In this document: piece after piece, positions 1 to 32,000 of the stretch
How positions within the stretch are numbered: the first letter of the stretch is position 1
How the letters are laid out: the number at the start of each line of letters is the position of its first letter
Assembly (NCBI RefSeq): GCF_000981785.2
Contig: NZ_CP011304.1
Coordinates: 2,160,001 to 2,192,000 of the forward strand
Reading direction: 5' to 3'
Origin: Microcystis aeruginosa NIES-2549
Lineage (GTDB): Bacteria; Cyanobacteriota; Cyanobacteriia; Cyanobacteriales; Microcystaceae
Length of the DNA stretch: 32,000 bases
Position numbers and translations under genes: made by a program
Notes under the pieces: model-generated
Seen by the model: the letters and a program-made list of their open reading frames with translations, nothing else
The model's database searches: none
What the model was told of the DNA's origin: nothing

Positions 1-2381
1 ACTGGTAAACAAAAATAAATCCGAGTTCCTTGAAGCACTTCGCTTTCTAAGCTAATACTACCGCCTAAAAGTTTAATATACTCTTGAGTTAGCATCAACC
101 CCAAACCCGTTCCTTCAATTAAAGGATCAGGATTTTGACCTCGATAAAAAGCGTTAAACAGTAGTTCTTGTTCCGACTGGCTAATCCCGACTCCTGTATC
201 TTCTATCCAAAAATTAAGTTGAGCATTTTCTTGATCTAATTTTTGCAAGGAGACTGTTAAAGAAATGCTTCCCACAGATGTAAACTTAAAGGCATTACTG
301 AGCAAATTAAACAAGATTTGTCGTAACTTAGTTGCATCAACTCGAATTAGGCGAGGACAAGCGGTGAGAAAACTAACCTGAAAATCTAAGTTTTTTATCT
401 CGCTACTAAGCTGAAAAATTGCTTCAATATCTCGAATAAAGTCTAAAAAGTTAAGAGATTGAGGCTGTATTGATAATTTTCCAGCTTCAATTTTAGCTAA
501 GTCTAAAATGTTGGTAATTAATAAAAATAAATTTCTGCTATTTTTTCGCACAATATTGAGGGATTGAGTTAAGTGTTTTGGCAACGCCGGATCATTGACA
601 ACTATGTCAGTAAACCCTAAAATCGCATGAAGGGGTGTTTTTAGCTCATGACTCATATTGGTTAGCAAAATGCTTTTAGCCTGATTGGCGATTTCTGCTT
701 TTTCTTTAGCATCAGCAAGTTCTTCAGTCTGTTTCTTCACTTCTTGTGTTAAGATTTTGTTATAATCTTTCAGAAGTATTTCCGCTTGTTTTCTGTCGGT
801 AATATCTTCAATAATAATCAGAGCAAAGATAATCTCATTGGCTTCGTCAAAAATCGGCTTTCCCAATATCTTAACTACAATACTTTGGTGATTGACTTTA
901 ATAGTTATATCATCTAGAGTAAATGATTCTCCTATTAAAATTTTCTGCATATTTTTCTCAAAAAATTCTAGGCTTGCAGCCAATAAAATATTGCCTTCTT
1001 TGTTGATAAAAATTTGCTGTTTTTCCGAATTATAAACTGTAATACCAATCGGTATTGCTTCCAAAAACTGTCTTAATTGTTGTTCTTGAGACTGAAGTTT
1101 TTTTACATATTCCTTTAGTTGATACGCCATTTTTTTAAAGGCTTGAACTAAGTTTTGCAGTTCAGTAATCGAACTTGCTTTAAGTTTTTTTTGCCAATCT
1201 CCTTCGGACAAGGCTAAGGTTGCTTGACTTAATCGGGTAATCGGTTGAGTAATGTAATAAGCAGAAATTAAACCAATAATAATAGCCATCAATAAAGCTA
1301 AGACAGATAGCAGAAAAGTGAGACGTTGATTTTGCCAAATTTTCCCTAAAATATCAGCCTGTGGAATTACAATAATTGCTAACCATTGCAGTCCATTTTG
1401 TTGCTGGAGTGGAAGTGCTAAGACAAAATACTTTTGAGAGTTGATAACTAATGAAGAAAAATACTGTTTTTCAATTTTTTTTACTGGTAGATTGAGTAAT
1501 GTTTGTGATATCTTTTTGGTGATAAGATTAGGACTTTTAGTTGCCAACAAAGGAACTGCATTGCCATTAACAACTTCTAACTGACTTTGACCATTAGAAG
1601 TAGCAATTAAATAACCATTTTTATCAATAATAAAGACGCTACCCGTGCGCCCAATTTTCAGGGATTGCAAAAATTTATTTAGATAGGACAAATCTACCTG
1701 AATAGATGTTACCCCTAATAATTGAGAACGCTTCCCATTGTAGAGGGGACGAGAGAAGTTTATTACTAAATGTTTTTGAAAAACTTTATGGGCAAATAAG
1801 GGAGTCCATTGCATTTTGCCCGTTTTTATCACCTGGGTGTACCAGGGTCTGTTAGTCACTTTATATCGATTAGCGAGGATTTTGGGATTGCGTTTCTTTT
1901 GATAATTTTCTAGAGAAGAATAACCATAGTAATTATATTGCGTTTTTCTTCCTACTTCCGCTAACCCTTGAAGGATTTGACCTTGTTTGTTATAAGTGTG
2001 ACCGGCTGCACGAAATTCATTGGCTTGATTACTCACCATAAAAGCAGTAAGAAAATCATGGCGATGGTTTCGATACTGTTTGTATAAATAAGAGCCCCAA
2101 GGTTCTAAGTCGTTGAGATTTAAGATTCCTAAATCAATTAAATCTTGATGTTCTTGAGTGAGAGCAATCGGTTTTTCTAAAAAATTGTCCATTTCCCCTT
2201 GCAAGCGATCGCCAATATCTTCTAGCAAGGAAAGTGTTAACAGATTAATCGCTTGCCAAGTGCTGTAGTAAGCCAGCCAACTTATACCGCCGATCACAAT
2301 CATCAACTGCACAACAAAAGGAACCGTCAGAAGGATTTTCAGGGAAAGCCAGCGAGATAGATCAAATTTCATTACCGTCAT
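1..2381 (-). CDS. Membrane sensor histidine kinase (TM, extracytoplasmic Cache-like region, HAMP, PAS, HisKA, HATPase_c). The C-terminus runs off the window.
   Basis: Absent from the ORF track because it is edge-truncated. My own minus-strand translation from ATG 2381 (alternative ATG 2372) reads MTVMKFDLSRWLSLKILLTVPFVVQLMIVIGG... H-box MSHELKTPLHAILGF at ~620-665, N-box NLLSNAFKFT at ~278-310, G-box GTGLGL at ~96-113. I checked the frame as open over ~2160-2381 and at these motif regions; the rest was read through without codon-by-codon verification. Confidence 0.85.
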   Translation of the reverse strand, partial: MTVMKFDLSRWLSLKILLTVPFVVQLMIVIGGISWLAYYSTWQAINLLTLSLLEDIGDRLQGEMDNFLEKPIALTQEHQDLIDLGILNLNDLEPWGSYLYKQYRNHRHDFLTAFMVSNQANEFRAAGHTYNKQGQILQGLAEVGRKTQYNYYGYSSLENYQKKRNPKILANRYKVTNRPWYTQVIKTGKMQWTPLFAHKVFQKHLVINFSRPLYNGKRSQLLGVTSIQVDLSYLNKFLQSLKIGRTGSVFIIDKNGYLIATSNGQSQLEVVNGNAVPLLATKSPNLITKKISQTLLNLPVKKIEKQYFSSLVINSQKYFVLALPLQQQNGLQWLAIIVIPQADILGKIWQNQRLTFLLSVLALLMAIIIGLISAYYITQPITRLSQATLALSEGDWQKKLKASSITELQNLVQAFKKMAYQLKEYVKKLQSQEQQLRQFLEAIPIGITVYNSEKQQIFINKEGNILLAASLEFFEKNMQKILIGESFTLDDITIKVNHQSIVVKILGKPIFDEANEIIFALIIIEDITDRKQAEILLKDYNKILTQEVKKQTEELADAKEKAEIANQAKSILLTNMSHELKTPLHAILGFTDIVVNDPALPKHLTQSLNIVRKNSRNLFLLITNILDLAKIEAGKLSIQPQSLNFLDFIRDIEAIFQLSSEIKNLDFQVSFLTACPRLIRVDATKLRQILFNLLSNAFKFTSVGSISLTVSLQKLDQENAQLNFWIEDTGVGISQSEQELLFNAFYRGQNPDPLIEGTGLGLMLTQEYIKLLGGSISLESEVLQGTRIYFCLP

Positions 2382-2427
2382 CGAGAAACTCGCGAAATAC
2401 AACTCTCGGTTCGGGAATCACTATAGG

Positions 2428-2519
2428 TAGTGTTTCAATGACTGATTAAACCTACCTGTAGTGGTATTAGTTCAACTTATGCCACTACAGGCAGTGGATA
2501 GCTTAATCCAAAAACACTA
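2428..2519. repeat. Nested inverted-repeat element upstream of the kinase gene
   Basis: Perfect 10-bp inverted repeat CCTGTAGTGG (2455-2464) / CCACTACAGG (2482-2491). It sits inside an outer 8-bp inverted repeat TAGTGTTT (2428-2435) / AAACACTA (2512-2519). Confidence 0.4.
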
Positions 2520-2664
2520 TATGTGGAAAATGAGCGAACCGTCAGATACAAGGTATGATAGCTTCTTTTAGATGCGGATGTGGTATTTATTGATCATGAA
2601 GTGCGGAATCTGGAACATAAGACTAATAATCATTCTACTTTCCTCATTTTTGCCAGCCACTCAA

Positions 2665-3111
2665 TTAAACTCTGTAACTGCTTCTAAGGACTATCAAATC
2701 CTGGAGTGTCTCGTAGGGAGTGATGATCGATCGAAGAAAGCCACTTTTAGGGACACTGTGCATCAATTCCCAATCTTCTAATAAACTACTAGCAAAGTAT
2801 AATTGGGCATTCCATGAGCCGAAAGGTTCTTGTTCGAGTTGATCTTCTGTTTCACTTGGAGTTGTGCTTTGAGCATTGCTTATAACCCCCAGATTAACGA
2901 CACCATTATTCGTTAATTGAGGGGAATAGGGGGCAGTAGGTATTACATTACTGGTACTTGTAGAGAATTGACTGCTGCTAACGCTAAAGGTTTGAGTGTA
3001 AAAGTCGGTATCTTCTTTGATGCTGAGATTCGCAACATTATCAAAGTTAACCTTTGAACCGATAACGATTACACAGAAAAAAACTGTCATAATAATCGAC
3101 CAAGCTTCCAT
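2665..3111 (-). CDS. Hypothetical ORF; may be a remnant of a gene disrupted by the adjacent IS fragment
   Basis: 148-aa track ORF with no motif I recognise. Its first ~12 codons overlap the transposase fragment on the opposite strand. Confidence 0.2.
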   Translation of the reverse strand: MEAWSIIMTVFFCVIVIGSKVNFDNVANLSIKEDTDFYTQTFSVSSSQFSTSTSNVIPTAPYSPQLTNNGVVNLGVISNAQSTTPSETEDQLEQEPFGSWNAQLYFASSLLEDWELMHSVPKSGFLRSIITPYETLQDLIVLRSSYRV

Positions 3112-3343
3112 TCATACCAGCGAGGCATTTATGGAGAAACTTGAGGAATGGGAAAAGAAAAACTTGAAAATATTTTGGTTGCCCACTTATTCACCTCATT
3201 TAAATTTAATTGAAATATTATGGAGATTTTTAAAATATGAATGGATTGAATTTAGCGCCTATAAAGACCGAAAGAGCCTCCTCGCTTACGTTAAAAAAGT
3301 GCTGGACAATTTTGGAGGCGAGTATGTAATTAATTTTGCCTAG
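3077..3343 (+). pseudogene. C-terminal fragment of an IS630-family (Tc1/mariner-like DDE) transposase
   Basis: KKTVIIIDQASIHTS...FWLPTYSPHLNLIEILWRFLKYEW matches the IS630 signature (xDNAxxH ... LPxYSPxLNxIExxW). Only about 90 residues are present and no N-terminal HTH or catalytic part lies upstream. Confidence 0.75.
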
Positions 3344-3363
3344 GTACTTATAACTTTTCAAGA

Positions 3364-3398
3364 GAACGTAGGTTGGGTTGAAGCATGAAACCCAACGC
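3364..3398 (+). repeat. Dispersed 35-bp hairpin repeat (GTTGGGTT-N-AACCCAAC core); copy 1
   Basis: GAACGTAGGTTGGGTTGAAGCATGAAACCCAACGC is identical to the reverse complement of 14238-14272. Confidence 0.8.
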
Positions 3399-3480
3399 CT
3401 GCTCATGTTACGCTACCGCTAACCCATCCTACAAATAATTTTACCTCCCTACTTAAAAGACGATTTTTAGGCATTCTTGG

Positions 3481-4110
3481 TTAAGACATTAAAAATAAAC
3501 GATAAGATTTGCTGTCAATTAAGATATAAATTCCTAGAATAATATAGATAAAAGGACTAATTTTATGTCCGTAGTTTGTAAGCACTTTAGCTATCCTGGG
3601 ATGGGTAATCAAAAAATAGGCTAGGACGCACCAAATCCCCATCATGAGATAAAAAATTATCATGATAATTAAGACGTGCATCGGGGAATTATTGGCAAAA
3701 AGAGAGGTATAGATACCAATATTATCACCACCATTAGCCACTGTTACAGCCACAACTTGATAGGTTTCGGGAGTAATAATCGATCCAGGAGGGGAGGAAT
3801 GATTAAGATCGATCGCTACTGTTTGAATATTCTCATTGTCTGACGAAAAAAGCTGTTTAATCCCAATAATTAGCGGTATAAATCCTAATAGACCAATCCA
3901 TTCTTTAGAAACCAGTAACCCAAATAGTAAACCGAGGGAACTAGCTAGGAGAATGAGGGTAAAACCGAGGTATTGACCGATAATCAGATGTCGAGGTCGA
4001 AAATTAGCATTAAGTCGCGAGAAAAACAACATTAGCACCATCAGATCATCGAGATTTGTGGCTACAAAACTCGTCACGCTAGTAATTAAAAGGGCTACTA
4101 ACCAATTCAT
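3481..4110 (-). CDS. CadD-family cadmium-resistance-type transporter
   Basis: 209 aa, polytopic. The N-terminus ...FVATNLDDLMVLMLFF... and the GGDNIGIY motif are typical of the CadD family as I recall it. Confidence 0.7.
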   Translation of the reverse strand: MNWLVALLITSVTSFVATNLDDLMVLMLFFSRLNANFRPRHLIIGQYLGFTLILLASSLGLLFGLLVSKEWIGLLGFIPLIIGIKQLFSSDNENIQTVAIDLNHSSPPGSIITPETYQVVAVTVANGGDNIGIYTSLFANNSPMHVLIIMIIFYLMMGIWCVLAYFLITHPRIAKVLTNYGHKISPFIYIILGIYILIDSKSYRLFLMS

Positions 4111-4140
4111 AGATTGAAAAAAGGGATAATCCTTCCCATT

Positions 4141-4716
4141 CTAAATCTCGTAGTGCCAGATTTCCTCCTCTCGTAAAAGAAGACGATGGACGGGAAGACG
4201 TTCCACGGCCCCCTGTTGTTCAAGATGATTAAGTGCGCGGGTAATTGTGACTCTAGTAGTTCCTAATAAGTCAGCGATATCCTGATGAGTTAGACGCACA
4301 TCAATTAATTGTCCGTTACCGGTTTGTTTGCCGAATTGATTGCCTAACCATGACAGTAATTTCAGGACCATAACATCAGTACGTTTGTAGCTACGAATAA
4401 TACTTAGTTCTTGTGCTTGCTGAAGATGAGACAGCAGAATTTCTGCCATTTGATAACTCTCAACTGTGGAAAAGGAAACTGCTTGCACAGGACTAATGCA
4501 CTCAACTTGATAGGGATTGACTCTCTCTAGGGTTTTGCCAACAAAACTGCCGGGTCCCCACAATCCCAAGACGATGAGGGTTCCATCTTCTAACCAGGTG
4601 GAGGTTTTCACGACTCCACTCTCGATTTTCCAGAAATTAGGATTTCTGAGGGGCAAAATTGCCCGATTATCAAAGTGCCAGCGATGGGGGGTTGGTGGTT
4701 GATAGGTAAGCGTCAT
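4141..4716 (-). CDS. Crp/Fnr-family transcriptional regulator
   Basis: 191 aa with an N-terminal cNMP-like barrel and a C-terminal HTH, LTHQDIADLLGTTRVTITRALNHLEQQG. It lies 30 bp upstream of the CadD-like gene on the same strand. Confidence 0.85.
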   Translation of the reverse strand: MTLTYQPPTPHRWHFDNRAILPLRNPNFWKIESGVVKTSTWLEDGTLIVLGLWGPGSFVGKTLERVNPYQVECISPVQAVSFSTVESYQMAEILLSHLQQAQELSIIRSYKRTDVMVLKLLSWLGNQFGKQTGNGQLIDVRLTHQDIADLLGTTRVTITRALNHLEQQGAVERLPVHRLLLREEEIWHYEI

Positions 4717-4873
4717 GATTGATAATTAATTTTGATTAGGTACTTAGCTAGTAAAAAGCACAAGGCTGTCGGTAAAGGGGCTTTTTAGACAAGTTAAGGC
4801 TTTTTGGGAGATTTTGGGGTAAAAACGATAATTACCCCAAAAAAGACTGATTTTATGCCCTTGCAAGCCCTAT

Positions 4874-5572
4874 TTATTTCGGGGTGCTAGTCTTCTCCAG
4901 TTCCGTCGTCGCCGAGGAGATCAGTTCTTGCCAAGCTCGATCGCTTTCCTGTAGAGTCTGTTTAACTGCGTCGATGGTCTTTTCCACGCGAGTTTTCAGG
5001 AAAGGGGAAGCATTGTCTTTGAGTCGTTCGGTGTCGTCGGCTAAGATATCGATCGTCTCGGAGGTATTAACGAGGCTCTTTTCTAGGGTAATAAGGTTGT
5101 TTTGCAGGGTTTCACCGAGTTTAGCCCCAGAACTTGTCAACTTTTTCCCTAATTTGCTCACTTTTTCCCCTAGATCGTCAATATTATCTGCTAAGTCCTC
5201 TAGGTTGTCCTGTTGAGCTTCGATAATCTTCTTGTCGAGAGAAGGGGCGGCTAGTTGAGCATTTAGGTCATCGATAGCCGATTTTGTCGCTTGGATGGCT
5301 TTTTCATAGGCAATTTGGGCATCTTCGAGAATTTTTGACCTAGAAACCTCATTTTTTTTCTTAACTGGTTCCACCACAGTGCCACCGGTTGCCGTGGCAC
5401 GGTCGATGACAGCCAACTGTTCGGGAAGTAGCGGCAAGGCGATCGCATTTCCCCTTCCCCCGAGGAGCAAAGTGACAGTTAAGAGGAAAATCAGCAGCCG
5501 GAAAACTTGATTTTTGAGGTTTTTAAAACTCTTATTTCGGTTGATCATAATTTGATTTTCTCCTATATTCAA
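4874..5572 (-). CDS. Secreted or membrane-anchored coiled-coil protein of unknown function
   Basis: 232-aa ORF; the likely start is the second Met (5548). It has a hydrophobic signal/anchor (FRLLIFLLTVTLLLGG...AIA) followed by heptad-like, Lys/Glu/Asp-rich sequence. There is no Met or Cys after residue 9. Confidence 0.65.
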   Translation of the reverse strand: MNIGENQIMINRNKSFKNLKNQVFRLLIFLLTVTLLLGGRGNAIALPLLPEQLAVIDRATATGGTVVEPVKKKNEVSRSKILEDAQIAYEKAIQATKSAIDDLNAQLAAPSLDKKIIEAQQDNLEDLADNIDDLGEKVSKLGKKLTSSGAKLGETLQNNLITLEKSLVNTSETIDILADDTERLKDNASPFLKTRVEKTIDAVKQTLQESDRAWQELISSATTELEKTSTPK

Positions 5573-5863
5573 AAAATTGGTTATTCAATCTAAATATTAT
5601 CATATAAAATACTTGTGTGTTATCTATATACAGAAAATTTTATAAAAAATTTATTATATTTTTTAACTAATAAATTGCAGATAAAATATAAACTTTTTGA
5701 GCTAAAAACTATTATAGAAAAGCTTATACCCTTTTAATAGAAAAATAATTTTTATCGAAAAAATCTGGTCTAAAACCTCGCCTTAAGGCGAAAAGTTTTT
5801 GGGGCGGGGTATAAATTCCCTTTACAAAAATTGCCTCCTGCCGACCGCCTCCTGCCTCCGTTA

Positions 5864-6400
5864 TTAATGAGATGCTGAATTATCCGATGAGTCTATTTCT
5901 TGATTGATCCGAGATATTTTCTTCCGACCTTTAATATATTTGGCTAAAGGTTGTTTTTTCTTCAGTCGTTTAATGCCACTTAAAGTGGAGAGAGTGAATA
6001 AAGTACCCACGAGAACCATCTGCCATAAACCGCAGCCAGAAGCGGCCCCTAATCCTGCTGCTAACCAGATAGTCGCCGCCGAAGTCAAACCTTTTACTTG
6101 TATCTTATTTAGTTCCCGATGGGACTGTTGTAGGATGATTCCCGCCCCTAAAAAACCGACACCAGAAGCGACCCCTTGAATAGTGCGACTGAGGGCATTA
6201 GAAGACGCATAACCCACATCTCCTTCCGCTTGTAGGGGAATCATCACGAACATGGCAGCTCCGAGACTAACGATGATAAAAGTTCTCAATCCAGCCGGAC
6301 GACCGCCTCGCTGTCGGTTATAACCAATCAGACAGCCGACGGCCATAGCCATACTGAGCCGAAAAATAATCGTTTGCCAATCTTCCGAGTCAAAAAACAT
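5864..6400 (-). CDS. MgtC/SapB-family membrane protein
   Basis: 178 aa. RLSMAMAVGCLIGYNRQ...GLRTFIIVSLGAA is characteristic of the MgtC N-terminal domain. Confidence 0.75.
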   Translation of the reverse strand: MFFDSEDWQTIIFRLSMAMAVGCLIGYNRQRGGRPAGLRTFIIVSLGAAMFVMIPLQAEGDVGYASSNALSRTIQGVASGVGFLGAGIILQQSHRELNKIQVKGLTSAATIWLAAGLGAASGCGLWQMVLVGTLFTLSTLSGIKRLKKKQPLAKYIKGRKKISRINQEIDSSDNSASH

Positions 6401-6476
6401 TGCTTAACCCATCAAATGAGATAAAAACTTCGCCTAACTAATCAAGGCCTTTTCCAGATCCCGCTTTAAATCGTTT

Positions 6477-6611
6477 CTATTCTCGATCCCGATCGATAAT
6501 CCTAGTAAAGCTGGTGTTATAGGTGGAAGTGAGATCAATGGGAACCGTTACCGCCCCATGGCTAGAGTCTGGTTCTTGCCCCCCATGAATTGCCCTCGTT
6601 TCAAATTCCAT
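6477..6611 (-). pseudogene. N-terminal relic (44 codons) of a Cys/Met-metabolism PLP enzyme (cystathionine gamma-synthase / O-acetylhomoserine sulfhydrylase type)
   Basis: My own translation is MEFETRAIHGGQEPDSSHGAVTVPIDLTSTYNTSFTRIIDRDRE*. The TRAIHGGQEPD...GAV..PI..TSTY block matches the conserved N-terminus of this family. Only ~76 bp remain before the next gene, so the rest is deleted. Confidence 0.6.
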
Positions 6612-6626
6612 CAATTTATTGTCCTA

Positions 6627-7574
6627 TTAGTCGATATCTTCGAGGTCTTTAAACAGGGCCGTGCTGAGGTAACGTTCCCCGAAACTAGGCTGAATCATGA
6701 CGATTAATTTATCTTCGTTTTCGGGTCTTTTGCCCACCTGAATCGCCGCCCATAAAGCAGCCCCGGCCGAAATGCCCGATAGTAGTCCCTCCTGACGAGC
6801 TAACCGTCGCGCGTAGGCGAAAGCCTCTGTATCATCGACGATAATCACCTCATCGATTAATTCCGGTCGGAAAATGGCTGGGATAAAACCGGCGCCGATG
6901 CCTTGGATTTTGTGCGGCCCGGGTGGTCCTCCCGATAAGACGGGACTATTAGAGGGTTCAACTGCGATCGCTTGAAATTGGGGACGACGGGGTTTAATGG
7001 TTTCGGCAATACCGGTAATGGTTCCCCCGGTTCCCACGCCACCGATAACGATATCTACCAGGCCGTCGGTATCGGTCCAGATTTCTTCGGCGGTGGTTTC
7101 TCGGTGAATTTTCGGGTTAGCCGGGTTGCGGAACTGTTGCAAACTATAGGCGTTGGGGATGTTTTCGACTATTTCCTCGGCTCTGGCGATCGCTCCTTTC
7201 ATGCCTTGGCTACCCGGGGTTAATTCTAATTGCGCTCCGTAGGCTTTTAACATCGCCCGTCGTTCTAAACTCATGGTTTCGGGCATAGTCAGGATTAAGC
7301 GATAGCCTTTGGCAGCGGCTACCATGGCCAGGGCGATGCCGGTATTGCCGGAAGTGGGTTCCACCAGAATTGTTTTATCGGGGTGAATTAGTCCGGCGGC
7401 TTCAGCGTCCTCCACCATACTGACCCCGATGCGATCCTTAACCGAGGCGGCGGGGTTCATACTTTCTAGTTTGACGACGATGCGGGCTTTTACTCCCTCT
7501 GCTACTGGGATTCGATTCAGTTGGACTAGGGGAGTCCGTCCTACCAATTGGGTGATGTCTCTTGCGATCGGCAT
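6627..7574 (-). CDS. cysK: Cysteine synthase A (O-acetylserine sulfhydrylase)
   Basis: 315 aa with [13 protein letters not shown], the PLP-lysine context [15 protein letters not shown], and [10 protein letters not shown]. Confidence 0.95.
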
Positions 7575-7664
7575 AATCCCACTTGCTTTATACTTGTTGG
7601 CTATTTTTGATTATATATGTATTTAAGATGTTTTACAATACTTTTTAGATTGGAGTACAGTGCG

Positions 7665-7694
7665 TCGGCGGGGATTATCCCCGTCGATTTTTTT
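7665..7694 (+). terminator. Orphan intrinsic-terminator-like hairpin in the cysK / cpcB intergenic region
   Basis: 10-bp GC-rich stem (7665-7674 / 7678-7687, one G-U pair), 3-nt loop, then T7 (7688-7694). No plus-strand gene lies upstream. Confidence 0.45.
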
Positions 7695-8200
7695 GCCTTG
7701 ATAGTTTCTTTTTGGTATATCAAAGCACAATCGATAAAATCGTCTTGGGAAATTTTTCTCAATTTAGTTAATTATTATTAGTATATAAAAGCACATTTGT
7801 TTAAATAACTTAAAGGAATTATTAGAGAGATGAAAAGAGTGATACTTTTTCTTAGTATAGGGTTACACATTTGGAAAAGTTTTCTGAGATTTATCCTAAA
7901 AAATTATTTTTTTGCTGTTTTTTTAGGAAACAATTTTTAATAAATAAAGGTGAAAATATCGTCTATAAAATAATTTATGGCAAAAACGAGGTGTGTCTAG
8001 GAGCGTCAATAAACGCTAAATTCAATTTAAAAGAATTGTTCCTCGATATACAAAAAATCTGGCCAAGGGAGAGTAAAACTTTTTTCAAGGACGATAGTAT
8101 AGTCCCAAGAAAAAAACTCCTAGATACTTTATCGGAAAAATAAAGAAAAGCCAGAAAATTTACCTCGATATTTTGCCGAAACCAATCATCATTATAGGAG

Positions 8201-8731
8201 ATGAAAACTATGGTGTTAGATGCCTTTGCCAAAGTCGTTTCCCAGGCCGATACCCGCGGGGAATACCTGAGCGAGAATCAAGTCAATGCCCTAATTGCCT
8301 TCGTCAAAGATGGTAATAAACGCGTGGATGTGGTCAATCGTCTTTCCAGTAATTCTTCTGCGATCGTTACCGATGCCGCGCGTAGTTTGTTTTCAGAACA
8401 GCCCGTTTTAGTTGCCCCCGGTGGCAACGCCTATACAAACCGTCGTGCCGCCGCCTGCTTGCGGGATTTGGAAATTATCCTGCGCTACGTTACCTATGCC
8501 ACCTTCACCGGCGATGCCAGCATCCTCGATGATCGCGCCTTGAATGGTCTCCGGGAAACCTACGTCGCCCTAGGAGTTCCGGGTGCTTCTGTTGCGGCCG
8601 GAATTCTCAAGCTCAAAGACGCTTCCCTTGCCCTAGCGGCCGATCCCAACGGGATCACTCGCGGGGATTGCAGTTCTTTACTAGCAGAAGTCGCTTCCTA
8701 CTTCGATCGAGCGGCGGCGGCAGTTTCCTGA
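8201..8731 (+). CDS. cpcB: Phycocyanin beta-subunit paralog, sulfur-depleted (cpcB3-like)
   Basis: ...[15 protein letters not shown]...[25 protein letters not shown]...[31 protein letters not shown] at 8192-8196 favours a start at ATG 8210 or GTG 8213. Its only Cys are the two bilin sites, and there is no internal Met. Confidence 0.93.
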
Positions 8732-8786
8732 TGCTGTGACTTTCTTCTCTCAATCCGATTAAACTTTTGTAGGAGCAATTCCATCG

Positions 8787-9278
8787 ATGACCAAGACACC
8801 TTTAACCGAAGCGGTGGCTACTGCCGATTCCCAAGGCCGTTTTCTCAGCAGTGCAGAATTACAAGTAGCCTTCGGTCGTTTCCGTCAGGCCGCCATCACC
8901 CTAGAAGCGGTAAAAATCCTCGCCCAAAAAGCCCCCAGTTTAGCCCAAGAAGCAGCCAACGCTGTCTATCAAAAATTTCCCTACACCACCCAACTCCAGG
9001 GGCCGAACTATGCCTACGATGAGCGGGGGAAATCCAAGTGCGTTCGCGATATCGGCTACTATATCCGGATTATCACCTATGCCCTCGTGGTAGGCGGTAC
9101 AGGCCCGATCGATGAATATCTAGTCGCCGGTTTGAGTGAAATTAATAGTGCCTTTGAACTATCTCCTAGTTGGTATATCGAAGCCTTAAAATACATCAAA
9201 ACCAATCACGGATTAAGTGGGGATGCTGCTGTAGAAGCTAATTCCTACATCGATTATGTGATCAACGCCCTTAGCTAA
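8787..9278 (+). CDS. cpcA: Phycocyanin alpha-subunit paralog, sulfur-depleted (cpcA3-like)
   Basis: [22 protein letters not shown]...[30 protein letters not shown]...[21 protein letters not shown]...NALS. It has a single Cys (the alpha-84 bilin site) and only the initiator Met. Confidence 0.95.
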
Positions 9279-9324
9279 TTTACGTCAACTTCACGTCAAC
9301 ACAAGCTCAAATCTCCTAAATTCA

Positions 9325-9351
9325 CCTCGGGATGAGCGCCGAGGTTTTTTT
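9325..9351 (+). terminator. Rho-independent terminator of cpcBA
   Basis: CCTCGG-gatgagcg-CCGAGG followed by T7. Confidence 0.75.
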
Positions 9352-9391
9352 GCGTCCGTCTAACTTGGTCGTCGTCGGGAACCTACCCTAA

Positions 9392-9419
9392 CAAAAAAAC
9401 CATCTTGGGCAAGATGGTT
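9392..9419 (-). terminator. Rho-independent terminator of the rhodanese gene
   Basis: Perfect 9-bp stem AACCATCTT-gggc-AAGATGGTT. An A-run at 9392-9399 gives a U-tract on the minus strand. Confidence 0.75.
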
Positions 9420-9452
9420 AAACACAACGAGTATAAACCGACAAACTTGATT

Positions 9453-10451
9453 TTAGACCGCTTTTTCTGGCCCGGTAGCGACGGGCAGATCTGTGGTACT
9501 GTACTCTGTCCAAGAACCCTCATAAATTCGCACCTTGGGATAACCGAGCAGATGTTTGAGGACAATATACTGTAAAGTCGCTTCCCGTCCGGTACTGCAA
9601 CTGACGATAATATTATCCGAGGGCTTGATGTTGCTTTGGGCAAGAATCTTCCTTATTTCGTCTAAAGATTTCAATTTATGAGGATTTTTCAGGGATTCAT
9701 CGGGATTATTCGCTTCCGTAAAAGTCGGCCAGGGTATATTTTTCGCCCCCGGAATATGACCATTTCTCAGCCAGATATCCTGTTTCCCCTGAAAAAGTTC
9801 TTCCGGTCTAGGATCGATAAAAACCACATCTGGTTTGCCGATCAATTTCTCTACTTCTGCTAAATTTACCCGAATCGAGGGATTATCACGGACAGTAAAG
9901 CTCCCGGGTTGATATTTAGGGAATTCTTTAGTTACCTTTTGTTCAGAGCCCTTATAACCCTTAAAACCGCCATCTAAGACCGCCACATCTCGGAAACCCG
10001 AGCGCTCTAGTAAATAGGCCACCATGGTTGCCCCCAAGACATCGCGACCATCGGAATATACTACCACTCGATCGCCATTAGTGATTCCCGCGGCGGCAAA
10101 GAGACTGCCAATTTTATCCTCTTGCCAATATTGAACCGGCAAAAATCCGTTTGGACCACGAAAATTATTGTCGGCTATATTCACCGCTTTCGGTAAATGA
10201 CCGGTGATATATTCTAAAGGATTAATCCGCACATCGAGAATTTTTAACTTCGGATCGTTGAGATTTTGTGCTACCCACCCCGGCGATACAAAGTCTATCT
10301 TAGTCTCAGATTTAGACGTGGCCATCAGGGGCGATGACGGGGCTAAGGTAAAGGTTAAAATGCAGAGGAGAACTAAAGTGAAAAAAGCAAGGGGACGGCT
10401 GTGAAACCGTCCCAGGGATAGACCCTTCCCTTGACGCAGTTTTGGTTTCAT
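9453..10451 (-). CDS. Exported tandem-rhodanese sulfurtransferase (thiosulfate/3-mercaptopyruvate type; RhdA-like)
   Basis: 332 aa with a signal peptide (...FFTLVLLCILTFTLAPSSPLMA), two rhodanese domains and the active-site loop VSCSTGREAT. Confidence 0.85.
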   Translation of the reverse strand: MKPKLRQGKGLSLGRFHSRPLAFFTLVLLCILTFTLAPSSPLMATSKSETKIDFVSPGWVAQNLNDPKLKILDVRINPLEYITGHLPKAVNIADNNFRGPNGFLPVQYWQEDKIGSLFAAAGITNGDRVVVYSDGRDVLGATMVAYLLERSGFRDVAVLDGGFKGYKGSEQKVTKEFPKYQPGSFTVRDNPSIRVNLAEVEKLIGKPDVVFIDPRPEELFQGKQDIWLRNGHIPGAKNIPWPTFTEANNPDESLKNPHKLKSLDEIRKILAQSNIKPSDNIIVSCSTGREATLQYIVLKHLLGYPKVRIYEGSWTEYSTTDLPVATGPEKAV

Positions 10452-10561
10452 GATTCAGTGTCAGCGACGAGTATCAAATGATAATCACTATAGGGCTTTG
10501 ATTAGCTTTCTCCAAAAATTTAAGTATAGCGTGATATTTTTTTTGGCAGCAAGTCGGTCAA

Positions 10562-11230
10562 CTAATTATTAATTTTCTCTTGGGTGTTGATCGCCTTGGG
10601 TGTCTCTAATAACTGTTGCCACCAGATATGAAATAGGAAAGACCAAGCGATCGCTAAAAGCCAAGCGGCAAGGATATCACTAGGAAAGTGAACACCTAAA
10701 TAAAGACGAGTCCAGGCAATAACTAAGACGAAGGGAATCCCCAGTAAAACTACCCCGAAAAACCAGCGCGTTCTCCAAGATAGGATCAGTAAAGAAACCA
10801 CTAACAGGGAACTAAATAAAGCATGACCGCTAGGGAAGGCAAAATCATCGGGTAACGGATAAAATAACTGCCAAAATTGCGGGCGGTTTCGATGAAAAAA
10901 AATCTTGAGATTATAACTAATTGCCCAACCTCCCGCCATAGTTACAAGAAGATAAGCGAACCCATACCAGTATTTTTTTAGGGCAAAAATCAGCAGTAAA
11001 ATTGTTAGTATCGGGGCTACTCCCCAATAAGTACCCAATCCCGTTAGTTTTATGGCCAAAAAATTTAGGTTTAAATTAGTAGTTTGATGAATAGATAGCA
11101 GCAGGAATTTTTCCCAAGCAAATCCTTGGGGATGCTGGTCAATAGCGATCGCTAAATCCGTAAAACTTAGCGATGTTAACAAGATGGCTAAGAAAAATAA
11201 GCTATTGTTTAAGTAGGTTTTGGCAATCAC
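10562..11230 (-). CDS. PAP2-family phosphatase (phosphatidic acid / undecaprenyl-PP phosphatase type)
   Basis: Motifs KIFFHRNRP, PSGHA and TRLYLGVHFPSD. The track ORF extends to 11353. However, a GTG at 11230 overlaps the upstream gene's TGA (GTGA), which is the more likely coupled start. Confidence 0.8.
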   Translation of the reverse strand: MIAKTYLNNSLFFLAILLTSLSFTDLAIAIDQHPQGFAWEKFLLLSIHQTTNLNLNFLAIKLTGLGTYWGVAPILTILLLIFALKKYWYGFAYLLVTMAGGWAISYNLKIFFHRNRPQFWQLFYPLPDDFAFPSGHALFSSLLVVSLLILSWRTRWFFGVVLLGIPFVLVIAWTRLYLGVHFPSDILAAWLLAIAWSFLFHIWWQQLLETPKAINTQEKINN

Positions 11231-11607
11231 GGGGAAAAAGTGGCGATCGAGGATAACAGGGGCATTTCTAAAACCTGAAAATGCAGCAAAGCTAGGATTA
11301 CTAAAGTATAAACTGTCGAGGAAAGTAATCCATTTCTTAATTCTTTTTGCCAATTGCGTTCTTCTTTCTCTCCACCGATTAATTCTTTCGTTCCGAACTG
11401 CATCAGCAGAATTCCCACAACATTAGATAACCAATAACCAACCATGGCCGCCGGCAGAAAAAAATCGGCGTGTAAGCAAGCAATTAAACGACCGAAACCG
11501 TAGGCGATCGGCAGATTAAAAATTAGATCGTTCCACCAACACAGGGGCGATAATAAGTAACCAATCAATACCAAGGTTCCGTTTTTTATTTTGTCCAGTA
11601 GATACAT
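11227..11607 (-). CDS. Small conserved membrane protein of unknown function
   Basis: 126 aa with 3-4 hydrophobic segments, SPLCWWNDLIFNLPIAYGF. Its stop codon overlaps the GTG start of the PAP2 gene. Confidence 0.6.
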   Translation of the reverse strand: MYLLDKIKNGTLVLIGYLLSPLCWWNDLIFNLPIAYGFGRLIACLHADFFLPAAMVGYWLSNVVGILLMQFGTKELIGGEKEERNWQKELRNGLLSSTVYTLVILALLHFQVLEMPLLSSIATFSP

Positions 11608-11642
11608 CTTTTTTTTATTTACTAACTATCAGCTTTGTTTTT

Positions 11643-11787
11643 GGCTCTTCTAGGTTCTGTGTGATACGTTTAACTTACAGAGGATCGATCAATCTTTGTG
11701 TCCTTTGTGTCTTTGTGGTTCCTTCCACTCGCTCGCTAGGAAGAATGTATCTTAGAATACATTTTACCCACCAAACCTAAGAGAGCC
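11643..11787 (-). mobile_element. MITE copy 1 (145 bp)
   Basis: Near-identical to 20783-20927 and 28480-28623 in the opposite orientation. Flanked by the 7-bp direct repeat TGTTTTT. Confidence 0.85.
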
Positions 11788-11847
11788 TGTTTTTTTGGCC
11801 ATCAGCAATCAACTATCTCTGCTATCTAGCTGACGGCTCACGACTAA

Positions 11848-12930
11848 TTAACGCTGAATTTGGTCAAAAATCGCCCCATCAGCGAAGAATTTTTTCTGGA
11901 TCGCATCCCAGCTACCAACCGCAGTATAGGGGAAAAGATTCGACACTTTTGGATATTGTTTACTAAACTCTTTAGCCACATTAGCATTAACGGGACGGAA
12001 ACCCACCTTGGCGAATTCCCGCTGCGCTTCCGGAGTAAAGAGAAATTGGGCAAAAGCTGTCGCTACTTCCCGGGTTTTGCGTTTATCAACTATTTTATCC
12101 ACTACGGCCACAGGCGGATCGATCGAAACATTGACCGGAGGAATAGTATAGGAAAACCCGGTTTCTCCTTTTTGACGGGCCAGAATCACCTCGTTTTCGT
12201 AGTTAAGCAGCACATCCCCCTGATCTTGTTTAAAGAAGACATCGCTGGCTTCCCGGGCATCTTTGGGTAGTACAGGCACGTTTTTATAGACATTGCGGAC
12301 GAAATTGGTCGCTTGTTGTTCGTTGCCTCCATTCCGAGTTACCGATCCCCACAGGGCCAGAAAATTCCACCGTGCCACCCCAGAGGTTTTCGGGTTGGCA
12401 GTAATGACTTTAATCCCCGATTTGGCTAGATCTGGCCAGTTGCGGATTCCTTTGGGATTGCCCTGACGAGTAACTAAAGCTACCACGGAACGAGTGGCGA
12501 TGGCATTATTGGGGAGTTCTTTCTGCCAACCGGGGTTAACTAAACCCGCTTTTTGCAAGCGTTCCACATCGGAACCGATGGCCAAATTTACCACATCTGC
12601 ATCTAATCCGTCGATAACAGCGCGGGTTTGGGAACCAGAGCCGCCATAACTCTGTTTAATCACCACATCCTGTTTTTTCTCTCTTTTCCATTTGTTGACG
12701 AATAGAGGAATGATTTTTGAGTAGGCCGATTGAGTCACCGCGTAGGAAACCAGGGTGATTTCCACGGTTTGTTGTTTAGCTTGCTCTTTATCCGCAGCTG
12801 CCAGCAGATTACTCGATGCTGATAGGGGACTAGAAGCTAGTCCGATTCCCGTTGTGACGACGGCAGCCGTAGCTAGAGAAATAAAAGGTAAGAGGGTTTT
12901 CGGTTTTGGGGATCTAGGATCAGGGATCAC
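11848..12930 (-). CDS. sbpA: Sulfate/thiosulfate ABC-transporter periplasmic binding protein
   Basis: 360 codons with SYGGSGSQTRAVIDGLDADVV and ITANPKTSGVARWNFLALWG. GTG start with AAAGGAG 11 nt upstream. There is no ATG codon or Cys codon anywhere in the frame. Confidence 0.9.
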   Translation of the reverse strand: MIPDPRSPKPKTLLPFISLATAAVVTTGIGLASSPLSASSNLLAAADKEQAKQQTVEITLVSYAVTQSAYSKIIPLFVNKWKREKKQDVVIKQSYGGSGSQTRAVIDGLDADVVNLAIGSDVERLQKAGLVNPGWQKELPNNAIATRSVVALVTRQGNPKGIRNWPDLAKSGIKVITANPKTSGVARWNFLALWGSVTRNGGNEQQATNFVRNVYKNVPVLPKDAREASDVFFKQDQGDVLLNYENEVILARQKGETGFSYTIPPVNVSIDPPVAVVDKIVDKRKTREVATAFAQFLFTPEAQREFAKVGFRPVNANVAKEFSKQYPKVSNLFPYTAVGSWDAIQKKFFADGAIFDQIQR

Positions 12931-12981
12931 GATGTCATCGGCTCCTTTGTTTATTTATGGGAGATTGCTAGGTATTTTTTC

Positions 12982-12996
12982 TAGAATCGTATTCTA
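12982..12996. promoter_or_regulatory. Perfect 6-3-6 palindrome upstream of sbpA (candidate operator)
   Basis: TAGAAT-CGT-ATTCTA, 52-66 bp upstream of the sbpA start. Confidence 0.2.
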
Positions 12997-13053
12997 TACG
13001 AAATAAAAAACAATTACAATACATTGAAGAAAAAATTATACTGTTTGGGTTAG

Positions 13054-13290
13054 ATGCAAATAAATCAAGCCATTAATGGCTTGATTAACTCAAAAAAAAT
13101 GGAAATATTCGATTTATACCGCTTAAATGCGCCTTTAAATCTGCCTGAAGCCTCTTTATGCTTCCAGAATAGAGATTTTATTGTCTTTATGGAGAGGAAA
13201 GAATTTTTTAGCCCTCAAAAACCTCTCCCGGGTTCACCGGTGAAGTTAGCTGACCTTAGCAACTATTACCCTAAAATTGAAGCGGTCTAA
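13054..13290 (+). CDS. Hypothetical small ORF
   Basis: 78-aa track ORF with no recognisable motif and no obvious RBS. Confidence 0.2.
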   Translation: MQINQAINGLINSKKMEIFDLYRLNAPLNLPEASLCFQNRDFIVFMERKEFFSPQKPLPGSPVKLADLSNYYPKIEAV

Positions 13291-13357
13291 CGACTTCAAT
13301 CAATAAGCAGGGTGCGTCCCCAAAATCTATTGGTGGAGCAGTAGGACTTGCATTATC

Positions 13358-13555
13358 GCACTGAAACAGTCCAGTAGGGTGTGTTAGCGTTAGCGTAACG
13401 CACGAATTTTGAACATTAGATAAGGTGCGTTACATTTCATTAACGCACCCTACCAGAGCGCACTGAAACAGTCCAGTAGGGTGTGTTAGCGTCAGCGTAA
13501 CGCACGAATTTTGAACATTAGATAAGGTGCGTTACATTTCATTAACGCACCCTAC
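13358..13555 (+). repeat. Tandem duplication (2 x ~96 bp, 102-bp period) of a hairpin-rich REP/MITE-like element
   Basis: Units 13358-13453 and 13460-13555 differ by one base. Each unit contains GCGTTA-gcg-TAACGC and the perfect 9-bp stem GGTGCGTTA-catttcat-TAACGCACC. A partial third head (CTGAAACAGTCCA) lies at ~13590. Confidence 0.85.
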
Positions 13556-13706
13556 AAGATCGGCGATCGCACTAATACACCAAATTAGCTGAAACAGTCC
13601 ACTACCATATCGGCGATCACACTAGTGATCGCGTGTGTCCAAATACCCTTGTGGGGGCAAAATCTACCCTAAATACCGAAAAAGATGCTTTACATCTCAC
13701 CAAAAC

Positions 13707-14093
13707 TTAGCGATTAGGGAAATTGGGAAAGCGAGTGCGGCATCCGCGATTGATCAAGCCATACCATCCCCAAGCGGCACATTCAATCGGGCGAGTCTCT
13801 TGAGGTCGGGAAACAACCGTATAGTCGCAAGAGACATAGCCGTTACCGTCGCTATCTATTGCCTGACAGTTCGCTCCTTTTAGGTCTTCTCTAAGAACGG
13901 AATTAACATGGTCTCTCAGTTGATTTTCGGCAAAACTCCTGCCCAAAAAAATCTGTCCTAGGAAAGAAACGGCGCTGATTGCGAGAATGCCGACAATAAT
14001 AGTATTGACTAAGAGTTCAATTAGGGTGAAACCTTTGTTAGCCTTCTTGTTGGCGATTTTGAGCAGCAGTTTGGTTTTGAAGTTAGCGTTCAT
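13707..14093 (-). CDS. Type IV pilin-like protein (prepilin N-terminal cleavage/methylation domain)
   Basis: 128 aa. A leader MNANFKTKLLLKIANKKANKG is followed by FTLIELLVNTIIVGILAI (G/FTLIE signature). There are four Cys in the C-terminal half. Confidence 0.8.
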   Translation of the reverse strand: MNANFKTKLLLKIANKKANKGFTLIELLVNTIIVGILAISAVSFLGQIFLGRSFAENQLRDHVNSVLREDLKGANCQAIDSDGNGYVSCDYTVVSRPQETRPIECAAWGWYGLINRGCRTRFPNFPNR

Positions 14094-14237
14094 GATTTTT
14101 CCTGAGTACAGGTGTTGGATTTGCTTCTGAACAATAAAACTGTTTCTATTCGTTTATTTAGGCTGAAGAGGCTTAACTATGTGTGAAATTTAAATTTCTT
14201 TACAAAAAGCTGGATGCCAACTATAGCAGTTATCTTA

Positions 14238-14272
14238 GCGTTGGGTTTCATGCTTCAACCCAACCTACGTTC
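14238..14272 (-). repeat. Dispersed 35-bp hairpin repeat; copy 2
   Basis: Exact reverse complement of 3364-3398. Confidence 0.8.
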
Positions 14273-14545
14273 ATCTTATATTTAATTCCACCCACCCACT
14301 TAGGACTTGTATTAGGGAACGCACCCTACAGCGATAGCGTACTGCTACGCAGTGCCTTCGGCATCGCACTGCCCCCCCTAATTGAGCGCCACCAATCGGT
14401 ATGATTCGTAATTATGCCGCAAGCACTGACAATGAGCGGCAAGTCTCTTCTAATATTATTGCCGATCGAGAATGGCTCAGGAAGAGATCGCCAAAATAGT
14501 TTAAAAATCGGCCGAGAATTTCTAGGATAGAAGTAAAGACCATCC

Positions 14546-16891
14546 TTGCCTACTTTTTCCATGATCCTAGCCGCCGAAACTGGACTAAAAACCGCTACTC
14601 TAGACGTAAAAGGCATGAAATGCGCCGGCTGTGTGAGTGCCGTAGAACGACAACTCAGCCAAAATCAAGGGGTAAAATCGGCCCAAGTTAACCTAATCAC
14701 GGAAATTGCCGTGATTGAATACCAACCGGATGCGATCGCACCAGAGCAGTTAGCCGCAAAATTAACCGCGATTGGATTCCCCACCCAACCGCGCAGCTCA
14801 TCGACTCCCCTTTCTCAACAAAATCAACGGCTGCAAAACCAACAAAAAGAACAGCAACAACAATTATACCGATTAGCGATCGCTTGTTGTTTACTGGTTT
14901 TTTCCCTGATTGGTCACTTACACCACATCGGGGGACCAGAAATCCCTATCTTTCAAAGTATTGCTTTTCACTGGACTTTAGCCACCCTAGCCATTTTATT
15001 CCCCGGCCGCGATATTTTCATCGATGGTTGGCGGGGATTACGGCACGGGATGCCAAATATGAACACTCTCGTTAGTTTAGGCACAGGTAGCGCCTATATA
15101 GCCAGTTGTTTGGCTCTTATCTTCCCTAATCTCGGTTTAGAGTGCTTTTTCGATGAACCGGTCATGCTGTTAGGTTTTATTCTCCTCGGACGGACTCTAG
15201 AAGCGCATTCCCGTCATCGCGCAGCCGCAGACTTAGAAGCGCTTACCTCCCTACAACCGGCAGTGGCTCACCTGATTGGTAGTACAGATGACCGTGTGGG
15301 CGTGGCCATTCCCGTGGAACAGCTGCGCGTCGGGGAATGGGTGCGCGTCTTACCCGGGGAAAAAATTCCCGTGGATGGGGAGATTATTCAGGGAAGAACC
15401 ACGGTAGATGAAGCTTTATTAACGGGGGAATCGCTCCCGGTGGTTAAGGAAATGGGAGATCTAGTCATTGCTGGCAGTTTCAATCTCTCCGGTGCGATCG
15501 CCGTGCAAACTCGTCAGGTGGGGACCGATACCACCCTAGCTAAGATTATCGCAGCCGTGGAATCAGCCCAAACTCGCAAGGCCCCGGTACAGAAGATAGC
15601 GGACCGGGTAGCGGGTTATTTTGCCTACGGAGTCATGATAATTGCCCTAATTGTGCTGCTCTTTTGGTATTTTTGGGGAACTAGGCTCTTTCCAGAGGTG
15701 TTAGGGTCAACCACGGGACACCATGAGCTGATTCAACCCACTTCTCCCCTACTTTTGTCCCTAAAATTAGCGATTTCTGTGCTTGTGGTCGCTTGTCCCT
15801 GCGCTCTCGGTTTAGCCACACCGACGGCCCTACTGGTGGGAACCAGTTTAGCAGCCGAACGGGGCATTTTAATTAAAGGGGGTGATGTTTTGGAAACCGT
15901 CTCGCAACTGCAAACGGTGGTTTTTGACAAAACGGGAACCCTTAGCCAAGGTCATCCAGAAATTACCGATTGTTTGAGTTTTTCTATCCTTAATTCCCTG
16001 GAAATTCAACAATTAGCGGCAGTAGTGGAGAGTGGTACTAATCATCCTCTTGCTCAGGCGATTTTAGACGCGGTTACTCCCCCTACTAACCTGACGGGGG
16101 AAGATTTTCAAACTGTGGCCGGATTGGGAGTTTCGGCAAGGGTGCAGGGGTCGAAAATTGTTCTAGGAAATCGGCAATGGTTGGCACAGAACGGCATTAA
16201 AATCGATGAAACTATCTGGGGGATTCAAGAGCTTTTACAAGCGGGTAAAACGGTGATTTATCTGGGGATGGAAGAACAATTACTCGGCGCGATCGCTTTT
16301 CAGGACCGATTGCGTCCCGATGCTCAAACAACCGTGAATCAGTTACAAAAACTCGGTTTAGAGGTGATTTTACTCAGTGGTGATCGCCAAGAAGTGGTGA
16401 CAGCGATCGCTAATAGTTTGGGTATTAGCCAATTTTATGCCGAAGTTGCCCCCACCGAAAAATCGGCCTTAATTGCCGACCTACAGACAAAAGAGGGCAA
16501 AATCGTGGCTATGGTCGGGGATGGTATCAATGATGCTCCCGCACTAGGACAGGCTAACATCGGTATTGCTCTGGCCGGTGGCACGGAAGTGGCCATGGAA
16601 ACGGCTGGGATCGTTTTAATTAGCGATCGCCTAGAGGATGTGGTGCAATCTCTGCATTTAAGTCTGGCTACATGGCAAAAAATCCGACAAAATCTTTTTT
16701 GGGCTTTGGGTTATAATACCTTTGCTATTCCCATTGCCGGTGGTTTATTACTGCCCCGTTGGGGTCTAGCTTTCAGTCCGGCCCTAGCAGCAGCTTTAAT
16801 GGCTTTTAGTTCGGTTATGGTAGTGAGTAATTCCTTGCTTTTACGTCGTCAATTTCCCCCGCTCTCATCGACGCAGGAAAGCGAAAATTAA
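14546..16891 (+). CDS. Copper-translocating P1B-type ATPase (CtaA/PacS class)
   Basis: HMA domain GMKCAGCVSAVERQL, transmembrane CPC motif (VACPCALGLATP), DKTGTLS and GDGINDAP. The track start is TTG 14546; ATG 14561 (MILAAE...) is equally plausible. Confidence 0.93.
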   Translation: MPTFSMILAAETGLKTATLDVKGMKCAGCVSAVERQLSQNQGVKSAQVNLITEIAVIEYQPDAIAPEQLAAKLTAIGFPTQPRSSSTPLSQQNQRLQNQQKEQQQQLYRLAIACCLLVFSLIGHLHHIGGPEIPIFQSIAFHWTLATLAILFPGRDIFIDGWRGLRHGMPNMNTLVSLGTGSAYIASCLALIFPNLGLECFFDEPVMLLGFILLGRTLEAHSRHRAAADLEALTSLQPAVAHLIGSTDDRVGVAIPVEQLRVGEWVRVLPGEKIPVDGEIIQGRTTVDEALLTGESLPVVKEMGDLVIAGSFNLSGAIAVQTRQVGTDTTLAKIIAAVESAQTRKAPVQKIADRVAGYFAYGVMIIALIVLLFWYFWGTRLFPEVLGSTTGHHELIQPTSPLLLSLKLAISVLVVACPCALGLATPTALLVGTSLAAERGILIKGGDVLETVSQLQTVVFDKTGTLSQGHPEITDCLSFSILNSLEIQQLAAVVESGTNHPLAQAILDAVTPPTNLTGEDFQTVAGLGVSARVQGSKIVLGNRQWLAQNGIKIDETIWGIQELLQAGKTVIYLGMEEQLLGAIAFQDRLRPDAQTTVNQLQKLGLEVILLSGDRQEVVTAIANSLGISQFYAEVAPTEKSALIADLQTKEGKIVAMVGDGINDAPALGQANIGIALAGGTEVAMETAGIVLISDRLEDVVQSLHLSLATWQKIRQNLFWALGYNTFAIPIAGGLLLPRWGLAFSPALAAALMAFSSVMVVSNSLLLRRQFPPLSSTQESEN

Positions 16892-16938
16892 AGCAATTAC
16901 CGATTTTTTCTCGATCAATCCATCAAGCACCAAAAAGA

Positions 16939-17035
16939 GCGACTCTCTTATTCTTTGTGTGATAAGTTTCACTGATACAGGAGCGATCAATCTCTGTGTA
17001 TTCTGTGTCTTTGTGGTTCGTTACCCAAGAGAGCC
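16939..17035 (-). mobile_element. MITE copy 2, internally deleted (~97 bp)
   Basis: Retains both termini (..CTCTTATTCTTTGTGTGATAAG.. and ..GGTTCGTTACCCAAGAGAGCC) but lacks the central ~50 bp. No clear target-site duplication. Confidence 0.6.
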
Positions 17036-17090
17036 AAGATGGTATTTTGTCCCCGTCTTTGTCAGTTGACGGAGACAGGAACCAATCGGG

Positions 17091-17432
17091 TTAAGCGGTA
17101 ATTCTGGTCAGGGATTGACCTTGATAATTGTTGGTAATAATCTGGTGAATAGATTGGAAAAATTGCCGACAACGATTATTAGTTCTCAGGGGCAGCTCAT
17201 GATTTTTAACCAATAAATCGATCTGAAGTTCCGAGCTAGTGGGGGGATGAATAAATAATTCCACTTTCACCAACTGGGGAAAGAGAGCATCGTTAGGAAC
17301 TTCCGATAAAAGTAACACATCAGGTCGGCGCTTGATGATTTCAAATTCACCCAAACTTAGGATATCATCGTATAAAAGCCCGGTTTGATGGGGAGAAATT
17401 CCGACAAAATAAGAACAGGAATAGCGAGCCAT
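17091..17432 (-). CDS. Hypothetical protein
   Basis: 113-aa ORF with ordinary coding composition and no motif I recognise. Confidence 0.45.
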   Translation of the reverse strand: MARYSCSYFVGISPHQTGLLYDDILSLGEFEIIKRRPDVLLLSEVPNDALFPQLVKVELFIHPPTSSELQIDLLVKNHELPLRTNNRCRQFFQSIHQIITNNYQGQSLTRITA

Positions 17433-17444
17433 GGCAGGGAAAAG

Positions 17445-18410
17445 ATGATAAATTGGTCACGGTTAATCGGTCAAAATCAGGCCATTGAACTACTACAAAG
17501 AGCGCTTGAAATCAATTCGATCGCTCCCGCTTACTTATTCGCCGGCGCTAAGGGGATTGGACGCAATCTGGCCGCAAAATGTTTCTGCCAAGACTTGTTA
17601 ACTAGAGATCGATCGCCGGAAACAAGGGAATTAATCCTGAAACGCTTTCTCGGGGGTAATCATCCCGATTTACTCTGGATTGAACCCACTTATCAACACC
17701 AAGGCAAACTGCTCACCGCAAAAGAAGCACAGGAAAGCAATCTCAAGCGTAAAGCTCCCCCGCAAATCCGCATCGAACAAATCCGCGAGATTACTAACTT
17801 TTTAAGTCGTCCTCCCCTCGAATCGGCCCGCTCTGTGGTAGTGATCGAGCAAGCAGACACCATGACAGAAGCGGCGGCAAATGCCCTCTTAAAAACGCTT
17901 GAGGAACCTGGAAAAGCGACTTTAATCCTGATTGCTCCCAGTCCCTCCTCTTTACTACCCACTCTCGTTTCTCGCTGTCAACACATCCCTTTTCAGCGTC
18001 TTTCGGAAGAAAATCTCGCTCAAGTCCTCCGCTCTAACGGACAGGCTCGCGTTCTCAATTATCCGGCAATTCTCGGTTTAGCCCAAGGTAGCCCCGGAGA
18101 AGCGATCGCCGCTTTAGAGTTTCTCGACAGTCTCCCCCAAGATTTACCGCGATCTTTGAGCAAATTTCCCCTAAAACTCTCCCAAGCACTGGAATTAGCC
18201 AAAATTATCGCCCAAACTCTTGACACGGAAACCCAATTATGGTATGTGAGTTATCTTCAGTATGAGGATTGGCAACGACGACGAGAGCGATCGATTTTAG
18301 AAATCTTGGAAAAAACCCGCCGGCAGCTGTTAGCCTACGTTCAACCCCGTTTAGTCTGGGAATGCACTTTCTTGGCATTAGCCAAGCTATCCACCGCCCA
18401 AAAGCCTTAA
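17445..18410 (+). CDS. holB: DNA polymerase III delta-prime subunit
   Basis: GQNQAIELLQRALEINSIAPAYLFAGAKGIGR (clamp-loader P-loop-like), ...VVVIEQADTMTEAAANALLKTLEEP, SRCQ. ATG 17445 (MINWSRLIGQ) fits better than the upstream track start at 17385. Confidence 0.9.
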   Translation: MINWSRLIGQNQAIELLQRALEINSIAPAYLFAGAKGIGRNLAAKCFCQDLLTRDRSPETRELILKRFLGGNHPDLLWIEPTYQHQGKLLTAKEAQESNLKRKAPPQIRIEQIREITNFLSRPPLESARSVVVIEQADTMTEAAANALLKTLEEPGKATLILIAPSPSSLLPTLVSRCQHIPFQRLSEENLAQVLRSNGQARVLNYPAILGLAQGSPGEAIAALEFLDSLPQDLPRSLSKFPLKLSQALELAKIIAQTLDTETQLWYVSYLQYEDWQRRRERSILEILEKTRRQLLAYVQPRLVWECTFLALAKLSTAQKP

Positions 18411-18447
18411 AATTGTTATATTTATCGATCGAGTGGGGAGAAAGACT

Positions 18448-18666
18448 ATGAAAATCAAATCCTTAGTTTTGCTGATTCTGTTAACCTTGACTACGGTTTT
18501 AGGCGCTTGTCAGGGAGGAAAAGAAGCCGAAGAACCGAAAAATGGCTCTCCTGGGGTGGAATCCCCCCAAAAAAACGAAGATAGCGATGAAGACGGGGAA
18601 AGCCAGCAAAAAGACGGTGATAATGACCAGAATAAAGACGATGACGATGATGATGACGATAACTAA
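18448..18666 (+). CDS. Small, highly acidic lipoprotein with a poly-Asp tail
   Basis: MKIKSLVLLILLTLTTVLGAC has a lipobox (LGAC). GGAG lies ~8 nt upstream of ATG 18448. The mature part is rich in D/E/Q/K and ends in DDDDDDDDN. Confidence 0.6.
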   Translation: MKIKSLVLLILLTLTTVLGACQGGKEAEEPKNGSPGVESPQKNEDSDEDGESQQKDGDNDQNKDDDDDDDDN

Positions 18667-18676
18667 ATCCCTAGTA

Positions 18677-18709
18677 TAAAAAAATCGGGTGAGCCTTAAC
18701 CCACCCGAT
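18677..18709 (-). terminator. Rho-independent terminator of ftsH, shared convergent spacer
   Basis: 8-bp stem ATCGGGTG / CACCCGAT (18684-18691 / 18702-18709). An A-run at 18677-18684 gives a U-tract on the minus strand. Confidence 0.6.
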
Positions 18710-18730
18710 CGCATATAGATTGAAATCAAC

Positions 18731-20617
18731 CTATAACTGTGGTACAAACTGTTCTTTTTCGGGAACGTAGGCGTATTCAGCCACAATTTGCCGGAATTCT
18801 TCCCCATCGATCGTTTCTTTTTCGATCAGCAGGTCCACCACTCGATCGATCACTTCGCGATGATCGCGGACAATTCGCCGAGAAATTTCATGGCAGTGTT
18901 CCACGATCGATCGCACCTGATCATCAATGCGAGTAGCGACCTTCTCAGAATACTCGGAACGAGTCATCAAACCGCCACCGAGGAACACTTCACCCCCTTG
19001 ACTTTCTAGGGACAAAGGACCCAAATCGCTCATCCCGAAACGAGTCACCATCTGGCGGGCCATATCAGAAACTTGCTGTAAATCGCCACCGGCACCGGTA
19101 GTCACCTCATCATAGCCGAAGATTTCTTCCTCAGCCGCCCGACCACCTAACGCACCGGAAATCCGGGCCATTAACTGCGCTTTCGTGGTTAAACCCTGTT
19201 CTTCGTTGGGAGTGAACCAAGTTAAACCCTGGGCCTGTCCCCGGGGAATCAGAGTCACTTTCTGGACGGGATCGTGATCTTTTAAGAGCGTACCCACGAT
19301 CGCATGACCCACTTCATGATAAGCGATTAAGCGCTTGCTCTTGCTATCGACTAAAGGAGTGCCTTCCATACCCGCGATAACGCGATCTACCGCGTCATCT
19401 ATCTCTAGGAGGGTAATGGCATCTTTACGACGACGGGCGGTTAAAATTGCTGCTTCGTTCAGTAAATTGGCTAAATCTGCTCCACTGAACCCCGGAGTGC
19501 GACGGGCGATCGCTTCGATGGAAACGTCGTTAGCCAGCTTTTTATTGCGGGCATGAACGTCTAAAATCTCTAAACGACCTTTAAAATCGGGCGCATCGAC
19601 GGTTACTTGGCGATCAAAACGGCCCGGACGCATGAGAGCGGAATCGAGAACATCGGGGCGGTTAGTGGCGGCAATGATAATAATTCCCGTATTCCCCTCG
19701 AAACCGTCCATTTCTGTCAATAATTGGTTTAGGGTTTGTTCCCGTTCATCGTTACCACCACCGATACCGGCACCCCGTTGACGACCTACCGCGTCAATTT
19801 CATCGATAAATATTAAACAGGGAGCATTTTCCTTGGCTTTTTTGAACAAATCGCGCACGCGAGAAGCACCGACACCGACAAACATTTCCACAAATTCCGA
19901 ACCAGAAATGCTGAAGAAAGGCACACCCGCTTCACCGGCGATCGCTTTAGCCAACAGGGTTTTACCCGTACCCGGAGGGCCAACTAACAGGACTCCTTTG
20001 GGGATTTTGGCCCCGACGGCGGTAAATTTCTCCGGTTGTTTGAGGAAAGTGACGACTTCCTGTAATTCTTCCTTCGCTTCGTCAATTCCTGCCACATCAT
20101 CAAAGGTGATGCCGGTTTTTGCTTCCATCTGGAAGCGAGCTTTTGATTTACCAAAACTCATCGCTTGACCGGGGCCGCCTGGCATATTATTAGAACGGCG
20201 GAACAGGAAAAAGAGAGCGGCAATCAGCAAAAAGGGGAAAACTAGATTACCGAGGAATCCCCACCAAGCGCCGTCATTCCGCATCGGGTGAGCATCGAAA
20301 CTAATTTTAGAATCGCGTAAACGGGCGATTAAATCCGGGGAATTGGCAGGTAAATCGACCCGTAGGCGTTGTACTCGGTTTTCTAGTTCCGGATCCAGGG
20401 CCTGTACGATCGCGGTTCTGCCCCCTTCGTAGAGATCGACGCTAACAACCCTACCACTGTCTAGGTATTCTAGAAAGCGTCCGTAGGTCATGCGGGTACT
20501 GGCGGTGTTATTGCCGATATTACTGGTGGCCGTGGCAAAAGTGCCTTGCCAAAGGAAAAAACCGACCACAAGGGCGGGCAATGTCCACAGTAAAATCGTT
20601 TTCCAAGATAGTTTCAT
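18731..20617 (-). CDS. ftsH: ATP-dependent zinc metalloprotease FtsH
   Basis: 628 aa with Walker A GPPGTGKT, Walker B IIFIDEID, the SRH region, and the zinc site HEVGHA. Confidence 0.97.
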
Positions 20618-20782
20618 GTTTGTTTAGTGGTTCTAGGATAAAGATTTTTGCTTAACTCATTTAGCTGTTTTTGTCAAGGATTTTACGTTATTTTTTTGAG
20701 ATTAATCCCCGCAGCCAATTAAATCTTAACTAAATGTAACGTAATTCTCATAATTCTGACAAGAATGGTGACGAGAGATTTT

Positions 20783-20927
20783 GGCTCTCTTGGGTTTGGT
20801 GGGTAAAATGTATTCTAAGATACATTCTTCCTAGCGGGGGGGTGGAACGAACCACAAAGACACAAAGGACACCAAGATTGATCGCTTCTGTGTAAGTTAA
20901 ACTTATCACACAGAACCGAGAAGAGCC
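20783..20927 (+). mobile_element. MITE copy 3 (145 bp)
   Basis: Runs GGCTCTCTTGGGTTTGGTGGGTAAAATGTATTCTAAGATACATT...CACACAGAACCGAGAAGAGCC. Flanked by the 7-bp direct repeat AGATTTT. Confidence 0.85.
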
Positions 20928-20977
20928 AGATTTTTGAGTTCATTTGTTCTAACAAGGTCTCATGGTTTCTGGGATAA

Positions 20978-21199
20978 GCTGTACTGAATTTAAACTGTCT
21001 AGAAGTATATACTATATCTATTGATACGAAAATCATCTCCAAAATCCTAGAATTGCTTCTTTTTCCCATATTTGATAATTTTGCTAGATGTAACCAATTA
21101 AAGATAGAGTTAGTATCTCAACAAAATTTTTACCCTGATTTGACCTTTATTCACGAGCCAACAGGAGCTAAGTTTGCTGTGGATAGAAATTACTATTGA
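20978..21199 (+). pseudogene. Possible relic of a PD-(D/E)xK restriction endonuclease gene
   Basis: A stop-free 74-codon stretch with no start codon ends ...QQNFYPDLTFIHEPTGAKFAVDRNYY*. The PD...(D)x pattern stops where the catalytic Lys would be expected. It sits immediately 5' of a Dam-class methyltransferase. Confidence 0.25.
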
Positions 21200-21214
21200 T
21201 GAGGAGAGTGTTTA

Positions 21215-22147
21215 GTGAAGTTAACGCCACTTGTACCACCGATTAAGTGTCAAGGAATTAAAACTAAATTGGTGAAAGATATTAAAAATATTGTGTCTGA
21301 TCTGAGCTTTGGGCGTTGGATAGAACCCTTTTCTGGATCGGGAGTGGTGGCTTTTAATATTAATCCCCAAACGGCTTTACTTGCGGACACAAATACTCAT
21401 ATTATCCAGTTTTATAATAATCTAAAAAATCAAGTTATTACCAGTAAAACTGTTAAGCTTTTTTTGCAAGAAAATGGTCAAGTTCTTAAGGAGCAGGGAG
21501 AAAGTTATTATTATCAAGTACGAGAAAGATTTAATCAAGCTCCTAATTCTCTAGATTTTTTATTTCTCAATCGCTCCTGTTTTAATGGCGTGATGAGATT
21601 CAATCGTAAGGGAGAGTTTAACGTCCCTTACTGTCATAAATCAGAACGATTTTCTCAAGCATATATTACCAAAATAGTCAATCAAGTTATTGCCCTAGAA
21701 AATATTCTTATTAAAACTGATTATAATTTTCAAGTTGCTGACTTTCGAGAGACTTTATCTGATTGGCAAAAAACAGACTTGATCTATCTCGATCCTCCTT
21801 ATTTAGGGAGACACACCGATTATTTTAACTCTTGGTCTCAAGAGGATGAAGATTGTTTGGTTACTATTTTAAAGGATATTTCTTGTCGGTTTATTTTGTC
21901 CACTTGGCACAGTAATCAGTTTAGAAGCAATCCTTTAATTAAAAAAAATTGGAGTGCTGATAAGTTTTATATCTATACTAAACAGCATTTTTATCATGTT
22001 GGTTCCACAGAAAAATTGCGTCATCCGATCACCGAAGCGATCATCACTAACTTTAACATTCCCTTGTTGCCAGAGCGAGGAACTGATTTGCAACAACTGT
22101 CATTATTGCCATCGACAGCAGAAAATGAGGGAGTGAGAACAGTCTAG
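21215..22147 (+). CDS. Dam-class (D12, alpha-type) N6-adenine DNA methyltransferase
   Basis: 310 aa with a GTG start. AdoMet motif I is EPFSGSGVV and catalytic motif IV is LIYLDPPY. The motif order I then IV is as in Dam. NRSCFNGVMRFN is also typical. Confidence 0.85.
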   Translation: MKLTPLVPPIKCQGIKTKLVKDIKNIVSDLSFGRWIEPFSGSGVVAFNINPQTALLADTNTHIIQFYNNLKNQVITSKTVKLFLQENGQVLKEQGESYYYQVRERFNQAPNSLDFLFLNRSCFNGVMRFNRKGEFNVPYCHKSERFSQAYITKIVNQVIALENILIKTDYNFQVADFRETLSDWQKTDLIYLDPPYLGRHTDYFNSWSQEDEDCLVTILKDISCRFILSTWHSNQFRSNPLIKKNWSADKFYIYTKQHFYHVGSTEKLRHPITEAIITNFNIPLLPERGTDLQQLSLLPSTAENEGVRTV

Positions 22148-22182
22148 AAGATGCCTAGTTGCTAATTCTCACTCCTTACTAT

Positions 22183-22482
22183 TTATCCTTGGCTTTGGCG
22201 CAGATGGTCGTTAATTTGGCGTTTACGCTTTTCTTGGGGGGTAGTGCTAGTAATTTCGCCAAAATCTTCACTACTCATGGAAAGATGGGACATTATCTTT
22301 CTTTTGCGCTCTTTAGCAGTTAATGCCGGTGAAGGAGTCACTGGCGGCGGCGCTGCCACGGGTTCCGCTGCCACCGGGGGAGTTTCCACAATTGGCAGCG
22401 GTTTTTGGGGAATATAGTCAGCACCAGTGGTACTTCTGGAGAGATGATCGAGAATGCGCCGTTTGCGATCGTCAGTAGCCAT
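22183..22482 (-). CDS. Small basic protein with three RKR-x-I-x-x-HL repeats
   Basis: MATDDRKRRILDHLSRST...KERKRKIMSHLSMSS...QEKRKRQINDHLRQSQG, with a Pro/Ala-rich linker. The track ORF starts 14 codons further upstream, at 22524. Confidence 0.55.
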   Translation of the reverse strand: MATDDRKRRILDHLSRSTTGADYIPQKPLPIVETPPVAAEPVAAPPPVTPSPALTAKERKRKIMSHLSMSSEDFGEITSTTPQEKRKRQINDHLRQSQG

Positions 22483-22542
22483 AAAAATCTTTGCCAGTCT
22501 AGTGTGAACTTTTGTAACTATCACCCATTGTCAAACATCCCT

Positions 22543-22575
22543 ATCTCCTTGAGAAGTCAAGGGAGATTTTATTTT
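22543..22575 (+). terminator. Terminator-like hairpin ~125 nt upstream of psbX
   Basis: ATCTCCTTGA-gaag-TCAAGGGAGAT (one bulge) followed by TTTATTTT. Confidence 0.35.
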
Positions 22576-22700
22576 CAGCGATTGAAGACATATAAAACCT
22601 GCGATCGCATTTATCTGGTCGTGGAACTGGGGGCCTTCTCGCCCAAGGTGATAAGATAAAAAACTAAGTCTTTGAAAATATGACAAAGGATTTATCTATC

Positions 22701-22820
22701 ATGACACCCTCTTTAGCTAACTTTCTCTGGAGCCTTGTTTTAGGTGCGGTTATCGTCCTGATCCCCGCCACTATCGGTTTGATTTTCATCAGTCAATACG
22801 ACAAGATCAAACGGACTTAA
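22701..22820 (+). CDS. psbX: Photosystem II reaction-centre protein X
   Basis: Not in the track because it is under 60 aa. My own translation is MTPSLANFLWSLVLGAVIVLIPATIGLIFISQYDKIKRT*, close to cyanobacterial PsbX as I recall it. An in-frame upstream ATG lies at 22680. Confidence 0.9.
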   Translation: MTPSLANFLWSLVLGAVIVLIPATIGLIFISQYDKIKRT

Positions 22821-22834
22821 TTTAATTTAACCCT

Positions 22835-22867
22835 AAAATGCCTAGACCGATTCCGTCTGGGCATTTT
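22835..22867 (+). terminator. psbX terminator (13-bp stem including A/T tracts; potentially bidirectional)
   Basis: AAAATGCCTAGAC-cgattcc-GTCTGGGCATTTT. It overlaps the comF stop codon. Confidence 0.7.
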
Positions 22868-23522
22868 AGCTAATTTTGGAACTGGCAACAGCGATCGCCC
22901 CTATTACCCGATATCCCTCTGTGCGTAAAACCCGCACAGCCTCCTCGATCGTGGTTCCCGTGGTATAAATATCATCAATTAAGAGAATCGGCACTGATTT
23001 GGGTAAATTTTTTCCCAATTGAAAAGCCGCTTGCATCGTCTTTTTTCTTTCCTCGCCTGCCAGACTAAATAAAGCTGCCGTGTTCTTAATCCGAATTAAT
23101 CCGCGACTAGCCAGATGATAACCGGTTAAACGACAAAAACCTTCGCCAATAACTTCTGCTTGATTAAAACCTCTTTCCTTTAACCTTTCTGGGTGGAGAG
23201 GGATGGGAATCACCGTCAAACGTTTATCGGTGAGGGGAGGACGAAGGAGCCAAGTTTCCCCCATGCAACTGCCTAGCAAAGAGCCGAGAGCGGGATGGCG
23301 ATCATATTTCATTTTAGCGATCGCCTGTTTTAATTTACCTTCATAGCGTCCCCAGATAAACAGGGGAATAGGACCACGCCAGAGAAAAAGCGGGTTATTC
23401 TGACGATAGGACTGTAATTGTCCCTCACAATCACGGCAAAGCTCTCGATCGCTCTGCCGTTGACAGAGAGGACAGGGAGACTTAAGAAATAAAGCGAGAA
23501 AAGGTTCGAGCATGGGAAGCAA
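22866..23522 (-). CDS. ComF-family phosphoribosyltransferase-domain protein
   Basis: N-terminal Cys cluster CPLCQR...CRDC, then PIPLHPERLKERGFNQ and the PRTase motif ILLIDDIYTTGTT. Confidence 0.85.
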   Translation of the reverse strand: MLPMLEPFLALFLKSPCPLCQRQSDRELCRDCEGQLQSYRQNNPLFLWRGPIPLFIWGRYEGKLKQAIAKMKYDRHPALGSLLGSCMGETWLLRPPLTDKRLTVIPIPLHPERLKERGFNQAEVIGEGFCRLTGYHLASRGLIRIKNTAALFSLAGEERKKTMQAAFQLGKNLPKSVPILLIDDIYTTGTTIEEAVRVLRTEGYRVIGAIAVASSKIS

Positions 23523-23820
23523 AATTTTTAGCTAGATGCTGATTTCCATCGTCAAAAACGGTCAAATAATGGGGATTACTCCGCTCGATCGAAATACTGA
23601 TTCCTTGCGCTCCTTCGGACTCTATATCTTGTAGATAACCCCCCTGATGCTCTTGTGCTTCCTCAAAAGAAGCAAAGGGACCAAAATAGTAGATACAGTG
23701 GGGATAAAGGGAGGTAATTTTCAGCCACCAAGGCGTGTTATCGTCAGAAATTTTATTTGTCTGCAAGAAAGATAAAATCATGTTCTGGTATTGATCGGGT
23801 AGAGGGATTGCGGGAATCAA
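23482..23820 (-). CDS. DUF1816-like conserved cyanobacterial protein
   Basis: WWLKITSLYPHCIYYFGPFASFEEAQEHQGGYLQDIESEGAQGI. The track start is TTG 23820; an ATG lies at 23781. The 3' end overlaps comF by 41 nt. Confidence 0.65.
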   Translation of the reverse strand: MIPAIPLPDQYQNMILSFLQTNKISDDNTPWWLKITSLYPHCIYYFGPFASFEEAQEHQGGYLQDIESEGAQGISISIERSNPHYLTVFDDGNQHLAKNFASHARTFSRFIS

Positions 23821-23951
23821 GGACAGGTTTTTAGGAACTTTGCCCCCATAATTCCGATTTGCTGGCCAAAAAATAGAGCTTCTGGCCCAAGAGAGTCTTT
23901 TTATCGTATTAGATTAACAAGGGGATCGCTCGCAAAATCAAAAGAGATTCT

Positions 23952-23976
23952 AAAAATTCCCCTCGGCCAAGGGGAA
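23952..23976 (-). terminator. Orphan terminator-like hairpin between the DUF1816 gene and ftrC
   Basis: 7-bp stem TTCCCCT / AGGGGAA (23957-23963 / 23970-23976). A5 at 23952-23956 gives U5 on the minus strand. Confidence 0.3.
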
Positions 23977-24036
23977 GCGGATCGAGATAGGATAGTAAAA
24001 AGTTTTTTTGTAGAAAGCTAAGGGGATCAGATAACT

Positions 24037-24396
24037 ATGAGCCAGATCGCAAACACGGATAAGAGTCTTGAGGCCATGAAGAAGTTTGCCGAACAGTACG
24101 CTAAAGGTACAAATACCTATTTCTGTAGCGATCTCTCGGTGACAGCCGTAGTAATTGAGGGATTAGCGCGTCATAAGGACGAATTAGGCGCTCCTTTATG
24201 TCCCTGTCGTCACTACGAAGACAAAGAAGCGGAGGTAAAAAATACTTTTTGGAATTGTCCCTGTGTACCGATGCGGGAACGGAAAGAATGTCACTGTATG
24301 CTATTTATTACCCCCGATAACGAGTTTGCCGGAGAAGAACAGACAATTCCCCTCGACTATATCCAAGAAGTCCGCGAATCGATGAAGGGGCATTAG
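24037..24396 (+). CDS. ftrC: Ferredoxin-thioredoxin reductase catalytic subunit
   Basis: CPCRHYEDKEAEVKNTFWNCPCVPMRERKECHCMLF (the CPC...CPC...CHC cluster). Confidence 0.93.
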   Translation: MSQIANTDKSLEAMKKFAEQYAKGTNTYFCSDLSVTAVVIEGLARHKDELGAPLCPCRHYEDKEAEVKNTFWNCPCVPMRERKECHCMLFITPDNEFAGEEQTIPLDYIQEVRESMKGH

Positions 24397-24405
24397 TTTA
24401 GGGTA

Positions 24406-24831
24406 ATGACAGCTACCGCTTTTGGCCAAGGAATCGACGAATTTAATCGCCAGCAATTCTATGCTTGTCATGATACCCTAGAGGCTTTGTGGATGGAGTC
24501 CGCAGAGCCTGAAAAAACTTTTTATCAAGGCATTTTGCAGATTGCTGTCGCTTGCTACCATCTGGAAAATAATAACTGGCGCGGGGCGGTAATTCTTTTG
24601 GGAGAAGGGGTTAGACGTTTACAACACTATCAACCCGATTACGAGGGGATCAACGTGACGCATTTGGTCGGGGAGAGTTTGGATCTATTAAACTTTTTAC
24701 AGAATCTCGATCCCCAAGCTTTACCGGCAGTGCTAGAAGCGATGAAAAGCAATCAGGAACATCCTCATCCCCACTTCGATCGATCTATCTGTTCTCTGCC
24801 GAAAATCCTCAAAAGTCATCCCGTCCTCTAA
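24406..24831 (+). CDS. DUF309-domain protein
   Basis: FNRQQFYACHDTLEALW...FYQGILQIAVACYHLENNNWRGA is the DUF309 pattern. Confidence 0.7.
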   Translation: MTATAFGQGIDEFNRQQFYACHDTLEALWMESAEPEKTFYQGILQIAVACYHLENNNWRGAVILLGEGVRRLQHYQPDYEGINVTHLVGESLDLLNFLQNLDPQALPAVLEAMKSNQEHPHPHFDRSICSLPKILKSHPVL

Positions 24832-24880
24832 ACAGCTAGATTAGTTAGTCAATACAATTACGTCTATAGGTGACATTTCT

Positions 24881-25381
24881 ATGAGAGCAAGATCCGCAAA
24901 AATCAGAGGATGGCTAGTTACCCTCGTTTCTACTAGCTTAGTCATGGGATTAGGTACTTCTCCCCTAGTCAAGGCACAGCAGAATATTGTACCGGGTAAT
25001 GCCATGACAGTGCGATCGGATATTCAGGAGGCAAACTCAAAAACGGGCGTAATTACCGCTCGTGGTAACGTACAAGTGTTCTATCCTGCCCGCAAAATGC
25101 AGGCCACTTCCGCCCAAGCTCAGTATTTTAGCCGCGAACGTCGTTTAGTGATGACGGGTAACGTTTACGTTTTGCAGGAAGGCAACAGTATCCGCGCTGA
25201 AACGATGACTTATCTAGTCGATGAGGGCAGATTTATCGCTACTCCCCAAACCAGTCAGCAGGTGGAGTCAATTTATTTAGTCAAAGATAACGAAACCTCT
25301 CCCCCACCGGCTGCTTCCCCTGTACCCGCACCCATACCTTCCCCTTCCCTCCCCGCTGCCCCAATTATTAACCCGCAGTGA
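24881..25381 (+). CDS. lptA: LptA/OstA-family periplasmic LPS-transport protein
   Basis: Signal peptide ending VKA/QQ, OstA-like repeats (ITARGNVQVFY..., LVMTGNVYVLQEGNSIRAETMTY), and a Pro-rich tail. Confidence 0.7.
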   Translation: MRARSAKIRGWLVTLVSTSLVMGLGTSPLVKAQQNIVPGNAMTVRSDIQEANSKTGVITARGNVQVFYPARKMQATSAQAQYFSRERRLVMTGNVYVLQEGNSIRAETMTYLVDEGRFIATPQTSQQVESIYLVKDNETSPPPAASPVPAPIPSPSLPAAPIINPQ

Positions 25382-25383
25382 TT

Positions 25384-25591
25384 AGGAGTCAGGAATCAGG
25401 AGTCAGGAGACAGGAGACGGGAGACAAAAGGCAAAAGGCAAAAGGCAAAAGGCAAAAGGCAGTATTCTTCCCACACCCCACACCCGTTCGGCTGAGCTCA
25501 CGGCCGAAGCCCACACCCTACACCCCACACCCCCACACCCCACACCCCACTTCCCCAACACCCCACACCCCACACCCAACACCCCAACACC
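25384..25591 (+). repeat. Composite heptamer (STRR-type) array filling the lptA-lptB spacer
   Basis: Six AGGAGTC-type units (25384-25425), five AAAAGGC units (25426-25460), CACACCC units (25472-25485), a small hairpin (25487-25508), then ~80 nt of CACACCC/CACCCCA-type units to ~25591. Confidence 0.9.
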
Positions 25592-25599
25592 GGATAAAG

Positions 25600-26328
25600 A
25601 TGACTTTAGTATTAGAAAATATCCATAAATCCTACGGTAAAAGGCTCGTGGTTAACCGGGTGAGTATTACGGTTGCCCCGGGGGAAATTGTCGGGTTATT
25701 AGGACCAAATGGTGCGGGAAAAACCACAACTTTTTATATCGCCACGGGATTAATTAAACCGAATCAAGGGCGCGTTTGGCTCGATCAAAAAGAAATTACC
25801 AAATTACCCCTTAATCAGAGGGCGCGTCTGGGTATTGGCTATCTGACGCAGCAGGCCAGTATTTTTCGTTATTTAACTGTATCAGAAAATATTCAGTTAG
25901 CCCTAGAACAGTCGGGAGTTCCCTTTTCCCAACGGGCAAATCGTCTCTATGATTTATTAAAAGAATTTCGCCTCGATAAGATTGTTCGCACTAAAGGAGC
26001 CTACGTTTCCGGAGGAGAAAGAAGAAGGACGGAATTAGCTCGCGCTTTAGCGGTGGGAGTCAACGGACCAAGATTTTTATTATTAGATGAACCTTTCGCC
26101 GGGGTGGATCCGATCGCCGTGTCCGAGATTCAAACGATGATTGCTGGTTTAAGGGATCGTCAGATGGGAATTTTAATTACCGATCACAATGTGCGAGAAA
26201 CTTTGGCTATCACTAATCGGGCTTATATTATGCGCGAAGGGCAGATTTTAGCGGCGGGAAGTGGCGAAGAACTTTATAATAATCCTCTGGTGCGTCAGTA
26301 TTATTTGGGTGATAATTTTTTAAGATAA
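25600..26328 (+). CDS. lptB: LPS export ABC transporter ATP-binding protein
   Basis: MTLVLENIHKSYGKR..., Walker A GPNGAGKTT, signature SGGERRR, Walker B LLLDEP. It is 242 aa from ATG 25600. The track start at 25378 reads through the repeat array. Confidence 0.92.
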   Translation: MTLVLENIHKSYGKRLVVNRVSITVAPGEIVGLLGPNGAGKTTTFYIATGLIKPNQGRVWLDQKEITKLPLNQRARLGIGYLTQQASIFRYLTVSENIQLALEQSGVPFSQRANRLYDLLKEFRLDKIVRTKGAYVSGGERRRTELARALAVGVNGPRFLLLDEPFAGVDPIAVSEIQTMIAGLRDRQMGILITDHNVRETLAITNRAYIMREGQILAAGSGEELYNNPLVRQYYLGDNFLR

Positions 26329-26360
26329 TTGTTATTAATAAAAAAATCGATAATTATATC

Positions 26361-27530
26361 ATGAAAGTTGGCAATTGGCAAGGAAATTTAAGTAGAATAC
26401 CCGGATTTAGCATCTTAGACCGCTATATTTTTGTCGAGTTATTATTGCCCTTTTTATTTGGTATGGGTTTATTCACTTCTTTGGGAGTGGCGATCGGCAC
26501 TTTATTTGATTTAGTGCGACGGATTACTGAATCGGGTTTACCTTTTACTTTGGCCCTAAAAATTCTCTTATTAAAAATGCCAGAGTTTATCGTTTTAGCC
26601 TTTCCCATGTCAATACTTTTAGCGGCTTTAATGGCCTACAGTCGTTTAGCCAGTGATAGCGAATTAATTGCTTTTAAAAGTATTGGAATTAGTGTTTATC
26701 GCCTAATAATTCCGGCCATTGTGCTAAGTTTAATAGTGACGGGATTAACCTACGTTTTTAACGATTATGTGGCTCCGGCTGCCAGCTATGAAGCTAATGC
26801 TACCATGACCAAAGCCCTGCGACCCAATCGTAAGTCTTTTATTGAAGATAATATTATTTATCCTGAATACGGCAAAGTGCGGCCAGCGAATGGAGGGGAA
26901 CCCCAAACGGTATTAAGAAGGTTATTTTATGCCGAAAGATTTAACGGTCAAGAAATGTTAGGTTTAACCATTCTCGATCGCACCCAACCGGAAGTTAATC
27001 AAATTATTACCTCAGAATCAGCTTCTTGGAATATTGAAAAAAATATCTGGGATTTTTATAACGGTACAATTTATCTAATTGATCCTAAGGGTTCCTATCG
27101 TAATATTGTCCGCTTTCAACATCAACAATTAGCCCTACCGCGTACCCCTTTAGATTTAGCTTTTCGGGCGCGAGATGGTTCAGAAATGACCCTAAGACAA
27201 GCGCGGGAATACCTAGAAATACTGCAATTAAGCGGCAATCCAACCAAAATTAGAAAACTACAGGTTCAAATCGAGCAGAAAATATCTTTACCCTTTGTTT
27301 GTTTAGTTTTTGGGATGATTGGGGCAGCCTTGGGATTGCGTCCCCAAAATTCTAATAAAGCCACCAGTTTCGGTATTTGTATTGTCCTAATTTTCTCCTA
27401 TTATCTCCTATCTTTTGTCACCAGTTCCTTAGGCATTGGCGGAGTTTTAACCCCCTTGATGGCCGCTTGGTTGCCCAACATTTTAGGATTAACTGCCGGG
27501 GGAATTTTGTTACTTCAATCGGCTAAATAA
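26361..27530 (+). CDS. LptF/LptG-family (YjgP/YjgQ) LPS export permease
   Basis: 389 aa. ILDRYIFVELLLPFLFG is the typical N-terminus, and the protein has six TM segments with a large periplasmic loop. Confidence 0.85.
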   Translation: MKVGNWQGNLSRIPGFSILDRYIFVELLLPFLFGMGLFTSLGVAIGTLFDLVRRITESGLPFTLALKILLLKMPEFIVLAFPMSILLAALMAYSRLASDSELIAFKSIGISVYRLIIPAIVLSLIVTGLTYVFNDYVAPAASYEANATMTKALRPNRKSFIEDNIIYPEYGKVRPANGGEPQTVLRRLFYAERFNGQEMLGLTILDRTQPEVNQIITSESASWNIEKNIWDFYNGTIYLIDPKGSYRNIVRFQHQQLALPRTPLDLAFRARDGSEMTLRQAREYLEILQLSGNPTKIRKLQVQIEQKISLPFVCLVFGMIGAALGLRPQNSNKATSFGICIVLIFSYYLLSFVTSSLGIGGVLTPLMAAWLPNILGLTAGGILLLQSAK

Positions 27531-27566
27531 TCGAGGGTTAGCGGTAGAAATAAAAATTGATAATTA

Positions 27567-28406
27567 TCAAATTTCTAGGGCTAATTTGTATAAACGACTG
27601 CGGGATAAATTAGTAACCTGTGCTAATTGTCTGCTGGCTTGCGATCGATTAACTCCTCCTTCGATAATTTGTTTTAATTCCCGTTTTAATTCCTCATCGG
27701 ATAATTGGATATTATCGGCCTGATTGTTGCCCATAACTACGATTGTAAATTCCCCTTTAGGAGTTTTATTCTCCCGATATAAATTAATCGCCTCGGCGAT
27801 AGTTCCTCGCCAAATTTCTTCGTAAAGCTTGGTTAATTCCCGACCTAAAACTATCTTTCTCGTCGGGCCGAAAGTTTCGCGTAAATCCTCCAAAGTCTTA
27901 ATAAGTTTGTGAGGTGCTTCATAAAAAACCATCGTTCTTGTTTCGGTTTTTAAACCCTCTAAGCGCTCTTGTTTCAGCTTTTCCTTACCCGGAAGAAATC
28001 CTTCAAAACAGAATCTTTCCGTGGGTAATCCCGACACCGCTAAAGCAGTAATTACCGCCGTTACTCCCGGGATGGGAACCACTTCGATCTGAGCTTCTAT
28101 ACAAGCTTTAATTAACTCATAACCCGGGTCAGAAATCCCCGGCATTCCCGCATCAGTAACCAAAGCGATATCCTGACCTTGGCTGAGAATATTTAATAAC
28201 TGATCGAGACGGGAAAGGCGATTATGTTCATGGTAACTAATTTGAGGGGTTGAAATATCAAAATGCTGTAATAATTTGCCGGTGTGTCTGGTATCTTCGG
28301 CAGCAATGAGAGCGACTTTTTTGAGAGTTGCCAAGGACCGGAAAGTCAGATCGTCTAAATTGCCGATCGGCGTGGCCACCACATACAATTTACCGATATT
28401 ATTCAT
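27567..28406 (-). CDS. rsmI: 16S rRNA (cytidine1402-2'-O)-methyltransferase
   Basis: GKLYVVATPIGNLDDLTFRSL..., IAAEDTRHTGKLL, SDAGMPGISDPG. Confidence 0.92.
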   Translation of the reverse strand: MNNIGKLYVVATPIGNLDDLTFRSLATLKKVALIAAEDTRHTGKLLQHFDISTPQISYHEHNRLSRLDQLLNILSQGQDIALVTDAGMPGISDPGYELIKACIEAQIEVVPIPGVTAVITALAVSGLPTERFCFEGFLPGKEKLKQERLEGLKTETRTMVFYEAPHKLIKTLEDLRETFGPTRKIVLGRELTKLYEEIWRGTIAEAINLYRENKTPKGEFTIVVMGNNQADNIQLSDEELKRELKQIIEGGVNRSQASRQLAQVTNLSRSRLYKLALEI

Positions 28407-28441
28407 AAATTAGCTAAAAATAGGCTATTTAGTCGTATTTT

Positions 28442-28479
28442 CAGTGATCAGTACCCAGTAATCAGTAAACTAAAAACTC
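28442..28479 (+). repeat. Heptamer array, left half (CAGTGAT CAGTACC CAGTAAT CAGTAAA CTAAAAA CTC)
   Basis: Read directly. It is in phase with the array at 28631-28690 once the MITE and one TSD copy are removed. Confidence 0.8.
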
Positions 28480-28623
28480 GGCTCTCCCAGGTTTGGTGGG
28501 TAAAATGTATTCTAAGATACAGTCTTGGGGCAGTGAGTGGAACGAACCACTCCAGACACAAAGGACACAAAGATCGATCAATCCTCTGTAAGTTAAACTT
28601 ATCACACAGAACCTAGAAGAGCC
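28480..28623 (+). mobile_element. MITE copy 4 (144 bp), inserted into a heptamer array
   Basis: Same termini and core as copy 3. Flanked by the 7-bp direct repeat AAAACTC (28473-28479 and 28624-28630). Confidence 0.85.
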
Positions 28624-28630
28624 AAAACTC

Positions 28631-28690
28631 ACATCTGCTCACCGCTCACTGATAACTGCTCACTGATAACTGATAACTGATAACTGAAGA
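28631..28690 (+). repeat. Heptamer array, right half (CTGCTCA CCGCTCA CTGATAA CTGCTCA CTGATAA x3 CTGAAGA)
   Basis: Read directly; eight phased 7-mers from 28635. Confidence 0.85.
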
Positions 28691-28796
28691 CCGATCGCTT
28701 TTCTCTGTTCAGGGATCGCCCAAATGGGGTAAAGTAGGTCAAGGTATGCTCACCCCTGTTATTGAATTAATCTAGTCTAAGGAGAACGTCTTAGTA

Positions 28797-28913
28797 ATGT
28801 TAACCCTAAAAATCGCCGTTTATATCGTTGTTTCCTTCTTTGTCTTACTTTTTATCTTTGGCTTCCTTTCTGGCGATCCTACCCGTAACCCCGGACGCAA
28901 AGACTTTGAGTAG
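28797..28913 (+). CDS. psbI: Photosystem II reaction-centre protein I
   Basis: Not in the track (38 aa). My own translation is [42 protein letters not shown] lies ~10 nt upstream. Confidence 0.9.
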
Positions 28914-29053
28914 AAGACAATTAACAAACCGGTTCTAGGGTAAAGGCACAGGGAACAAGTTATTAAACTTTCCCTGTCTCCCTAGAAATAATGATCGTGG
29001 TAGTATCAATGAGGTTCGCTCGTCCTCTATTTTGATCGCCGACTCGTGCAGTC

Positions 29054-31447
29054 ATGTCTTTTTTTATCTTAGCTGTTGAACCACCTGCCCTAATTAATAC
29101 TGTAGCTGAACCGGAAACGGAGGAGCGCCAAGTTGCTGAAAATATTCCCACGTCTGTAATTCCTCTCCCTGTCACCCCAGCACCTCTAGAGGCAAAAAAG
29201 CCTTCAGAAGAGAGCGTTTCTATTCCCCTCACCGTCACTCCACCCCCGGAAACCGTCGAGGTAAAACCCTTGGTTCCCGATGAGGGTATTCCCCTAGAAC
29301 CTTTACCTAGCAGTGCGGGGGATGCGGCAGCTTTAGGAAAACCCCTTTCTGTCCAGAATTCTCCACCCCCCGCAGCCGTTGGTGTCACCATTCATCCCGA
29401 AACCGAGATAGTTTCAGGATTAAATCAAAAAGCTCTTAACCAGAAAAATGGCTTAACTCGGATATTAGTGCGGAAAAAAGGCGAAAAAACCAGCCAAGAA
29501 TACTTGATTTCCCTCAATAACAGCCTAGCTCAGACCGCTGCAGTTAATCCAGAAGGGGAAAGACCCCTAGAATTAGTGGCCGATGAGCAGGAATTTGACC
29601 AAAATCGGCAGATTATCACCGCTAGAGGTAATGTCACCCTGCGTTTTGCCCAAAGTGTACTAACGGCCGATCGCTTACAGATTAATCTTCCCGAAAAGTT
29701 AGCGGTAGCGGAGGGCCAGGTGATCCTAACCCGGGGAGATCAGATCCTGCGCGGCGATCGCTTTGAGTATTATTTCGTCCAGGATAGCGGTGTGGTATTT
29801 AATGCTAATGGGGAGATTTTTCAACCCAGCACCGCTAGGGATTTAGGGCAAACGCTGCCCACGGATGTGGGGGCCGGTAGTTCTTTTGGAACCCTAACTG
29901 ATCGTTTGGCATTAAATCAACCCTTGCAGAGAATCACCACGGGAGAGGGTTTTCAATTTGTCGTCGGGGGACAGGATCCCAGTCGGCGCGATCGACAGAA
30001 TATTAGTAGTCCATCGGGGGGAACGATTAATCGTGTCCGTTTTCAGGCCGAACGCTTGAATTTTGATGGTAAGGTGTGGAATGCCACTAATGTGCGTTTG
30101 ACTAATGACCCTTTTTCCCCCCCTGAATTGGAAGTTCGGGCCAATTCCGCCACTTTTCGCAGTACCGGCCCTTTTACCGATGAGCTGCGGATGAGTAATT
30201 CCCAGTTGGTTTTCGATCAACGGGTAGTGGCACCCACTTTTATTAATAGTCTTACGTTCGATCGCCGTCGTCGTCGTCCTTTTTTAATTGCCCCGGGCTA
30301 TGATGGGGAGGATCGGGGCGGATTTTTCATAGAAAGTCCCCTAACTTTAGTGGAGACACCGAAGACTCTTTTTGAGTTGACACCGCAATATTTAATTCAA
30401 AAAGTCCTTAATCCCGATGCTTTTCCCTCAGCTAACCCCGGAGGTGGCGAAGTTTCGCCCCTTAGTCCGAAAGCTTTTGGTTTATTGGGCAATTTTGCCA
30501 CTAATTTCGGTGAGCGCTCGTTTTTGCAAGCAACAGCCTCTTTTTCTAATTTAGATTTGGAACAGATCGAAAATACGGTTCGTTCTAAAATTCGCTTTCA
30601 ACAGACGATCGGACAGTTGCAGGATCCCTATCTGCTCAATGTGGAGTACAATTATCGCGAGCGTCTCTTTAACGGTTCTTTAGGGTTTCAGACGGTTAAT
30701 AGCAGTTTTGGGGCAATTTTGACCTCACCTGTGATTGTCATCCCGAATACGGATATTAGACTCAGTTATCAAGCTTCTGTTCAGAATATTAATGCACCCA
30801 CCGATCGCAGTAATCTCTTAGCGGCCAATGCAACGGATAATGTTACTAATTTAAGCCGTTTTCAGGGTGCTGTCTCCCTCAATCGCAGTTTTTTACTCTG
30901 GTCTGCCCCTACTTTACCACCGACCCCCGACCAAGGTTTAAGATTTTCTCCCCTTCCCGTTCAACCCTATATTGCTCTTGTCACTGGTGTCACCGGTGTC
31001 ACCAGTTATTACACTAATGGAGAGACGCAAAATTCCGTCACGGGAACCGTGGGATTATTAGGACAGTTTGGGCGTTTTTCCCGCAATTTTTTCGACTATA
31101 CCGGGTTTAATATCAGTTTTAGTCAGGGTTTAGTTAACGGACAATCACCCTTTTTCTTCGATCGCTTTGTTGATCAACAAACAATCTCATATAGTATAAC
31201 TCAACAGGTATATGGTCCGATTCGCGTGGGTTTCCAGAGCATTTATAGTATCGATCAAGCTAAGGAAATCAGTACAGAATATTTTCTCGAATGGAGTCGT
31301 CGCACCTATAGTTTAATTTTGCGCTATAACCCAGTGCTGCAGTTGGGAATACTCAACATCCGCGTGTCGGATTTCAACTGGACAGGCAACCCCGGCTATT
31401 TTGAGGGCAGCGATGTCCGTCCGGTGGTGGATGGAGTAACCCGTTAA
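29054..31447 (+). CDS. LptD-like outer-membrane protein (cyanobacterial DUF3769 type with OstA-like N-domain)
   Basis: 797 aa. A Pro-rich N-terminal region is followed by OstA-like repeats (ITARGNVTLRFAQSVLTADRLQINL...AEGQVILTRGDQILRGDRFEYY) and a long C-terminal region consistent with a beta-barrel. Confidence 0.75.
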   Translation: MSFFILAVEPPALINTVAEPETEERQVAENIPTSVIPLPVTPAPLEAKKPSEESVSIPLTVTPPPETVEVKPLVPDEGIPLEPLPSSAGDAAALGKPLSVQNSPPPAAVGVTIHPETEIVSGLNQKALNQKNGLTRILVRKKGEKTSQEYLISLNNSLAQTAAVNPEGERPLELVADEQEFDQNRQIITARGNVTLRFAQSVLTADRLQINLPEKLAVAEGQVILTRGDQILRGDRFEYYFVQDSGVVFNANGEIFQPSTARDLGQTLPTDVGAGSSFGTLTDRLALNQPLQRITTGEGFQFVVGGQDPSRRDRQNISSPSGGTINRVRFQAERLNFDGKVWNATNVRLTNDPFSPPELEVRANSATFRSTGPFTDELRMSNSQLVFDQRVVAPTFINSLTFDRRRRRPFLIAPGYDGEDRGGFFIESPLTLVETPKTLFELTPQYLIQKVLNPDAFPSANPGGGEVSPLSPKAFGLLGNFATNFGERSFLQATASFSNLDLEQIENTVRSKIRFQQTIGQLQDPYLLNVEYNYRERLFNGSLGFQTVNSSFGAILTSPVIVIPNTDIRLSYQASVQNINAPTDRSNLLAANATDNVTNLSRFQGAVSLNRSFLLWSAPTLPPTPDQGLRFSPLPVQPYIALVTGVTGVTSYYTNGETQNSVTGTVGLLGQFGRFSRNFFDYTGFNISFSQGLVNGQSPFFFDRFVDQQTISYSITQQVYGPIRVGFQSIYSIDQAKEISTEYFLEWSRRTYSLILRYNPVLQLGILNIRVSDFNWTGNPGYFEGSDVRPVVDGVTR

Positions 31448-31463
31448 GACTACATGGGAGGGT

Positions 31464-31526
31464 GAATTATGAATGATGAATTATGAATGATGAATTATGA
31501 AGTGGGGTGTGGGGTTTTAGGGATTT
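31464..31526 (+). repeat. Heptamer array (GAATTAT GAATGAT) x2.5, then GAAGTGG GGTGTGG GGTTTTA GGGATTT
   Basis: Read directly. The G-rich part is the complement of the CACACCC units at 25472-25591. Confidence 0.85.
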
Positions 31527-31580
31527 TCAGATCGGGATTACCTCTCATTGAGACTCCCTTGACTAACTTCTATCTTCTTT

Positions 31581-32000
31581 TCAACGTGACAGAAAAGCTC
31601 CTAAAATTTTCATGGTGTTGCTCGTTTCATAATTCAACCCTTCTACTCCCTTAATATTTGTTTGTTCATAAAGTCTAGGAGAGCGTAAAGTGTTCTGACA
31701 CTCTCCTGTTTTTAGGTTCCAAAGTTTAATCGTCTCGTCTTCACCTGCGCTGGCCAATGTGTTACCGTTGGGACTAAAACAGACTGACCTGACACTTTTA
31801 GTATGTTCACACAGGAGTTGATGAAGTTGACCTGTTTCAACATCCCAAATTCGGATTGTTGCGTCATCCCCCCCACTTGCTAGTAACTTCCCATCGGGAC
31901 TAAAAGCTACTGACCATACCCAAGACTTATGACCTTCAAAACTATTAATTAATCTACCATCTTTGACTTGCCAAACTTTGACCGTTTGATCATCACTTGA
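31581..32000 (-). CDS. WD40-repeat protein, C-terminal 139 codons (the N-terminus is off the window)
   Basis: Absent from the track because it is edge-truncated. My own translation is SSDDQTVKVWQVKDGRLINSFEGHKSWVWSVAFSPDGKLLASGGDDATIRIWDVETGQ...SPNGNTLASAGEDETIKLWNLKTGEC...*, with a TGA stop at 31581-31583. Confidence 0.85.
   Translation of the reverse strand, partial: SSDDQTVKVWQVKDGRLINSFEGHKSWVWSVAFSPDGKLLASGGDDATIRIWDVETGQLHQLLCEHTKSVRSVCFSPNGNTLASAGEDETIKLWNLKTGECQNTLRSPRLYEQTNIKGVEGLNYETSNTMKILGAFLSR

Follow-up and report, generated by a model that had tools for sequence, protein, structure and literature searches.

We consider it probable that the region between about 3.4 and 13.0 kb of the window (the 32,000-nucleotide stretch of Microcystis aeruginosa NIES-2549 DNA analyzed here) forms a sulfur-limitation island characteristic of Microcystis and related cyanobacteria, one that shows elemental sparing and whose regulation we infer. 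Elemental sparing itself is already known; the new members are a secreted four-helix-bundle protein and a DUF7980-PAP2 pair. In the proposed scheme, a shortage of sulfate would cause a CysR-like regulator to turn the island on. An orphan periplasmic SbpA and an exported rhodanese would capture sulfur, CysK would synthesize cysteine, and a second phycocyanin alpha/beta pair, cut to three bilin-binding cysteines, would spare sulfur, while the four-helix-bundle protein, the DUF7980-PAP2 pair, MgtC, and CadD may act as accessory envelope proteins. Selection would have stripped Met and Cys from the abundantly made products, leaving only the minimum needed for catalysis or chromophore binding. Several of these products are exported, so that their sulfur could not be recovered, and the purge would thereby spare the limiting element. 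CysK and the presumed low-copy members (the regulator, MgtC, CadD, and DUF7980) have kept an ordinary sulfur content.

Proteins with few or no sulfur residues

The Met and Cys counts given in a preliminary description of this DNA were all reproduced from the translations. The open reading frame at 4874-5572 (minus strand) contains a single internal Met, at residue 9, and no Cys. Its homologues, of 217 to 224 aa, begin at the equivalent of M9, and the real protein is therefore a secreted, acidic product of 224 aa (4874..5548, minus strand) with no internal Met and no Cys. The mature form, of about 187 aa, has a pI of 4.8 and no His. It had been labeled a coiled coil, but AlphaFold2 instead predicts a signal or transmembrane helix (residues 5-30), a disordered segment (30-68), and then a bundle of four helices (72-221) for which pLDDT is mostly >90; the model gave no significant fold match in the PDB. 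In five lineages (Pannus, Chroococcopsis, two metagenome lineages, and a metagenome-assembled genome [MAG]) the mature form is sulfur-free at 45-57% identity, and in every lineage found the gene lies downstream of cysK or mgtC, which supports the earlier proposal insofar as this uncharacterized protein is a consistent, sulfur-depleted member of a sulfur-related neighborhood. Chlamydomonas ECP76 and ECP88 are nearly free of sulfur amino acids, and as secreted sulfur-stress proteins with essentially no sulfur they may be its analogues, although they are eukaryotic and have no sequence or fold kinship to the Microcystis protein. Both are extracellular polypeptides induced by sulfur starvation (PMC3235179).

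The phycocyanin pair is likewise sulfur-minimal. The cpcB gene (8210..8731, plus strand; NCBIfam TIGR01339, score 285.5, cutoff 279.3) lies in a reading frame that opens at 8201, with M4 at 8210 as the likely start. Counted from M4, CpcB lacks internal Met, and its only Cys residues are the two that bind bilin; in an alignment with PDB 1CPC_B, V, A, L, A, L, and L stand in place of canonical Met and Cys. CpcA (8787..9278, plus strand; TIGR01338, score 285.9, cutoff 269.45) has no internal Met and one Cys, at the bilin site; relative to 1GH0_A, canonical Met have become Leu or Ile, and Cys has become Ala. The only Cys kept in this extra pair are thus the three that bind bilin. Of the 13 Microcystis loci compared (the window and 12 related loci), 5 lack the pair, which is thus accessory. 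PC3, encoded by the cpc3 operon of Calothrix PCC 7601/Fremyella diplosiphon, is likewise summarized in PMC4357790 as an extra alpha/beta pair without Met and nonchromophore Cys, a depleted phycocyanin induced by low sulfate (Mazel and Marliere 1989 and Gutu et al. 2011, both as cited there). With PC3, Calothrix spends less sulfur on its most abundant protein when sulfate is scarce, and by analogy the same role may be proposed here. Unlike the Calothrix cpc3 operon, which presumably also carries linker genes, the window has cpcB and cpcA only, and the pair is divergent from cysK, inside a sulfur-acquisition cluster.

The sbpA gene (11848..12930, minus strand; TIGR00971, score 279.8, cutoff 155.5) encodes an orphan sulfate-binding protein, with no cysTWA adjacent; its 360 codons start with GTG and specify no internal Met and no Cys. 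The sulfate-binding family is generally sulfur-poor (mean Met+Cys, 1.35%; zero in 14 of 114 representatives), and Salmonella Sbp (PDB 1SBP; E = 1e-74), of the same family, likewise has no Met or Cys over 306 aligned residues. In contrast to enterobacterial Sbp, the window's SbpA is an orphan second copy, unlinked to permease genes. A summary in PMC4357790, citing Baudouin-Cornu et al. 2001, gives as a general rule that sulfur-assimilation proteins are sulfur-poor. M. aeruginosa PCC 7806 has a second sbp gene of 1,083 nt, unlinked to cysTWA, that was reported to be differentially expressed in a strain with raised sbp-cysTWA expression (PMC11448079); we equate it with the window's sbpA solely by identical length and shared nonlinkage to cysTWA.

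The exported, RhdA-like two-domain rhodanese (9453..10451, minus strand; two stretches matched by Pfam PF00581) has two internal Met and two Cys in all. M43 and C30 fall within an N-terminal signal-like sequence (...SPLMA|TSK), read straight from the translation, so that the mature protein retains one Met and the catalytic Cys of CSTGR; its PDB homologues have about 4 to 7 Met/Cys across the aligned region. Sulfur clusters on plasmids of Pseudanabaena and Nostoc edaphicum contain close homologues.

The PAP2 lipid-phosphate phosphatase (10562..11230, minus strand; PF01569, score 73.8, cutoff 27.2) carries the motifs KX6RP, PSGH, and (S/T)RX5HX3D. Counted from the GTG at 11230, it has 222 aa, as do its NCBI-annotated homologues, with one Met and no Cys, the lowest Met+Cys content among 118 homologues (family median, 5 sulfur residues). 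Its tentative inclusion in the neighborhood, as a sulfur-depleted member, is thus supported; more distant homologues lie in non-sulfur gene contexts. This start codon and the TGA stop codon of the gene upstream overlap in the sequence GTGA, and PAP2 is predicted from this arrangement to be translationally coupled to that gene, which encodes a small DUF7980 membrane protein (11227..11607, minus strand; PF25937 assigned to the Pannus orthologue) with three Met and two Cys. The DUF7980 gene is always paired with PAP2, and the pair is kept in Microcystis, Pannus, and the Pseudanabaena plasmid. For PAP2, phycocyanin, and SbpA alike, the island seems to carry a sulfur-poor additional copy of a protein that the cell also encodes elsewhere.

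Sulfur content against the local background

Internal Met+Cys makes up 2.3% of a local background of 64 non-island Microcystis ORF clusters (20,153 aa), a small sample that includes some sulfur-metabolism genes. Binomial P values against this background were 2e-4 for SbpA, 5e-3 for the four-helix-bundle protein, 0.036 for rhodanese, and 0.035 for PAP2. An earlier chance estimate of e^-11 for SbpA was therefore too strong. The six sulfur-poor proteins, a set chosen post hoc, fell jointly below background (Mann-Whitney p = 6e-5), and all 11 island genes together gave p = 0.03. Only about half of the island proteins are sulfur-poor, and the proteins named earlier as a contrast are indeed ordinary (Met: CysK, 8 internal plus the initiator; FtsH, 14; MgtC, 5; CadD, 7). 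Despite the weaker chance estimate, the depletion is real, since PAP2 is the lowest of 118 homologues, the Met and Cys positions of phycocyanin are substituted, and the four-helix-bundle protein is sulfur-free in five lineages.

All six sulfur-poor proteins lie in the low tail of this background, but a control weakens the simple argument from low counts: an LptD-like DUF3769 outer-membrane protein outside the cluster (29054-31447; 797 aa, 1 Met, 0 Cys; P = 1.5e-7) is equally poor. Together with a porin on the Pseudanabaena plasmid (614 aa, 1 Met, 0 Cys), this protein indicates that envelope location alone can yield the signature. A general economy of envelope proteins, in which cheap residues are used or oxidizable residues are avoided outside the cytoplasm and the co-location with sulfur genes is incidental, would also accommodate a Pannus secreted protein (305 aa, 1 Met, 0 Cys) and the sulfur poverty of the whole sulfate-binding family. 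We nevertheless regard this explanation as unlikely: cytoplasmic phycocyanin is purged exactly at the canonical Met and Cys positions, PAP2 is the lowest among homologues of equal membrane topology, other putatively exported proteins of the same Microcystis sample have 1.3-3.1% Met+Cys, and linkage of the four-helix-bundle gene to cysK holds for all lineages found. Export, which the preliminary description stressed, is not the discriminating variable: phycocyanin is purged although it is cytoplasmic, MgtC, CadD, and DUF7980 are membrane proteins that have escaped the purge, and the equally sulfur-poor LptD-like protein is unrelated to the island.

Extent and conservation of the island

Co-localization of sulfur-related genes, claimed earlier for a block of about 8 kb, is conserved in 12 Microcystis genomospecies, where the block recurs despite differing flanks, and in relatives. 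The earlier extent was too narrow: the left edge lies at about 3481, which brings in the regulator and a CadD-family membrane protein (3481..4110, minus strand; PF03596, E = 2e-31) of ordinary sulfur content (7 Met, 1 Cys). The cadD gene adjoins the cluster in 12/12 Microcystis loci; in Pannus, Chroococcopsis, and the MAG it is also present but runs on the opposite strand, and the Gloeothece sulfur cluster also contains cadD. CysK, an O-acetylserine sulfhydrylase (6627..7574, minus strand; TIGR01139, score 456.8, cutoff 350.95), has no Cys. An MgtC-family membrane protein of ordinary sulfur content (5864..6400, minus strand; PF02308, E = 1e-34) is encoded by a conserved gene that cysK and the four-helix-bundle gene flank, in Microcystis as well as in loci L002 and L003. 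A core of cysK, (mgtC), the four-helix-bundle gene, and cadD is also present in Pannus, Chroococcopsis, and one MAG, and in Pannus the genes run sbpA-DUF7980-PAP2-cpcAB-cysK-...-four-helix-bundle gene.

Some Microcystis strains lack the sbpA-rhodanese module and some lack cpcBA, which makes the island a modular assembly and not a single fixed unit. It could be a mosaic of mobile sulfur cassettes (cysK-mgtC-four-helix-bundle-crp-cadD, sbpA-DUF7980-PAP2-rhodanese, and cpcBA), horizontally assembled, each with its own signal, forming a neighborhood and not a regulon. Consistent with this, modules come and go independently among strains, a relaxase and a transposase fragment adjoin the Pannus copy, related clusters are plasmid-borne in Pseudanabaena and Nostoc edaphicum, the flanks are strain-specific with MITE-like repeats, and a search for an operator common to the promoters of sbpA, the rhodanese gene, the four-helix-bundle gene, and cysK found none. 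We think such a mosaic quite improbable, as every module serves sulfur acquisition or sparing, Pannus repeats the same module combination at lower identity, the block itself contains a CysR-like regulator, and the dispersed chromosomal and plasmid sulfur genes of Synechococcus elongatus still form one CysR-linked set (PMC11420160). Chance, or a compositional artifact of short Ala/Leu/Lys/Glu-rich helical proteins and miscalled ORFs, is highly improbable, and comparisons with orthologues and protein families largely refute it. The individual P values of rhodanese, PAP2, cpcA, and cpcB against the local background are only 0.04-0.24 and the six proteins were picked after data inspection, but every gene has a conserved orthologue or a strong family match, the zero-sulfur state is kept in orthologues at ~50% identity, and the ranks within the protein families are extreme.

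Putative regulation and related sulfur clusters

The Crp/NtcA-family transcription factor (4141..4716, minus strand; Pfam HTH_Crp_2 and Crp) has orthologues across cyanobacteria at 53-64% identity, one of which is named "Regulatory protein CysR." Orthologues adjoin sbpA, cysTW, cysE, cysA, or Rrf2 in Chroococcopsis, Gloeothece, Fischerella, and the Pseudanabaena plasmid, and on these grounds the CysR-like protein is the probable regulator of the island. Its recognition helix reads TRVTITR, and that of NtcA reads TRVTVTR.

An array of NtcA-type boxes (GTG-N8-TAC; extended, WTGTG-N6-TATACWA) occupies the divergent cysK-cpcB region (7715..8051). Three are exact matches on the minus strand (7715-7728, 7781-7794, and 7855-7868), the only exact matches in the window, against 0.32 expected; a fourth, on the plus strand, has one mismatch (8038-8051). 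The Pannus cpcB-cysK spacer has an equal number, and among Microcystis loci the boxes are present with cpcBA and absent or reduced without it. The array is limited to this spacer, and NtcA could equally bind the predicted boxes. A near-consensus sigma-70 promoter-like site, TTGTAA-17-TATAAT (7610..7638, minus strand; 10/12 in a consensus scan, a pattern match only), lies 36 bp upstream of cysK. A second promoter-like site from the consensus scan, TTGTAA-17-TAGAAT (12991..13019, minus strand), lies upstream of sbpA and is kept in an alignment with Pannus as TTGCAT-17-TATAAT. The terminator scan placed convergent intrinsic-type hairpins 3' of cpcA (9324-9345, plus strand) and of the rhodanese gene (9398-9419, minus strand). 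No Microcystis sulfate-starvation transcriptome was found in the literature searched.

In S. elongatus PCC 7942, the sulfur-regulated genes comprise chromosomal cysA-sbpA-cysTW-cysR-rhdA and srp genes on plasmid pANL (PMC11420160, PMC8049743), and CysR controls the sulfate-transport and plasmid sulfur genes (PMC11420160). Both this set and the island encode a sulfate-binding protein, an exported rhodanese, and a Crp-family regulator and include genes for cysteine synthesis; the putative orthology to CysR and RhdA is judged from gene context and one database name. In S. elongatus part of the sulfur genes are on a plasmid, as they are in the Pseudanabaena, Nostoc, and Pannus relatives of the island. 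In contrast to S. elongatus, the island has neither cysTWA permease genes nor encapsulin (srpI), and it adds the sulfur-minimal phycocyanin, the four-helix-bundle protein, DUF7980-PAP2, MgtC, and CadD.

A related gene set (Rrf2-cysE-cysK/Crp/cysA plus rhodanese-MgtC-DUF7980-TauE-PAP2, with mgtC adjoining the rhodanese gene) forms one ~9-kb stretch of plasmid ABRG53c of Pseudanabaena sp. ABRG5-3 (NZ_AP017563.1). It shares with the island a Crp-family regulator (39% identical), cysK, an exported rhodanese (56%), MgtC, DUF7980, and PAP2. It differs in lacking the four-helix-bundle gene, the phycocyanin pair, and sbpA, in adding cysE, Rrf2, cysA, and TauE, and in being plasmid-borne; several neighboring proteins there are sulfur-poor too.

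Gene content of the sulfur cluster

The sulfur cluster occupies approximately 3.4 to 13.0 kb of the window and contains 11 genes. A run of genes on the minus strand encodes CadD (3481-4110), a Crp-family regulator (4141-4716), a secreted four-helix-bundle protein (4874-5548), MgtC (5864-6400) and CysK (6627-7574). The phycocyanin genes cpcB (8210-8731) and cpcA (8787-9278) lie on the plus strand, divergent from cysK and convergent with the minus-strand rhodanese gene (9453-10451), from which cpcA is separated by a terminator-like hairpin pair. The remaining genes, also on the minus strand, encode a PAP2 protein (10562-11230), a DUF7980 protein (11227-11607) and SbpA (11848-12930).

The sbpA gene starts with GTG and comprises 360 codons, with no in-frame ATG and no Cys codon. 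Its product belongs to the sulfate/thiosulfate-binding family Sbp/CysP (TIGR00971, 279.8 bits; cutoff, 155.5) and matched PDB entry 1SBP with an E value of 1.2e-74. No cysTWA permease genes were found in the window, and sbpA is thus not linked to them here. M. aeruginosa PCC 7806 is reported to carry, besides sbp-cysTWA, a second, permease-unlinked sbp of 1,083 nt that shares 59% identity with the first and whose expression was altered in a strain with raised sbp-cysTWA expression (PMC11448079). The window sbpA matches this second sbp in length and also lies apart from cysTWA, and we therefore take the two to be the same gene. The supplements of that study (PMC11448079) do not list the other genes of the island.

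The rhodanese matched PF00581 on two stretches, and its CSTGR motif aligned with the catalytic loop of solved sulfurtransferases, identifying it as a tandem-domain protein, as expected of the periplasmic rhodanese RhdA. By inspection, a basic region, a hydrophobic core and a putative LMA-T site can be discerned at its N terminus. Counted from the GTG at 11230, the PAP2 protein has 222 residues, a start supported by annotated homologues of 222 aa and by the GTGA overlap with the stop codon of the upstream gene. It scored 73.8 against PF01569 (cutoff, 27.2), and its translation contains all three catalytic motifs of the family, KX6RP, PSGH and SRX5HX3D (KIFFHRNRP, PSGH and TRLYLGVHFPSD, respectively); NCBIfam matches to PgpB and undecaprenyl-diphosphatases were weak.

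The preliminary description had labeled the product of the open reading frame at 4874-5572 a coiled-coil protein. The only internal Met of this frame is residue 9 and it has no Cys; because homologues of 217 to 224 aa start at the position of M9, the real product is encoded by 4874-5548 and has 224 aa, with neither internal Met nor Cys. An AlphaFold2 model based on a seven-sequence alignment (mean pLDDT, 76) does not support the coiled-coil label and instead predicts an up-and-down four-helix bundle, with an N-terminal hydrophobic helix (signal peptide, AIA-LP), a disordered linker of approximately 40 residues and four long helices at residues 72 to 221 (pLDDT mostly >90). A Foldseek search of the model against the PDB returned only generic bundles (designed proteins, talin and chemoreceptor 4HB domains; best E = 0.04), and we therefore draw no functional inference from the fold. 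Pfam matches to Apolipoprotein and CorA were rejected as far under threshold. The mature protein, of approximately 20 kDa and pI 4.8, lacks Met, Cys and His and has one residue each of Trp, Tyr and Phe, a composition that fits an abundant, inexpensive, non-enzymatic protein.

Sulfur content of the encoded proteins

Translation of all open reading frames of the window reproduced every Met and Cys count of the preliminary description and agreed with the ordinary Met content that it gave for CysK, FtsH, MgtC and CadD. As a local background, we used 64 non-island open reading frame clusters (20,153 residues) from the window and 12 Microcystis loci, in which internal Met makes up 1.29% and Cys 1.03% of residues (2.3% in total). 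Relative to this background, the binomial probability was 2e-4 for SbpA, 5e-3 for the four-helix-bundle protein, 0.036 for the rhodanese, 0.035 for PAP2, 0.11 for CpcA and 0.24 for CpcB. As a group, these six proteins lie well under the background (Mann-Whitney p = 6e-5, for a set picked post hoc), and all eleven island genes together gave p = 0.03. The earlier claim that the depletion exceeds chance thus stands, with its strength overstated, as it had assumed a background of 3% rather than 2.3%.

The comparison with the genome background that had been proposed, run on the 64-protein local sample, ranked the six proteins low, but a non-member was more extreme. This control, an LptD-like DUF3769 outer-membrane protein encoded outside the sulfur cluster (29054-31447, plus strand), has one Met and no Cys in 797 residues (P = 1.5e-7). 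The protein carries DUF3769 and LptD_N domains and exceeds every sulfur-cluster protein in the extremity of its sulfur content; its gene lies near lptA- and lptB-like genes and permease-like genes of the lptF/G type (24881-27530). The open reading frame called for the LptB-like ATPase opens with approximately 220 bp of heptanucleotide tandem repeats (25378-25600; AGGAGTC, CAAAAGG and CCCACAC), which translate into a low-complexity extension rich in His, Pro and Thr, and translation more probably starts from the ATG at 25600 (MTLVLENIHK). Other putatively exported proteins in the local sample contain 1.3 to 3.1% Met plus Cys. Taken with the LptD-like control, this range makes export alone an insufficient explanation, yet one able to produce the pattern. 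We consider comparison of each protein with its own family more telling than comparison with the background, because fold and location are then controlled.

The phycocyanin subunits scored 285.5 (CpcB against TIGR01339; cutoff, 279.3) and 285.9 (CpcA against TIGR01338; cutoff, 269.45), and their remaining Cys residues align with Cys residues of solved phycocyanins, identifying them as C-phycocyanin beta and alpha subunits. With M4 (MVLDAF) as its probable start, the beta subunit has no internal Met and two Cys, and the alpha subunit has no Met and one Cys, so that only three chromophore-binding Cys are left in the pair. Compared with solved C-phycocyanins, the beta subunit reads NKRV for NKRM, RRAAAC for RRMAAC, RDLE for RDME, DDRA for DDRC, LKLK for QKMK and SLLA for SLMA, and the alpha subunit reads TTQL for TTQM, IRIITYA for LRMVTYC and GPID for GPMD. 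With no internal Met, no Cys other than those that bind chromophore and changes at canonical positions, the pair would fall into the PC3-like sulfur-depleted class. One solved phycocyanin, PDB 6JPR (chains A and B), carries the same Met- and Cys-free substitutions as the window pair; a sulfur-depleted phycocyanin may, by its sequence, already have been crystallized without being described as such.

PAP2, with one Met and no Cys, has the lowest Met plus Cys content among 118 homologues (median, 5 residues). Homologues at or below 52% identity occur in unrelated, non-sulfur contexts, which suggests that the island copy is a sulfur-depleted paralogue; we rejected the idea that the whole subfamily is sulfur linked. 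In the rhodanese, Met43 and Cys30 lie within the N-terminal signal-like sequence (...SSPLMA-TSK), beyond which there are one Met and the CSTGR Cys, against approximately four to seven Met and Cys in the aligned region of solved homologues. In the sulfate-binding family, the mean Met plus Cys content of the aligned domain is 1.35% over 114 full-length representatives, 14 of which have none; Salmonella Sbp (1SBP) has none across 306 aligned residues, and a sulfur-free SbpA is therefore a recurring, already known trait. For the four-helix-bundle protein the comparison covered orthologues only (45 to 57% identity; Pannus, Chroococcopsis, one metagenome-assembled genome [MAG] and two metagenome contigs). 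The mature part is sulfur free in all of them, the one Cys of the MAG orthologue lying in the signal peptide.

A generic economy of exported proteins, the alternative for which the LptD-like control speaks, is weakened by the phycocyanin and PAP2 comparisons. The sulfur content expected of elemental sparing, significantly below both genome and family background, is what we find with the local 64-protein sample as the genome background and SbpA, PAP2 and phycocyanin as the families, a background that is small and against which an outer-membrane control is equally low.

Conservation of the block and its candidate regulator

When one genome per species was scanned for its pattern, the four-helix-bundle gene turned up in 12 Microcystis genomospecies, Pannus brasiliensis, Chroococcopsis gigantea and one MAG and nowhere else. 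The expectation that gene order is kept in related genomes was borne out: the core cysK-mgtC-four-helix-bundle-crp-cadD is complete at every Microcystis locus, and related sets occur in Pannus, Chroococcopsis and the MAG. The sbpA-DUF7980-PAP2-rhodanese genes were found at most Microcystis loci and cpcBA at 8 of the 13 (the window and 12 others). The flanks are strain specific, and the block thus stays together while its surroundings turn over. On its left, the AT-rich window segment 1-2665 (34% GC, no open reading frame of at least 70 aa) is not matched at any of the 12 other Microcystis loci and is therefore strain-specific DNA. A repeat of approximately 94 bp at the left edge (3363-3456) recurs at several unrelated positions in three comparison loci (L005, L008 and L011); it is probably a miniature mobile element that marks the boundary of the island. 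On the right, conservation with other Microcystis strains stops approximately 260 to 430 bp upstream of sbpA, so that a tandem duplication of a 102-bp unit (13357-13559; 98% identity), approximately 430 to 630 bp upstream of sbpA, lies beyond this limit.

In Pannus the order is sbpA-DUF7980-PAP2-cpcA/cpcB-cysK-cystathionine lyase-four-helix-bundle, with CadD, a LysR regulator, TauE and cysA close by and a relaxase and a transposase fragment at the edge. In Chroococcopsis and the MAG, cysK-four-helix-bundle is retained and cadD lies on the other strand. Rrf2-cysE-cysK, Crp, and cysA are found on a Pseudanabaena plasmid together with rhodanese-MgtC-DUF7980-TauE-PAP2, and on a Nostoc edaphicum plasmid the rhodanese lies amid arylsulfatase, TauD, YeeE and MetY/MetX genes. 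MgtC, DUF7980-PAP2 and CadD thus recur across sulfur clusters of cyanobacteria, and several of these clusters are on plasmids. The plasmid contexts also speak, along with the modular presence and absence of parts of the block, for the alternative of a mosaic of mobile cassettes, each independently regulated. Chance is largely excluded by the conservation of orthologues.

At other Microcystis-type comparison loci (L006, 18182-19480; L007, 3379-4518 and 11556-13642; L003, 2122-3546), further sulfur genes enlarge the island. They include an O-acetylhomoserine sulfhydrylase-like protein of 432 aa with only one Met and two Cys, a cystathionine lyase between cysK and mgtC, cysA, TauE and an FAD-dependent protein downstream of the four-helix-bundle gene. 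Adjoining the plasmid sulfur cluster of Pseudanabaena sp. ABRG5-3 (L019, 240-5192) are genes for an NADPH-dependent oxidoreductase (276 aa), an "iron uptake porin" (614 aa) and a methyltransferase-domain protein (289 aa), each with one Met and no Cys, which suggests that in this island sulfur depletion reaches cytoplasmic enzymes too.

The regulator combines an effector domain with a C-terminal helix-turn-helix (Pfam HTH_Crp_2, E = 8e-14; Crp, E = 7.5e-10; weak cNMP_binding); its best NCBIfam match, PtrA, reached 84 bits, far below the cutoff of 300. Orthologues share 53 to 64% identity across cyanobacteria, and one is annotated CysR by its source. The linkage to sulfate-transport and cysteine genes expected of CysR is kept on the Pseudanabaena plasmid and in three sampled genera, where orthologues adjoin Rrf2 and an sbpA-like gene (Chroococcopsis), cysE, Rrf2 and cysA (Gloeothece) or cysT, cysW and sbpA (Fischerella). 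S. elongatus pANL was not among the matches of a tblastn search of the regulator against the plasmid collection; cysR is chromosomal in S. elongatus.

The recognition helices of the regulator (TTRVTITR) and of NtcA (STRVTVTR) are almost the same, and GTA-N8-TAC-like targets are therefore predicted. The motif GTG-N6-TATAC occurs three times in the window, against 0.32 expected, with all copies inside the cysK-cpcB spacer, and a fourth box with one mismatch lies on the other strand of this spacer. The Pannus cpcB-cysK spacer has an equal number of boxes though it is otherwise poorly conserved, and in Microcystis strains that lack cpcBA the boxes are absent or fewer. The island regulator may bind these candidate boxes; NtcA would be an equally valid candidate. 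The promoters of sbpA and cysK resemble strong sigma-70 promoters. Between the boxes and the cysK promoter lies a strong GC-rich hairpin of 11 pairs followed by a T-run (7664-7688, plus strand), which would stop transcription running antisense towards cpcB. No perfect palindromic operator (half-sites of 5 to 6 nt, spacer of 0 to 12) was shared by at least three of the island's intergenic regions, no motif common to the other island promoters was found, and an Rfam scan of the entire window at gathering thresholds detected neither a riboswitch nor an sRNA. A perfect NtcA-type palindrome upstream of DUF7980 (11747), GTATTCTAAGATAC, was rejected as an operator because it belongs to a MITE-like dispersed repeat of approximately 100 bp that is centered on it, has flanks such as GGTTTGGTGGGTAAAAT and CCACAAAGACACAAAGGACAC, and is present in three window copies (11700-11810, between sbpA and DUF7980; 20760-20880; 28460-28580).

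A proposed sulfur-sparing response

The analysis shows the gene content, the depletion relative to background and family, the conserved linkage and the presence of a CysR-like regulator. In the mechanism that we consider most likely, sulfate limitation would lead the regulator to turn the island on. Sulfur would have been purged from its high-output products (SbpA and rhodanese in the periplasm, the secreted bundle protein, the phycocyanin that serves as a replacement and possibly PAP2), letting the response spare the limiting element; low-copy island proteins would not have been purged. More speculatively, DUF7980-PAP2 could serve membrane or envelope lipid remodeling, for example as a phosphatidylglycerophosphate phosphatase once sulfolipid is withdrawn.

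Sulfur sparing is a textbook case of nutrient limitation shaping protein composition, documented in few organisms; among the cyanobacteria that form freshwater blooms, Microcystis is the principal one. Sparing as such is already established: the low sulfur content of sulfur-assimilation proteins and the Met- and Cys-depleted phycocyanin of Calothrix/Fremyella have been summarized (PMC4357790), CysR-linked sulfur genes, plasmid genes included, are known from S. elongatus (PMC11420160), and sulfate-transport proteins are induced by sulfur starvation (PMC8049743). What appears to be new is the compact Microcystaceae arrangement joining these known elements, a secreted four-helix-bundle family that is always cysK linked, the sulfur-depleted DUF7980-PAP2 pair, and the array of boxes in the spacer that lies between cysK and the spare cpcBA. 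One conserved block thereby unites sulfate capture, cysteine synthesis, a low-sulfur phycocyanin, a likely regulator and three uncharacterized families. The bundle protein and DUF7980-PAP2 are candidate parts of a cyanobacterial sulfur-stress response, and the island genes are candidate markers for sulfate limitation in bloom metatranscriptomes; we found no Microcystis sulfate-starvation transcriptome among the papers searched.

It is conceivable, though we think it unlikely, that the island is a portable "low-sulfur proteome kit" made up of a sulfur-starvation bundle protein, a DUF7980-PAP2 isoform, and spare phycocyanin and SbpA. Several abundant proteins would then be swapped for sulfur-free versions. 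The four-helix-bundle protein, for which Microcystis, a few related genera and MAGs are the only sources so far, would be an envelope or extracellular protein specific to sulfur starvation and, by analogy, a bacterial counterpart of the Chlamydomonas ECPs. The translationally coupled DUF7980-PAP2 would be an isoform, depleted in sulfur, of a housekeeping lipid-phosphate phosphatase, with a possible role in membrane remodeling in sulfur stress, for example as a phosphatidylglycerophosphate phosphatase that would help phosphatidylglycerol to replace the sulfolipid SQDG.

Elsewhere in the window, a DNA adenine methyltransferase-like open reading frame with a DPPY motif (21215-22147, plus strand) lies in a pocket of 33% GC, which suggests that it was acquired horizontally and recently.

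Follow-up and report, generated by a model that had tools for sequence, protein, structure and literature searches.

A stand-alone C-phycocyanin gene pair stripped of dispensable methionine and cysteine in a sulfur-acquisition island of Microcystis aeruginosa

The cpcB2–cpcA2 pair and its sulfur content

The window, that is, the whole stretch of 32,000 nucleotides analyzed from Microcystis aeruginosa NIES-2549, carries two forward-strand genes, cpcB2 (8210–8731) and cpcA2 (8787–9278), arranged in the order beta, then alpha. Their products of 173 and 163 aa are C-phycocyanin subunits that are sulfur-free except at Met1 and the bilin-binding Cys. CpcB2 scored 285.5 bits against TIGR01339 (C-phycocyanin beta; trusted cut-off, 279.3), CpcA2 scored 285.9 bits against TIGR01338 (C-phycocyanin alpha; trusted cut-off, 269.45), and both matched PF00502. 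The best PDB matches were C-phycocyanins as well, 1cpc_B for CpcB2 (E = 1.7e-82) and 1gh0_A for CpcA2 (E = 7e-82). Judged by the equivalog cut-offs and the beta–alpha order, the two proteins are true C-phycocyanin equivalogs. In NIES-843, the genes are named MAE_51680 (cpcB2) and MAE_51670 (cpcA2). CpcB2 is identical to the BAG04990.1 family of Microcystis proteins and the exact protein was found on 933 contigs, while CpcA2 is BAG04989.1, present in exact form on 501 contigs across Microcystis. The exact CpcA2 was indexed in 1109 collection blocks, for which the places listed were contigs of six NCBI assemblies.

The mechanical open reading frame of cpcB2 opens at 8201, the start adopted in the original prediction. 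However, the AGGAG of the ribosome-binding site occupies 8196–8200, and in the alignment with Pannus the ATG at 8201 is replaced by ATT, whereas the ATGGTG at 8210 is kept. The form of CpcB2 recorded for Microcystis is also 173 aa. The real start is therefore almost certainly the conserved ATG at 8210 (MVLDAF...). Downstream of cpcA2, an intrinsic-terminator-like hairpin on the forward strand (9324–9352) closes the bicistron as predicted, with a stem region at 9324–9345 (7-bp stem with 5 G-C pairs and an 8-nt loop) followed by a T7 run.

Read from 8210, CpcB2 contains no internal Met and only two Cys, Cys83 (AACLRD) and Cys154 (RGDCSS). CpcA2 also has no internal Met, and its sole Cys is Cys85 (KSKCVRD). 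The motifs KSKCVRD, AACLRD, and GDCSS align with the canonical bilin Cys alpha-84, beta-82, and beta-153 (canonical numbering), and GGNAYT is kept in CpcB2. Both the removal of Met and Cys elsewhere and the assignment of the three remaining Cys to bilin sites thus agree with what had been proposed. Compared with a canonical Microcystis-type pair (L088; internal Met + Cys, 6 + 3 in beta and 3 + 2 in alpha), nine internal Met and two Cys have given way to L, I, V, A, or F, at an overall identity of 72% (beta) and 75% (alpha). All the substitutions listed in the original prediction hold against L088, namely the change in RRMAACLRDM, the change to DDRA, KMK to KLK, TTQMQG to TTQLQG, and TYCLV to TYALV. 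As a result, an alpha–beta pair contains 5 S atoms rather than the 16 of the canonical pair.

The second residue differs as well. A small residue that is absent from the canonical pair is inserted after Met1, Val in beta and Thr in alpha. All 115 sulfur-free beta clusters have V, T, or A as residue 2, where canonical proteins have F, Y, or L. A small residue at position 2 permits removal of Met1 by methionine aminopeptidase. Some canonical Nostocales alpha subunits likewise have no internal Met and a single Cys, so the alpha pattern alone is not diagnostic.

A separate canonical operon, cpcB1–cpcA1–cpcC, is listed in the NIES-843 gene tables (MAE_24450/24460, with the linker MAE_24480) and includes the "PC-IGS" marker locus. 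Its subunits belong to the same family, have the same three chromophore sites, and are of near-identical length, but rod-linker genes follow cpcA1 and none follow cpcA2. Hence, cpcB2A2 is not the only cpcBA in the genome, and the other copy is sulfur-rich. This two-paralog statement rests on the NIES-843 tables together with the L088 sequence, which has matching synteny and whose canonical proteins had no exact match in the protein collection. The canonical Microcystis linker CpcC has only two internal Met and one Cys. P0120, the sole canonical-type protein among the best 120 matches, was considered as Microcystis CpcB1 and set aside as uninformative, being located on a 916-bp metagenome contig.

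The sulfur-acquisition island and its candidate regulatory region

The pair is surrounded by genes on the reverse strand. The divergent neighbor is cysK (6627–7574, MAE_51690), encoding a cysteine synthase A (TIGR01139, 456.8 bits) that itself contains no Cys. The convergent neighbor (9453–10451, MAE_51650) encodes a double rhodanese sulfurtransferase with two PF00581 stretches and an N-terminal signal sequence, annotated as a thiosulfate sulfurtransferase precursor; its homologs adjoin sulfur-free cpcBA in Cyanothece PCC 7425 and Calothrix HK-06. It is followed by a gene for a PAP2-family phosphatase (10562–11353, MAE_51640), which overlaps a DUF7980 gene (11227–11607). Both are conserved island members in Microcystis and Pannus, and a PAP2 gene also occurs in a Pseudanabaena plasmid sulfur module. 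Further along lies sbpA (11848–12930, MAE_51610; TIGR00971, 279.8 bits), whose product, a sulfate-binding protein of 360 aa, has neither internal Met nor Cys; several neighbors are also sulfur-poor. The presence of cysK, rhodanese, and sbpA beside the pair, as noted originally, was therefore borne out by family models.

On the other side of cysK, the conserved island contains genes for MgtC/SapB (5864–6400), a hypothetical protein (4874–5572) that in other strains is 224 aa long without Met or Cys after Met1, a Crp/Fnr-family regulator (4141–4716, MAE_51720), and a CadD-family transporter (3481–4110). The Crp protein gave only weak matches to the PtrA/NtcA family. It shares 36% identity with the product of a Crp gene that precedes the sulfur-free cpcBA of Cyanothece PCC 7425, where Cad and Crp genes are also paired, and 39% identity with that of the Crp gene between cysE–cysK and cysA on the Pseudanabaena plasmid. 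MgtC also occurs in the Pseudanabaena module and in Pantanalinema (L013). In three Microcystis strains (L002, L003, and L005), island genes neighboring the pair are hit by IS elements.

Homologs of cysK, rhodanese, or sbpA adjoin 4 of 15 independent sulfur-free loci, compared with 0 of 65 other cpcBA loci (Fisher p = 8.6e-4). Further sulfur-free loci adjoin genes for TauD, SsuA-like binding proteins, a CysA-like ATPase, a YeeE-type transporter, or PAPS reductase. No phycobilisome-linker gene was present within 10 kb of the pair in six Microcystis genomes, and the terminator is followed directly by the convergent rhodanese gene, in line with the proposed lack of dedicated linker genes.

The divergent cysK/cpcB2 intergenic region (7575–8209) includes the ribosome-binding site and three GTATA-N6-CAC elements (GTA-N8-CAC repeats) at 7715, 7781, and 7855. 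This motif, which was defined post hoc, occurs only there in the 32 kb (expected number, 0.38). It is also found three times upstream of the Pannus pair and is confined to Microcystis and Pannus. Around 7960–7985, another block, CTATAAAAT.ATT.ATGG, is kept between the two. We regard the repeats as a candidate regulatory site. In a k-mer search of the sequences preceding all the sulfur-free pairs, the ribosome-binding region, common to canonical pairs too, was the sole hit, and no cross-lineage regulatory motif emerged. A search of the whole window with Rfam gave no known RNA element, and therefore no known riboswitch. MAE_51720 is a candidate for a sulfur-responsive, CysR-like regulator of the island. 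In a comparison with the plasmid collection, pANL, the plasmid that carries CysR, did not appear among the matches.

Distribution and ancestry of sulfur-free pairs

Spread over many cyanobacterial orders, at least 115 protein clusters have the sulfur-free pattern. Among the 120 clusters nearest CpcB2, 117 had no internal Met and exactly two Cys. This was so for none of the 120 closest to the canonical Microcystis CpcB1, all of which had 4–7 internal Met and 3–4 Cys. The pattern is not a matter of chance.

A neighbor-joining tree was constructed from the concatenated subunits after 30 Met/Cys columns had been masked, with 200 bootstraps, the PCC 7601 sequence being left out. The sulfur-free pairs formed one clade in 168 of the 200 bootstraps. 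The distances of the Microcystis pair were 0.15–0.21 to other sulfur-free pairs and 0.285 to its own canonical pair, and local convergence from the canonical Microcystis copy was ruled out by this tree. The clade includes two pairs with sulfur-free linker genes (L017 and L035), and Calothrix NIES-2100 (L100) has the full five-gene cpcB3A3–H3–I3–D3 layout. The phylogeny suggested for checking the original prediction thus placed the Microcystis pair with linker-bearing relatives, but the term "analogous" used there for its relationship to cpc3 should be replaced by homology. The Microcystis pair belongs to an old, widespread sulfur-free lineage that includes the classical cpc3-type operons.

Two layouts were found in this lineage, one with sulfur-free linker genes and the other with stand-alone pairs amid sulfur-acquisition genes. 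The latter occurs in Microcystis, Pannus, Cyanothece PCC 7425, Leptolyngbya boryana, Fischerella PCC 7414, and Calothrix PCC 7103 and HK-06. Accordingly, neither Microcystis nor unicellular forms in general are alone in having the linker-less arrangement. The only plasmid-borne sulfur-free pair was on a 1.2-Mb Kovacikia replicon, and there is therefore no real evidence for mobility.

Between Microcystis and Pannus, the dN/dS values of the two genes were 0.05 and 0.04, at saturating dS, which points to strong purifying selection on cpcB2A2. Codon bias was only intermediate (Nc of 45 for cpcB2A2, 37 for cpcB1A1, and 52.5 for bulk genes). In one strain (L005, GCA_050500235.1), cpcB2 is split by an IS element; the pair is hence dispensable in at least some lineages.

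Expression, function, and comparison with known systems

Published RNA-seq counts are available from the supplement of PMC3720943. In replete culture, cpcB2 and cpcA2 had 8–12 counts compared with 55,000–69,000 for the canonical operon, a difference of about 6,000-fold. Under low P, cpcB2 and cpcA2 were up 5.6- and 3.8-fold, and a rise was also seen for cysK (3.1-fold), the Crp gene (4.5-fold), sbp (2.0-fold), and CadD (2.0-fold), while cpcB1A1 was down 7- to 9-fold. The pair then reached about 46 counts, which is ~170-fold under cpcB1 in that treatment. The authors of PMC3720943 also describe five of seven sulfate-transporter genes as up in low P. According to the same supplement, the adjacent rhodanese and PAP2 genes were slightly down, which means that the island does not behave as a single tight regulon. 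For cpcB2A2, the sole recorded change in expression is this modest one under phosphorus limitation; the literature that could be searched contained no sulfate-limitation experiment in Microcystis. Nor was the Microcystis pair described there as sulfur-sparing, although an earlier mention in Gutu et al. 2011 is possible.

The central claim of the original prediction, a sulfur-sparing paralog of the PCC 7601 cpc3 kind, is supported by the sulfur-rich second operon, the shared clade, the sulfur island, and near-silence in replete culture. Comparison across genomes leaves the sulfur-sparing reading well supported, and we think it likely that cpcB2–cpcA2 encodes a complete functional C-phycocyanin at minimum sulfur, serving as a conditional replacement for CpcB1A1. 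When sulfate is plentiful, the pair is essentially off, as the replete-culture counts show. When sulfur demand exceeds supply, it would be transcribed from the cysK–cpcB2 divergent region alongside the other genes of the sulfur-acquisition island (sbpA, cysK, and others), probably under the control of the island-encoded Crp-family, CysR-like regulator. The normal lyases would then attach bilins to the CpcB2 and CpcA2 subunits, which would assemble on existing rod linkers; dedicated linker genes would be unneeded because the rod linkers of Microcystis are already sulfur-poor. As canonical hexamers are replaced, the S content per (alpha–beta)6–linker disc would drop from about 100 to about 34 atoms. 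With Met1 removed, a step that the Val (beta) and Thr (alpha) should permit methionine aminopeptidase to carry out, the figure would be about 22.

Could the pair instead be a general nutrient-stress or P-linked paralog, for example one connected with sulfolipid substitution under P limitation, that does not respond to sulfate as such? The sole measured induction is indeed by low P, alongside sulfate-transporter genes. However, this induction is small. The genes that rise along with the pair are indicators of increased sulfur demand, and the effect of low P may thus run by way of sulfur status. Moreover, the CpcB2 and CpcA2 sequences save neither P nor N, and in the various lineages the pairs lie next to sulfur genes rather than P genes. 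We consider a general nutrient-stress or P-linked role unlikely.

Met and Cys are the most easily oxidized residues, and the identical Met/Cys-free pattern would confer oxidation resistance; the Met/Cys counts therefore fit sulfur saving and a phycocyanin made under high light or peroxide, as in surface scums, alike. Induction by a non-sulfur stress (low P) and the additional roles of cysK and sulfurtransferases in thiol/redox homeostasis are compatible with such a protein. Yet sulfur-free pairs in many lineages adjoin genes for sulfate or sulfonate uptake rather than antioxidant genes, and the nearby periplasmic SbpA is also Met/Cys-free, which fits sulfur economy. The clade further has operons laid out as cpc3 of PCC 7601, whose phycocyanin responds to sulfate according to PMC4357790. 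These points make protection from oxidation, in place of sulfur saving, unlikely as the role of the pair.

That cpcB2A2 is a redundant, largely silent duplicate without present function, kept by chance or being lost, would suit its near-background expression in standard culture and the IS damage to cpcB2 (L005) and to its island neighbors, but is very hard to reconcile with the dN/dS of 0.04–0.05, the absence of internal Met from all 115 diverged clusters, the many contigs across Microcystis with the exact proteins, the intact bilin-binding residues, and scores above both equivalog cut-offs.

A more far-reaching version of the sulfur-sparing reading, which we put forward only tentatively and hold to be somewhat doubtful, is that the linker-less pair is the cargo of a compact, partly lineage-exchanged sulfur-stress island, with a switch by its own regulator and a Met-free mature antenna. 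Such an island may comprise the Crp/CysR-like regulator, cysK, the periplasmic sulfurtransferase, sbpA, PAP2, MgtC, and Cad, and its regulator may act through the GTA-N8-CAC repeats. The Val and Thr after Met1 may represent a second level of sulfur saving that has so far gone unnoticed. If this were true, sulfate availability would be an overlooked factor governing the pigment composition of Microcystis and the fitness of its blooms in soft, low-sulfate lakes.

Among the toxic bloom-formers of fresh waters, where sulfate can be scarce, Microcystis is the principal one. Phycocyanin ranks with its most abundant proteins and underlies the optical monitoring of blooms. With a silent spare phycocyanin of the sulfur-sparing kind, some two thirds to three quarters of the sulfur bound in rods would be saved. 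Such a protein would provide a concrete acclimation mechanism, with MAE_51680/51670 as a marker for sulfur stress in field metatranscriptomes.

A sulfur-sparing phycocyanin has been known since 1989 from PCC 7601, in which PC3 is the form made under sulfur limitation (Mazel and Marliere 1989; Gutu et al. 2011, via PMC4357790); what is added here is the wide spread and the stand-alone layout in sulfur islands. Our results suggest that this textbook single-organism case belongs to a large, old lineage of many orders with two layouts. The cpc3 operon (cpcB3A3H3I3D3 of Tolypothrix/Fremyella/Calothrix sp. PCC 7601) and the Microcystis pair are both stripped of Met and Cys except at the initiator and the bilin Cys, and each occurs in addition to a canonical sulfur-rich cpcBA. 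The likeness extends to shared ancestry through the linker-bearing pairs L017 and L035. It is a likeness by sequence, the sulfate response being known from PCC 7601. Unlike cpc3, the Microcystis pair is a two-gene unit with its own terminator and without linker genes, and so lacks the sulfur-free linkers that mark the cpc3 type. Around it lies a sulfur-acquisition island (cysK, rhodanese, sbpA, and the Crp regulator), and the host is a unicellular bloom-former.

The island also resembles known sulfur-stress systems. Proteins of sulfur assimilation are reportedly sulfur-poor, an observation ascribed to Baudouin-Cornu et al. in 2001, and SbpA and several of its island neighbors are likewise nearly sulfur-free. 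In Synechococcus PCC 7942, sulfur-regulated genes are said to go with a Crp-family regulator, CysR, in work attributed to Laudenbach and Grossman in 1991. The Pseudanabaena plasmid module, too, has a Crp-family regulator inside a cluster of sulfur genes, which in Microcystis are cysK, rhodanese, and sbpA. In contrast to these known clusters, the Microcystis island additionally holds a pair of light-harvesting proteins.

The sulfur-free pair and its canonical counterpart

Both genes of the pair lie on the forward strand and encode C-phycocyanin subunits of the family PF00502. The beta gene cpcB2 (ORF 8201–8731, assigned start 8210) scored 285.5 bits with TIGR01339, against a trusted cut-off of 279.3, and the alpha gene cpcA2 (8787–9278) scored 285.9 bits with TIGR01338, against a trusted cut-off of 269.45. 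C-phycocyanins were the top solved-structure matches for both subunits, with E values of around 1e-82. The residue counts agreed with the original prediction: CpcB2, read from 8210, contains no internal Met and two Cys, found only in AACLRD and RGDCSS, and CpcA2 contains no Met beyond Met1 and one Cys, found only in KSKCVRD. Only reading from the ORF start at 8201 would add one Met to the beta subunit. The sequence comparison places the real start at 8210 instead, because an AGGAG lies at 8196–8200, the sister genus Pannus has ATT in place of the 8201 ATG and keeps ATGGTG at 8210, and the Microcystis protein on record is the 173-aa beta form. The terminator expected after the pair was found as a hairpin behind cpcA2 (stem 9324–9345 plus T7, forward strand).

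The exact CpcA2 is indexed in 1109 collection blocks; the six places displayed are contigs of six NCBI assemblies, and all six share one neighborhood. A genome scan gave 100% matches in three Microcystis records, and the protein entries are named "MULTISPECIES phycocyanin subunit [Microcystis]", including BAG04990.1 and BAG04989.1 of NIES-843. The NIES-843 gene numbering is used in the supplementary tables of Harke and Gobler 2013 (PMC3720943), which list a sulfate-binding protein (MAE_51610), PAP2 (MAE_51640), a thiosulfate sulfurtransferase precursor (MAE_51650), phycocyanin alpha (MAE_51670) and beta (MAE_51680), cysteine synthase (MAE_51690), a transcriptional regulator (MAE_51720), and a cadmium resistance transporter (MAE_51730), in the gene order of the window. 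The same tables place a second phycocyanin set elsewhere, with beta (MAE_24450), alpha (MAE_24460), and a rod linker (MAE_24480).

The sequence of a canonical operon of this type was drawn from a metagenome contig (L088), retrieved with a Microcystis PC-IGS probe. Its order of cpcB, cpcA, rod linker, further genes, and ddl parallels MAE_24450 to 24510. The canonical copy is sulfur-rich, with six internal Met and three Cys in CpcB1 and three internal Met and two Cys in CpcA1, and is 72% (beta) and 75% (alpha) identical to the window pair. Every substitution listed in the original prediction was recovered in this direct comparison, and each lost Met or Cys is conservatively replaced, by L, I, V, A, or F. 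With initiators included, the S atoms per alpha-beta pair number 16 for the canonical copy and 5 for cpcB2A2.

A sulfur-free lineage across cyanobacteria

The depletion of Met and Cys is neither chance nor a peculiarity of Microcystis. In 117 of the 120 protein clusters (90% identity) nearest to CpcB2, internal Met is absent and there are exactly two Cys; their sources include Pannus, Cyanothece PCC 7425, Gloeothece verrucosa, Chroococcus, Chroococcidiopsis, Fischerella, Calothrix, Tolypothrix PCC 7910, Fortiea, Leptolyngbya boryana, Kovacikia, and others. The nearest 120 clusters to canonical CpcB1 all have 4–7 internal Met and 3–4 Cys. Some canonical Nostocales alpha subunits are likewise Met-free, leaving the beta pattern and the complete pair as the diagnostic features.

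A neighbor-joining tree covered 89 cpcB-cpcA pairs, taken from 80 genome loci and from L088, with all 30 alignment columns holding any Met or Cys masked. In this masked tree, the 13 sulfur-free pairs grouped together (168/200 bootstraps), with Microcystis and Pannus as sisters (200/200 bootstraps). The distances from the Microcystis pair were 0.15–0.21 to the sulfur-free pairs of Fischerella and Calothrix and 0.285 to its own canonical pair, which makes cpcB2A2 an old paralog lineage. A recent local duplicate converging on the sulfur-free pattern was rejected on the same distances. Between Microcystis and Pannus, where dS exceeds 1, beta has a dN/dS of 0.05 and alpha one of 0.04; selection on cpcB2A2 is strongly purifying. 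A mostly Nostoc group of pairs (L019–L022, L027, L028, L030, L038, L050, L072, and L074) is partly sulfur-reduced, with a 173-aa beta (MVLDAF...) of 1–3 internal Met and three Cys and an alpha of 0–1 Met and one Cys, yet was placed among the canonical pairs. In an Aulosira MAG (L017, 8001–15197) and Leptolyngbya FACHB-321 (L024, 7992–12780), a sulfur-free pair lies within about 6 kb of a canonical cpcBA-linker operon, in convergent orientation.

The N-termini also differ, being MV(L/Q)DAF (beta) and M(S/T)KTPL (alpha) in sulfur-free pairs versus M(F/L/Y)DAF and MKTPL in canonical ones. An extra small residue thus directly follows Met1 at window 8210–8215 (beta, Val) and 8787–8792 (alpha; Thr or Ser in the lineage). 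Of 115 sulfur-free beta clusters, 113 have V at position 2, one has T, and one has A; canonical clusters have F, Y, or L there. Methionine aminopeptidase removes Met1 when the residue at position 2 is small and is blocked by a bulky one. From this specificity, the mature sulfur-free subunits may be without any Met, and the extra residue would fit sulfur economy.

Sulfur gene neighborhoods, linkers, and a candidate regulator

The predicted neighbors cysK, rhodanese with a signal peptide, and sbpA were all confirmed. The island neighbors are themselves sulfur-poor: internal Met and Cys are both absent from SbpA (11848–12930, reverse strand; 360 aa) and from a hypothetical protein (4874–5572, reverse strand; called as 224 aa in other strains), and PAP2 (10562–11353, reverse strand) contains a single internal Met and, like CysK, no Cys. 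IS elements have struck the island in some Microcystis strains: cpcB2 is interrupted by an ISAZ013-type transposase in GCA_050500235.1 (L005, 7815–9945), the rhodanese is truncated in CP046058 (L003, 10700–11950), and in two genomes (L002 and L005, around 13200–14700) transposases stand in place of sbpA.

Elsewhere in the window, the left 2.5 kb is AT-rich (32–36% GC) and lacks any ORF reaching 60 aa; an IS630-like transposase fragment follows at 3017–3343. This left end (window 1–3343) looks like a degraded stretch, because a Lactamase_B / NAD_binding_9 gene and DUF6887/DUF6888 genes occupy the corresponding place in other strains. An LptD-like protein (DUF3769 plus LptD_N; 29054–31447, forward strand; 797 aa), adjoining lptB/lptF-G-like genes, has one internal Met and no Cys, probably an ordinary outer-membrane composition unrelated to the sulfur island.

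Stand-alone pairs were found in Microcystis, Pannus, Cyanothece PCC 7425, Gloeothece verrucosa, Leptolyngbya boryana, Fischerella PCC 7414, Pantanalinema, two Calothrix strains, and a further locus (L018), and sulfur genes surround most of them. These neighbors are cysK, a Cys/Met-metabolism PLP enzyme, PAP2, DUF7980, and sbpA in Pannus; PAPS reductase, Cad, a Crp-family regulator, and rhodanese in Cyanothece PCC 7425; an SsuA-like binding protein in Fischerella and, with TauD, in L. boryana; rhodanese and a YeeE-type sulfur transporter in Calothrix HK-06; and sbpA in L018. Calothrix PCC 7103 has a CysA-like ABC ATPase and, downstream, an inositol-monophosphatase-family protein that, from its Pfam family match, may be CysQ-like. 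With only the window's cysK, rhodanese, and sbpA as probes, homologs lay within 8 kb of 4/15 independent sulfur-free loci versus 0/65 other cpcBA loci (Fisher p = 8.6e-4). The predicted cpc3-like pair without linkers in a sulfur-gene setting was borne out in Microcystis, but not as something special, since it recurs widely.

Calothrix NIES-2100 (L100) carries two rod-linker genes and a cpcD behind its sulfur-free pair, as in the cpcB3A3-H3-I3-D3 layout of PCC 7601. Four other loci likewise have linker genes after the pair (L011, L016, L017, and L035; Pfam-confirmed in L011, L017, and L035). The linkers lack internal Met and Cys in L100, L017, and L035, as does one of two in L011; those of L016 are not sulfur-free. 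The canonical Microcystis CpcC is already sulfur-poor, with only two internal Met and one Cys, which would readily explain the lack of linker genes. For a disc of six alpha-beta pairs and one linker, the pair would lower the S atoms from about 100 to about 34 with no new linker, and to about 22 with the proposed Met1 removal.

The Crp-family regulator of the island (MAE_51720; 4141–4716, reverse strand) shares 36% identity with the Crp gene that adjoins Cad upstream of the pair in Cyanothece PCC 7425 and 39% with a Pseudanabaena plasmid homolog between cysE-cysK and cysA. That plasmid, from Pseudanabaena sp. ABRG5-3 (NZ_AP017563.1, 49348–63881; L102), carries a sulfur module without phycocyanin, comprising an Rrf2 regulator, cysE, cysK, a Crp/Fnr regulator, cysA, a sulfurtransferase, MgtC/SapB, TauE/SafE, and PAP2, the families of the Microcystis island. 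As this shared cluster membership in Cyanothece PCC 7425 and Pseudanabaena shows, the same gene families travel together; the island regulator is a reasonable CysR-like candidate.

Between the divergent genes cysK and cpcB2, the element GTATA-N6-CAC occurs in three direct copies (7715–7728, 7781–7794, and 7855–7868, forward strand), at spacings of 66 and 74 nt. The 32-kb window contains no further match (3 observed vs 0.38 expected), and because the motif was defined after being seen, these statistics are generous and its function is conjecture. Number and position are conserved in Pannus (L010), with three sites 366–669 nt upstream of cpcB. No match lay upstream of 76 non-sulfur-free pairs, and the other sulfur-free pairs gave one isolated match, in L024. 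The GTA-N8-CAC shape is close to the NtcA/Crp-type GTA-N8-TAC, and the boxes are a candidate site for the island regulator. A search upstream of the sulfur-free pairs revealed no motif that all of them share, and the window contains no Rfam element.

Expression and interpretation

In the replete RNA-seq control, cpcB2A2 is essentially off, because the normalized counts were 8.3 for cpcB2 and 11.9 for cpcA2 versus 55,722 for cpcB1 and 69,078 for cpcA1 (PMC3720943). Under low phosphate, cpcB2 rose 5.6-fold and cpcA2 3.8-fold, together with cysK (3.1-fold), the Crp-family regulator (4.5-fold), sbp (2.0-fold), CadD (2.0-fold) and, according to the authors, 5/7 sulfate-transporter genes; the rhodanese and PAP2 genes were slightly down, and cpcB1A1 fell 7–9-fold (PMC3720943). 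This shows that cpcB2A2 is expressed conditionally, jointly with part of the island, the treatment being low phosphate, not sulfate. Codon bias is intermediate, with Nc of 45 for cpcB2A2, 37 for cpcB1A1, and 52.5 for other genes.

Most likely, cpcB2A2 is a conditional, sulfur-minimized replacement phycocyanin: it would be made upon sulfur shortage, and its subunits would be assembled on the existing linkers. Counting against such a replacement are the modest single measured induction, under low phosphate, the IS inside cpcB2 in one strain (L005), and the Met-free alpha subunits of some canonical Nostocales pairs. A paralog serving general or phosphorus-linked stress is improbable, as the induction was small and coincided with genes signaling sulfur demand. 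Loss of Met and Cys could also be read as resistance to oxidation, but this is quite improbable given that the neighbors are uptake and assimilation genes and that the periplasmic binding protein is equally sulfur-free. A functionless duplicate is scarcely credible with a low dN/dS and Met still absent across more than 100 diverged clusters.

The mechanism of such a replacement phycocyanin will not surprise a specialist. PMC4357790 describes the sulfur-free principle in PCC 7601 as known since 1989 and physiologically confirmed in 2011. The searchable literature held no paper tying Microcystis cpcB2A2 to sulfur; the 2011 work lay outside this search and may mention homologs earlier. The comparison contributes two useful results: the sulfur-free pairs make up a large, old lineage, and a linker-less form set within sulfur islands is common. 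For the main freshwater bloom-former, the ecological side can be tested directly. By sequence, paralogy, and phylogeny, cpcB2A2 belongs to the C-phycocyanins and to the cpc3 type, departing from the latter in lacking dedicated linker genes: the Microcystis pair and cpc3 of PCC 7601 share Met/Cys depletion and paralogy, and in the masked tree the Microcystis pair groups with sulfur-free pairs that carry such linkers (L017 and L035).
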